DNA from: Geotalea daltonii FRC-32
GTDB lineage: Bacteria; Desulfobacterota; Desulfuromonadia; Geobacterales; Geobacteraceae
Assembly (NCBI RefSeq): GCF_000022265.1
Contig: NC_011979.1
Location: 4,080,001-4,112,000 of the forward strand
Direction: 5' to 3'
Length of the DNA: 32,000 nucleotides
A program made the position numbers and the translations under genes. Shown here one piece after another: positions 1-32,000 of the stretch; positions within the stretch are counted from its first letter, which is position 1, and each line of letters opens with the position of its first letter. The notes under the pieces are model-generated. The model made no database searches. It saw only the letters and a list, made by a program, of their open reading frames with translations, and was not told the DNA's origin.

Positions 1-757
1 CGGCACAGACTCTGTCTAGCAATTCAACCAAGGCAAGACGTGGTTTATTCTTCTCCACCACGCTGGCCCCCTGGGTCAACTTTTCCACAAACCCGCCACT
101 GCCAAGGATTCGCTCATCAAAGGCGGCTATTTCTTTGATCTCCATGCAATCGGGCTGGCTGCGCTTAAGTCCGCCCCCGACCAGATCCTGGCGATGTCCT
201 GTGGTAATTCCATCGGCGACGAACTGCCAATAGCCACGAACTGCGCGTGCCCTGGTATTTCCAAAACGTGTCAGTACCTCGTCCGTCTCCTGACCTTCCA
301 TGGCCCGCTTACCGAGTAATACTGCATGGCCACTCCACGGGTAGCTTCCCAGTTCATTCATATCGGAAACCATGCCCGCTCGTAGCGGGTTCAAATGGAT
401 ATAGCGCACAAGTTCGAGAAAGTAAGGATCCTCCTCGCAGAGTATGGACTTGTAGCGGTTCTGGAACAGATGGCCGCAGCGCTGATATTTGCGATTAAAG
501 TAAACGGCATAACCGGTCAGCAGACGGCGCATGGTTTCAGCAAGAGAAACTCTGGTCGGCATGAGAAGCAGATGTAAATGGTTTGACATGAGCGCCCAAG
601 CATAACACTTGGTGGCGCTTTTCGTGAGCAGGGCAGAAAGGCTTGCCACAAAACGTTCCTTGTCAGCATCTTCAGCGAAAATGTCACGGCGTTCGATCCC
701 GCGAACAATGACGTGATGGAGGACGTCGGGTATGTCAAGACGTGGTTGGCGTGGCAT
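1..757 (-). CDS. IS200/IS605-like (Y1/HUH, REP-associated-type) transposase family protein; 3' end runs off the left window edge
   Basis: Absent from the ORF track because it is cut by the window edge. Hand translation of the reverse strand from the ATG at 755-757 gives an open frame down to position 2. It reads MPRQPRLDIPDVLHHVIVRGIERRDIF..., then WALMSNHLHLLLMP (HUH-type His-hydrophobic-His), then GHLFQNRYKSILCEEDPYFLELVRYIHLNPLRAG (Tyr region). The visible tail ...NKPRLALVELLDRVCA is the start of the HTH-like extension often seen in this family. Confidence 0.85.
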   Translation of the reverse strand, partial: MPRQPRLDIPDVLHHVIVRGIERRDIFAEDADKERFVASLSALLTKSATKCYAWALMSNHLHLLLMPTRVSLAETMRRLLTGYAVYFNRKYQRCGHLFQNRYKSILCEEDPYFLELVRYIHLNPLRAGMVSDMNELGSYPWSGHAVLLGKRAMEGQETDEVLTRFGNTRARAVRGYWQFVADGITTGHRQDLVGGGLKRSQPDCMEIKEIAAFDERILGSGGFVEKLTQGASVVEKNKPRLALVELLDRVCA

Positions 758-810
758 GAGCGCAAGCTAACATAAGTATTGCTCAGTGACAATAGTTAAT
801 TAGCAAGCAA

Positions 811-843
811 CGTCCCCCTAGCCGCCCCGTCCCCCTAGCCGCC
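811..843. repeat. Tandem direct duplication of CGTCCCCCTAGCCGCC (811-826 and 828-843, 17-bp period)
   Basis: Read directly from the sequence. It lies between the transposase start (757) and the regulator remnant, so it may be an element end or an insertion scar. Confidence 0.9.
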
Positions 844-1028
844 CGGGTGATGCGCTTCTTTTTGATGAAGAAGAGCGAAAGCCGCCGGTTGATTTCCTTT
901 TGCAGTTTGACGCGCTGTTGGAGTTAAACGAGGAAGAGAAAAAAGTGGTGAGGGCGGTGCTTGACGGCCTGGTTCTGCGGCATCAGGCTAAAAAGTTCAT
1001 GGACAGGCAACATGCAGAAACGCCGTGA
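822..1028 (+). pseudogene. 3' remnant of a small XRE-type HTH regulator gene (no start codon, HTH part missing)
   Basis: The frame is open from the TAG at 819-821 to the TGA at 1026-1028 with no usable start codon. It reads ...LLFDEEERKPPVDFLLQFDALLELNEEEKKVVRAVLDGLVLRHQAKKFMDRQHAETP*. This resembles the C-terminal tail of ~110-aa XRE-family regulators, and it is followed by its own terminator. Confidence 0.5.
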
Positions 1029-1064
1029 AACCCTGTAGTCTAAGGCTTCACGGCGTTTTGTTTG
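1018..1064 (+). terminator. Rho-independent terminator
   Basis: A 12-bp perfect stem, AAACGCCGTGAA (1018-1029) pairing with TTCACGGCGTTT (1047-1058), followed by TTTTGTTT. Confidence 0.7.
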
Positions 1065-1097
1065 GTCAGGTTGTCTCATGTCTGGGGCTGACCCTGC

Positions 1098-1436
1098 CTA
1101 TTTACCCCTAAATTCCAACACAACAGAATCGTTACTGGAATTTTTCAAGCGAATTCCTCTGTTATTTGCGACAGCTAGCCAGAATATAGCCATGAATGAT
1201 GAGAGAGGCATTAAGACGGCAAACCGGGACAACGTATAAAATGTACCCAACTTGTTACCTTGCTTTTTCCTTTCGCCTTCTTGCATGTGCATTAACAATT
1301 GCAATGATGAAAGGATGACCCTAGCTCGCCAACCGCATATTGAGACGTCAAAGTCCTTGTTTTCATTCAACAACCTTTTTGCCTTCGCACCAAAGCCACG
1401 TTCACTATACTCTAGCACTTCCGCCTGATTTCCCAT
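1098..1436 (-). CDS. Small membrane protein, candidate cognate immunity protein of the upstream Rhs
   Basis: A 112-aa ORF whose ATG (1434-1436) lies 1 nt after the Rhs stop codon (1438-1440). It has one clear hydrophobic helix, FAVLMPLSSFMAIFWLAVA. Its position matches the usual rhs-rhsI arrangement. I recognise no family. Confidence 0.5.
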   Translation of the reverse strand: MGNQAEVLEYSERGFGAKAKRLLNENKDFDVSICGWRARVILSSLQLLMHMQEGERKKQGNKLGTFYTLSRFAVLMPLSSFMAIFWLAVANNRGIRLKNSSNDSVVLEFRGK

Positions 1437-1437
1437 T

Positions 1438-4400
1438 TTAATTCCCCATCGTTACACAGCTAATCCATGCTGCCGTACACGCAGCAAGACAGACTCCCTT
1501 ACCCACAACACCTCCCGGACAGCGGGTGGTGCAAAAAGCCGTACACACTCTGAACATTGCACTACATCCGGTTCCAGGTGGCTTCGGTGGCTTTATCGGT
1601 GGTCTTGGCGGTGGTGGTATTGTTGGAATTGTGGGTGGTGGTTTTGGCAGTGGTCCTACAGCAGCTTCTCCAGTGGGATCGGTCCAATTCACAGGGTTGT
1701 TGTCGACGTAAGCATAGAGATTTATCCCCCCAGCGAACCCTATCGGATCTTTTTGAATATACCGCCCGATTGCCGGATTATAATCCCTAAAATAATTGTA
1801 GTTGTTCCCCGTCTCGCCGTCTGCATACTGGCCCGGAAATCTGAAATTGAGACTGGCCAAGCCAGTGATAGTTGCATTATCCCCAAATGGCCTTGCCTCT
1901 ACCTCCCACGCTTTAGCCCCGGTTCCGTCAGTCATGAAGGTAGGAGTGCCTAAATGATCGGTATGGATGTAGCTTATGCCGGTTGCGTCGATCTTGGCCA
2001 GCGGCTGGTTGCTCAGGTAGATGTAGTCAGCTTGGGTGCCGTCTGTAGCTGATTCAGCTATGAGTTGTCCTTGCTGATCAAAGATGAAGTAGGTTGTAAT
2101 GCCGTTGACTACCTTCTTGGCGCGTTGCCCATTGGCGTTGTAACTGTAGCTGCCTGTTTGCTCTGCAGTTGCCTGGATCAACCGCTGATTCTGGCTATAG
2201 GTGTATGTCTTGCTGTTTTCGTTCGTTGTGTTGCCGTTGGCGTCATAGCTGAAACTGGCGGGACTCGGGCCGGAAACGCTGGTCAGCTTGTTTGTACCCG
2301 GCTGATAACTATAACTGCTGGTACCGCTGCTGTCGGTCTGAGAGGTTCTGTTGCCAACCCCGTCATAGAGCCAACTTATCGTTCCCCATGGCCCGCTGCC
2401 GCTACCCAGCCGGTCGAGATTGTCGTAAGTGTAGGTCTTGTTCTTGGTATTGTCGAGATTATTGGTGATGGCGGTGATATTGCCATTAGCATCATAGCCG
2501 TAAGTGAGGTTTTGGACAGTTCCGGTAACGATGCTCGCTGGCCGATATTGGTTGTCGTAGGCTATGGTTCTTGCTAAACCGTTGCCGTAGGTGAGTGTTG
2601 TCAGGCCGCCGAAGGGTTTGTAAGTGATACTGCCGGCAAGGGTCGTGGTTATCCCGCCTAGTGTGCCGGTTACGCTGGTTACCCGGTCATTGGTGTAGTT
2701 GTAGGTTATAACCCTGCTGCTTGGATAGGTGATGGTTTTGGTATTGCCGTTCATGTCGTAGGTGTACTGGGTTGTGTAGGCAATACTATCAATTGTTCTT
2801 GTTTCCTTGGCTACCTGTCCTTTCTTCGTGTACTCATAGCTGGTTGTGCCGCTCTGGTCAGTGACAGCGCAGAGCCACCCCTTGCCGTTTGGACAGGTAT
2901 CGTAATTGTAAATGTTTGCCGAGTCTGTGGGAAAGGTTGTCGTGATGAGGCGGTTGGCGGCATCGTAGGTATAGGTTATGGTAATGCCTTTTGCGTCGGT
3001 CTTTGTCTTTAAATTGCCAGCAGGGTCATAGGTGTACGTGGTAGTGCCGGTATCGGGTGAGATGGCTTGATAGACCCTGCCCTTGTCGTCGTACTTGTAG
3101 ACAGTGCTATTGTTATTGCCGTCAGTGACGGTGGCCAGATTGTTGTTTGTGTTGTAGCTGAAGCCTGTGGTGATAGTACCAGGTTGGATCGTAGCGGTAA
3201 CCCGCCTCAAGGCGTCGTACTGGCTGGTGATGGTACTGCCTTTCGGGTCCTTGCTGCTGGTCACATTGCCGAGGCTGTCGTACCCGTACTCTGTGTAGGT
3301 TGCGTCAGGATTTTTGACCTGCTTGAGCCTGTTGAGGGCATCGTACTGGTAGCTGAGGGTCTTTTGCAAAACGCCTGTTGGGTCTTTGATCTCTTCTTTA
3401 AGCTTGTTCCCTTCACTGTCGTAGCTGTAGTTGAGGCTATTCCCAAGTCCGTCGCTAATTTTGCTGAGTTTGCCATTGGTGTCATAGAGGAAATCTAATC
3501 TATTCCCTTCCGGGAAAATCATGTGATCGATACGGTTTGCTACTCCACCGCATGAGCTGCAGCTGCCGGTGGTATAGCCGATCTGAGTAGCGGCGGTGTC
3601 TCCGGGTGCTTTGACGGTGAGTACGCGACCGACGGCATCATAGGTATAAAGGGTAGCATTGCCGTTGGAATCGGTGATAGTTCCTGGGTTGCCAAGGCCA
3701 TCATAGTTGTCATAGGTGGTGCCGACAACGGGCTCGGTTTTGGTAAGCATATTGCCGCTGGCATCGTAGGTGAAGGTGGTCACATCCTGAACATCTGTGC
3801 GAGGGCCGTCTATTTTTTTCAGCCGACTTTGGCTGTCATATTCGTAACTGGTGATGTAGCTGTACGGTGTACCATCGCCTAAAAGGCCTGTTTCGGTGGT
3901 ACTAAGGAGATTGCCTTTGGTGTCATAGTCGTTTGTGGTTACTCGATCCTGTGCAGGATTTACCACGCTTTTTACTTTTTCTGTCAGGACGTTACCGAAT
4001 ATTGGATGGTAGGTGTAGGTGGTGGTTTTTTCTATGGCGGTCCCTTGGGCATCGGTACGGGTAAGCAGGTTGCCAACTGCATCGTAGGTGTAATCAGCGG
4101 CGTATTTGAGCACAAGGTTAGGACTTGCCACCGTACCGGTGTTTTCCCACTTTTCTTCACGGGTGACCCACGTCTGACTGTTTCTGGTGTATCTCGTTTC
4201 ATTGCCGAAAGTATCGGTTACCTTGGCCACCTGCCCGCTCTGGTCAAAGGTGACAACGCGGTTCTGGGTGTTGAGAAGGGTCCCTGTCCCGTCTTTGATT
4301 GTAGTAGTAACTGTCGTTTTTTGCCGCGGAATTATGTAGCTGATGTCGATTGTGCCGGTACCGTGGGTTTGTTTGATAACCTTCCCCTGGGAATCATAGC

Positions 4401-5304
4401 TATTGACGTACATCCCTTCACCTTCGTCAATTGTGGTGAGAAGGTGCTTGTCGTTGGTATCGGTATAGCCATAGAGAGAATTAAACTGCGGAGATGATAC
4501 GGACTTCAAATTGCCGATACTGTCATGGTCGTAGGTGATAGTTCTCGAAAGGCTGTCGGTTATCTGGGTCAGCCGGCCTGTTTGTGCATCATAGGAAAAA
4601 TGAACCCACCTGCCGGTGGGCGTGCCGGTGGTGTCATGTTCTTCAACAGTACTTAACCTATAGTCGTACGCCACAACAAGCGGGTCCGTCTGTAGAACAT
4701 TCCAGGGTAACAGCCCCCAGAGTGGGGCTTTTGTGGCTGCTTCATAACTGAGAACAAGGGAGTTGCCTTTGATGTCTGTCATCGTGGTCAGACGACCATT
4801 AATATCGTATGTTTCCGCTGAGCCGTCTTTCTCAGTATAGGTATGGGTACCGTCGGGATTGGTGGTGAGGATTCCCGTTTCACCTACTGGCGTAGTAAAA
4901 CCTGTACCAGAAGGCATGAAATGTCTTTTCCAACCGGTTTCCTTCCGGATTATGACTGAGCCGTCGGCATAGGTATAAAGTCTCTTGTCGTAGTTATGCG
5001 CCCAACCATAACCCAAGGGGCTGTCATAGCCGGATACACTGGTGTATCGTCTTTTTATGTAGATGGGGAAGTTACCAAGAGTGAGATCGACCCTGCTTAA
5101 CGACTCCGTCCCTGAAACAAGGCTGATGGGTTTGCCAACATAGCCGGGATTCCCTTTTTCTATAATGGTTGCATCGGTCGCCTCGACCTTGTAATCCACA
5201 GCTGCACGAGAAACGCTTGGTAAAAAGCCCCCCCCTACACAGACTACGAGCAGCAGTCTCACCATGCCTATAAACCTTTTATTTTTAGCTACTCCACCCA
5301 GCAT
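1438..5304 (-). CDS. Rhs/YD-repeat protein with a Sec-type signal peptide and a short Pro-rich/Cys-rich C-terminal tip
   Basis: 1288 aa with a strong RBS (GAGGAGGGA) before the ATG at 5304. The N-terminus is MLGGVAKNKRFIGMVRLLLVVCVGGGFLPSVSRA/AV. A DUF6531-like entry segment follows (LVSGTESLSRVDLTLG...IKRRYTS...LGYGWAHNYD). Dozens of YD repeats follow (YTYDAVGN, YEYDSQSRL, YQYDALNRL and others). The Rhs core end reads YIHTDHLGTP...FPGQYADGETGNNYNYFRDYNPAIGRYIQKDPIGFAGGINLYAYVDNNPVNWTDPTGE and is followed by only 75 residues. Confidence 0.95.
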   Translation of the reverse strand: MLGGVAKNKRFIGMVRLLLVVCVGGGFLPSVSRAAVDYKVEATDATIIEKGNPGYVGKPISLVSGTESLSRVDLTLGNFPIYIKRRYTSVSGYDSPLGYGWAHNYDKRLYTYADGSVIIRKETGWKRHFMPSGTGFTTPVGETGILTTNPDGTHTYTEKDGSAETYDINGRLTTMTDIKGNSLVLSYEAATKAPLWGLLPWNVLQTDPLVVAYDYRLSTVEEHDTTGTPTGRWVHFSYDAQTGRLTQITDSLSRTITYDHDSIGNLKSVSSPQFNSLYGYTDTNDKHLLTTIDEGEGMYVNSYDSQGKVIKQTHGTGTIDISYIIPRQKTTVTTTIKDGTGTLLNTQNRVVTFDQSGQVAKVTDTFGNETRYTRNSQTWVTREEKWENTGTVASPNLVLKYAADYTYDAVGNLLTRTDAQGTAIEKTTTYTYHPIFGNVLTEKVKSVVNPAQDRVTTNDYDTKGNLLSTTETGLLGDGTPYSYITSYEYDSQSRLKKIDGPRTDVQDVTTFTYDASGNMLTKTEPVVGTTYDNYDGLGNPGTITDSNGNATLYTYDAVGRVLTVKAPGDTAATQIGYTTGSCSSCGGVANRIDHMIFPEGNRLDFLYDTNGKLSKISDGLGNSLNYSYDSEGNKLKEEIKDPTGVLQKTLSYQYDALNRLKQVKNPDATYTEYGYDSLGNVTSSKDPKGSTITSQYDALRRVTATIQPGTITTGFSYNTNNNLATVTDGNNNSTVYKYDDKGRVYQAISPDTGTTTYTYDPAGNLKTKTDAKGITITYTYDAANRLITTTFPTDSANIYNYDTCPNGKGWLCAVTDQSGTTSYEYTKKGQVAKETRTIDSIAYTTQYTYDMNGNTKTITYPSSRVITYNYTNDRVTSVTGTLGGITTTLAGSITYKPFGGLTTLTYGNGLARTIAYDNQYRPASIVTGTVQNLTYGYDANGNITAITNNLDNTKNKTYTYDNLDRLGSGSGPWGTISWLYDGVGNRTSQTDSSGTSSYSYQPGTNKLTSVSGPSPASFSYDANGNTTNENSKTYTYSQNQRLIQATAEQTGSYSYNANGQRAKKVVNGITTYFIFDQQGQLIAESATDGTQADYIYLSNQPLAKIDATGISYIHTDHLGTPTFMTDGTGAKAWEVEARPFGDNATITGLASLNFRFPGQYADGETGNNYNYFRDYNPAIGRYIQKDPIGFAGGINLYAYVDNNPVNWTDPTGEAAVGPLPKPPPTIPTIPPPPRPPIKPPKPPGTGCSAMFRVCTAFCTTRCPGGVVGKGVCLAACTAAWISCVTMGN

Positions 5305-5348
5305 GCTCCCTCCTCTTTCAAAAGCAACTACCCATCGTAGAATAGGTT

Positions 5349-5855
5349 TTAGTGGCCTGCAAAACCTGCTGACCGATCATCTGGTCCTGGTCCTGGTCCT
5401 GGTCCTGGTCCTGGTCCTGGCCCTGGCCCTGGTCCTGGCCCTGGCGGCGGTGGCGGCGGTGGTGGCCCACAAAGAGAGCAGGAATCTCCGTTGTTGCAAC
5501 AAGCATTGCCGCAACAGGGATCATTACTGCCACAGCAAGGGTCAGTACTGTTACAGCATTTGTCGGTCGGATCGGAACATAACCCTGTGTAAAGGATGCC
5601 ACAGAAGTCATTTCCGCCTTCAATCACAACCTGACCACAAGTCGTACATACTTCAGGGGGATAATAAAGCATCTCAAATCGCGTACAACCACCAGCTTTA
5701 TCGCAGAATGCCTCGGCAACAGAGATGGCTTCAGCTTTCGTATCACATTTTGATGGTCCACACAAACTGACATCCCAACATTGCGCGAAAGATAAATCAG
5801 GCACTAAGACCATGATCATGATTAAGTAACTGACTGTATGAATAAGAACTTTCAC
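5349..5855 (-). CDS. Secreted Cys-rich protein, paralog 1 (DPCCG-repeat module + poly-Pro + (GP)n linker + GFAGH tail)
   Basis: 168 aa with a GTG start at 5853-5855 and AAGGAT 9 nt upstream. The signal peptide is MKVLIHTVSYLIMIMVLVPDLSFA/QC. The mature part has 19 Cys and ends CSDPTDKCCNSTDPCCGSNDPCCGNACCNNGDSCSLCG-P8-(GP)n-DDRSAGFAGH. A paralog lies at 6383-6934. Confidence 0.8.
   Translation of the reverse strand: MKVLIHTVSYLIMIMVLVPDLSFAQCWDVSLCGPSKCDTKAEAISVAEAFCDKAGGCTRFEMLYYPPEVCTTCGQVVIEGGNDFCGILYTGLCSDPTDKCCNSTDPCCGSNDPCCGNACCNNGDSCSLCGPPPPPPPPGPGPGPGPGPGPGPGPGPGPDDRSAGFAGH
5381..5466. repeat. Coding microsatellite: ~10.5 copies of CTGGTC/CTGGCC (Gly-Pro codons on the minus strand) followed by a GGC/GGT run (poly-Pro)
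   Basis: Read directly from the sequence. Hexamers run 5381-5444 and the poly-Pro codon run is 5445-5466. The repeat also generates the artefactual low-complexity shadow ORFs at 5264-5770 and 5318-5623. Confidence 0.95.
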
Positions 5856-6104
5856 CTATTTGTTATCCTTTTGGCTGAATTTGAAATTCTCGCTTATCCA
5901 TAAACCTACTTTTTCAGGTTGCTCAAGACTTTCATTCATTTCAAGGCAGTATTTGAAATTGTAAGCTATCGCTGTAGAAAATGGTAAGACAGAACAAGCG
6001 AACAGTCCCCTTCTTACTTAAACTTTGCTTTAGTTACTACACCCACGACGTCCCCTCCTCCTCAAAAACACTTTCCCTTCGAGAGATCTAACTCCAGTAA
6101 CAAT

Positions 6105-6262
6105 TTAACGGCCTGCAAAATCAGGTAGATCTGATGGTGGCGTCGGTCCAGGTCCTGTTGATCCCGGTCCGGTCGGCCCAGGTCCTGTCGGTGGTGAAGG
6201 TGGCGGTGGCGGGCCACAAGAGAGCAGGAATCTCCATTGTTACAACAAGCATTGCCACAGGG
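6105..6262 (-). pseudogene. Frameshifted, 5'-truncated remnant of a third Cys-rich paralog
   Basis: The reverse strand reads ..RPCGNACCNNGDSCSL, then lacks one T relative to paralog 1 (ctctcttgtggcc versus ctctctttgtgggcc). With the frame restored it continues CGPPPPPSPPTGPGPTGPGSTGPGPTPPSDLPDFAGR* with the stop at 6105-6107. Similarity to paralog 1 stops abruptly upstream, at an in-frame TAA. Confidence 0.6.
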
Positions 6263-6382
6263 TCTTTATGTCTTCGGAATGGCATTAAATCTCCCTCGAC
6301 AGATCGTGCTTCACGCTGCATCCTGTCAAAAAGTGAGTTAGGCGTAATACGAAAGGAGGCAAAAGAACAGCTGTACTCCCTT

Positions 6383-6934
6383 TTATTTGCCAGTAAACCC
6401 CGAAAGATCTGAATCTGGTGCTCGATTTTGTCCGTTTGAGCCGTTTGAACCATTTGAGCCATTTGAGCCCGGTGGTGGCGGGCCACAAGTCACGCAGGAA
6501 TCATTATTGTTGCAACAATCATTGCCGCAACAGGGATCTTTACTGCCACAGCATTTGTCGTAAGGATTTGTGCAGCAAGGATTGGTTGGATCAGAGCAGT
6601 TATTGCAGTAAATCGCTATATTAACTTCAGCCTCTGGATAACATGTACATATAGTTTTTGCACCATCCCAACAAAATCTTTGGCTATATTTAACAACAAG
6701 AGTACGTCTTGAACCGTGGTAAATTTGATCATTATATGGAGCATCACCTATTATTGAACAGCTACAGAACGCATTACCACTGCTCCCGCAAAAGACAGTA
6801 TTAACATGATCAACAGCTTGATCACGAGTCCAACAATCATCAGCAACAGACAAGTTTTCAAAACATAGAACTAGAAGCAAGGTAAAAACAATGTAATATA
6901 TTTTATAAAGAAACCTGCTGATATAGCTCATCAA
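6383..6934 (-). CDS. Secreted Cys-rich protein, paralog 2 (DPCCG-repeat module + poly-Pro + (GSN)4 linker + GFTGK tail)
   Basis: 183 aa with TTG at 6934 or ATG at 6931 as start, and GGAGG at 6944-6948 (reverse strand). The signal peptide is ...FTLLLVLCFENLSVA/DDC. The mature part has 19 Cys and ends CSDPTNPCCTNPYDKCCGSKDPCCGNDCCNNNDSCVTCGPPPP(GSN)4GQNRAPDSDLSGFTGK. Confidence 0.8.
   Translation of the reverse strand: MMSYISRFLYKIYYIVFTLLLVLCFENLSVADDCWTRDQAVDHVNTVFCGSSGNAFCSCSIIGDAPYNDQIYHGSRRTLVVKYSQRFCWDGAKTICTCYPEAEVNIAIYCNNCSDPTNPCCTNPYDKCCGSKDPCCGNDCCNNNDSCVTCGPPPPGSNGSNGSNGSNGQNRAPDSDLSGFTGK
6432..6467. repeat. Coding 9-nt tandem repeat, four copies (CCGTTTGAG / CCGTTTGAA / CCATTTGAG / CCATTTGAG), encoding (GSN)4
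   Basis: Read directly from the sequence. Confidence 0.95.
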
Positions 6935-7012
6935 TATATACTACCTCCAGAAGTTTCTTCTGTGGTTCTATGCTTTCTCAAGCGATTTTGATTGTACCAT
7001 CTCTATGACAAC

Positions 7013-10000
7013 TTAATCGCCTACACCCAAATTTCCCCTAGTGACAGACGAAGCACCAGTAACTGGATCGGTCGCCTGGATCCAAACTGTATAGTCTCCT
7101 TCCTCGCTCACAGCAAATCCATTGCCGGTTGCATCGGTGGCTTTCCATTCAATCTCATACTCTCCTGCCGGCTGGAGGACATGATCGACTAGAGTTATTC
7201 CTAATGCCGTTGGTGGCAGCATCTTTACCGTAATATATGCCTGCTTGGACACGGCATATTTCAATCTGGTGAACTGTCCATATGAGAAGTGCAGTTGATA
7301 AGGGTCAGTGCTGACATAGGTGATCTTTGGGGTGTTGCCGGTTGCAATGATGAAGTTCTCGGCAAGTAGGGAAGAAACCGAGCAAGACGCTGTGCCCCCG
7401 CCATTCAGCATGACGTTTAAGGGATTCCTCCCATCCCAATTGGTGGTATAGGTACCCGGAGTGTAGGGTATTGCATCGACTATCTTGAAGTTTTGGCTAC
7501 CCCATAGGATATTGATCGTGACGCGTTCTGGTTGAGTAACGGAGTAGGTAATTGGAAGAGGGACGTTCCTGCGTGGATAGTAATCCCCCTGGCTGCATGT
7601 GATGCTCCCCTGACCACTCGGCGGTAGCGGAGAGTAGCCGTCGGTTCTTGTCCCATCAGAGGCATTCAGTATATACAGATACGCCTCATCCAAAACGGTT
7701 TTGCCGGTCGAATCGGCACCATTCCAGGTATATGAATAACTGCCAGCGGTCAGACAGCTTATTGAAGCTTGGTACACCGGAGTACCATTGGTACCGAGCT
7801 TTTCCGGTATGACACTCAAAGTCACTGTTGCCGGGCTGTTGATGGTGAATGCTATGGTCGTAGATTCCCCTAAGGCTGTGTTTAACGTGTTCTGGCTGGC
7901 TGATATCGAGGAGAGGATCAGGTTATTCACGGTCACGGGTATAGCTGTTACTGCTCTGTTGCCGGCCTTATCTGTGGCAGTTATCTTCATCTGATACTCG
8001 CCATTCTCTAACCTGATCTCGTTTTTCAAATCATTGGTGATCCACACTGCCAGCGTACCTGAGGTGACTGGCATACTTGACGACGCGAAAAGAGTCCATT
8101 GCCCCGTGCCGGATGCTGCCCCATATTCCACTGTGTAAGTATCGAAATTGGTATCCGCAGCAGTTCCGGTAATGGTCGCCGTGTTCTGCAATACCCCGCC
8201 TGAAACAGGCGCTGTAATGGAAACAGTCGGCAGCGTGGTATCAACTTTTATGGTGCCTGTTTTAGGTGAAGCTCCCAGAGACGACACTGGATCAAGAGCA
8301 TTGAATGCATAGGTATATGTGTCGTTAGGCACAACCACACCTGCAGAATTACGGCCGTCCCAGGCCTGGCTGAACGCAGAGCTACCTTGAGTTGTAAGGG
8401 TCCTGACAACAGTACCGGTTGAGTTGCTTAACGTTACGGACCAATTGACCGGGTAGCTGGCCGTCGCGCTAAGTAGCGACGAATCCTTGGTACCATCGCC
8501 GTTCGGTGAAAGGTAAGTCTCCGACGAATTTGCATTCTGAATCCAGAGGAGCCTGATGCGTGCCGCTTTTACTGTTGCATTCCCGGCATTATCGGTGACG
8601 GTGAGGCGCAGGGTGTATACGCCTCCAGTGGCATTGGTGAGGTCCCAGGCATACAAAAGGTTACCTTGCACTGGAACTGTTGCGCTCCTAAGGGCACTCC
8701 AGGAAATCGGGTTGTCTCCTGCCCCATACTCAAGGGTGTAGTTCTTGAAATCGGTAGGATCGGAGGCGGTGCCGGTAACATTGACGATGGTCCCGCCGGA
8801 AAAGATCTGATCATCAGTCGGCACATCGAGAATGGCCACAGGAAGTTGGCGGAATACCTTTACGGTTCCTTGTAAGGGAGAGGCCGCTTCCAAAGTCGCA
8901 GGATTTACCGCTTCTATCTTGTAGGTATAATTTCCATCCGCTACTTTCACAGACTGGCTGTCTTCGCCAAACCATCTCTGACTGATGGAAGTGCCGGAGC
9001 CGGTGAAAATTCTGACGACGTTATTTCCGCTGTCGGTGATAGTGATGGTCCAGTTGGCATTGGCGGAGATGAATGCCCCGAAGGTGAGATAATCCCCATC
9101 AGGATTGAACGCTGCTGGCGAAACCTTGACATTGCTGAAAGTCACTCCAGTCCCTGGAGTCTGGCCAATCCAAGGATTGTAGAGTACCTTGTCGCTGACG
9201 CTGTTGCCGGTGCCGGAAGGGTTGCTTGCATGGGTTGGTCCGGAGTCTGCCCCCCACCAATTATTTCTTGCGTCAACATCTACAGTCGTGGAACTGTTCC
9301 ATACACCTGCGGTGGAATTGCCGTAGATTCGTGAATTGACGATGTAAGGGTTTGAAGAAGTGGCATAAACACCCCACTTGTTGGCTGTAACCGTGCAACC
9401 AACCACCTGAGGGATGTTTTGTGCACCATATACATAGATGCCGCTTCCGGCACTGTTTCTGATTGTGGAATTACGGATCACTGGCGAAGAAGAATTAAAG
9501 ACAACGTTTGCGTTATTGTAGTACCCTCCTGAGCCTCCGTATTCGACGACAATGTTATTCAATATACTGCCGCTGGCAGAGTCACCGGAGAAGGTTATAC
9601 CCGACCAGCTTCCGGCAGTAGGCGTACCCTGACTGGAAGTAAAGGTGATCGCTGCCGTCCCTCCATCGGCAATGATGGACCCCCTGGAAGATCCCGAACC
9701 AATCTGCAGCGAGGTGTTTGTGTTAAATTTCACCACGACTCCCGGATCGATGGTCAGGGTAGCGGTGGTGACGGTGTCCTTAAAAACATAGACATTGCCG
9801 AGAACAATATATGGTGCTACCCACTTCTTCCAAAGAGTGTTTTGCGTCAGATACTCCCCGACAACCTCGATTTTGCCGGTTGCGGTAAGTCCGCTGAAGG
9901 TGTTTTCAGACAAAATCCGGTTTATCAAGGCAGCCCCTGCATGGGGTGGCGAATTATCCCCATTGCTGAAGGTATTGCCGGTGATGGTAGGGGTGATGCC

Positions 10001-13000
10001 GGTGGATGCGAGGTAGATGCCATTGGCAATGGTTGAATTCGTGACTGACAACATTGAAGTGGAACTGTTCAGGTAAAGGCCGTACTTGCCAGTGCTATTG
10101 ACGATGGAGACGCTGTAATTGGAAACTGTTGGAGAGCCGCTTCCGTAAATGCCATGACCGGTGGTGTTGGTATTGGTTAAGCTGCCACCGGTAATGATGG
10201 GCGATGAGGCAGAAAGATTGATACCGTAGCTGCCGTTGTTGGTAAGAGTGACATTCTCCAGCACCGGGTTACTATTAGAAAAGCTAGCATAGCCCGTCAT
10301 GTCTGTTATGGTGCAGTTTCTAAAAACAGGTGAAGCGGAGTTGATACTAAAGCCGGTGGTATATTGAATGTCGGCAATTTCGATTACTGATGTTGCATCC
10401 ACAGTGCCGTCATAATAGGTAAGGCCTGCCCATGTACCGCTGATGCCGCTTCGGGTGAAGGTGATACGATTTGATGGTGTTCCCTGGGCTATCAATGCCC
10501 CCTGGTTCGTGCCACTGCCGATCTGAAGTCCGGTGCTGGTCGCAAACTTGATGACGGTTCCCGGTGCAATGGTCAAGGTCGAGGCGGTTGTCGTGGTGTT
10601 GTAGACGGAAACAGTGCCGGAGACCACGTGATACGGAGCTGCCAGTGGGCTCCAGGTTACATTACGGTTCACCTGTTCGCCCACGATCTCGATTCTGCCG
10701 CCTGAAGTAAGGCCAGTTAGGGCGTTGTTGGCTATAAGCTGCCCGACTATGTTCGCCCCTACATGGATCGGAGAGCTATCCAGATTAGTGAAGGTATTGC
10801 CGGTAACGGTCGGGGTAATGCCGGTGGATGCGAGGTAGATGCCATTGGCAATGGTTGAGTTCGTGACTGACAACATTGAAGTGGAACTGTTCAGGTAAAG
10901 GCCGTACTTGCCAGTGCTATTGACCATAGAGACATTGTAATTCGTAATGACCGGTGCCCCGTTGCCATAAATACCATGGCCGGTGGTGTTGGTGTTGGTG
11001 TTGGTTAGGCTGCCACCGGTAATGATGGGCGATGAGGCAGAAAGATTGATACCGTAGCTGCCGTTGTTGGTAAGAGTGACATTCTCCAGCACCGGGTTAC
11101 TATTAGAAAAGCTAGCATAGCCCGTCATGTCTGTTATGGTGCAGTTTCTAAAAACAGGTGAAGCGGAGTTGATACTAAAGCCGGTGGTATATTGGATGTC
11201 GGCATTCTCGATTACTGATGTTGCATCCACAGCCCCGTCATAATAGGTAAGGCCTGCCCATGTACCGCTAGTGCCGCTCCGGGTAAATGTAATCCTTTCC
11301 GTCGTCGTCCCTTTTGCGATTAGTGCCCCTTGATTGGCACCACTTCCTATGTATAGCCCGCTACCGCCTGCAAATAATTTAATTGTTGTTCCTGGCTCGA
11401 TAGTCAGAGTAGCAGGCGAAATGGTATCTTTGTATACGTAAATGGCTCCTGAAATCACATAAGGCGCAATCTGTTTCCGCCACAGTGTGTCCCTGTTTAT
11501 CTGCTCGCCTACCACCTCGATCTTGCCGGCAAAGGTCTGGCCGGTCAGGGTGTTGTTGGCGATGATCTGGGCAATGATATTGGCTCCCGCATGAAGGGGG
11601 GAGTTATCTAAATTAGTGAAGGTGTTGCCGGTGATAGTCGGAGTAATGCCGGTGGAGCCAAAGTATATGCCATTGGCGATGATAGAGTTGGTAACACTGA
11701 GGGCTGAGGTCGTACTGCCGAGGTAAAGACCATACTTGCCGGCACTGTTGACGATGGAGACGCTGTAATTGGAAATTGTTGGGGAGCCGCTGCCATAAAT
11801 GCCATGGCCGGTGGTGCTGGTGTTGGTTAAGCTGCCGCCGGTAATGATGGGCGAGGAATTCGAAAGGTAGAGGCCATAGCTGCCATTGTTGGTGATGGCA
11901 ACATTCTCCATGATCGGATTGGCGGAAGAAAGATTAATCCCATATCCCGTTACGTCTGTTATGGTGGAGGTTTTGATTGTAGGAGAAGCAGATGTGATAC
12001 TCAACCCGCTATTGTACTGGACATCGGCGTTTTCGATGACGGTTATGGCATCAACAGTGCCGTCTTGGAAGGCGATGGTTCCCCAAGTCCCGGTTGTGCT
12101 GCTTCGGGTGAAGGTAATTCTCTCTGTCGTCGTCCCTCTGGCGATGAGTGCTCCCTGGCTTGTACCGTTGCCAATCTGGAGCCCGGTATTCGGGGCAAAT
12201 TTGATCATGGTGCCTGGTGCAATGGTTAAGGTAGAGGGGATGGCCGTCGTATTGTAAACCGAGACCGTGCCGGAGACTACCCAGTAAGGAGCAACCAACT
12301 TGTTCCACGTTGTGTCCTGGGAAACCTGCTCGCCCATGACCTCGACCCTGCCCGTGGAAGCAAGGCCGGTCAGGGTGTTGTTGGCGATGATCTGGGCAAT
12401 GATATTGGCTCCCGCATGCAGGGGCGAATTATCCAGATTGGTGAAGGTATTGCCGGTAACGGTCGGGGTAATGCCGGTGGATGCGAGGTAGATGCCATTG
12501 GCAATGGTTGAGTTCGTGACTGACAACATTGAAGTGGAACTGTTCAGGTAAAGGCCGTACTTGCCAGTGCTATTGACCATAGAGACATTGTAATTCGTAA
12601 TGACCGGTGCCCCGTTGCCATAAATACCCTGACCGGTGGTGTTGGTATTGGTTAAGCTGCCACCGGTAATGATGGGCGATGAGGAGTTCAGGTAGATGCC
12701 GTAGCTGCCGTTGTTGGTAAGAGTGACATTCTCCAGCACCGGGTTACTATTAGAAAAGCTAGCATAGCCCGTCATGTCTGTTATGGTGCAGTTTCTAAAA
12801 ACAGGTGAAGCGGAGTTGATACTAAAGCCGGTGGTATATTGGATGTCGGCATTTTCGATTACTGATGTTGCATCCACAGTGCCGTCATAATAGGTAAGGC
12901 CTGCCCATGTACCGGTTGTGCCGCTTCGGGTGAAGATAATTCTCTCTGTCGTCGTCCCTCTGGCGATGAGTGCTCCCTGACTGGCACCACTTCCTATGTA

Positions 13001-14107
13001 TAGCCCGCTGCCGCCTGCAAATTTAATAGCCGTACCAGGCTCGATGGTCAGGGTAGCAGGGGAAATGGTATCTTTGTATACGTAAATGGCTCCTGAAATC
13101 ACATAAGGGGCAATCTGTTTCCACCACAGTGTGTCCCTGTTTATCTGCTCGCCTACCACCTCGATCTTGCCGGCAAAGGTCTGGCCGGTCAGGGTGTTGT
13201 TGGCGATGATCTGGGCAATGATGTTGGCTCCCGCATGAAGGGGGGAGTTATCTAAATTAGTGAAGGTGTTGCCGGTGATAGTCGGAGTAATGCCGGTGGA
13301 GCCAAAGTATATGCCATTGGCGATGATAGAGTTGGTAACACTGAGGGCTGAGGTCGTACTGCCGAGGTAAAGACCATACTTGCCGGCACTGTTGACGATG
13401 GAGACGCTGTAATTGGAAATTGTTGGAGAGCCGCTGCCATAAATGCCATGGCCGGTGGTGCTGGTGTTGGTTAAGCTGCCGCCGGTAATGATGGGCGAGG
13501 AATTCGAAAGGTAGAGGCCATAGCTGCCATTGTTGGTGATGGCAACATTCTCCATGATCGGATTGGCGGAAGAAAGATTAATCCCATATCCCGTTACGTC
13601 TGTTATGGTGGAGGTTTTGATTGTGGGAGAAGCAGATGTGATACTCAACCCGCTATTGTACTGGACATCGGCGTTTTCGATGACGGTTATGGCATCGACA
13701 GTGCCGTCTTGGAAGGCGATGGTTCCCCACGTCCCGGTTGTGCCGCTTCGGGTGAAGGTAATTCTCTCTGTCGTCGTCCCTCTGGCGATGAGTGCTCCCT
13801 GACTGGCACCACTTCCTATCTGCAATACGGTATTGGAAGCAAATTTAACCACAACGCCAGGTTCTATGGTGAGGGTAGCTGCTGTGGTACTGGTCCCATA
13901 CACCTGAACAGTTGAAGTGACATTATAAGGGCTACCGGCCAGAGTCCAGGTTGTATCCGTGGAAATGACACCTCCCACCGTAGTATCTGCAAAAGACGGC
14001 AGAGCATGACTTATCAGAATGAACAAAAAGAAAAGGAGTGTTTTGAGTCCCTTCACCACACCCTCCTGTAAGGTTATTTGATTTAGAACTATTTTGACGG
14101 CATACAC
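7013..14107 (-). CDS. Giant secreted/surface protein: about six tandem parallel-beta-helix modules followed by FlgD-Ig-like and other Ig-like domains
   Basis: 2364-aa ORF. The likely true start is the GTG at 14054-14056, which lies 5 nt after AGGAGG (14062-14067, reverse strand). That start gives the signal peptide M-KGLKTLLFFLFILISHALPSFA/DTT. The modules begin with W..APY...G.V.V......LTIEPG..IKFA....L.IGSG.SQGALIA.GTT.ERI.FT. They continue with short N/S/T/G-rich beta-helix rungs (NNGSYGLYL, SPIITGG). The C-terminal third (about 7013-9165) has repeated FlgD-Ig-type signatures such as SPAAFNPDGDYLTF...WTITITDSGNNVVRIF...WFGEDSQSVKVADGNYTYKIEA and LSPNGDGTKDSS...WDGRNSAGVVVPNDTYTY. Confidence 0.95.
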   Translation of the reverse strand: MYAVKIVLNQITLQEGVVKGLKTLLFFLFILISHALPSFADTTVGGVISTDTTWTLAGSPYNVTSTVQVYGTSTTAATLTIEPGVVVKFASNTVLQIGSGASQGALIARGTTTERITFTRSGTTGTWGTIAFQDGTVDAITVIENADVQYNSGLSITSASPTIKTSTITDVTGYGINLSSANPIMENVAITNNGSYGLYLSNSSPIITGGSLTNTSTTGHGIYGSGSPTISNYSVSIVNSAGKYGLYLGSTTSALSVTNSIIANGIYFGSTGITPTITGNTFTNLDNSPLHAGANIIAQIIANNTLTGQTFAGKIEVVGEQINRDTLWWKQIAPYVISGAIYVYKDTISPATLTIEPGTAIKFAGGSGLYIGSGASQGALIARGTTTERIIFTRSGTTGTWAGLTYYDGTVDATSVIENADIQYTTGFSINSASPVFRNCTITDMTGYASFSNSNPVLENVTLTNNGSYGIYLNSSSPIITGGSLTNTNTTGQGIYGNGAPVITNYNVSMVNSTGKYGLYLNSSTSMLSVTNSTIANGIYLASTGITPTVTGNTFTNLDNSPLHAGANIIAQIIANNTLTGLASTGRVEVMGEQVSQDTTWNKLVAPYWVVSGTVSVYNTTAIPSTLTIAPGTMIKFAPNTGLQIGNGTSQGALIARGTTTERITFTRSSTTGTWGTIAFQDGTVDAITVIENADVQYNSGLSITSASPTIKTSTITDVTGYGINLSSANPIMENVAITNNGSYGLYLSNSSPIITGGSLTNTSTTGHGIYGSGSPTISNYSVSIVNSAGKYGLYLGSTTSALSVTNSIIANGIYFGSTGITPTITGNTFTNLDNSPLHAGANIIAQIIANNTLTGQTFAGKIEVVGEQINRDTLWRKQIAPYVISGAIYVYKDTISPATLTIEPGTTIKLFAGGSGLYIGSGANQGALIAKGTTTERITFTRSGTSGTWAGLTYYDGAVDATSVIENADIQYTTGFSINSASPVFRNCTITDMTGYASFSNSNPVLENVTLTNNGSYGINLSASSPIITGGSLTNTNTNTTGHGIYGNGAPVITNYNVSMVNSTGKYGLYLNSSTSMLSVTNSTIANGIYLASTGITPTVTGNTFTNLDSSPIHVGANIVGQLIANNALTGLTSGGRIEIVGEQVNRNVTWSPLAAPYHVVSGTVSVYNTTTTASTLTIAPGTVIKFATSTGLQIGSGTNQGALIAQGTPSNRITFTRSGISGTWAGLTYYDGTVDATSVIEIADIQYTTGFSINSASPVFRNCTITDMTGYASFSNSNPVLENVTLTNNGSYGINLSASSPIITGGSLTNTNTTGHGIYGSGSPTVSNYSVSIVNSTGKYGLYLNSSTSMLSVTNSTIANGIYLASTGITPTITGNTFSNGDNSPPHAGAALINRILSENTFSGLTATGKIEVVGEYLTQNTLWKKWVAPYIVLGNVYVFKDTVTTATLTIDPGVVVKFNTNTSLQIGSGSSRGSIIADGGTAAITFTSSQGTPTAGSWSGITFSGDSASGSILNNIVVEYGGSGGYYNNANVVFNSSSPVIRNSTIRNSAGSGIYVYGAQNIPQVVGCTVTANKWGVYATSSNPYIVNSRIYGNSTAGVWNSSTTVDVDARNNWWGADSGPTHASNPSGTGNSVSDKVLYNPWIGQTPGTGVTFSNVKVSPAAFNPDGDYLTFGAFISANANWTITITDSGNNVVRIFTGSGTSISQRWFGEDSQSVKVADGNYTYKIEAVNPATLEAASPLQGTVKVFRQLPVAILDVPTDDQIFSGGTIVNVTGTASDPTDFKNYTLEYGAGDNPISWSALRSATVPVQGNLLYAWDLTNATGGVYTLRLTVTDNAGNATVKAARIRLLWIQNANSSETYLSPNGDGTKDSSLLSATASYPVNWSVTLSNSTGTVVRTLTTQGSSAFSQAWDGRNSAGVVVPNDTYTYAFNALDPVSSLGASPKTGTIKVDTTLPTVSITAPVSGGVLQNTATITGTAADTNFDTYTVEYGAASGTGQWTLFASSSMPVTSGTLAVWITNDLKNEIRLENGEYQMKITATDKAGNRAVTAIPVTVNNLILSSISASQNTLNTALGESTTIAFTINSPATVTLSVIPEKLGTNGTPVYQASISCLTAGSYSYTWNGADSTGKTVLDEAYLYILNASDGTRTDGYSPLPPSGQGSITCSQGDYYPRRNVPLPITYSVTQPERVTINILWGSQNFKIVDAIPYTPGTYTTNWDGRNPLNVMLNGGGTASCSVSSLLAENFIIATGNTPKITYVSTDPYQLHFSYGQFTRLKYAVSKQAYITVKMLPPTALGITLVDHVLQPAGEYEIEWKATDATGNGFAVSEEGDYTVWIQATDPVTGASSVTRGNLGVGD
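9830..13950 (-). repeat. Intragenic tandem array of ~822-nt (~274-aa) beta-helix modules, with a ~1644/1653-nt super-period at near identity
   Basis: The module-initial Trp codons fall at about 13948, 13126, 12304, 11482, 10651 and 9832. Shadow ORFs 13252-13449 and 11608-11805 differ by one residue. Shadow ORFs 13530-13802 and 11886-12257 are also nearly identical. A third B-type copy lies one module (822 nt) below the second (10001 versus 10823). Confidence 0.9.
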
Positions 14108-14136
14108 AATAATGCTGAGAAAATCAATATTAATGG

Positions 14137-14181
14137 ACTGTAAAATTTCTTTACAGTTGTAAAAAATTTTTACAGTTGTAA
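14137..14181. promoter_or_regulatory. Operator-like palindrome cluster upstream of the giant gene
   Basis: ACTGTAAA (14137-14144) and TTTACAGT (14150-14157) form an 8-bp inverted repeat. The 5+2+5 palindrome TTACAGTTGTAA occurs twice, at 14151-14162 and 14170-14181, with a 19-bp period. All lie in an AT-rich region 30-75 nt upstream of the ATG at 14107. Function is not established. Confidence 0.35.
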
Positions 14182-14412
14182 GTATTCCTTTTTTGATTTA
14201 AATAGTTAGCTATAGCAAAAAACAAGGACTTGATTCAAAAATTTGACTTCATTGGAAAGAAATAATCTTTAAGTGTGATTTATCAAACATAATAGCTGGC
14301 ATAGGAAAGGAATTTTAGTTAATTGTCTCAGATGGTGCTTTTTTAGAAGCCTTAGCTTTGTGCCGCACGGTTGCCCGTGCTTTACAATGATTTTTTACCA
14401 AATGCGACAATG

Positions 14413-14456
14413 TAAATAAAAAAGTGGGTGCGAGATATTCTATCCCACACCCACTT
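14413..14456 (-). terminator. Rho-independent terminator, probably of glmS
   Basis: The stem is AAGTGGGTG (14422-14430) pairing with CACCCACTT (14448-14456). On the minus strand it is followed by TTTTTTATTT. It lies ~120 nt after the glmS stop codon. Confidence 0.7.
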
Positions 14457-14576
14457 CACGACTTTCAATATACCAAATGATTTTTGAGTAAAGCAGTGGC
14501 CGTAAGCCACCACACCTTCAGTTCCCTGCTTTATTTTTCACGATCAAACAAACCATCATCAAAGCAGAATGCGCCT

Positions 14577-16406
<1,830 letters not shown>

Positions 16407-16442
16407 TTCGAACTCCGTTAGAACATAGAACTTAGAACCGTC

Positions 16443-17816
16443 TTATTTGTTTTTGAGTTTCCAGCCTTCCTTGTTGACCTGGGGAGCCCTGGCGATGGCC
16501 AGGGAGTCAGGCGGGACATCTTTCGTGACCGTGGTTCCCGCGGCGATCAAGGAATTGCGGCCGATAGAAACGGGGGCCACGAACTGCACGTCGCTGCCGA
16601 CGAAGACGTCATCTTCGATGACGGTCCGGTGTTTTTTCACCCCGTCATAATTGCAGGTTATGGTTCCGCAACCGATGTTCACATGGCTGCCGATGGTCGC
16701 ATCGCCAAGGTAGGTAAGATGTGATGCCTTGGAGCCCGCGCCCATGATGATCTTCTTGGTTTCAACGAAATTGCCGATCTTGACCTCGTCTCTAAGCTCG
16801 GTACCAGACCGGAGATGCGCCATTGGCCCGATGGCAACCGTGTTGCCTATTACAGAATCCTCCATCACTGAGCCGGCCTTGATCGTCACACAGTCCCCTA
16901 CCTTGCACCCCTTGATCACGGCTGAAGATTCGATGACGCAGTTGTCGCCGATGACGGTGCCGCCGGAGATGCAGACGTTGGGATAAATGGTGGTGTCCCG
17001 GCCGACGACGACCCCATGATCTATGTAAGTTGTCTCGGGATCGATGATGGTTGTGCCTGCCACCATCAATGCCTTATTGATTCTCACCCTTATGATGCGG
17101 CCTGCTTCTGCCAGCTGCACGCGGTCGTTTACTCCCATTACCTCCATCGGATCGGCAATGGGAAAGGCGCAGCAGGTCCGCCTTTCAGCAACGGCAGTTT
17201 TGATGATGTCTGTCAGATAATACTCTTTCTGGGCGTTGTCATTTTTCAGATCGGCGACGGCAGTGAAGAGAAACCCGGCATCAACACAGTAGATGCCTGA
17301 ATTAATCTCGTTTATCTGCCGCTGTTCGGCGCTTGCGTCTTTTTCTTCTACGATTTCCGTCACATGACCCGCTGCGTCTTTGATCACTCTGCCGTAGCCA
17401 TAGGGGTTGTCCATGCAGGTGGTAAGAACGGTAATGACGGCCTGCTGTCGGTAGTGGTATTCGAGGAACGTCTGCAGGGTCTCCGGGGTAATCAACGGCA
17501 CGTCGCCGCACAAAATAAGAATGGCGCCTGTGAAACCTGAAAGAGCCTCACTGCAGCAGGCAACCGCATGCCCGGTGCCCAGTTGCTCCTCCTGGGAGGC
17601 AAAAACGATGTCCCCTTGATCGGCAAAAAATTCCCGTACCTTTTCCGACTGGTGACCGACGACCAGCGTTATGACCGCAGCACCCGCTTCCCGTACCACG
17701 TTGACCGGCCAGGAAATCATCGGCATGCCGGACAGGGGGTGCATGACCTTGACCAGTTCGGATTTCATTCGTGTCCCCTTGCCGGCAGCAAGGACAATTG
17801 CAGCCACTTTTGCCAT
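16443..17816 (-). CDS. glmU: Bifunctional UDP-N-acetylglucosamine diphosphorylase / glucosamine-1-phosphate N-acetyltransferase
   Basis: 457 aa. The N-terminus contains LAAGKGTRMKS. The C-terminal half has left-handed beta-helix hexapeptide repeats. It lies 36 nt upstream of glmS on the same strand. Confidence 0.98.
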   Translation of the reverse strand: MAKVAAIVLAAGKGTRMKSELVKVMHPLSGMPMISWPVNVVREAGAAVITLVVGHQSEKVREFFADQGDIVFASQEEQLGTGHAVACCSEALSGFTGAILILCGDVPLITPETLQTFLEYHYRQQAVITVLTTCMDNPYGYGRVIKDAAGHVTEIVEEKDASAEQRQINEINSGIYCVDAGFLFTAVADLKNDNAQKEYYLTDIIKTAVAERRTCCAFPIADPMEVMGVNDRVQLAEAGRIIRVRINKALMVAGTTIIDPETTYIDHGVVVGRDTTIYPNVCISGGTVIGDNCVIESSAVIKGCKVGDCVTIKAGSVMEDSVIGNTVAIGPMAHLRSGTELRDEVKIGNFVETKKIIMGAGSKASHLTYLGDATIGSHVNIGCGTITCNYDGVKKHRTVIEDDVFVGSDVQFVAPVSIGRNSLIAAGTTVTKDVPPDSLAIARAPQVNKEGWKLKNK

Positions 17817-17896
17817 TGAAAGGCCTCCAGTTGAGACTTCATAAGTAAAGTACCTCTTCTAACAAATAAGCCACTGCTTCGTCAATATATTAACTG

Positions 17897-17948
17897 GTTT
17901 CCATCCGGAAACTCCGGATGAGAAACTAAGTGGTTTCCGATTCGGAAA
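17897..17948. promoter_or_regulatory. Cluster of perfect palindromes in the glmU / 18195-gene divergent intergenic region
   Basis: Three palindromes are present: GTTTCC-ATCC-GGAAAC (17897-17912), CATCCGGA-AAC-TCCGGATG (17902-17920) and TTTCCG-ATT-CGGAAA (17934-17948). Function is unknown. Confidence 0.3.
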
Positions 17949-18058
17949 GAGGGGATTTTTTGTTCTGGCAAGGAAATCAAGGGCTTGCGCGGAGACATAC
18001 ATCGGTACGTCGCACAAGTAAGCCCGCAGATTGACGCCGCCAGGGCAGAAAAGAACCC

Positions 18059-18080
18059 TTTCCGGATGGAAACTAACTGG
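18059..18080. promoter_or_regulatory. Second copy of the intergenic motif
   Basis: TTTCCGGATGGAAAC (18059-18073) is the exact reverse complement of 17897-17911. TCCGGATGGAAACTAACTGG (18061-18080) is a direct repeat of TCCGGATGAGAAACTAAGTGG (17913-17933), with one indel and one mismatch. Confidence 0.3.
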
Positions 18081-18194
18081 GAAGGGATGACTTGTCATAA
18101 GAACAGTATCCCCCGTGAATCGATGTCCGGATACTCTTGGTTTTCCCTTTACAGAATCAATATCTTGCAGTTATATTTAAGCTTCGGAGGGAAC

Positions 18195-18737
18195 ATGGGG
18201 ATACCTGAAGATCTGTTATTTTTCGAACAGAGCCTGCATGATCTGGTTACAAAGTATGAACAATTTTTCCTTGGTCTGGAAAAACGTGAACCCCTGAAAC
18301 TTCTGGACACTGTCGAAAGAGCCTGCCGAAAATACGCCAACACCAACATCTCCAACACGATGCTCAAGTTCAGGTATAATTCCCTGGTTGCGTCCTTTAA
18401 CACCCACAAACAGAAATGGACCAGGATCAACCGCCTGATAGAGGAAGGAAAGTACTCCCGTGACCGCTTCAAAATGGCTATGCACTCTGAACATCCGGAC
18501 AAGAAACAGCCCCGTGAAGCGAAGGGCGACACCAAGGTAAACGAACTGTACAGGGAATTTGTGGAAGCACGCAAGGCCTGTAATCTGCCGACAAGCAGCA
18601 TCACCCCCGACATGATCTCCGCGGCCATCGAAAAACAGAAGCCCCTGATTTCTTCAAAGTATAACTGCAACAGTGTTGAATTCAAGGTCGTCATCGAGGA
18701 CGGCAAGCCAAAAATAAAAGCCCGGCCCAAGCAGTGA
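18195..18737 (+). CDS. Conserved hypothetical protein (180 aa); possibly the deltaproteobacterial MXAN_5187 C-terminal-domain family, from memory only
   Basis: The track ORF 17985-18737 is probably over-extended. An in-frame ATG at 18195 is preceded by GGAGGG (18187-18192). The product reads MGIPEDLLFFEQSLHDLVTKYEQFFLGLEKREP... Confidence 0.7.
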   Translation: MGIPEDLLFFEQSLHDLVTKYEQFFLGLEKREPLKLLDTVERACRKYANTNISNTMLKFRYNSLVASFNTHKQKWTRINRLIEEGKYSRDRFKMAMHSEHPDKKQPREAKGDTKVNELYREFVEARKACNLPTSSITPDMISAAIEKQKPLISSKYNCNSVEFKVVIEDGKPKIKARPKQ

Positions 18738-18786
18738 TGATCGAAATTCCCATTCCACCTGATACCGTTATGCATCGGAGCTTCCT

Positions 18787-20661
18787 GTGCATGTAGTCCT
18801 GGCCTCCATCCACCCCTTTCCATCCCCCCAGGCGGTCCCTCTTGCCGCTGCCTGTCTGAAGGCAGCCCTGGACCGTGAGAAAGGACTCTCTGGCAAGATT
18901 TCCGTATCCCTCACCGCTACGTTTATCGGTACACCCCAAGAACAATTCATCGAAGACATCCTCAAGCTGGACCCTGACGCGGTAGGATTCTCCATGTACG
19001 TCTGGAATCGCAACGAGTGCCTCGGTATCGTCTCTGCGCTACGGCAGCTGATGCCACGATTGACGCTTTTTGCCGGGGGACCCGAGGCTACTGCCGATAC
19101 GGAGAGATTACTTGCCTCTTCCACGCTTGATTTTATCGTCGTCGGAGAAGGAGAATCCACATTCGTCGATGTCATGTCACGGATGACCCAGGGCAGCTCA
19201 CTTGCCGGAATCGAAGGCCTTGCCCGTGCGCAGCAAGAAGGCTTCCAGTCCTTTCCCCGGCACCCTGAGCCGGACCTGGATCAACTACCTTCACCATATT
19301 TATCGGGGGTCCTCGTTCCAAGCGAAGGGGATGGGGTATTATGGGAACTCTCCCGTGGCTGCAACTTTGCCTGCGAATTCTGCTTCGACCACAAAGGGGG
19401 CGTCGGCGTTAGGCATTTCTCCCTTGAGAGGATAACGCAAGAGCTGAATTTCCTTGTCAAGAGGAAGGTTGCCCAGGTCTTCGTTCTTGATTCCACCTTC
19501 AATCAGGATATGAAGCGGGCAAAAAAAATACTGCGCCTGATCAAAAAGGTGGCACCCCACATCCATTTCCACTTCGAGGTGAGAAGTGAGTTTATTGATG
19601 CGGAACTGGCGAGACTGTTCGCTGAAATCACCTGCTCTCTGCAGATAGGGCTGCAAAGCGCGGACCCGCTTGTACTGCGTAACGTGGGAAGAGTATTCAA
19701 CCGGCAGGACTTCAGCATCAAGATCGGCATGCTGAACAATGTCGGAGCAATCTTCGGCTTCGATCTGATCTACGGGCTACCCGGCGACAGCTTGGCCGGC
19801 TTCAGGCAAAGTCTTGATTTTGCCCTGTCCCTATATCCCAATCACCTGGATATCTTCCCCCTCGCGGTACTGCCCGGAACCCGTCTGGCCGAGCGGGCTG
19901 AGGAACTTGGGCTTGCCTGGCAAAGATCCGCGCCCTACACAGTTGCCTCATCTCCGACCTTTTCCGCGGCAGATATGGAGATTGCCCGAAGACTGGCCGC
20001 CGCCTGCGATATTTTCTACAGCAGGGGGAAAGCGGTAGCCTGGTTCAACTCGGTGCTTCAGTCTCTTCATCTCAGACCGGCTGCCTTGCTGGAATCTTTC
20101 ATGCTTTGGCTTAGCGAACAAAAAATTACGGTGACCGGTGAAGATCAATTGAGTGACGGGCAGATCCTGCAGATGCAACGCCGGTTCCTGCAATATCTTT
20201 TCACCGGGAAAAAAAGAGCTCAACTGATCCCGCTGGTTCATGACCTGGTGGATTTTCACTACTACTATGCATCAGCTCTTCTTTCTCCTCTGCCCGACCT
20301 CCCCACCGACAGGGAACTGGAGCACACCGATCTGCTCCGCGAGCCGCTCACCCTTTCCTCCTCCGCTATTCTTGCCAGATTCAATTTCGAGATAATCGAT
20401 ATTCTGGAGGCAGGGGAAATCGACCTGCGTGAATTTGCCGGCTGTTTCAAGCCCAGCGGGTCCTTCGCCGTCATATACCCACGGGCGGACGACGTTTTCA
20501 CCGAGTCACTGATTGAGCCTTATTACCTGCTACTGCAACGCCTTGGTTGCGGAAAGCCCGCCGGCGAAATCCTGACAGATATCGGACTTGCGGCTGAGGA
20601 AGCAAGCTCCTTTCTCGAGTTCGCGGCAGCAGAGGGTATTGTGACAATCAGTGGGAAATGA
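18787..20661 (+). CDS. B12-binding-domain radical SAM protein
   Basis: 624 aa with a GTG start. The N-terminal region is a B12-binding-like Rossmann segment. The radical SAM cluster motif is present in LSRGCNFACEFCFD (CxxxCxxC). A long C-terminal extension follows. Confidence 0.88.
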   Translation: MHVVLASIHPFPSPQAVPLAAACLKAALDREKGLSGKISVSLTATFIGTPQEQFIEDILKLDPDAVGFSMYVWNRNECLGIVSALRQLMPRLTLFAGGPEATADTERLLASSTLDFIVVGEGESTFVDVMSRMTQGSSLAGIEGLARAQQEGFQSFPRHPEPDLDQLPSPYLSGVLVPSEGDGVLWELSRGCNFACEFCFDHKGGVGVRHFSLERITQELNFLVKRKVAQVFVLDSTFNQDMKRAKKILRLIKKVAPHIHFHFEVRSEFIDAELARLFAEITCSLQIGLQSADPLVLRNVGRVFNRQDFSIKIGMLNNVGAIFGFDLIYGLPGDSLAGFRQSLDFALSLYPNHLDIFPLAVLPGTRLAERAEELGLAWQRSAPYTVASSPTFSAADMEIARRLAAACDIFYSRGKAVAWFNSVLQSLHLRPAALLESFMLWLSEQKITVTGEDQLSDGQILQMQRRFLQYLFTGKKRAQLIPLVHDLVDFHYYYASALLSPLPDLPTDRELEHTDLLREPLTLSSSAILARFNFEIIDILEAGEIDLREFAGCFKPSGSFAVIYPRADDVFTESLIEPYYLLLQRLGCGKPAGEILTDIGLAAEEASSFLEFAAAEGIVTISGK

Positions 20662-20885
20662 GGCGTTAATTCCCAGAAGCCTTTCCGGCAGGAACACATG
20701 AGCAATAGTTGTGTATATTGTATACTTTTTTCCTGTTGCTTTTTAATCTTCCCCATATTAGTATCCGGTCATTTGCTATGAGTGCCTTGCCATCAGCCTA
20801 TTTAACTTAGCAAAACCTCATTAATTGAACACAGCAGGCTATTCGCGTTCTAAGACGCTTACTTTGTCGTATGGAGGTTGTTTTC

Positions 20886-22742
20886 ATGTTTCAGATCGTA
20901 ACCAGATTGCTTCCTGCCCTGTTGCTGCTTTTGGCTTTTGTCGGGCCGACTGCTGCCGAGCAGGGGATGGCCATTGACCCGGCCACCTGCCTTGGCTGCC
21001 ACAGTAACAAGATTTCCGCTGCCGCCTTTGCTGCGTCAGTCCATGGTAAAAATGCTTGTACCAGCTGTCACGTGGAGATCACCGATCTTGCCAGGCATAT
21101 GCGGGGCGAGACCAAGATCGCCAAGGTCCATTGCGAGCGTTGCCACAAAAAGGAGAATGCAGAACATTACAACAGCGTCCACGTCCAGAACGATGTGAAA
21201 TGTGCCGACTGCCACACCGACATCCACACCCATACTTACTGGAAGAAGGACAAACGCATTGTTGTCGCGAAGTGCATACAGTGTCATGAAAAACAGGCTG
21301 TCTTCCAGCAATCCGTTCACGGCAAGGCCGTTGCAGCAGGCAACCAGGATTCTGCAGCCTGCAACGACTGCCACAACCTCCATGACATCAAGCCCCTGGG
21401 AGATCCCAAATCCCACACCAACCGCGAATTCCACACCAAAGTGTGCATGAAGTGCCATAGCGACGAGAAGATGATGGAACGTAACGGCGTCTTCAACGTC
21501 GCTGTAAAGACTTACATGGAAAGCTACCATGGCAAGAACTACCGGCTCGGTTTCCCTGAGAAGGTCGCCGGCTGTGCAGACTGCCATACTGCTCATATGG
21601 TGCTTCCTGCCAAAGACGCCAATTCAAGCGTCAACCCGCAGAACCTGGTAGTAACCTGCGCCCAGTGCCATAAAAATGCTACAGCGCTCTTTACCAAGTT
21701 CTATGCCCATGGCGAGCACACCGACCGGGAGAAATATCCCATCCTCTTTTACACCTTCATTGCCATGACCGGCCTGCTGGTGGGCACCTTTGCCGTATTC
21801 TGGCTCCACTCGCTGCTCTGGATGTTCCGCGGCTTTGTGGAGAACAGGGAAAAGGCACAGGCCCTCATGGAAGGTCACGTCGGACATGTCGTAGCCGATG
21901 GACATGCCGTTTACCGTCGCTTCCAGAGACGGCACATTTTCCTCCACCTCCTGGTGATCATCAGCTTCCTCGGTCTTTCGCTGACCGGCCTGCCGCTCAA
22001 GTTCAGCGACCAGGTCTGGGCCAAGATGTTCATGGAGCTTATAGGTGGATCGGCCAAAGCCGGCTTTATCCACAGGATCTGTGCAGGCATTACCTTTGTC
22101 TATTTCGCCAGCGCTATTGCCCTTAGCATCCATTTCCTCTTCATCCGCAAGGACTTGAAGGGCAACTTCCTGCAGAGGATGTTCGGACCCGACTCATTGA
22201 TGCCCAACTTCAGGGATATCAAGGACGTCACCGGCATGGTCCGCTGGTTCCTGTTCCGGGGACCGAAGCCGACGTTCGAACGCTGGACATACTGGGAAAA
22301 ATTCGACTTCATCGCCGTCTTCTGGGGTATGTTTGCCATCGGCGGTTCGGGCCTGATGCTGTGGTTCCCGGAGATATTCGGCTATTTCCTGCCAGGCTGG
22401 GCTTTCAACGTGGCAACCATCGTCCATTCCGACGAAGCACTGCTGGCCACCGGGTTCATCTTCACCGTCCACTTCTTCAACACCCATGGCCGGCCGGAGA
22501 AGTTCCCCATGGACTTCGTCATCTTCAACGGACAGTTGCCCAAGCATGAGTTCCTTGAGGAACGTGGGGACCAGTGGAAACGTTACGAGGAGCAGGGAAT
22601 CACCGAGAAGTTCAGGGCCAAGCGCACCAGCGGGATCGCCTATGATTTCATCGTCAAGGCCTTCGGCTTCACAGCCGTAATTACCGGGCTTACCCTTGTC
22701 GTTCTCATGCTGTTCGCCTTCCTTGCCGGGGGATCCCACTAG
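20886..22742 (+). CDS. cbcL: Inner-membrane multiheme c-type cytochrome fused to a b-type cytochrome membrane domain (CbcL-like)
   Basis: Nine CXXCH motifs are present: CLGCH, CTSCH, CERCH, CADCH, CIQCH, CNDCH, CMKCH, CADCH and CAQCH. They follow a signal/anchor helix. About six transmembrane helices with conserved His residues come after them. The preferred start is the ATG at 20886, 8 nt after GGAGG (20873-20877); the track ORF starts at 20871. Confidence 0.85.
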   Translation: MFQIVTRLLPALLLLLAFVGPTAAEQGMAIDPATCLGCHSNKISAAAFAASVHGKNACTSCHVEITDLARHMRGETKIAKVHCERCHKKENAEHYNSVHVQNDVKCADCHTDIHTHTYWKKDKRIVVAKCIQCHEKQAVFQQSVHGKAVAAGNQDSAACNDCHNLHDIKPLGDPKSHTNREFHTKVCMKCHSDEKMMERNGVFNVAVKTYMESYHGKNYRLGFPEKVAGCADCHTAHMVLPAKDANSSVNPQNLVVTCAQCHKNATALFTKFYAHGEHTDREKYPILFYTFIAMTGLLVGTFAVFWLHSLLWMFRGFVENREKAQALMEGHVGHVVADGHAVYRRFQRRHIFLHLLVIISFLGLSLTGLPLKFSDQVWAKMFMELIGGSAKAGFIHRICAGITFVYFASAIALSIHFLFIRKDLKGNFLQRMFGPDSLMPNFRDIKDVTGMVRWFLFRGPKPTFERWTYWEKFDFIAVFWGMFAIGGSGLMLWFPEIFGYFLPGWAFNVATIVHSDEALLATGFIFTVHFFNTHGRPEKFPMDFVIFNGQLPKHEFLEERGDQWKRYEEQGITEKFRAKRTSGIAYDFIVKAFGFTAVITGLTLVVLMLFAFLAGGSH

Positions 22743-22762
22743 GATTCCATTGAAAGAAACAA

Positions 22763-22803
22763 GAAAAAAAGAGGGCTGCCGAAATGGCAGCCCTCTTTTT
22801 TTC
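22763..22803. terminator. Bidirectional Rho-independent terminator between the convergent cbcL-like and modC genes
   Basis: The stem is AGAGGGCTGCC (22770-22780) pairing with GGCAGCCCTCT (22786-22796). It is flanked by an A-run on the left and a T-run on the right. Confidence 0.85.
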
Positions 22804-22828
22804 TGTACCTAATGATCGAACATGCCGT

Positions 22829-23884
22829 CTACTCCAGCTTTCTGAAAGAAGCAGCCTTGATTGCAGCAAACACCTCGCATCCCGGCACAATCCCCAGTTC
22901 CTCGGCCGCTTCGGCTACAACTTCGGATACCAGGCGTCCCGACCCGCAGGCGAGCTCAACCCCCACCGTATTCCCCGAAGAAAAAGTCTTGACGACCAGA
23001 CATTTCAGCAGGTTCCTGGCACTAATGGCTTCCGGATGCTTCTTGAAGATGATGATGTCTTTGGATGAGAGTTCGAATAAGGACGCAGACTCAACACTCC
23101 CTGCGGAAACGAAAAGCTCCGTTTCTCCCCACCGGTAGGCATGGATGCCGCCGGCCTGCCGTGGGTCTTCAAGCCTGAGCAGATTGATGTATCCCACCTG
23201 GCTGTAGCCCATACGTGCTCTGGCCAACTCATCGGGGGTCGTGCGCTCAAGGATCCTGCCCCGTTCAACGGGCAGGACCTGATCCACCATCAGCCTCATT
23301 TCTATCAGCGAATGGGAGATGAAAAGATAGGGAATGCCGAACTCGACGCTGACACTTTTCAGGTAAGGAATGATCTGAAATTTGAGCCCATCGTCCAGGG
23401 CAGAGAGGGGTTCGTCCATGAGCAGCAGTGCGGGATTGGCCAAAACCGCCCTTCCCAGGGCCACCCGCTGTTTTTCGCCCCCCGAGAGATTGTTCACACC
23501 CCGCTCCAGCAGGCCGTCAAGCATGAGGACTTCCGTCAGAACAGCAAAGTCGATGGTTCGATGCTCGGGGGCACAGCGCTTGAAACCGTAGAGCAGATTG
23601 GACCTGACATCCAGGTGGGGGAAGAGGCATGGCTGCTGGAAAACGACTGCAATCCGCCTTTTTTCGGGCGGTACACATATTCCCCTTCGACTGCTGTAAA
23701 GGCAATGGCCATCGAGGCATATTTCACCCGCATCGGGACTATGCAAGCCGGCAATGAGAGAAGCCAGGGTGGACTTGCCCCCTCCCGATTGGCCGAAAAT
23801 GCCGATCCGGTCGCCGGAGACGGTGAAATCGGCCTCAAGGGTAAAGCCTGCAAAATTCTTTTTTGCCTGCACGGACAATTCCAT
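22829..23884 (-). CDS. modC: Molybdate ABC transporter ATP-binding protein with a C-terminal TOBE/Mop-type domain
   Basis: 351 aa. Walker A is GQSGGGKST, the ABC signature is LSGGEKQR, and Walker B is LLLMDEP. It lies directly downstream of modB. Confidence 0.92.
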   Translation of the reverse strand: MELSVQAKKNFAGFTLEADFTVSGDRIGIFGQSGGGKSTLASLIAGLHSPDAGEICLDGHCLYSSRRGICVPPEKRRIAVVFQQPCLFPHLDVRSNLLYGFKRCAPEHRTIDFAVLTEVLMLDGLLERGVNNLSGGEKQRVALGRAVLANPALLLMDEPLSALDDGLKFQIIPYLKSVSVEFGIPYLFISHSLIEMRLMVDQVLPVERGRILERTTPDELARARMGYSQVGYINLLRLEDPRQAGGIHAYRWGETELFVSAGSVESASLFELSSKDIIIFKKHPEAISARNLLKCLVVKTFSSGNTVGVELACGSGRLVSEVVAEAAEELGIVPGCEVFAAIKAASFRKLE

Positions 23885-23887
23885 GCT

Positions 23888-24571
23888 TCACCCCCTCTTG
23901 GCCAGCTTGATGCTGATGAATTCATGTAAGAGGAGCACAACCGCCGACATGAGGATGGAGATGACACAAAGGGATATGGCCATAGCCTCACTGGCCGGGG
24001 AGCTTGCATAATCATAAATGGCAAGGGGAATTGTCTGGGTGACTCCGGGGATGTTGCCGGCGACGATGATAGTGGCGCCGAATTCGCCAAGGCTGCGGGC
24101 AAACATCAGCAGTGAGCCGGCAACCACTCCAGGCAGCGAAAGGGGCAGAATGATGGTGAGAAAGGTATCGTGCCTGCTCGCCCCAAGGGTGCGGGATGCC
24201 TGAATGAGCTGATAATCGATATGCTCCATGCTCAGGCGCACCGCACGGACCAGCAGGGGGAAGCCGACAACTGCCGAGGCAATTACAGCCGCTTTCCAGG
24301 TAAATATTATCCTTATTCCCAGCTGATCAAGGAAAGATCCGATCCAGCCGTTCTTGCCCAGCACCAACAGCAGCAAATAACCGATCACCACCGGGGGCAA
24401 GGTCAGGGGGAGATTGACCAGGACCTCCAGCAGCAGCTTCCCCCTGAAGGCGGTAAAGCTCATGACATAGGCGAAGCCAATGCCGAAGGGCAGAGAAAGT
24501 GCCGTGGCGGCCAGCGCTACCTTTGTCGACAGGTAGATAGCCTCATAATCTGGTGGAGTAAGTGATGTCAT
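23888..24571 (-). CDS. modB: Molybdate ABC transporter permease
   Basis: 227 aa, polytopic. The EAA-type loop reads ASRTLGASRHDTFLTIILP. It sits between modA and modC. Confidence 0.92.
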   Translation of the reverse strand: MTSLTPPDYEAIYLSTKVALAATALSLPFGIGFAYVMSFTAFRGKLLLEVLVNLPLTLPPVVIGYLLLLVLGKNGWIGSFLDQLGIRIIFTWKAAVIASAVVGFPLLVRAVRLSMEHIDYQLIQASRTLGASRHDTFLTIILPLSLPGVVAGSLLMFARSLGEFGATIIVAGNIPGVTQTIPLAIYDYASSPASEAMAISLCVISILMSAVVLLLHEFISIKLAKRG

Positions 24572-24604
24572 CCCATGTCTCTCGTCACAGCTGTTGCGTA
24601 ATTG

Positions 24605-25336
24605 CTATCTTAACGTGAAACCTTTCTTGAGCAAGACTGCCTGTGCCTCCGCACCTTTCAGATAATTATAGAAAGATACGGCCTCAGGATTCTTGCTGCC
24701 GGTGCCAGTCAGTCCCATCCTGTAGACAATTTTCGGATAAAGATCAGCCGGCACGGTAAAAAGAACCTTTGCCCGTTTTGCCTGCAAGGCCTCAGTCATG
24801 TACACAAACCCGCCGTCCACTTCGCCTCGCTCCAGGTAGAGAAGGCATTCCCGCACATCTTTCGCCATGACCAGTCTTTTTGCAACACCTTTTTCCATAT
24901 TGGCGGATCTGAGGGCGGCCATGGCGTACTCGCCGACAGGTACACTTTTGGGATTGCCGATGCCGATCTTTTGCAGCAAGGCAATGTCCTTCAGTGATTT
25001 GATCCGCTTGTCGGTCTTGCCGGCGAAAACGAGCTCATTGCCAGCAAAAGTGACAACACTGGCGGTCGCCATAAGCCCTTTGCCGACAAGGTAGTCCATC
25101 CAGTGGCTGTCTGCAGAAATAAAGAGGTCTGCAGGCGCACCATTTTCAATTTGCCTGGCAAGAGTCCCGGAGGCACCTGCATTCTTATACAGGGTAATAT
25201 TCCTGTTGTTTCTGCTGAAGCTGCCGGAAAGTTCGTTGACGACTTCCTTCAGGCTGGCGGCAACAGACAGGTAAACTTGCCCTGCAGAAGCAGATGTTGC
25301 CCACAGCAGCACAAAAAGTATGATCAGCCGCTTCAT
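24605..25336 (-). CDS. modA: Molybdate ABC transporter periplasmic substrate-binding protein
   Basis: 243 aa with a signal peptide (MKRLIILFVLLWATSASA). ModA-like motifs are present: AASLKEV, GASGTLARQIENGAPADLFISAD and NPKSVPVGEYA. Confidence 0.9.
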   Translation of the reverse strand: MKRLIILFVLLWATSASAGQVYLSVAASLKEVVNELSGSFSRNNRNITLYKNAGASGTLARQIENGAPADLFISADSHWMDYLVGKGLMATASVVTFAGNELVFAGKTDKRIKSLKDIALLQKIGIGNPKSVPVGEYAMAALRSANMEKGVAKRLVMAKDVRECLLYLERGEVDGGFVYMTEALQAKRAKVLFTVPADLYPKIVYRMGLTGTGSKNPEAVSFYNYLKGAEAQAVLLKKGFTLR

Positions 25337-25612
25337 TGTCGGCTCCTTTCTGCTGAAAAGCAGCAGTGATTTATTTCAGCCGGCCATCACGGCGAAAGTG
25401 ATGCAGCTACTATGCCTTTTCGATTTACCCGGTCCCCTTGCCTTCTCACAAGATTCCGATTTCTGTAGTCCCCGTACAACAGGCGTGTGGACACCTCTGC
25501 CGACAAGGTACCAATCTGAAGGGATACCCCATCCTGTACAACGGCAATGGCAGATGCCTAATAAAGCGGCAAAAACCCTTGATACTGCTGGCGCCAGTCC
25601 CGCCGTGTTTAT
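25337..25612 (-). promoter_or_regulatory. Long (276-nt) structured leader/intergenic region upstream of modA; possible riboregulator
   Basis: On the minus-strand RNA, GCUGAAA...UUUCAGC and CUGCUG-CUUUU-CAGCAG are mutually exclusive hairpins. They end 1 nt before the RBS-containing AAAGGAGCC, which lies 4 nt before the AUG. A further hairpin is CAUCAC-UUUCGCC-GUGAUG. No riboswitch class is confirmed. Confidence 0.25.
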
Positions 25613-26281
25613 TCAAGGTCGCTTCCTCTTCCATTTCCCATAAACAGCGGGAATGAGCGCAAACGAACCCAGCAGGGCAAAGGAGGCAAGTACCCGCGGC
25701 GAAAGCACCTGTTCCGGTGACTCTATACTGGCAAGACTAGCCCCGGCGTTGCAGAAAACCAAGCTGCCGGGAATAATTCCCACCAGGGTGGCAAAGAAAA
25801 AAGTGCGCAATTTCAGGCGGGTCAGGCCGGCGGCGAGATTGATGAGAAAGAAAGGGAAAACCGGCACCAGGCGAAGGAACAGCAGGTAGCCGAAGCCCCG
25901 CTGCTCAAGTTCGCTGTTCATGGCTTCCAGCCTGGTGCCGAACCGCTTCTGCACCACATTATGAAGTAGATACCGGCTGACTAGGAATGCCAGAGTTGCC
26001 CCGCTGGTGGCAGCGATATTGGCGTAGATGGCGCCCATCATCACCCCGAAGATCGCTCCGGCAGCAAGGGAAAGTATCGCCGCCCCCGGCAGGGAGAGCG
26101 CGGTCTGCAGAACATAGATGGCAATGAAGACTATGGCAGCGGAAATTTTATGGTGTTCATAGTAGGAAACAAGACTGGCATGGTTGGCTTTCAGTGCCTC
26201 GATGGTCAGGAAGCGGTCCAGATCGAACCAGAAAAAAAGAAGAATTAAGAGCAGCAGCAGTGGGAATAATATTTTTTTCAC
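25613..26281 (-). CDS. TVP38/TMEM64 (DedA/SNARE-associated) family membrane protein
   Basis: 222 aa, polytopic. A typical segment reads LPGAAILSLAAGAIFG...FLVSRYL...GFGYLLFLRLVPVFPFFLINLAAGLT. Confidence 0.85.
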   Translation of the reverse strand: MKKILFPLLLLLILLFFWFDLDRFLTIEALKANHASLVSYYEHHKISAAIVFIAIYVLQTALSLPGAAILSLAAGAIFGVMMGAIYANIAATSGATLAFLVSRYLLHNVVQKRFGTRLEAMNSELEQRGFGYLLFLRLVPVFPFFLINLAAGLTRLKLRTFFFATLVGIIPGSLVFCNAGASLASIESPEQVLSPRVLASFALLGSFALIPAVYGKWKRKRP

Positions 26282-26620
26282 TCGTTGGTCCCTTAGACAA
26301 TGATCCGAATGTGGTACAGAGGTGCCAGTATAGCTAAAATATCTGCCGGATGAAAGTCGAAGAACAGAACAACCACTGAAAAATCTAAATTTTGGGTGAC
26401 CTGTCCCGATAATTTAAATATGCGCTAATCTGCAAGGGGGATAACAGGTGCGCTCAATTTACAGGAACTGAAGGGAAATCTTCTCCATCAGCTTGTAATT
26501 GGCAATCCTGGCAGCTATTCTGGACATATTGGGCAGATGAGGTCTTAGCAGGTCTTGTTGCCTGCAGAACTTTCATATACATTGTCAGGTGCAAACAGGA
26601 AAGGTCAGAGGAGAGGATAG

Positions 26621-28702
26621 TTGCCGGGTAAAAATTCAAGGGGAACAGCCGATATAAGAGTGAGTCTCAAAACCAAGATAGTCCTGACAACTTCTGCTTT
26701 TGTCGTTCTGTTCATGTCAATAGGTGCATATTCGGGAATCTATTTCGAGCACCATCTCAAACCATTCATCTACGGGCAGCAAAGTGCTCTGGCCTCCTCC
26801 ATGGCCGATGGGATCGACGGCAAGAATACGAATTTCCAGACAGAAATCGTCGCTGTGGCTGAACAGGTTACGCCGGAGCTCATGCTGCTTGCAGTTCCAA
26901 CCGTTCTTTTACTGTCCATTGTCATGGTTTGGCTTTTGATGGGCATGCTGACGGCACCATTACACCGGTTCACCAGCCACGTGAAAAAGGTTGCCGCGGA
27001 GGATGAACAGAAACCGGTGGAGATTGAAGCCGGTGACGAGTTAGGGTCCCTTGCCGGGGCGTTAAACAAAATGCTGTCTGAACTGAATATGAAGAAGAAA
27101 ACCATTCAGGAACAGCTCCGCTTCCTGCAGGTGCTGATGGACACCATGCCGGCGCCTGTGTTTTATAAGGACATGACCGGCAGGTATCTTGGCTGCAACG
27201 CCTCGTTTGCAGCCTTTATCGGCATGCCCCGCATCCAGATCATAGGCAAAACCGTCTATGACATTGCACCCAAAGCACTGGCGGACATTTACCACACCTC
27301 AGACCTGGAACTGGCAAAACGGCAGGGGATACAGGTTTACGAGTCAAGAACCCCCTATGCCGATGGCAGTTATCGTGACGTGGTCTTTTATAAAGCATTA
27401 TTCACCAATACTGAAGGGATACCGGAAGGGCTGGTCGGCATCATGCTCGATATAACTGATCGTAAACGTGTCGAGGAGAAAGTGCGCGACATGGGAGAGC
27501 GATTCCACCAGCTTTTTTCCCAGAACTGGGATGCCATTCTCCTTTTGTCGCCGGAGACGTTCCGGGTTGTGGATGCAAATCCGGCAGCTGGCAAGATGTT
27601 CGGTTACGATGACAACGGATTGATATTCCTTGAGTTGTCTGCAATTCTTGACGCCGATGATCTGGCAAGGCTGGCAGATCTCCTTGCCAATTCCGACCAT
27701 GCTGGCAGTGTTCAGCTGGACAAAGCGACAGTCATGCCCAAGGACGGCATGAACATCACGGTTTCCATCCGCTGCAAACTGATAAAAATCGACAGCGACC
27801 AGTTTGTCTATTGCTCCTTCCGCGACATCGGCGAAAGTATCCGCCTGAAAAAGGAGATGCAGGAGACCCAGGGGAAGCTGATTCATGCCAACAGGATGAC
27901 CGCACTGGGAGTTCTCACGGCGGGCATTGCCCATGAGATCAATAATCCTAACAGCTATATCTTGGCAAATGCGACCCTTCTGTCCGAGGCCTGGAACGAT
28001 GCCATTCCCGTCTTGCGGCGCCATGGGGAGGAGTACGGAGAGATATACCTCGGAGGATTACCCTTTGCCGAGATGCAGCAGGTGATACCGAGGCTTTGCT
28101 CCGGGCTTACCGAAGGTTCACGCCGGATCAGCGCCATCATCGCTAACCTGAAAGGCTTCTATCGGGAACAAAAAGGGGCGGTCGCGACGCCATTCGATAT
28201 CAACAAGGCAATCGGTGATGGTGTTTCCATTCTCATCCATCACATACACAAGCACACCAATCACTTTTCGCTCTGTCTCGGGGAAAATCTTCCCCCTGCC
28301 AGAGGAAGATCGCAGCAGATAGAGCAGGTGATTATCAACCTGGTGATGAACTCACTGCAGTCCCTTGCCGATAAGTCCGGAGCTGTTTCTGTGTCCTCGG
28401 CCTTTGATGAGCAGTCCGGCTTCATCACGGTTACAGTGAAAGACGAAGGGAAAGGGATGGCGCCGGAGGTGCTCGAACGGCTTACGGAGCCCTTCTTTTC
28501 CACCAGGCTTGACGAGGGGGGCACCGGTCTCGGACTTTCCATTACCGACACCATCGTCAAGGAGCACGGGGGCTACCTGCTGTTCGATTCCATCCCCGAT
28601 GGGGGCACCACCGCAACGTTCCGGCTCCCGGCGGCAGCCGGCGCTGTATTACCGACTGCTACCGACGGCGACTGTAAAATGGCAGCAGATTATCAGATTT
28701 GA
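26621..28702 (+). CDS. Sensor histidine kinase (two TM helices, HAMP-like linker, two PAS domains, HisKA, HATPase)
   Basis: 693 aa with a TTG start 3 nt after GAGGAGAGGA (26608-26617). The H-box is GIAHEINNPNSY. The G-boxes are DEGKGM and GGTGLGLS. PAS-like segments surround MPAPVFYKDMTGRYLGCN and FHQLFSQNWDAILL. Confidence 0.9.
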   Translation: MPGKNSRGTADIRVSLKTKIVLTTSAFVVLFMSIGAYSGIYFEHHLKPFIYGQQSALASSMADGIDGKNTNFQTEIVAVAEQVTPELMLLAVPTVLLLSIVMVWLLMGMLTAPLHRFTSHVKKVAAEDEQKPVEIEAGDELGSLAGALNKMLSELNMKKKTIQEQLRFLQVLMDTMPAPVFYKDMTGRYLGCNASFAAFIGMPRIQIIGKTVYDIAPKALADIYHTSDLELAKRQGIQVYESRTPYADGSYRDVVFYKALFTNTEGIPEGLVGIMLDITDRKRVEEKVRDMGERFHQLFSQNWDAILLLSPETFRVVDANPAAGKMFGYDDNGLIFLELSAILDADDLARLADLLANSDHAGSVQLDKATVMPKDGMNITVSIRCKLIKIDSDQFVYCSFRDIGESIRLKKEMQETQGKLIHANRMTALGVLTAGIAHEINNPNSYILANATLLSEAWNDAIPVLRRHGEEYGEIYLGGLPFAEMQQVIPRLCSGLTEGSRRISAIIANLKGFYREQKGAVATPFDINKAIGDGVSILIHHIHKHTNHFSLCLGENLPPARGRSQQIEQVIINLVMNSLQSLADKSGAVSVSSAFDEQSGFITVTVKDEGKGMAPEVLERLTEPFFSTRLDEGGTGLGLSITDTIVKEHGGYLLFDSIPDGGTTATFRLPAAAGAVLPTATDGDCKMAADYQI

Positions 28703-28715
28703 CGGCGAGGTTACA

Positions 28716-30134
28716 ATGACAGTCCCGGGGAAATTTCCAATTCTTCTTGTCGATGACGAGGAGGAGATGCTCTTCATCCACAGCGTCATGTTCAGGGGGG
28801 CCGGTTTCAGCGAGGTGACCACCCTGAGCGACAGCCGCAAGGTGCTGCCCCTGCTTGAGGAAAGGAGCGTCGCCCTGATTGTTCTCGACCTCTATATGCC
28901 GTTCCTCGGTGGTTTCGAGCTGCTCAAGGAGATCAAAGACCGTTTTCCGCAGATCCCGGTCATCATCATGAGCGCGGCCAATCAAATCGAGCTGGCGGTG
29001 GAATGCATGAAAACCGGAGCCTTCGACTATTTTGTCAAACCTGCCGAGAAAAGCCGGCTGCTGGCCAGTGTCAACAGAGCTCTCGAGCTGCATTCCCTGC
29101 GCGACGAGGTCTCCCTGCTGACAAGGCATTTTTTCTCGGATCGACTGGACCGGGAAGAGGTATTTGCCTCTATCATCACGCGAAACCCGGCCATGAGACG
29201 CATCTTCCGCTATATGGAGGCAGTGGCGGCAAGTGATCAGCCGGTACTGGTGACGGGAGAAACCGGGGTTGGCAAGGAGATGGTCGTACGCGCGCTCCAT
29301 GATGCCAGCCACCGCAAAGGCCAGTTCATAGCCGTTAACGTGGCCGGTCTGGATGACCAGGCTTTCTCGGACACCCTCTTTGGCCACACCAGGGGGGCAT
29401 TTACAGGGGCTGACCAGGCGCGCGAAGGCCTGGTGACAAAGGCGGCAGGGGGCACCCTTTTCCTCGATGAGATCGGCGACTTGCAACTGCCGTCCCAGAT
29501 CAAGCTGCTGCGTCTTCTGCAGGAAAGGGAGTATTATCCTCTCGGCTCCGACAATGCGAAGAAAAGCGATTCCAGAATTGTCGTCGCCACCAACCGCGAC
29601 CTGAAGCAGATGATGGAGGGGAATTCCTTCCGTAGTGACCTCTATTACCGGCTCAAAACCCACCGAATCCAGGTGCCGCCGCTGCGCGACCGGCTTGAAG
29701 ATATGCCCCTGCTCGTCAATCATTTTCTTGACGAAGCGGCTGCGGCCATGGGCAAAAGCAGGCCGGTTCCCCCAGTCGAGCTTAACGGCTACCTTGCTGC
29801 TTACAGCTTCCCGGGCAACATCCGCGAGTTGAAAGGGCTGATCTTCGACGCCGTGGCCAGTCATCAACAGGGGGTGCTTTCCCTCGAAACCTTCCGGAAA
29901 GCCATCGGCAACGACCATACCCCCCATGGCCCCGAGCCCGTTGACTATTTCAAGCACTGCAGCGGAGCAGCAGGTGAGCGTATGCCAACCCTCAAGGAAG
30001 CGGAAGAAGCTCTCATCGCCCATGCCCTGAAAGCTGCTTGCGGCAATCAGGGCATCGCCGCCGCCCACCTGGGCATCAGCAGACAGGCTCTAAACAAGCG
30101 CCTGTGCCGCCGGGGTGAAAATCCGCCAGACTGA
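28716..30134 (+). CDS. Sigma-54-dependent response regulator (REC + AAA+ enhancer-binding domain + Fis-type HTH)
   Basis: The track ORF 28509-30134 is over-extended. The in-frame ATG at 28716 gives MTVPGKFPILLVDDEEEML. Walker A is GETGVGKE, the sigma-54 contact loop is in FGHTRGAFTGA, and the C-terminal HTH region reads NQGIAAAHLGISRQALNKRL. Confidence 0.92.
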   Translation: MTVPGKFPILLVDDEEEMLFIHSVMFRGAGFSEVTTLSDSRKVLPLLEERSVALIVLDLYMPFLGGFELLKEIKDRFPQIPVIIMSAANQIELAVECMKTGAFDYFVKPAEKSRLLASVNRALELHSLRDEVSLLTRHFFSDRLDREEVFASIITRNPAMRRIFRYMEAVAASDQPVLVTGETGVGKEMVVRALHDASHRKGQFIAVNVAGLDDQAFSDTLFGHTRGAFTGADQAREGLVTKAAGGTLFLDEIGDLQLPSQIKLLRLLQEREYYPLGSDNAKKSDSRIVVATNRDLKQMMEGNSFRSDLYYRLKTHRIQVPPLRDRLEDMPLLVNHFLDEAAAAMGKSRPVPPVELNGYLAAYSFPGNIRELKGLIFDAVASHQQGVLSLETFRKAIGNDHTPHGPEPVDYFKHCSGAAGERMPTLKEAEEALIAHALKAACGNQGIAAAHLGISRQALNKRLCRRGENPPD

Positions 30135-30172
30135 GATATTATCCAGACGAAGAACCTCCCCACTCCAAACCC

Positions 30173-30275
30173 TGCGACAAAAGTTGCAGGCGTAACCTTC
30201 GTCTCTCCCCTCTCACCCCGCTAAAAATCAACACTCAACCGGAATTCCCATTTTTCAGGCGCAACAAACGTCGCA
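30173..30275. promoter_or_regulatory. Pair of candidate enhancer (UAS) sites, TGCGAC-N4-GTTGC
   Basis: TGCGACAAAAGTTGC lies at 30173-30187 on the plus strand. TGCGACGTTTGTTGC is the reverse complement of 30261-30275. Their centres are ~88 bp apart, and they lie about 70-170 bp upstream of the sigma-54 promoter. The first is part of the inverted repeat CCTGCGAC-AAAA-GTTGCAGG. Confidence 0.35.
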
Positions 30276-30300
30276 CGCTACCCACAAACTGTCCTTTTGC

Positions 30301-30313
30301 CAACCCATTGATT
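30301..30313 (-). promoter_or_regulatory. IHF-like site
   Basis: The reverse strand reads AATCAATGGGTTG, which matches WATCAANNNNTTR. It lies between the candidate UAS sites and the -24/-12 element. Confidence 0.3.
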
Positions 30314-30340
30314 TTACACTTAAATTTATCGATCCGACCT

Positions 30341-30356
30341 TGGCATTGCCCCTGCA
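30341..30356 (+). promoter_or_regulatory. Sigma-54 (-24/-12) promoter
   Basis: TGGCATTGCCCCTGCA has GG and GC at the canonical spacing of TGGCAC-N5-TTGCW. It lies 36 nt upstream of the STAS gene ATG and immediately downstream of a sigma-54 activator gene. Confidence 0.6.
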
Positions 30357-30391
30357 AAGTGAGACTGACAAATGCAGCAGGGAGGATTGCA

Positions 30392-30736
30392 ATGACCGTA
30401 TCGTTACAGAAGCCGCTGACACTCAGTCTTCATGGTGACTGGTCGGTGGCCGGCATAGCTGGCCAGTGGGCACTGGTTTCAGCGTACCTGGCCGGACTCA
30501 AAAATGACAACGAAGGTGCAGACGAAGCCAGCCGGCGGATCCTGATCAGCATGGAGGGCATTGATGCGCTGGATGCCTGCGGATGTCAGCTTATGGCGAT
30601 CTTCGTCCGCGATGTGCGAAAGATCGGCATCGAGCCATGCCTTACCGCCGTGCCGGATAACCTGCACGGCATCATCAGTGCTCTGGGCTTTACCCACCAT
30701 TTTCAAAACATGGATCCGGGAGCGATCGAGCAATGA
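30392..30736 (+). CDS. STAS-domain protein (anti-sigma-factor-antagonist-like) of a che cluster
   Basis: The in-frame ATG at 30392 is preceded by GGGAGG; the track ORF starts at 30308. The product is 114 aa. A STAS-like segment reads ILISMEGIDALDACGCQLMAIF. Its stop codon overlaps the cheA start (ATGA). Confidence 0.7.
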   Translation: MTVSLQKPLTLSLHGDWSVAGIAGQWALVSAYLAGLKNDNEGADEASRRILISMEGIDALDACGCQLMAIFVRDVRKIGIEPCLTAVPDNLHGIISALGFTHHFQNMDPGAIEQ

Positions 30737-32000
30737 AAACCTCCATTGACATGGCCCGATTCTGCCAGACCTTCTTTGAGGAATGTAGCGAGCATCTGGC
30801 TGAAATAGAACGTATCCTCCTTTCCCTGGATTTGAACAGGCCGGATGAAGAGGAACTGAATGCCCTCTTCCGCTCGGCACACACTATCAAGGGAAGTGCC
30901 GGCATCTTCGGCTTCGAGGATATGACCTCGGTCACCCACCTGCTTGAATCGCTGCTCGACCGGATCCGGGGCCACGAGATGCTGCTCACCGCGTCTATGG
31001 TTGATCTTTTTCTGAAGGCAAAGGATGCCATCGCCCTGCAGTTGGCCGGTCACCGTGATGGAGAACGGGTCGACCTGCAGTTTATCGAGGAGGTCTGTTG
31101 CAGCCTGCGGCATCTAACCGAACAGGACGCCCTTCCCTCCCCCTCGACAAAAGGGGATTTACCCGCAGTTCAGGCCCAGACAGAAGATGGAAAGATGCAA
31201 AGCACCTTCGAGCTCCGCTTCAGCCCGGACACGGACCTCTTCATGCGTGGCGCCCGCCTTGACTATCTCTTCGACGAACTGGGGGAACTGGGAGAATTGA
31301 CGGCTCAGGCAATCATAGCTGATGCTCCGCCGGTTGAGCAGCTTGATCCGGAACATTGCCACACCCGTTGGCAGCTATGGCTCGCCGGCACCTGCAACGA
31401 CATGGAAATCCGCGATGTTTTCGAGTTTGTGGCTGATGATGATCAGTTGAACATCCGCAGGGTTCAAAGCGCTGAAATTGGCAATGACAGGCCGGAACCG
31501 CAGCCGGTGACGGCAAGTGGTTCCCAGACGGCAGCGGAGACACAACCGTTCGGCAGAAGGGCCTATGACAAGGATGAAACTGCGCCTGGAGCCTTCGGCC
31601 GTCGGGGGGGGGAGGCGGAATCTTCCATCCGGGTTGGCGTGGCCAAGGTCGACCAGCTGATCAACCAGGTGGGAGAGCTGGTGATCACCCAGGCCATGCT
31701 CGACCAGATGGGGAGGCAGCTGGATCCGGTCCTTTTTCAAAACCTGCATCAGGGATTGCTGCAACTGGAACGGAACACCAGGGATCTGCAGCAGAGCGTC
31801 ATGTCCATCCGGCTTGTCCCCATCAGCATCGTTTTCAACCGCTTCCCCAGGCTGGTGCGGGAGCTGGCGGCCAAGCTGGGCAAGCAGGTTGAACTGAAAA
31901 TGGTCGGAGAGACAACGGAACTGGACAAGGGTCTGGTGGAGAAAATCGCCGATCCCCTCACCCATCTGGTGCGCAATGCCCTGGATCACGCCCTGGAGGT
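30733..32000 (+). CDS. cheA: Chemotaxis histidine kinase CheA; 3' end runs off the right window edge
   Basis: Absent from the ORF track because it is cut by the window edge. Hand translation is open from the ATG at 30733 to the end of the window. The HPt motif is in FRSAHTIKGSAGIFGF. The dimerisation and kinase-domain onset reads SIRVGVAKVDQLINQVGELVITQAML...DPLTHLVRNALDHALE. Confidence 0.92.
   Translation, partial: MKTSIDMARFCQTFFEECSEHLAEIERILLSLDLNRPDEEELNALFRSAHTIKGSAGIFGFEDMTSVTHLLESLLDRIRGHEMLLTASMVDLFLKAKDAIALQLAGHRDGERVDLQFIEEVCCSLRHLTEQDALPSPSTKGDLPAVQAQTEDGKMQSTFELRFSPDTDLFMRGARLDYLFDELGELGELTAQAIIADAPPVEQLDPEHCHTRWQLWLAGTCNDMEIRDVFEFVADDDQLNIRRVQSAEIGNDRPEPQPVTASGSQTAAETQPFGRRAYDKDETAPGAFGRRGGEAESSIRVGVAKVDQLINQVGELVITQAMLDQMGRQLDPVLFQNLHQGLLQLERNTRDLQQSVMSIRLVPISIVFNRFPRLVRELAAKLGKQVELKMVGETTELDKGLVEKIADPLTHLVRNALDHALE

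Follow-up and report, generated by a model that had tools for sequence, protein, structure and literature searches.

How does an Rhs protein with a Sec signal peptide, encoded beside no recognisable delivery machinery, reach its target? The question is raised by a cassette of five co-directional minus-strand genes of Geotalea (Geobacter) daltonii FRC-32, located in a window of 32,000 nucleotides, the whole stretch of DNA that was analysed. Few toxin containers are as widespread as Rhs/YD shells and, to our knowledge, their delivery is understood for the T6SS, T7SS, and Tc versions only. The answer favoured here, with a probability of roughly 60 %, is that the locus represents a conserved subtype, apparently not described before, of Sec-dependent polymorphic Rhs toxin-immunity cassette, in which the partner proteins take part in display or delivery of the Rhs.

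The genes encode, in this order, a giant β-helix/FlgD-Ig protein, the Cys-rich proteins A and B, the signal peptide-bearing Rhs, and a small protein with one transmembrane (TM) helix, and are separated by gaps of 78, 527, 44, and 1 nt. These genes and gaps had been listed in a preliminary description of the locus, and the ORFs were confirmed on the minus strand. The paralog remnant reported there for the 527-nt gap was also recovered: it is a frameshifted C-terminal part of a third Cys-rich copy (6105..6265, -), which matches the 3′ portion of gene 5349-5855 at 78 % DNA identity (E 6e-23). The gene set of the proposed unit stands, as its order recurs elsewhere, but its limits do not. The giant gene, of which the maximal ORF spans 7013..14107 (-) and encodes 2364 aa, likely starts at the GTG at 14056 directly after AGGAGGG instead of at 14107, giving a protein of 2347 aa. 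At the other end, the cassette reaches beyond 1098, as the GenBank protein numbering puts an N-terminally truncated Rhs paralogue, ACM22012, three genes past the small ORF, outside the window. A further paralogue is ACM19395. Upstream of the giant gene, a promoter-like site (TTTACA-18-AATCAT; 14387..14416, -) lies just past the glmS terminator hairpin (14421-14457), the 17-bp stem of which is the stronger feature; the site was found by consensus scan only, in a region with no more such sites than its shuffles, and is weak evidence. The arrangement suggests that the cassette is its own transcription unit, which would be read from the promoter-like site after the glmS terminator.

All four larger products carry the Sec-type signal peptides claimed for them earlier, in which one or two basic residues come before a hydrophobic core of 12 residues (mean Kyte-Doolittle 2.5-2.9), and an A-x-A-like site follows. 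Cleavage is predicted at SFA/DT, SVA/DD, SFA/QC, and SRA/AV; the leaders were read from the sequence and not taken from a dedicated predictor. No Pfam or NCBIfam match was obtained for either Cys-rich protein, the 76-aa Rhs tip, or the small ORF.

The giant secreted protein is built of a signal peptide, five right-handed β-helix modules of ~275 aa, a sixth, divergent module, and an Ig-like/FlgD-Ig array. It matches Beta_helix in 10 stretches (E 2e-60), NosD, and FlgD_ig (E 6e-21) of Pfam and contains 0.3 % Cys, and its gene harbours five copies of an internal repeat of 819-828 nt, alternate copies of which are up to 96 % identical. The N-terminal Beta_helix/NosD modules (9188..13975, -) are variable: in homologues this region is swapped for fn3, CARDB, RCC1, or Big_3_3 domains, or the number of modules differs, and the proteins measure 2697 aa in one locus (L001) and 350-860 aa elsewhere. 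The conserved C-terminal module (7016..8530, -; aa 1860-2364) comprises about five Ig-like domains, with FlgD_ig twice within the last 330 aa. Its AlphaFold2 model, based on a 27-sequence alignment, is all-β (pLDDT 90.7, pTM 0.74), and a Foldseek search with this module found generic MG/Ig arrays only (TM ~0.2). The view of the giant as a surface fibre or receptor-binding component has to be adjusted on this point, as the conserved part, judged from the homologues, is the Ig-like tail and not the β-helix fibre. The protein was also considered as a T9SS cargo and rejected as such: the CHU_C/TIGR04131 matches are internal (aa 1863-1937) and both overlap FlgD_ig, with no sorting domain at the extreme C-terminus. 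Pfam CHU_C scores 35.8, above its cutoff of 27, and NCBIfam TIGR04131 scores 16.3 bits, below its cutoff of 35.

The Cys-rich secreted proteins A (6383..6934, -; 183 aa; family HMM E 2e-32) and B (5349..5855, -; 168 aa; E 4e-29) are paralogues, and Cys makes up 10.9 % and 11.3 % of the two. In protein A, the signal peptide is followed by an N-domain that varies, by the conserved motif CSDPT(D/N)xCC..CCG..DPCCGNxCC, and by a tail of low complexity; the N-domain of B carries the signature C..C-D-T-x-x-E-A. An AlphaFold2 model of B of moderate quality (pLDDT 68) shows one helix and three strands followed by a Cys-rich coil, and has no structural neighbour at E<0.6. The family is rare, with 28 representatives matched among 1.84 billion (1.84e9). 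A Geobacteraceae MAG has three intact Cys-rich copies at the same position, and a Cys-rich gene is found between giant and Rhs in 20 of 80 metagenomic loci (fused to Rhs in two of these) as well as at related genome and contig loci. In P0069 (E 3e-15), P0017, P0061, P0056, and P0088, the module is fused to the Rhs, with the signal peptide in front of it and the plug behind it. P0065 is also such a fusion, judged by reading its sequence, and in P0062, P0089, P0097, and P0108, MopE-like Cys repeats are fused to the Rhs. Because it is fused to the Rhs N-terminus in several relatives, the Cys-rich protein may be regarded as a split N-terminal prefix of the Rhs. Of the roles suggested in the preliminary description, that of adaptor gains support from these fusions, while those of plug or co-toxin found none. 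The adaptor role would not be universal, since more distant cassettes have, in place of the small Cys-rich gene, one for a TPR protein, those for TolB-like, FlgD-Ig, and TPR proteins, or nothing. A disulfide link between Rhs and the Cys-rich proteins is not supported because the N-terminal segment of the window Rhs has no Cys.

The gene neighbourhood check proposed earlier was run on 80 metagenomic loci of the Rhs subfamily by tblastn with the C-terminal module of the giant, scoring loci with at least 2.5 kb of upstream sequence. A homologue of the giant tail lies directly upstream of Rhs in 23/23 loci with an Rhs at least 45 % identical and in 17/20 below 45 % (40/43 in total). The reverse test, from giant-tail homologue to a nearby Rhs, held in 3/3 cases, one of which ended with the contig before any Rhs was reached; giant-tail homologues with varied N-termini share contigs with Rhs homologues. 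The order giant with FlgD-Ig tail, Cys-rich protein, signal-peptide Rhs, and small ORF recurs across other genomes and metagenomes, with no T6SS, TpsB, T2SS, or Tc family found repeatedly nearby. The genes flanking the cassette differ from locus to locus, indicating different chromosomal contexts, and in the Geobacter/Nitrospirota branch, one to five small Cys-rich secreted proteins usually also precede Rhs. The window cassette has both marks of the subtype: a FlgD-Ig tail gene upstream on the same strand and the Cys-rich module, which may be separate or fused. Conserved adjacency of this kind proves that the genes are inherited together and probably function together; it does not prove the particular roles put forward here. 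The arrangement had been thought impossible to assign to a described system. This no longer applies to the Sec-exported Rhs, a known class (PMC3482391), but its linkage to FlgD-Ig-tailed and Cys-rich partner families looks new, and the two accessory families seem to be undescribed.

That linkage has to be weighed against the possibility that the Rhs is an ordinary member of the Sec/T2SS class and that the giant and Cys-rich proteins are co-inherited, perhaps co-regulated, surface adhesins or matrix proteins not directly involved in its loading, display, or delivery. Sec-type RHS toxins without signature neighbour genes have indeed been described (Zhang et al. 2012; PMC3482391), the domains of the giant are generic adhesin-type folds, and in Planctomycetota and Myxococcota, unrelated secreted proteins of large size use DPCCG repeats as linkers too, without an Rhs in the vicinity. 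We consider this explanation unlikely: near-complete linkage down to 30 % Rhs identity and across differing flanks would hardly be expected unless a function were shared, the fusions tie the Cys-rich module to the Rhs polypeptide, and in the giant only the tail is conserved while the adhesin-like part is swapped.

The Rhs itself (1438..5304, -; 1288 aa; 100 % identical to ACM22016/WP_012648742 of G. daltonii FRC-32) comprises a signal peptide (aa 1-34; MLGGVAKNKRFIGMVRLLLVVCVGGGFLPSVSRA, followed by AV), a plug-type DUF6531 (57-127), which is the sole other N-terminal Pfam domain, a YD-repeat shell, RHS, and Rhs_assc_core (1139-1212). RHS_repeat (PF05593) matches 11 stretches (E 6e-75) and TIGR01643 matches with E 8e-44; the Rhs-associated core TIGR03696 (86 bits vs a cutoff of 32.5) lies directly before the variable tip. 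This core is the autoproteolysis region of Rhs/YD-repeat polymorphic toxins. Among solved structures, its best relatives are T6SS Rhs shells, Tse5, and bacterial teneurin-like proteins (Rhs shells in the PDB, E 2e-61). With an N-terminal signal peptide and no other trafficking domain, the protein belongs to the Sec/T2SS class, and a signal peptide was found on 87 of 104 full-length Rhs homologues. By its domains, it is recognisable as a YD-repeat polymorphic toxin of the established Sec-exported type.

Its polymorphic tip, the candidate toxin (1441..1668, -; Rhs aa 1213-1288, 76 aa), consists of a Pro-rich linker and a 45-aa hydrophobic, cationic peptide (+3, no acidic residue) with 7 Cys. It has no homologue among 120 Rhs relatives or 111 loci; at 45 aa the peptide is unusually small and could be degenerate. 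According to precomputed Pfam lists of 120 listed Rhs homologues, tips of relatives contain domains that act on the envelope, namely phospholipase A2 (PLA2) domains (PF00068, PF06951, PF09056), peptidoglycan hydrolases (PF07486, PF08291), or a Tlde1-like domain (PF10908). Tips are about ten-fold enriched in Cys, with a median of 5 in the last 100 aa vs 0.44 per 100 aa in the shell. The small ORF Geob_3676 (ACM22015; 1098..1436, -; 112 aa), a candidate immunity protein, begins 1 nt past the Rhs stop and has one predicted TM helix (aa 72-90). It matches by position the variable, mostly signal peptide- or TM-bearing ORFs that follow homologous Rhs genes, where 27 of 35 distinct first downstream ORFs carry a signal peptide- or TM-like hydrophobic segment. 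Together, the Cys-enriched tips and these putative immunity proteins point to action of the toxins on the envelope. Orphan Rhs C-terminal modules occur downstream in relatives, and ACM22012 is the case in point in G. daltonii.

These features also bear on a second and still less probable explanation, namely that the complex is no weapon and serves cell-surface adhesion, kin recognition, or metal handling, with Cys-rich modules binding metal or redox partners in a metal-reducing bacterium. Teneurin-type YD shells function as adhesion receptors, the bacterial teneurin-like proteins are over-represented in social bacteria, some Cys-rich modules match PF11617, a 'putative metal-binding motif', and genes for multihaem cytochromes are found repeatedly around the 23 related loci, although genomes of this kind are rich in cytochromes anyway. 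Hypervariable tips with recognised toxin domains, a variable small ORF right behind each Rhs, and orphan modules are, however, hallmarks of polymorphic toxin-immunity systems, which argues against this reading.

As claimed in the preliminary description, genes for Hcp/VgrG, TpsB/CdiB, or Tc components, and also for T2SS, are absent from the window, where family searches came up empty, and no T6SS, TpsB, T2SS, or Tc family recurs among 136 flank ORFs of the 23 related loci. The five proteins and the window contain no TpsA secretion domain either, and none recurs in these flanks. The window Rhs lacks a PAAR or VgrG-type N-terminus, as had been stated, and neither occurs in the Pfam lists of the 120 listed homologues. 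Very little speaks for the Rhs being a cargo effector of a T6SS whose cluster lies elsewhere, next to an unrelated giant and Cys-rich proteins: T6SS Rhs shells are its closest solved structures, DUF6531 is found in T6SS Rhs proteins as well, and some Geobacter species have a T6SS, but the protein begins with a Sec leader of the cleavable type and lacks PAAR, prePAAR, and VgrG-binding domains, PAAR is found in 0/120 listed homologues, and Cys-rich tips with signal peptide- or TM-bearing immunity candidates fit passage through the producer's periplasm. Equally far-fetched is a Tc-like (ABC) complex with the giant as TcA translocator and the Rhs as TcB-TcC cocoon, for although a YD-shell cocoon adjoins a separate, very large protein and TcB/TcC structures weakly match the Rhs core (E 1e-10 to 1e-8), the five proteins contain no TcA, SpvB, or TcdB mid-domain family and no β-propeller, the giant is β-helical and Ig-like instead of having the α-helical TcA fold, and the Rhs is one 1288-aa chain with a Sec leader.

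If the cassette is a Sec-dependent toxin-immunity system, its parts could work together as follows. Sec would export all four larger proteins to the periplasm, where disulfides would form. The Cys-rich protein would serve, in trans, as an N-terminal prefix to the Rhs, at the position held by a trafficking or anchoring domain in other Rhs toxins, and would link the loaded shell to the giant's Ig-like tail. The complex would be displayed on the cell or outside it by the variable N-terminal modules of the giant, which would also bind targets; the outer membrane would be crossed by machinery encoded elsewhere (T2SS, vesicles, or lysis). The cationic, hydrophobic 45-aa tip with its 7 Cys would leave the shell and damage the target envelope, probably the membrane, while the one-TM small protein would protect the producer cell. 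A broader and more doubtful idea, offered tentatively, is that the FlgD-Ig-tailed carrier and the Cys-rich prefix are the parts of an apparatus dedicated to displaying and delivering Sec-exported YD-shell toxins in diderms (Desulfobacterota, Nitrospirota, and relatives), distinct from the T6SS, T5SS, Tc, and T7SS routes. The constant tail would hold the shell via the Cys-rich adaptor and the swappable modules (β-helix, fn3, CARDB, RCC1) would set target specificity.

If true, this would explain by what route Sec-dependent Rhs toxins and teneurin-like toxins get to their targets. The cassette supplies two tightly linked candidate delivery components, a constant Ig-like tail on a variable giant and a rare Cys-rich module split from or fused to Rhs, in a cultured organism in which delivery is open to experiment. 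It defines two uncurated protein families, which may reveal the route of Sec-exported Rhs toxins, and the family-wide shift to Cys-rich, disulfide-rich tips suggests that these probably act on the cell envelope.

Among known systems, Tc (ABC) toxins and CdiA/CdiB share with the cassette a cocoon or polymorphic tip and a very large fibre-like or carrier protein; unlike these, it has no TcA/TcB or TpsA/TpsB families, and the β-helix of the giant is of the Beta_helix/NosD type, not TpsA/FHA. T6SS Rhs effectors (Tse5, 8cp6; Photorhabdus Rhs1, 7q97; RhsP, 8h8a) have the shell size, DUF6531-type plug region, and C-terminal core in common with the window Rhs. Tse5 is reported to show that the cargo of an Rhs can be a small, hydrophobic toxin that forms pores (PMC10684867). 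The window Rhs differs in having a Sec leader instead of a PAAR/VgrG-binding domain, no T6SS genes nearby, and Cys-rich tips in its family. WapA-type Rhs toxins of Gram-positive bacteria likewise combine a Sec signal peptide, DUF6531, YD repeats, a polymorphic tip, and an immunity gene (a candidate one here). WapA crosses one membrane only and carries its own wall-binding region, whereas the window system has a diderm host and separate partner proteins.

Bacterial teneurin-like proteins (TLPs), which occur in Thermodesulfobacteriota, are YD-shell toxins without visible delivery machinery (Raoelijaona et al., Nat Commun 2026; PMC13018210). They share with the cassette a Sec-exported YD shell around a small polymorphic toxin, variable adhesion-type domains, an immunity gene in the same operon (a candidate one here), and, in some, membrane-active tips. 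TLPs are single chains of ~2200 aa with FN-plug, NHL, and YD shell, mostly a TIP domain, and fused adhesion domains (PMC13018210), whereas the window Rhs has 1288 aa, which leaves no room for an NHL domain (no NHL or TEN_NHL match in Rhs), and the adhesion-like modules are on a separate protein. The TLP structures 9pt5 and 9ifo match only Rhs aa 609-1213, and the Rhs was not classed as a TLP, having only the YD shell in common with them. Closest is the T2SS/Sec-dependent class of Zhang, de Souza, Anantharaman, Iyer, and Aravind (2012; PMC3482391), defined by a signal peptide, repeats including RHS, and no signature neighbourhood genes, in a paper that mentions no FlgD, cysteine-rich, or Geobacter feature. 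Signal peptide, RHS/YD repeats, core and hypervariable C-terminal toxin, adjacent variable immunity gene (a candidate one here), and downstream orphan modules are all shared with that class; what sets the window subfamily apart is a pair of conserved partners, namely a protein with a FlgD-Ig tail and the Cys-rich prefix protein.

There is good support for reading the DNA between positions 1098 and 14107 as a polymorphic toxin-immunity cassette of the Rhs type that depends on Sec and includes two conserved accessory families. Its five minus-strand ORFs encode a giant protein (7013-14107), two Cys-rich proteins (6383-6934 and 5349-5855), the Rhs protein (1438-5304) and a small protein (1098-1436). 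They lie exactly where the preliminary description placed them, with the same gaps of 78, 527, 44 and 1 nt. Upstream of the cassette are glmS and glmU, and the other genes in the window are of a housekeeping nature (a radical-SAM enzyme, a multihaem cytochrome, modABC and a sigma-54 two-component pair). As a 17-bp hairpin terminator 3' of glmS and, between it and the giant gene, a promoter-like site precede the giant gene, the cassette is probably a separate transcription unit. The start of the giant gene is most likely the GTG at 14056, which is preceded by AGGAGGG. The AT-rich leader region upstream of it contains the direct repeat ACAACTGTAAA in two copies about 20 nt apart (approximately 14140-14182, minus strand), which may be a regulator binding site.

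The cassette directly follows the glmS 3' end, a classical attTn7-type insertion hotspot. No Tns genes are present in the window, beyond which the far end of the cassette lies, nor were Rfam or tRNA features found in it; positions 1-1097 carry only short, poor ORFs. GC content drops at the cassette edges to 0.45 (14-15 kb) and 0.44 (6-7 kb), versus 0.55-0.58 in the neighbouring segments. IS200-type (Y1_Tnp) transposase genes make up 5 of 136 ORFs in the flanks of loci L032-L111 of the comparison, and their recurrence fits a location of the cassette in mobile or variable regions. Two further Rhs paralogues are encoded in the G. daltonii genome. ACM22012 (1071 aa, 68 % identical, with a different tip and without leader or plug) is located, by GenBank protein numbering, three genes past the small ORF (ACM22015), to the left of window position 1, and has the appearance of an Rhs module, orphaned or displaced, that belongs to the cassette locus. 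Orphan Rhs modules also occur downstream of the main Rhs gene in a metagenome-assembled genome (MAG). The other paralogue, ACM19395, is full-length (1348 aa), has a leader and is encoded elsewhere in the genome.

The genes of the cassette co-occur across genomes. Of 80 metagenomic loci, 23 combine an Rhs protein of at least 45 % identity with at least 2.5 kb of sequence upstream, and all 23 encode, upstream on the same strand, a homologue of the C-terminal Ig-like/FlgD-Ig module of the giant protein (the tail, aa 1860-2364) that covers its ~330-500 C-terminal residues. The same holds for 17 of the 20 loci with an Rhs protein of 29-43 % identity. The gap between the tail gene and the Rhs gene is usually 520-1000 nt, which leaves room for one small ORF. 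The reverse search began with three divergent proteins that bear the tail. Downstream of each is a small ORF, an Rhs gene or both; the Rhs gene itself is visible in two, and the third contig stops right after the Cys-rich gene. Close relatives retain the cassette order despite different flanks (MshEN/Mla at one locus, cytochromes and ABC genes at another), and the order is also found in Geobacter and Nitrospirota genomes. In distant cassettes (Rhs 29-36 % identical; L072, L075, L085, L086 and L094, together with L081, L090, L093, L098, L103 and L107), the Cys-rich gene has been replaced, and a protein with a FlgD-Ig tail still lies ahead. Some of these loci carry a TolB-like PD40 propeller, a FlgD-Ig protein of ~370 aa and a TPR protein of ~160 aa, a set that no curated family names; others have the ~160-aa TPR protein alone, or nothing, in place of the Cys-rich gene.

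The giant protein consists of a Sec-type leader, five Beta_helix/NosD modules of ~275 aa, a sixth, divergent beta-helix and ~700 aa of Ig-like sequence including FlgD_ig. The five modules are encoded by tandem repeats of ~825 nt (9726-13884) that are 60-96 % identical to one another at the DNA level. The identity of up to 96 % between alternate copies (11376-11675 versus 13020-13319) suggests that duplication or gene conversion took place recently, and module number varies among homologues (2364 versus 2697 aa). Tail homologues, encoded on contigs shared with Rhs homologues, differ widely at the N-terminus (Beta_helix, fn3, CARDB, RCC1 or Big_3_3). Since these N-termini vary, the Ig-like tail is the conserved partner of the Rhs protein and the beta-helix "fibre" the swappable part. 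AlphaFold2 confidently modelled the tail as approximately five beta-sandwich domains (pLDDT 90.7, pTM 0.74), and Foldseek matched the model to generic Ig/MG arrays only. Matches to alpha2-macroglobulin and complement (TM ~0.2, rmsd >30 Å) were read as generic Ig/MG-domain similarity, and homology to thioester proteins was rejected. A CHU_C/T9SS sorting domain was discarded as well, the matches being internal and overlapping FlgD_ig and NCBIfam TIGR04131 scoring under its cutoff. The tail had no plasmid match.

The two Cys-rich proteins are paralogues with ~11 % Cys, each composed of a leader, a variable N-domain with the signature C..C-[DT]-T-x-x-E-A, an invariant block (CS[DN]PT[DN]xCC..CCG..[DN]PCCG.xCC) and a low-complexity tail. 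A third, frameshifted copy remains at 6105-6265 inside the 527-nt gap; in a Geobacteraceae MAG three intact copies occupy the corresponding position. Neither protein matches a Pfam or NCBIfam family. A search with the full alignment was dominated by low-complexity words and gave two matches. When trimmed sequences were instead run exhaustively against 1.84 billion representatives with HMMER, only 28 family members emerged, all of 119-241 aa. With the family HMM, members were found between the giant and Rhs genes, in up to five copies, in 20 of the 80 metagenomic loci, which had been collected with the Rhs N-terminal region as sole query and for which ORF calls are crude, and in related genome and contig loci. 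One database protein, P0173, opens with the C-terminus of a homologue of the giant's tail and continues without a frame break into the leader and the body of a member of the Cys-rich family; it reflects either an artefact of gene calling or a junction that is read through.

In several Rhs homologues the Cys-rich module is fused to the Rhs protein itself, immediately behind the leader and ahead of the DUF6531 plug, as detected with the HMM in P0069 (E 3e-15), P0017, P0061, P0056 and P0088 and by reading the sequence at the N-terminus of P0065. MopE-like Cys repeats take the same position in other relatives. In other Rhs toxins, this position is occupied by PAAR, LXG, wall-binding or adhesion domains. 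The gene fusions indicate that the small Cys-rich proteins would work together with the Rhs N-terminus. A disulfide bond between the two at the window locus was considered and rejected, as the mature N-terminal segment of the Rhs protein has no Cys. Long DPCCG(N/S)x tandem arrays are also present in large proteins secreted by Planctomycetota and Myxococcota (loci L005, L014, L017, L020, L022, L027, L029, L030 and others) with no Rhs or giant homologue nearby. The array seems to represent a Cys-rich repeat that is not yet curated and is probably a disulfide-rich linker; its use as a linker in unrelated secreted proteins suggests that the Cys-rich module has the role of a stalk or spacer rich in disulfides and not that of an enzyme. 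The repeat alone was dropped as a diagnostic of the cassette because a scan of a genome collection for the CC motif mostly matched these unrelated arrays. The AlphaFold model of the Cys-rich domain is moderate (pLDDT 68) and a structure search with it gave no match below E 0.6, so that no fold was assigned.

The Rhs protein, identical (100 %) to ACM22016/WP_012648742 of Geotalea (Geobacter) daltonii FRC-32, has a leader, DUF6531, a YD-repeat shell and an Rhs-associated core that ends at aa 1212. Its tip of 76 aa combines a Pro-rich linker with a cationic, hydrophobic peptide of 45 aa containing 7 Cys, and resembles a small membrane-active peptide. Tse5 (PMC10684867) provides a precedent, an Rhs protein with a pore-forming toxin. 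The putative immunity protein encoded by the small ORF (Geob_3676, "Transmembrane protein" in UniProt) has one hydrophobic helix and is predicted to be a membrane protein. Neither tip nor small ORF has a Pfam or NCBIfam match or a homologue among the Rhs relatives and loci compared.

Judged by eye and hydropathy, as were the leaders of the window proteins, 87 of 104 full-length Rhs homologues have a hydrophobic leader, and most of those without one look like truncated gene calls. No PAAR family appears in the Pfam lists of the 120 homologues. Tips are hypervariable, and those recognisable with Pfam are mostly envelope-acting (three PLA2 families, peptidoglycan hydrolases and Tlde1-like domains). 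They are also rich in Cys: the 104 full-length homologues have a median of 5 in the last 100 aa, against a shell value of 0.44 per 100 aa, and in 73 at least one of the last 12 residues is a Cys although their tips are unrelated. Many terminate in C-x-C-K-K, CGKCE or CPCD-type motifs, and the C-terminal Cys may be a shared disulfide or processing feature. An SP- or TM-like segment is present in 27 of 35 distinct first-downstream ORFs. Leaders, tips and downstream ORFs together fit a family of toxins that would cross the producer's own periplasm, reach their fold in an oxidising compartment and target membrane or wall.

The view that known delivery machinery is lacking was borne out for the window. 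When 136 flanking ORFs (110-700 aa, up to 7 kb away) from 23 loci were compared with Pfam, the only families present in at least two were PD40, TPR, DPPIV_N/DUF5050 (overlapping the PD40 matches), IS200 transposase, multihaem cytochromes and FlgD_ig. No T6SS, T5SS, T2SS or Tc family recurred, one hidden occurrence being possible; a consistent embedding of homologous cassettes in such loci can be excluded for these 23.

In the mechanism that we propose, the Cys-rich protein would act in trans as the N-terminal prefix of the Rhs protein and the Ig-like tail of the giant protein as its docking partner. The variable modules of the giant protein would display the complex and bind targets, the outer membrane would be crossed by some further route, and the tip would attack the target envelope. 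For the picture as a whole, cassette identity and mechanism together, we estimate a probability of roughly 60 %. The stronger claim that the partners form a dedicated delivery apparatus is tentative and, in our estimate, rather doubtful.

The arrangement had initially been considered not assignable to a described system. This does not hold for the Rhs protein, since Rhs toxins with a signal peptide form a standard class without signature neighbour genes (Zhang et al. 2012, PMC3482391). It may hold for the linkage to the partners: Zhang et al. mention neither FlgD, cysteine-rich partners nor Geobacter, and literature searches for the cassette, its locus tags, Rhs with FlgD and Geobacter with RHS, of incomplete coverage and thus compatible with an earlier description, returned none. 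A parallel is formed by the teneurin-like proteins reported in 2026 (PMC13018210), YD shells that are exported by Sec, carry fused adhesion domains, have immunity genes and lack obvious delivery machinery. These are defined by an FN-plug, NHL and a YD shell in a single chain of ~2200 aa, a combination that the Rhs protein of the window does not have. On one reading, the cassette would be a relative of these surface-displayed shells that has been split, with the adhesion-type modules on a separate, tightly linked protein.

Follow-up and report, generated by a model that had tools for sequence, protein, structure and literature searches.

The stretch analysed here (hereafter the window) comprises 32,000 nucleotides of contig NC_011979.1 from Geotalea daltonii FRC-32. 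On its minus strand, an open reading frame (ORF) at positions 1438–5304 encodes an Rhs/YD-repeat protein of 1288 amino acids followed by a stop codon. Pfam placed DUF6531 at residues 57–127, eleven copies of RHS_repeat (5.7e-75) and RHS at residues 1110–1142. NCBIfam identified YD_repeat_2x (7.6e-44) and the Rhs_assc_core domain (TIGR03696; residues 1139–1212; 1.8e-24). An exact-sequence look-up returned no record identical to the full 1288-residue protein. Residues 1–34 (5203–5304, minus strand) are predicted from the sequence and its hydropathy profile to form a Sec-type signal peptide, with the layout KNKR, then LLLVVCVGGGFL, then SRA-AV. A Pfam scan found no PAAR or VgrG domain in the Rhs protein. 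The predicted Sec-type N-terminus and the absence of PAAR and VgrG domains fit the original prediction of a Sec-exported Rhs. No route by which the product might leave the periplasm of a diderm producer was evident within the window.

Towards the end of the Rhs core, the sequence DPIGF (residues 1186–1190; 1735–1749, minus strand) matches the DPIGL of P. protegens RhsA (7q97) and of other solved Rhs proteins in our alignment, identifying D1186 as the putative first aspartate of the aspartyl autoprotease dyad. The second, D1209, lies in a PxxxxDPxG motif that is followed by Glu1213 (residues 1204–1213; 1666–1695, minus strand). In the alignment the two residues fall on D1324 and D1346, the catalytic dyad of RhsA, and the consensus at the Rhs cut is PxxxxDPxG[W/L/F] (PMC8765631). 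Solved Rhs chains end one residue past DPxG. The residue before the predicted cut is Glu1213 (GAA) in the window rather than Leu, Trp or Phe, as had been pointed out from the motif DPTGE. That description holds; the glutamate is nevertheless less anomalous than was supposed, as it recurs in L020, the family member with the most closely related cassette, and in Rhs proteins outside the family, those of L002, L004 and L006 (a sample biased by the search pattern). Among the 12 family members described below, Leu occupies this position in nine and His in one, and none of the 12 has lost either catalytic aspartate or the PxxxxDPxG frame. Because Glu stands where Leu, Trp or Phe is expected, release of the C-terminal tip from the Rhs core is not assured.

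The tip that follows the core end comprises 75 residues at exactly 1441–1665, as originally proposed, and divides into a 33-residue proline-rich linker and a 42-residue hydrophobic tail with seven cysteines. The linker (residues 1214–1246; 1567–1665, minus strand), delimited by alignment, composition and dN/dS, is basic (net charge +4), with 16 prolines and a conserved (I/V)PTIPPP motif. The tail (residues 1247–1288; 1441–1566, minus strand), defined by phmmer, alignments, AlphaFold and dN/dS, holds seven of the 12 cysteines of the protein, at positions 1247, 1254, 1258, 1262, 1272, 1276 and 1283. The spacing is thus C-x6-C-x3-C-x3-C-x9-C-x3-C-x6-C; the number of cysteines and the later spacings had been given correctly, and only the first gap needs to be changed, from x7 to x6. 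The seven-Cys domain has a GRAVY of +0.7 to +1.2, and all tips have a pI of 8.6–9.4. At E≤10, Pfam and NCBIfam searches with the tip, the linker and the neighbouring partner protein gave only noise (Sublancin, 1.3; BimA, 5.7; DUF7535, 0.02), and no NCBIfam CTERM profile (PEP-CTERM, GlyGly-CTERM and other C-terminal sorting signals) matched the tip. As originally proposed, the tip is smaller than an enzyme would require. It offers no room for an active site, and we propose that it acts non-enzymatically.

Relatives of the tip were sought by an exhaustive phmmer search over 1.84 billion proteins and by scanning metagenome DNA. Eleven further distinct tips were found, every one at the extreme C-terminus of an Rhs core. 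Only the exhaustive phmmer search succeeded at the protein level; a word-indexed search returned no relatives with either the 45-residue tip or an alignment of eight tips. A degenerate DNA pattern (seven Cys plus CPGG) located five true loci and four false ones in Cys-rich, low-complexity sequence (L022, L023, L025 and L028), with no match in viral contigs. Nowhere else in the window does an orphan tip, partner or core end occur. Alignment of the 12 tips showed no insertion or deletion between the first and last cysteine. The seven cysteines, a central CPGG turn and Lys1269 are invariant, a phenylalanine is nearly so, and the Pro-rich stalk is common to all members. In comparison with L020, the tip has a dN/dS of 0.15 and the linker one of 0.13. 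These sequence comparisons show that the pattern exceeds what chance would give and identify the tip as an intact, rare and conserved module, genuine and under selection.

The same data bear on whether a larger enzymatic toxin domain has decayed to leave this tip as a stump. A length of 75 residues is indeed short beside characterised Rhs toxin domains, that of RhsA being ∼15 kDa (PMC8765631) and Tse5-CT having 149 residues (PMC9637101). All 12 tips, however, stop 2–8 residues past the last cysteine and none is longer, the tip is under purifying selection, many stop codons follow the Rhs stop in frame, and the next ORF lies behind a stop in its own frame. With 11 indel-free relatives the tip is a module and not a remnant, and we regard the stump explanation, which the original prediction had allowed for, as effectively refuted. 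Frameshifting or read-through past the Rhs stop was considered separately and rejected, since the Rhs frame immediately meets stops and the partner frame is closed five codons before its ATG.

The partner gene (1098–1436, minus strand; ORF, homologues and AlphaFold) encodes a candidate immunity protein of 112 residues, here called family A. Its ATG lies 1 nt past the Rhs stop codon, and a GGGGA Shine–Dalgarno-like sequence is located inside the end of the Rhs ORF. Homologues include P0002 and P0003, and follow the tip in L008, L009-L012/L020, L013, L018, L019 and L024. Every tip is followed by a partner gene, and the family of the partner changes with the clade of the tip. Behind clade-A tips, in seven loci, stands family A (∼110 residues). 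Clade-B tips are followed by a TPR family (∼150 residues), as seen in L021, L026, L027 and the P0007 contig. No relationship links one partner family to the other (hhalign probability 0.25%). The partner gene has a dN/dS of 0.22. A membrane-protein neighbour had been expected. AlphaFold instead places the one borderline hydrophobic helix of partner A within a small alpha/beta domain, the partner in the sister clade, B, is a soluble TPR protein that has no hydrophobic segment, and both families lack a signal peptide; that expectation is not supported. Foldseek returned nothing significant for partner A in the PDB (best E 0.026, IF3-C/SpoVS/Alba-like, TMq ∼0.4).

The tip and its partner gene move together. 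Nucleotide comparison by blastn gave 73% identity between the window and L020 over exactly 901–1767 (minus strand), a span that covers the last ∼34 codons of the core, the linker, the tip, the partner gene and ∼200 nt of 3′ flank. The Rhs cores of the two loci are only ∼33% identical at the protein level, and L001, which has the most similar core (67% identity), ends in another kind of tip. In L018 and L026, orphan Rhs C-terminal fragments lie behind the partner gene. Exchange of a variable C-terminal domain together with its downstream gene is typical of Rhs polymorphic toxins, and these comparisons show that the tip passes between Rhs genes as such a cassette. As the tip travels with its own partner gene, it is probably an unusually small non-enzymatic toxin, accompanied by its immunity protein. 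A 15-nt inverted repeat 3′ of the partner gene (1018–1058), conserved in L020, may be a transcript end or a REP-like element; a simple terminator scan did not call it.

These hallmarks of a toxin–immunity pair, namely cassette swapping, orphan fragments and two unrelated clade-specific partners, also weigh against a structural role, in which the tip would remain uncleaved as a tethered or anchoring hairpin on a polyproline stalk, like the C-terminal domain of teneurin, with the next gene encoding a chaperone or assembly partner. Such a role would account for the long Pro-rich stalk in every member and for the Glu in place of Leu, Trp or Phe in the window and L020, and YD shells of the teneurin type are uncleaved (PMC8765631). 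The dyad and PxxxxDPxG frame are nonetheless retained throughout the family, with the canonical Leu in three quarters of its members, and we consider this explanation quite improbable.

AlphaFold modelled the tip as a helix (2–18), the CPGG turn and a second helix (23–43), with a mean pLDDT of 86.8. The predicted hairpin is hydrophobic on its interface and on its outer faces, with narrow polar stripes only at positions 9/13/17 and 26/30/34. The cysteine spacing is symmetric around the turn (6,3 before it and 3,6 after it), so that positions with i+j=44 would pair three layers of cysteines. We infer the nested pairs C1247–C1283, C1254–C1276 and C1258–C1272, with C1262 at the CPGG turn. The alternative alpha-hairpinin register (C1262–C1272, C1258–C1276) was ranked below the symmetric one, as it pairs only four cysteines and places the turn inside the second AlphaFold helix. 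A Foldseek search of the PDB gave no significant match to the tip (best E 0.94). The top match, which is not significant, was V-ATPase subunit e, a hairpin of two transmembrane (TM) helices (TMq 0.86); its few other matches included VBP-8 (vicilin-buried), Luffin P1 and Tim9/10 (TMq 0.6–0.78) as well as the Jug r 2 leader, with E 3.5–10 for this group. The tip is unlikely to be a classical TM hairpin, because its helices, with about 13 and 17 apolar residues, are rather short to cross a bilayer and its best 19-residue segment scores ∼+3.5 kcal/mol on a translocon insertion scale. The predicted hydrophobic, Cys-laddered helical hairpin nevertheless fits the suggestion of a disulfide-rich or membrane-inserting bacteriocin-like peptide.

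Several known peptides invite comparison with the predicted hairpin, whose cysteine spacing is compatible with nested interhelical disulfides. The glycocins (sublancin, glycocin F, thermoglycocin; PMC12457901) are antibacterial, of ∼37–45 residues, and have a helix-loop-helix fold with nested disulfides and an extra cysteine in or near the loop. Unlike the tip, they are Firmicutes RiPPs made with leader peptides, which leave the cell through PCAT transporters and undergo S- or O-glycosylation by a glycosyltransferase of their own. The Sublancin profile scored 9.7 bits against the tip, below its cut-off of 26.9, and neither glycosyltransferase nor PCAT transporter domains were found in the neighbouring ORFs. 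Alpha-hairpinins, which are defence peptides of plants, and twin-CX3C proteins such as the small Tims (PMC7191063) carry CX3C...CX3C on two antiparallel helices, cross-linked C1–C4 and C2–C3. They are eukaryotic, hydrophilic and charged, with four cysteines rather than seven, and the resemblance is best treated as an analogy of fold only.

An alternative is that the tip is an extracytoplasmic hairpin stapled by disulfides, of the glycocin or alpha-hairpinin type, which would bind a specific envelope receptor or enzyme and form no pores. Its three nested disulfides would form after Sec export, leaving C1262 free or modified. The seven invariant and symmetrically spaced cysteines are in keeping with this, as are the Sec-type leaders on two full-length carriers of the tip, the Rhs protein of the window and that of L026. 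Nested disulfides are documented in helix-loop-helix bacteriocins (PMC12457901; PMC7191063), vicilin-buried peptides, Luffin P1 and Tim9/10 figure among the few Foldseek matches, and Sublancin was the sole whisper in Pfam. Against these points, the structural and profile matches are all non-significant, the outer faces are hydrophobic, unlike those of soluble alpha-hairpinins, and no glycosyltransferase or thiol-disulfide gene lies beside the Rhs gene. The partners, moreover, lack signal peptides, and those of the TPR family clearly belong to the cytoplasm. On balance we judge a stapled extracytoplasmic ligand unlikely.

A further alternative is an inhibitor acting in the cytoplasm, where, after import, the reduced hairpin would bind metal (Zn, Cu or Fe-S) with its Cys ladder or dock on an essential protein. 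The Pro-rich basic segment would serve as an entry element and the cytoplasmic partner would sequester the tip. In keeping with this, neither partner family has a signal peptide, polymorphic-toxin immunity proteins are mostly cytoplasmic binders (Zhang et al., PMC3482391), and the soluble TPR of clade B is a peptide-binding fold. The linker also appears to be more than a spacer, because its (I/V)PTIPPP motif is conserved and it is under purifying selection. However, the tip resembles no metal-binding family in Pfam or NCBIfam, its strongly hydrophobic surface would be unusual in a ligand that is soluble in the cytoplasm, there is no recognisable pathway for its import, and the sole footing of the proposal is where the immunity proteins reside. 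A cytoplasmic inhibitor seems to us rather improbable.

Non-enzymatic membrane toxins of Rhs proteins, known or predicted, include Tox-WTIP (PMC3482391) and Tse5-CT (PMC9637101). Tox-WTIP, like the tip, is small, highly hydrophobic, non-catalytic and C-terminal, with two predicted helices; in proteobacteria it is found on RHS-repeat proteins whose leaders are of the Sec/T2SS type, and membranes are its predicted site of action (Zhang et al. 2012, PMC3482391). Its two hydrophobic helices stand at the C-terminus of RHS or PVC toxins, and two such helices are likewise predicted to end the RHS protein of the window (AlphaFold; GRAVY about +1). The RxxR of helix 1 and the Wx[ST]IP of helix 2 are, however, absent from all 12 tips; the tip of the window has R-x8-R and W-I-S-C instead (helix 2 contains AAWISCV), and Tox-WTIP is without the cysteine ladder, the CPGG turn and the Pro-rich pre-domain. 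Pfam gave no Tox-WTIP match to the tip even at E≤10. Tox-WTIP is the closest known analogue, but the tip falls outside that family.

Tse5-CT of Pseudomonas aeruginosa (PMC9637101) is an Rhs cargo without enzymatic activity. Once a DPxGL aspartyl protease has set it free, it inserts into membranes and depolarises cells, and a cognate immunity protein encoded downstream counteracts it. Unlike the tip, it has 149 residues, is delivered by the T6SS (with a PAAR-like N-terminus and VgrG4) and is not rich in cysteine. Its immunity protein, Tsi5, is integral to the membrane, where it has two TM segments, unlike the partners here. Sequence similarity between Tse5 and the protein of the window is confined to the Rhs core. 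The CDI ionophore toxins (CdiA-CT; PMC11630599) are polymorphic and non-enzymatic, dissipate the membrane potential and have highly specific cognate immunity. They have no sequence relationship to the tip, and differ in forming five-helix bundles with separate entry domains, in CdiB/CdiA delivery and in membrane-protein immunity. Neither similarity to the Tse5-CT or CDI toxins nor an integral-membrane immunity protein was thus found for the cassette.

The best explanation, which we hold tentatively and at a little under an even chance, is that a mobile toxin–immunity cassette of an undescribed family is made up of the 3′ part of the Rhs gene together with the ORF behind it, and that its toxin is a non-enzymatic, membrane-active mini-toxin. 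The Rhs protein would be exported by Sec, after which the YD-repeat shell would form and the D1186/D1209 autoprotease would cut behind Glu1213. The freed product would be a basic 75-residue peptide, consisting of a polyproline spacer of ∼33 residues and the 42-residue hydrophobic hairpin, in which the Cys ladder, probably as three nested pairs, would make up the helix–helix interface. The peptide may enter the cytoplasmic membrane of the target and oligomerise, so that the membrane potential collapses. The 112-residue partner would neutralise it by direct binding, probably through a conserved hydrophobic FMxxFWLAxA helix.

In favour of a membrane-active mini-toxin are the real and selected module, the cassette behaviour, the co-variation of the partners, the predicted hairpin, the membrane-active chemistry and the existence of precedent. 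Against it, simple membrane insertion needs no seven invariant cysteines, which point to redox or metal chemistry, and one partner family is a soluble TPR protein and the other a predicted compact alpha/beta domain, as opposed to the integral membrane immunity proteins of known ionophores (Tsi5, CdiI). The Glu at the cut, the lack of a visible periplasmic exit route in the window and the non-significance of all structural matches also count against it.

A further reading, to which we give a low probability, is that the Rhs shell carries, in place of an enzyme, a ribosomally made peptide of bacteriocin size, a redox-switchable Cys-ladder hairpin that is reduced and unfolded inside the shell and locked by three nested disulfides on release. 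The conserved basic polyproline segment would take an active part in delivery, and two evolutionarily unrelated cytoplasmic binders would make target cells resistant. The locked form might be active on membranes or on a receptor, and the polyproline might, for example, span the periplasm or hijack a transporter. If true, Rhs cargo would gain a new class, and antibacterial peptides a new scaffold.

Characterised Rhs cargo consists mostly of enzymatic domains of about 15 kDa or more. If the membrane-active mini-toxin is correct, a 7.5-kDa peptide with a functional part of ∼40 residues would rank with the smallest payloads of Rhs proteins and would be the first to be built on an invariant cysteine ladder, widening the known range of what Rhs shells package. 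It would also offer a compact antibacterial scaffold that is easy to synthesise, a natural case of a single toxin fold set against two unrelated immunity folds, and a way to test whether Glu in front of the cut is accepted by the Rhs aspartyl autoprotease. The finding is also relevant to the Sec-exported Rhs proteins of environmental diderms, such as Geobacter-like bacteria and those of groundwater and sediment metagenomes.

The Rhs protein is encoded by an ORF of 1288 residues on the minus strand (1438..5304). Pfam models identified DUF6531 at residues 57–127, eleven RHS repeats and an RHS domain, and the NCBIfam Rhs-associated core covers residues 1139–1212. The last 75 residues correspond exactly to window positions 1441–1665 (minus strand) and consist of a 33-residue proline-rich stretch and a 42-residue tail containing seven of the 12 cysteines in the protein. 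The short proline-rich and cysteine-rich tip of the original prediction was confirmed. The cysteine spacing noted at that time was correct except for the first gap, which is x6 rather than x7, giving x6-x3-x3-x9-x3-x6.

Read from the sequence, the N-terminus (KNKR, LLLVVCVGGGFL, SRA|AV) resembles a Sec signal peptide, and a domain scan of the protein gave neither a PAAR nor a VgrG domain. In the protein of locus L026, another full-length carrier of the tip, the Rhs core is preceded by a signal peptide and by CBM96 and Ig-like domains. As both proteins have Sec-type leaders, the tip module appears to ride on Sec-exported Rhs proteins. The window comes from a Geobacter-like chromosome; its genes include glmS, glmU, a multihaem cytochrome, modABC-type genes and a PAS histidine kinase, and none is a T6SS gene. 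Directly upstream of the Rhs gene, 5349–5855 (minus strand) encodes a 168-residue protein with a signal peptide and more than 20 cysteines in repeated DPCCG-like units, followed by a P8 and a (GP)11 run (∼5382–5465). It resembles the tip in joining cysteine-rich and proline-rich segments, has no Pfam or NCBIfam match and is not conserved beside L020 (the nearest relative of the cassette) or L026. The same strand block includes a 2364-residue secreted protein (7013–14107, minus strand) with right-handed beta-helix/NosD repeats, PKD/Ig-like domains and C-terminal FlgD_ig and CHU_C-type domains; two small ORFs without family matches (6121–6486 and 6383–6934) lie between its gene and Rhs.

A word-indexed (5-mer) protein search found no relatives of the tip, even with the family alignment, whereas exhaustive phmmer against 1.84 billion representative proteins found seven (E 4e-8 to 6e-4); short cysteine-rich domains are below the sensitivity of the word index. 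Each phmmer match was at the extreme C-terminus of a fragment ending in an Rhs core motif. Searching metagenomes with a degenerate DNA pattern (seven cysteines plus CPGG) gave five further true loci and four low-complexity false positives; the same pattern gave no loci in viral contigs. The tip is a new and very rare family, with seven clusters among the 1.84 billion representatives.

Alignment of twelve distinct tips showed no indels between the first and last cysteines. All seven cysteines, the PGG after the fourth and one lysine are invariant, one phenylalanine is nearly so, and every member ends 2–8 residues past the last cysteine. Relative to L020, dN/dS was 0.15 for the tip and 0.13 for the linker, with synonymous sites well diverged. 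Reading on in the Rhs frame past its stop codon meets many further stops, and the frame of the following ORF is closed just upstream of its ATG. Because of this conservation, the low dN/dS and the stops beyond the Rhs end, one of the conditions under which the original prediction was to fail, a tip that is the degraded stump of a longer domain, was excluded, and we give a remnant a negligible probability. At L008 (ERZ27300165 k141_895662, 1–210), a frameshift between FRV and AFC interrupts the tip that lies upstream of P0002, one of the partner homologues, reflecting either misassembly or decay of this copy.

The 112-residue partner ORF (1098..1436, minus strand) starts 1 nt after the Rhs stop, with GGGGA preceding its start inside the end of the Rhs ORF. 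On their own contigs, the homologues P0002 (76% identical) and P0003 (59%) each sit directly behind a member of the tip family. More distant homologues (23–43% identity to the window ORF) follow tips in L013, L018, L019 and L024, and share with it an FMxxFW(L/M)AxA helix. A second tip clade has a CE.GC signature and mostly tyrosine in place of tryptophan. In three of its loci (L021, L026 and L027) the next gene encodes a ∼150-residue protein scoring above the Pfam thresholds for TPR and lacking both a signal peptide and any hydrophobic segment; the P0007 contig has a faint TPR match after its tip, and the same ORF begins on the L014 contig. Comparison by hhalign showed the two partner families to be unrelated (probability 0.25%). 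AlphaFold predicted a beta-alpha-beta-alpha-(hydrophobic alpha)-beta-beta fold for the window partner (pLDDT 72.7, pTM 0.64), with weak structural matches of the IF3-C/SpoVS/Alba-like type. Because this predicted alpha/beta domain holds the hydrophobic helix, the helix is more likely to be buried or to serve in binding than to anchor the protein in a membrane. Neither partner family is of the membrane-protein type represented by Tsi5 and CdiI. Cytoplasmic partners would also suit a tip that acts in the cytoplasm as a metal- or protein-binding inhibitor, a reading we consider distinctly improbable.

The window and L020 are homologous at the nucleotide level (73%) from window position 1767, ∼34 codons before the core end, to 901; this stretch takes in the linker, the tip and the partner gene and continues for ∼200 nt past the last. 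The two Rhs cores are only 33% identical. A tip of a different, unrelated kind is found on the closest core relative (L001, 67% identity), which is in a Geobacteraceae MAG. In both L018 (929–3768) and L026 the partner gene is followed by orphan Rhs C-terminal fragments, which with their other tips and small ORFs form arrays of spare cassettes; the L026 stretch (6400–6700 and downstream) also takes in a linker with a 15-glycine run. Exchange of such units is standard for polymorphic toxin–immunity cassettes (PMC3482391), and judged from these comparisons the tip and its partner appear to behave as one.

Just downstream of the cassette, a RAYT gene (REP-associated tyrosine transposase, IS200-like, MPRQPRLDIPDVLHHVIVRG..., 1–757, minus strand) runs off the window. 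A related RAYT (L020 reoriented 5975–6988) lies immediately upstream of the L020 Rhs bearing the same cassette; this arrangement may have to do with movement of the cassette or with the truncated N-terminus of L020. A tandem 17-mer (GGGCGGCTAGGGGGACG, two copies, ∼812–845) upstream of the RAYT gene and a 15-nt inverted repeat (1018–1058) after the partner gene, kept in L020 and not called by a simple terminator scan, are possibly REP-like elements or the end of a transcript. L001 (DATDNF010000012) carries three Rhs C-terminal cassettes with tips of 84, 87 and 113 residues; behind one of them lies a 76-residue ORF bearing a hydrophobic segment and two CxxC pairs. This lineage seems often to have short tips.

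Solved Rhs structures have a chain or density that stops one residue past DPxG. The RhsA dyad D1324/D1346 cuts after W1350, within PxxxxDPxG[W/L/F] (PMC8765631). The window protein retains both aspartates (D1186, D1209) and the PxxxxDPxG frame, with Glu1213 before the presumed cut. The L020 cassette, although 27% diverged at the nucleotide level, keeps the glutamate; among the twelve family members this residue is leucine in nine and histidine in one. Three other phyla-level lineages also have glutamate, in front of unrelated tips, in a sample whose bias from the search pattern allows no estimate of frequency. As glutamate is kept in L020 and present in unrelated Rhs proteins, it is a recurrent minority variant, at which cleavage may occur. 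An uncleaved tip serving as a tether or anchor we regard as very unlikely. Other DPTGE proteins, from an Alphaproteobacteria MAG, a Chthoniobacterales MAG and Desulfogranum mediterraneum (L002, L004 and L006), have tips of 115–164 residues beginning with hydrophobic Gly/Ala-rich stretches (e.g. ILPLLAGIGVGMLADWGY, FVPQLAGAAIGVGLEYL); glutamate before the cut may correlate with hydrophobic cargo, in a sample biased by use of NWTDPTGE as the search pattern.

AlphaFold2, run on a single 45-residue sequence, predicted a helical hairpin (helix 2–18, turn C-P-G-G, helix 23–43; mean pLDDT 86.8), and the cysteines are placed symmetrically around the turn (6,3 | 3,6). A register in which facing residues of the 45-mer sum to 44 would pair C1247–C1283, C1254–C1276 and C1258–C1272, with the nearly invariant Phe1251 facing position 1279 and C1262 at the helix-1 cap. 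An alpha-hairpinin register paired four cysteines at most and would place the turn inside the predicted second helix. The seven-cysteine domain has a GRAVY of +0.7 to +1.2, with interface and outer faces both hydrophobic and only narrow polar stripes (R/K at 9, R/K at 18, the invariant K at 26 and, in the second clade, E at 30). Whole tips are all basic (pI 8.6–9.4), and the linkers (23–44 residues) are Pro- and Lys/Arg-rich, and in them an (I/V)PTIPPP motif recurs. Neither Pfam nor NCBIfam had a model matching the tip (best, Sublancin, E=1.3), and Foldseek gave no significant structural match; the few non-significant ones were V-ATPase subunit e (a 2-TM hairpin, TMq 0.86), the plant alpha-hairpinins VBP-8, Luffin P1 and vicilin leaders, and Tim9/10. 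The likeness to glycocins and alpha-hairpinins is a structural fold analogy only. A disulfide-stapled extracytoplasmic peptide that binds a receptor is an unlikely alternative.

In its proposed mode of action the tip comes closest to Tox-WTIP, a hydrophobic toxin of small size with two helices that has been predicted on RHS proteins with Sec-type leaders (PMC3482391), and it also resembles the Rhs-delivered pore former Tse5-CT (PMC9637101). The tip belongs to neither: the RxxR and Wx[ST]IP motifs of Tox-WTIP are absent, and the similarity to Tse5 stops at the core. The best-supported reading, held tentatively at somewhat under an even chance, is that the protein would be exported by Sec and assemble its Rhs shell, cut itself after E1213 and free a 75-residue cationic peptide; this would fold as a cysteine-laddered hydrophobic hairpin, partition into the cytoplasmic membrane of the target and permeabilise it, and the partner would neutralise it by direct binding. 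The original interpretation as a whole was borne out in part. That the tip is genuine toxin-like cargo with a cognate partner is highly probable, and much more secure than the membrane target. The family fits the known logic of Rhs polymorphic toxins; what is unusual in it is the minimal size, the invariant cysteine ladder and the conserved polyproline pre-domain, together with two unrelated partner families and a glutamate at the residue before the cleavage site.

Follow-up and report, generated by a model that had tools for sequence, protein, structure and literature searches.

Small secreted cysteine-rich proteins encoded next to an Rhs toxin gene in Geotalea daltonii: a rare family that may supply Rhs N-terminal domains in trans

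Introduction

What are the small, cysteine-rich proteins whose genes lie between those of a giant surface protein and an Rhs toxin in the window (the whole 32,000-nucleotide stretch of Geotalea daltonii FRC-32 DNA analyzed here)? For Rhs toxins equipped with a Sec signal alone, the way out of a Gram-negative cell and to a target is poorly understood; the type VI secretion (T6SS) route of Rhs toxins has been dissected in structural detail (PMC8765631, PMC8636562, PMC10684867). The initial annotation of this DNA described two intact paralogs and one remnant with a shared module of vicinal Cys pairs, could place them in no family, and proposed from their position that they have a role in the giant-protein/Rhs system. 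The two intact proteins are called P1 and P2 here.

Results

Genes and their parts

The genes of the cluster and the parts of their products are as follows:

1098..1436, minus strand: 112-aa ORF with one hydrophobic stretch, directly after the Rhs stop (ORF)
1438..5304, minus strand: partner Rhs toxin (Pfam RHS_repeat 5.7e-75, DUF6531 2.1e-14, RHS 1.5e-7)
5349..5855, minus strand: P1, small secreted Cys-rich protein, 168 aa, GTG start (ORF and translation)
5784-5855, minus strand: P1 signal peptide
5580-5783, minus strand: P1 variable N-domain
5469-5579, minus strand: P1 11-Cys DPCCG module
5352-5468, minus strand: P1 P8(GP)n linker and tail ...DDRSAGFAGH (stop at 5349-5351)
~6105-6267, minus strand: third-paralog remnant (sequence, three-frame translation, alignment to P1 and P2)
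6383..6934, minus strand: P2, small secreted Cys-rich protein (ORF and translation)
6842-6934, minus strand: P2 signal peptide
6599-6841, minus strand: P2 variable N-domain
6485-6598, minus strand: P2 11-Cys DPCCG module
6386-6484, minus strand: P2 (GSN)n linker and tail ...DSDLSGFTGK (stop at 6383-6385)
7013..14107, minus strand: giant secreted protein, 2364 aa (ORF)

The two paralogous ORFs have exactly the outer coordinates first assigned to them, and the remnant is real. The latter is a 3' end that retains the second half of the module, a P/G-rich linker, the tail ...PSDLPDFAGR and its own stop; it shows an in-frame loss of one Cys codon and a 1-nt frameshift near 6218, and signal peptide and N-domain are absent. 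The true start of P2 is probably the ATG at 6931, and the exact 182-aa product from this ATG is present on Logan contigs of three runs. Sequencing runs in which the locus occurs are SRR9436587/88 and SRR29904083/85. Both signal peptides are of the Sec type (...LSFA/QC in P1 and ...LSVA/DDC in P2, where here and below a slash within a sequence marks the cut), and a promoter-like site is found upstream of P1 at 5987-5958. The linkers are encoded by short repeats of different length: 6 nt x 10.7 in P1, 9 nt in P2 and 15 nt in the remnant; the P1 module DNA has a 21-nt period at 5507-5558.

The cysteine-rich module and the N-terminal head

The modules of P1 (CSDPTDKCCNSTDPCCGSNDPCCGNACCNNGDSCSLCGPPPP) and P2 (CSDPTNPCCTNPYDKCCGSKDPCCGNDCCNNNDSCVTCGPPPP) have in common the 11-Cys pattern C-x6-CC-x5/6-CC-x5-CC-x3-CC-x5-C-x2-C, with the starts of successive CC pairs 7, 7 and 5 residues apart in P1 and 8, 7 and 5 in P2. 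Cys makes up 29-30% of the module (11 of 37-38 residues), which is almost without hydrophobic residues; that of P1 has no aromatic residue and is built from C, D, N, S, P, G and T. The module sequence in the initial annotation is indeed that of both translations, a count gives 19 Cys in each mature protein, and neither contains a CXXCH motif. The proposed division of these 19 Cys into nine in the N-terminal half and ten in the module does not stand, since the annotation's own pattern gives eight and 11, and no significance attaches to the number 19 itself, as the range in the family (below) is 11-25 over 20 members. BLASTP aligns P1 with P2 at a composition-adjusted E value of 7e-6, and all 11 module Cys are kept at a dN/dS of 0.24 and a dS of 0.89, so the module is a maintained coding sequence and not a chance similarity. 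AlphaFold2 models made from 2 and 6 sequences had pLDDT values of 54 and 46, respectively, which is too poor for use.

Are the N-terminal halves, previously called almost unrelated, in fact homologous? An HMM built solely from the N-domains of other loci gave 21.6 bits for P1 and 16.1 bits for P2, and the best of 400 shuffles reached 10.3 bits; they are thus divergent homologues. These heads diverge fast, and several paralogs may stand at one locus. We picture the head as a fast-evolving alpha/beta domain that has a conserved C-D-T-x-x-E-A helix together with a C-G-C strand.

A rare, unannotated family

Profile searches of billions of proteins together with DNA scans identified about 20 small relatives, with called lengths of 131-241 aa, spread over some 12 independent loci, and the named metagenome-assembled genomes (MAGs) that carry them are Geobacter or Geobacteraceae. 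An exhaustive HMMER search of 1.84e9 representatives found four true relatives, a 14-sequence family profile found 12, and DNA scans with family-derived patterns found L012, L013, L015 and L016 (loci are given by our L numbers and individual relatives by P numbers). Word-indexed searches with P2 alone and with a 3-sequence module gave no relatives in a collection from which P2 itself is absent, nor did the first genome and metagenome scans, whose patterns were over-specific. The description of the family as unplaced was borne out: Pfam, NCBIfam and PDB-sequence searches gave no match for any of more than 20 members. P1 and P2 belong to a rare, unannotated family. A literature search for DPCCG and variants of the motif, and for Geobacter with Rhs and cysteine-rich, found no relevant report. 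The CDTxxEA head domain and the DPCCG heptad repeat are two undescribed sequence entities.

Among paralogs the module has dN/dS values of 0.14-0.24 at dS 0.4-1.0 with 11/11 Cys conserved, and the data show that the family is under purifying selection. Relatives vary in their module pattern, with five CC pairs or with only 5, 9 or 10 Cys, and copies of the L012 type have lost six of the 11 module Cys (CC to xC, TA and HG) and yet are kept in the same gene context. The total number of Cys is odd in 14 of the 20 members, which is suggestive of one unpaired Cys, although this excess is not significant and depends on signal-peptide cuts that were read by eye.

Constant position between a giant protein and an Rhs toxin

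All loci with flanking DNA have the same gene order: a giant beta-helix/Ig protein, then one to three small genes, then a DUF6531-Rhs gene. The small gene comes after a giant gene in the window, L005/L013, L009, L012, L015, L016, L020, L025 and L026, and it is followed by a DUF6531-Rhs gene in the window, L005/L013, L009, L012, L015, L020, L023 and L025. The order is conserved in 8-9 independent loci. This, with the in-frame fusion to Rhs described below, strongly supports the earlier proposal of a role in the giant-protein/Rhs system.

In the window the giant gene is the immediate upstream neighbour of the small genes, with 79 nt between it and P2. Its product has five right-handed beta-helix units of about 275 aa (five tandem units of about 825 nt in the DNA) followed by FlgD-Ig/Big-like domains (an NCBIfam FlgD-like match), and its orthologues in L005, L012, L015, L020, L025 and L026 have Beta_helix, FlgD_ig, CHU_C and Big domains. 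The Rhs protein has its own signal peptide and then a 24-aa N-peptide that ends ...NPGYVGK at the predicted self-cleavage site K58/P59 (about 5131/5130). The sequence PISLVSGTE follows, after it the DUF6531 plug, YD shell and RHS core (...DPIGFAGG...NWTDPTGE), and the chain ends in a Pro-rich, hydrophobic payload of about 75 aa with seven Cys. The predicted junction VGK/PISLVSGTE aligns with AGD/PVSLVTGEE of PDB entries 8H8A and 8H8B. The giant protein contains seven Cys and the mature Rhs protein 11. No VgrG or Eag genes are found near the cluster. The 1098..1436 ORF, which is in the cluster and outside the Cys-rich family, had no significant Pfam or NCBIfam match and is by its position a candidate immunity protein for the Rhs payload.

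A fusion to Rhs and tails that end at the cleavage residue

In a Geobacter MAG (L012) the third copy is fused in frame to Rhs, exactly at the PVSLxSGxE signature. The fused ORF begins with an ATG at 4868, encodes a signal peptide, an N-domain and a reduced module up to ...PARTER/PVSLLSGVESFERTDL, and continues into an Rhs protein that has no signal peptide of its own. The two free copies at this locus are collinear with the fused one and stop at the junction residue (...VGAKAGR and ...NASVGK). The fusion is known from this one 6.5-kb contig, and in the window and seven other loci the small protein is a separate gene.

Do the free copies at other loci also end at the residue where Rhs would be cut? 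The Rhs junction consensus is ...GK/P(V/I)SLxSGxE, and many of them stop there or one residue later, ending in AGK, AGR, AGH or VGK, or in AGKP or AGNP (the window, L012, L015, L023, P0007 and P0008). In the window the tails GFAGH, GFTGK and DFAGR face the junction GYVGK/PISL; L015 has the tails ELAGV and ELAGK and the junction AYAGK/PISL; L023 has the tail SGSGNNPGTAGNP and the junction GPAFGGK/PITL; and P0007 and P0008 end ...LAGKP. The tail is missing in P0003, P0004 and P0012, and those of L005 match loosely only. A comparison at the DNA level of the small-gene tails of the window with the 5' end of its rhs gene found no similarity; the correspondence is therefore that of a short peptide motif and not a recent recombination scar, and a collapse of the assembly through a shared repeat is in general unlikely.

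These short C-terminal tails, which match the residues that precede the Rhs self-cleavage site and which the initial annotation missed, are the most informative feature of the proteins. In T6SS Rhs proteins the N-terminal cut falls where the Rhs core begins, directly before PVSMVTGEELL, and needs the Glu residues (PMC7170923), Tse5 is cut between K47 and P48 with DUF6531 as the plug (PMC10684867), and the cleaved N-fragment remains bound and connects the cocoon to VgrG (PMC8765631, PMC8636562).

Discussion

What the small proteins may do

Their constant position between the giant and Rhs genes, together with the in-frame fusion, makes the small proteins most likely detachable front domains of the toxin. 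The fusion and the free copies that stop at the cleavage residue point to trans-encoded equivalents of the Rhs N-terminal domain that would serve as adaptor or targeting heads, and we consider it somewhat probable that the Sec-exported Rhs toxin encoded beside P1 and P2 has in them free-standing versions of its N-terminal domain. Five parts make up each of the two proteins: a signal peptide, the head, the DPCCG module, a floppy low-complexity linker and a short tail. The module is most likely a rigid cross-linked connector, stapled by disulfides or by metal, and the tail appears to copy the residues before the Rhs self-cleavage site (x-(A/T)-G-(K/R/H), followed in Rhs by P-(V/I)-S-L-x-S-G-x-E). 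If the fused Rhs cleaves itself, the product set free would be of the kind that the split genes already encode as such. By analogy with T6SS Rhs effectors, the small proteins may attach, perhaps by tail and module, to the Rhs cocoon on the surface or in the periplasm, and may couple it to the giant beta-helix protein, to a target receptor or to both; several divergent heads at one locus could then offer alternative specificities. What speaks for such binding and coupling is the conserved order of the genes.

Two points bear on the role of the tail. The window Rhs retains its own signal peptide and an N-peptide with the same motif, so a tail supplied in trans is not obviously needed and would have to displace that N-peptide or coexist with it. 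In RhsA the N-fragment is held by an upstream anchor helix, which has no visible counterpart in the low-complexity linkers of the small proteins. An extended scheme of a 'split Rhs', in which the toxin has as its targeting or loading domain an array of interchangeable secreted Cys-rich heads that dock on the cocoon through their ...AGK tails, by mimicry of the Rhs N-terminal self-cleavage product, and one cocoon with several alternative heads reaches the giant fibre or different target receptors, giving Sec-dependent, T6SS-independent delivery in Geobacter-like bacteria, is speculative and, taken whole, rather unlikely.

Other explanations

Could the small genes be leftover 5' cassettes, the displaced N-terminal ends of former rhs alleles, with little or no function or acting only as a reservoir for swaps of the Rhs N-terminus? 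Recombination or duplication at the conserved plug boundary would have produced them, as a counterpart to the orphan toxin cassettes of the C-terminal end that are known downstream of rhs genes, and several features fit this: the copies end at that boundary, a decayed remnant lies within the array, loci have between 1 and 3 copies, the last copy is fused at one locus, and orphan rhs fragments are present downstream in L005 and L015. We nevertheless find it improbable, as no intact copy lacks a start codon, a ribosome-binding site or a signal peptide of its own, the paralogs are old by their dS and yet keep all 11 module Cys at the low dN/dS given above, no rhs-like DNA follows the small-gene stops, and the arrangement is kept across divergent loci. 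Immunity to the Rhs payload, to which the small size of the proteins and their place beside the rhs gene might point, is very improbable: the genes lie upstream of rhs, whereas a separate small ORF (1098-1436) follows the Rhs stop, there are multiple copies, one of which is joined to the N-terminus of Rhs, and in the window and L005 the same module stands beside Rhs proteins with unrelated C-terminal payloads.

The remaining alternatives give the proteins an activity of their own. In mammalian metallothioneins the alpha and beta clusters have 11 and 9 Cys ligands, the same counts as in the module and in P0004, respectively; the module is 29-30% Cys with almost no hydrophobic residues, an odd Cys total in 14 of 20 members would be unusual for purely disulfide-bonded exported proteins, and the likely hosts are anaerobes. 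Periplasmic or extracellular metallothionein-like proteins that sequester Zn, Cu, Cd or Fe, with an incidental or regulatory linkage to Rhs, are still quite unlikely here, because Pfam gives no metallothionein family match, the fusion to Rhs and the strictly kept neighbourhood of Rhs and giant genes favour a role in that system, L012-type copies without six of the 11 module Cys stand in the same context, and the DPCCG arrays of about 25-30 units in large Planctomycetota proteins (below) look like spacers. Within the adaptor model, a bound metal might still serve as a structural staple. The proteins might also be secreted effectors themselves, that is, small disulfide-rich toxins or bacteriocin-like peptides co-expressed with Rhs and active through their variable heads; they are small, secreted and Cys-rich, have fast-diverging heads and several paralogs per locus, and sit in a toxin locus. 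To this we give little credence, as the copies are not each accompanied by a dedicated immunity gene, conservation lies in module and tail rather than in the head, and a fusion at the N-terminal plug boundary of Rhs, whose payloads are C-terminal (PMC8636562), fits a trafficking domain and not a payload.

On the reading that we prefer, free-standing Rhs N-terminal domains, the locus is a three-part candidate system of giant beta-helix/Ig protein, small Cys-rich heads and DUF6531-Rhs that is found in several uncultured Geobacter-like genomes. The existence of fused and split forms suggests the idea that the product of Rhs N-terminal self-cleavage would be a module with a function, which the cell could just as well provide in trans. 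If the Cys module were an extracytoplasmic metal-thiolate cluster in an anaerobe, this would be of separate interest.

Comparison with known systems

Which known proteins do these resemble? Granulins have 12 Cys in a C-C-CC-CC-CC-CC-C-C ladder, and the window copies are similar to granulin/epithelin (PF00396) if one upstream Cys is counted (C..C-x6-CC-CC-CC-CC-x5-C-x2-C). We reject this assignment: there is no Pfam match at E <= 10, the module spacings are shorter and the ladder fits the window copies only; relatives with five CC pairs or with 5, 9 or 10 Cys show that the 12-Cys pattern is not conserved. Kazal-type inhibitors were also rejected; the module-only profile gave weak PDB matches (E 0.007-0.3) that pair single Cys with CC pairs, and the 14-sequence family profile had no PDB match at E <= 1. 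Nor are the tails the sorting signals PEP-CTERM, GlyGly-CTERM, LPXTG or T9SS CTD, for which there is no NCBIfam match; they are short and hydrophilic, with no transmembrane segment. The module resembles metallothioneins in its Cys content of about 30%, CC pairs, 11 Cys and few aromatic or hydrophobic residues, whereas the Cys-rich proteins are secreted, carry the module on a folded N-domain, lie in a toxin locus and have no family match. Arrays of DPCCGxx heptads or PCCG(D/N) pentads also occur in large secreted proteins of Planctomycetota and Myxococcota MAGs, likewise without a Pfam family; they have about 20-30 units in proteins of 650-850 aa, with neither the CDTxxEA N-domain nor an Rhs context, and probably use the same repeat independently or have converged on it.

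The teneurin extracellular region has EGF repeats and a Cys-rich region N-terminal to the plug and YD shell. It thus likewise places a Cys-rich extracellular module before a YD-shell plug, but teneurins are eukaryotic, with EGF folds, a different (FN) plug and a single chain. Tc (ABC) toxins are, like the present locus, multi-gene, with a YD/Rhs cocoon (PMC8765631) and a very large separate delivery/binding protein. The present locus differs in its giant protein, which is made up of right-handed beta-helix units and Ig-like domains and in which no TcA or TcB families were detected, and in its cocoon, a single DUF6531-Rhs chain. To our knowledge, small Cys-rich partners are not part of Tc toxins.

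A further parallel is with the N-fragments of T6SS Rhs proteins (the PAAR RhsNT of RhsA/Rhs1, VIRN of TseI and Tse5-NT), which couple the cocoon to its carrier (PMC7170923, PMC8765631, PMC8636562, PMC10684867). No similarity to PAAR (PF05488), prePAAR, transmembrane or VIRN sequences was found in more than 20 members by Pfam and NCBIfam. Our proteins differ further in being Cys-rich and Sec-exported rather than T6SS-loaded, in being encoded usually by one to three separate upstream genes rather than cut from Rhs, and in having as neighbour a giant beta-helix/Ig protein and no VgrG or Eag. As in the L012 copy, the T6SS fragments stand directly before the DUF6531 plug; as in many of the free copies, they end right before the P-V-S-x-x-x-G-(x)-E signature; and in the mature complex they are separate polypeptides, as we would expect the Cys-rich proteins to be.

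The cysteine-rich proteins and their neighbors

Translation and alignment of the window bear out the initial annotation's two intact paralogs and one remnant with a common cysteine module (here P1, P2 and the remnant). The features discussed here are as follows:

1098-1436, minus: 112-aa ORF with one hydrophobic stretch, next after the Rhs gene
1438-5304, minus: Rhs protein, 1288 aa, with its own signal peptide, 42 nt downstream of P1
5349-5855, minus: P1, intact ORF, 168 aa, GTG start
5381-5444: P1 linker tandem repeat, 6 nt x 10.7
~6105-6267, minus: remnant, the 3' end of a third copy, between the P1 and P2 genes
6142-6192: remnant linker tandem repeat, 15 nt x 3.4
6383-6934, minus: P2, intact ORF; the ATG at 6931 is probably the real start (182 aa)
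6435-6469: P2 linker tandem repeat, 9 nt x 3.9
7013-14107, minus: giant secreted protein, 2364 aa, upstream of P2; five ~275-aa right-handed beta-helix units, then FlgD-Ig/Big-like domains
9726-13884, minus: the five beta-helix tandem units (~825 nt, ~275 aa each), pairwise identity 63-96%
18787-22742, plus: B12-binding radical SAM protein (624 aa), then a 623-aa MtrC/MtrF-like multihaem c-type cytochrome

Both P1 and P2 are predicted by ORF translation to carry a Sec-type signal peptide, and past it they have the same layout: an N-terminal part of ~70-80 residues, the module (C-x6-CC-x5/6-CC-x5-CC-x3-CC-x5-C-x2-C), a proline run, a low-complexity linker ((GP)n in P1, (GSN)n in P2) and a tail (...DDRSAGFAGH in P1, ...DSDLSGFTGK in P2). 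The remnant retains the second half of the module, the linker and the tail ...PSDLPDFAGR, with one Cys codon missing and a 1-nt frameshift. The module DNA has a 21-nt period. Comparison of P1 with P2 by BLASTP gives E = 7e-6, and dN/dS in the module is 0.24 at a dS of 0.89 with all cysteines kept; the shared module is therefore correctly observed and is not a product of chance or low complexity. Mature P1 and P2 have 19 Cys each and, as had been noted, no CXXCH heme motif. The three linker repeats probably differ in length from strain to strain; one Logan contig (L003) ends within the (GP)n repeat.

The giant gene, P1, P2, the Rhs gene and the 112-aa ORF, a candidate membrane immunity protein, all lie on the minus strand. 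The 63-96% identity among the giant-gene units suggests that they arose by recent internal duplication or gene conversion. The window Rhs protein consists of a DUF6531 plug, RHS repeats, an RHS core and a ~75-aa payload, Pro-rich and hydrophobic, with 7 Cys. This payload, after ...NWTDPTGE (1438-1670, minus), is unusually small (Pro-rich linker, then the hydrophobic 7-Cys peptide GCSAMFRVCTAFCTTRCPGGVVGKGVCLAACTAAWISCVTMGN); that of the Rhs protein at locus L005 is also small, has 8 Cys and is unlike it, and neither has a Pfam match. Elsewhere the window has glmS, glmU, the B12-radical SAM gene and the multihaem cytochrome, and looks like a Geobacter-type chromosome; the last two are consistent with a Geobacter-like metal-respiring host and are unrelated to the Cys-rich family.

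Relatives of P1 and P2

Single-sequence searches found no relatives. The initial annotation had proposed an HMM search with the module; here, exhaustive HMMER with a profile of the two mature proteins against 1.84 billion representatives gave only four matches, all clearly related by eye, and the DNA around these four, together with pattern scans of genomes and metagenomes, supplied further copies. A later 14-sequence profile found 12 proteins in a 5.8-billion collection. In all there are ~20 distinct proteins, called at 131-241 aa (one of these calls is too long), at ~12 independent loci. Two of the MAGs bear a name: L012 is "uncultured Geobacter sp.", and L013, which has the L005 genes, is "Geobacteraceae bacterium". 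Automatic gene calls are wrong in the Cys-rich arrays of L005 (4525-5046, 5465-5700): both a 173-aa "gene" and relative P0001 over its first ~80 residues are out-of-frame translations of adjacent family members, and databases therefore undercount the family.

The family was called unplaced, and it remains so in the collections searched. Neither Pfam nor NCBIfam matches P1, P2, the module or the N-terminal parts taken alone, or any relative; the proteins are annotated at most as "hypothetical protein". The 14-sequence profile has no match among PDB sequences at E <= 1. A module-only profile gave a weak Kazal likeness there (E >= 0.007) with single Cys aligned on CC pairs, and we rejected it. 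Two AlphaFold2 runs gave unusable models (pLDDT 54 and 46), and full-text literature searches for the motif returned nothing relevant.

Family-wide features are the signal peptide, a C-D-[TS]-x-x-E-A helix, a C-G-C strand, an invariant Cys further on, an aromatic residue 3 or 4 positions ahead of the module, and the module. The N-terminal halves of P1 and P2 had been thought almost unrelated, but they score 21.6 and 16.1 bits with an HMM made solely of N-domains from other loci, against 10.3 bits for the best of 400 shuffles, which makes them divergent homologues. Most members have 11 module Cys; P0004 has 9, the P0010 and P0012 types have 10, and the L012 type, with CC pairs turned into xC, TA and HG, has 5. 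Across the family, mature proteins carry between 11 and 25 Cys; the "exactly 19" of the initial annotation holds for P1 and P2 but is no family constant. We conclude that the Cys-rich family is real and rare, that it has no annotation and that selection acts on it.

DPCCG repeats also occur outside the family. Arrays of roughly 20-30 DPCCGxx units (CC pairs) are present in large (650-850 aa) secreted proteins of Planctomycetota/Phycisphaera MAGs, and a Myxococcales MAG has PCCG[DN] pentad arrays. These arrays lie at L010 9179-11689, L014 9968-11950 and L011 9998-10549, the last protein recurring in L017-L019. No Pfam family covers either array, and the repeat type appears to be undescribed.

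What holds the module together? It is 29-30% Cys, nearly all residues are C, D, N, S, P, G or T, and with almost no hydrophobic core its composition implies that disulfides or metal must hold it together. Disulfides or a structural spacer would fit the even-numbered Cys losses (6 in the L012 type, 2 in P0004) and the long arrays of the same heptad in other secreted proteins, while metal binding or an unpaired thiol would fit the metallothionein-like Cys density and counts, the odd total Cys in 14/20 members and the presumed anaerobic hosts. Neither reading conflicts with the adaptor role proposed below.

Conserved association with giant protein and Rhs genes

Wherever flanking DNA exists the gene order is constant: giant protein, small gene(s), DUF6531-Rhs. 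A giant gene with Beta_helix, FlgD_ig, CHU_C-like or Big domains precedes the small gene(s) in the window, L005/L013, L009, L012, L015, L016, L020, L025 and L026, and a DUF6531-Rhs gene follows them in the window, L005/L013, L009, L012, L015, L020, L023 and L025. There are 1-3 tandem copies per locus (three in L005; at least two in L007, L016 and L026). The Rhs payloads vary between loci while the module stays constant, which argues against the small proteins being immunity proteins for the payload, and we disfavor that role. The same constancy, with the conserved order, strongly supports a link to the giant-protein/Rhs system as judged from sequence, a role first guessed from position in the window. 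L005 (10697-11935) and L015 (14808-15621) also have orphan rhs fragments on the downstream side of the main rhs gene, either YD shell ends with RHS core or internal pieces, as is typical where rhs loci swap C-terminal cassettes.

Small-protein tails and the Rhs self-cleavage site

In L012 (one MAG contig only) the giant gene and two free copies are followed by a third copy that runs in frame into Rhs: a signal peptide, an N-domain (..GNCDAISEAASMM..), a reduced module (CSDPTNPCCGSVDQYCGKTDPTAGN), a linker and ...NDPARTER/PVSLLSGVESFERTDL..., where the slash marks the predicted Rhs N-terminal self-cleavage junction. This ORF has no separate Rhs signal peptide. The free copies are collinear with the fused region and end exactly at the junction residue (...NVGAKAGR and ...NNASVGK). 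Other tails are as follows:

C-terminal ends of small proteins and Rhs junctions
Window: ends GFAGH, GFTGK, DFAGR; junction NPGYVGK/PISLVSGTE
L015: ends PELAGV, PELAGK; junction NPAYAGK/PISLFSGAE
L023 (P0009): end SGSGNNPGTAGNP; junction GPAFGGK/PITLRSGDE
P0007, P0008: ends ...LAGKP; Rhs outside the contig

The P0009 tail is also like the L005 Rhs segment SGSGVNPGFAGK/P. Some family members have no tail, and the window tails have no DNA-level similarity to the Rhs 5' end. The window Rhs protein bears a short N-peptide of its own in which the tail motif recurs. In L020 (10752-10860) the predicted signal-peptide cut of the Rhs protein is ...AHS/APSPLSGAETF, so that the mature protein would start essentially at the plug without an N-peptide, and its small partner P0012 is tailless; this single case may be co-variation.

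By published work the junction is the N-terminal self-cleavage site of Rhs proteins (PMC7170923, PMC10684867, PMC8765631). The cut falls directly ahead of PVSMVTGEELL, the signature with which the Rhs core begins, and requires its Glu residues; in PSPTO_5438, which has two adjacent Glu, E413A (second) inhibited cleavage and E412A (first) merely attenuated it (PMC7170923). Tse5 is cut between K47 and P48, with DUF6531 as the plug after it (PMC10684867), RhsA at P305, the start of the cork domain (PMC8765631), and Rhs1 has 289-PVYVASGE (PMC8636562). By direct sequence search the window VGK/PISLVSGTE aligns with AGD/PVSLVTGEE of the Rhs-family protein PDB 8H8A; PDB 8H8B has Ala in place of the first Glu. 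All Rhs proteins of these loci have a Glu two residues past the Gly, which in alignment matches the second Glu of the signature in the literature.

The fused and the split arrangement would yield the same two mature products: a Cys-rich fragment with ...x-G-K/R at its end and an Rhs cocoon beginning P-V/I-S-L. Because of this we read P1 and P2 as probable trans-encoded, free-standing equivalents of the Rhs N-terminal domain. As such adaptors they would bind the cocoon, possibly via tail and module, and would connect it with target receptors or the giant beta-helix protein; the divergent heads would then offer a choice of specificities. The family is one more form of the N-terminal or accessory modules that polymorphic Rhs toxins carry, not a system of a fundamentally new kind. 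It points to a Sec-dependent arrangement for Rhs delivery that is still unstudied; in the T6SS systems that have been studied, the Rhs N-terminal domain determines carriage and delivery of the cocoon, and the cleaved RhsA N-fragment stays on and joins cocoon to VgrG (PMC8765631).
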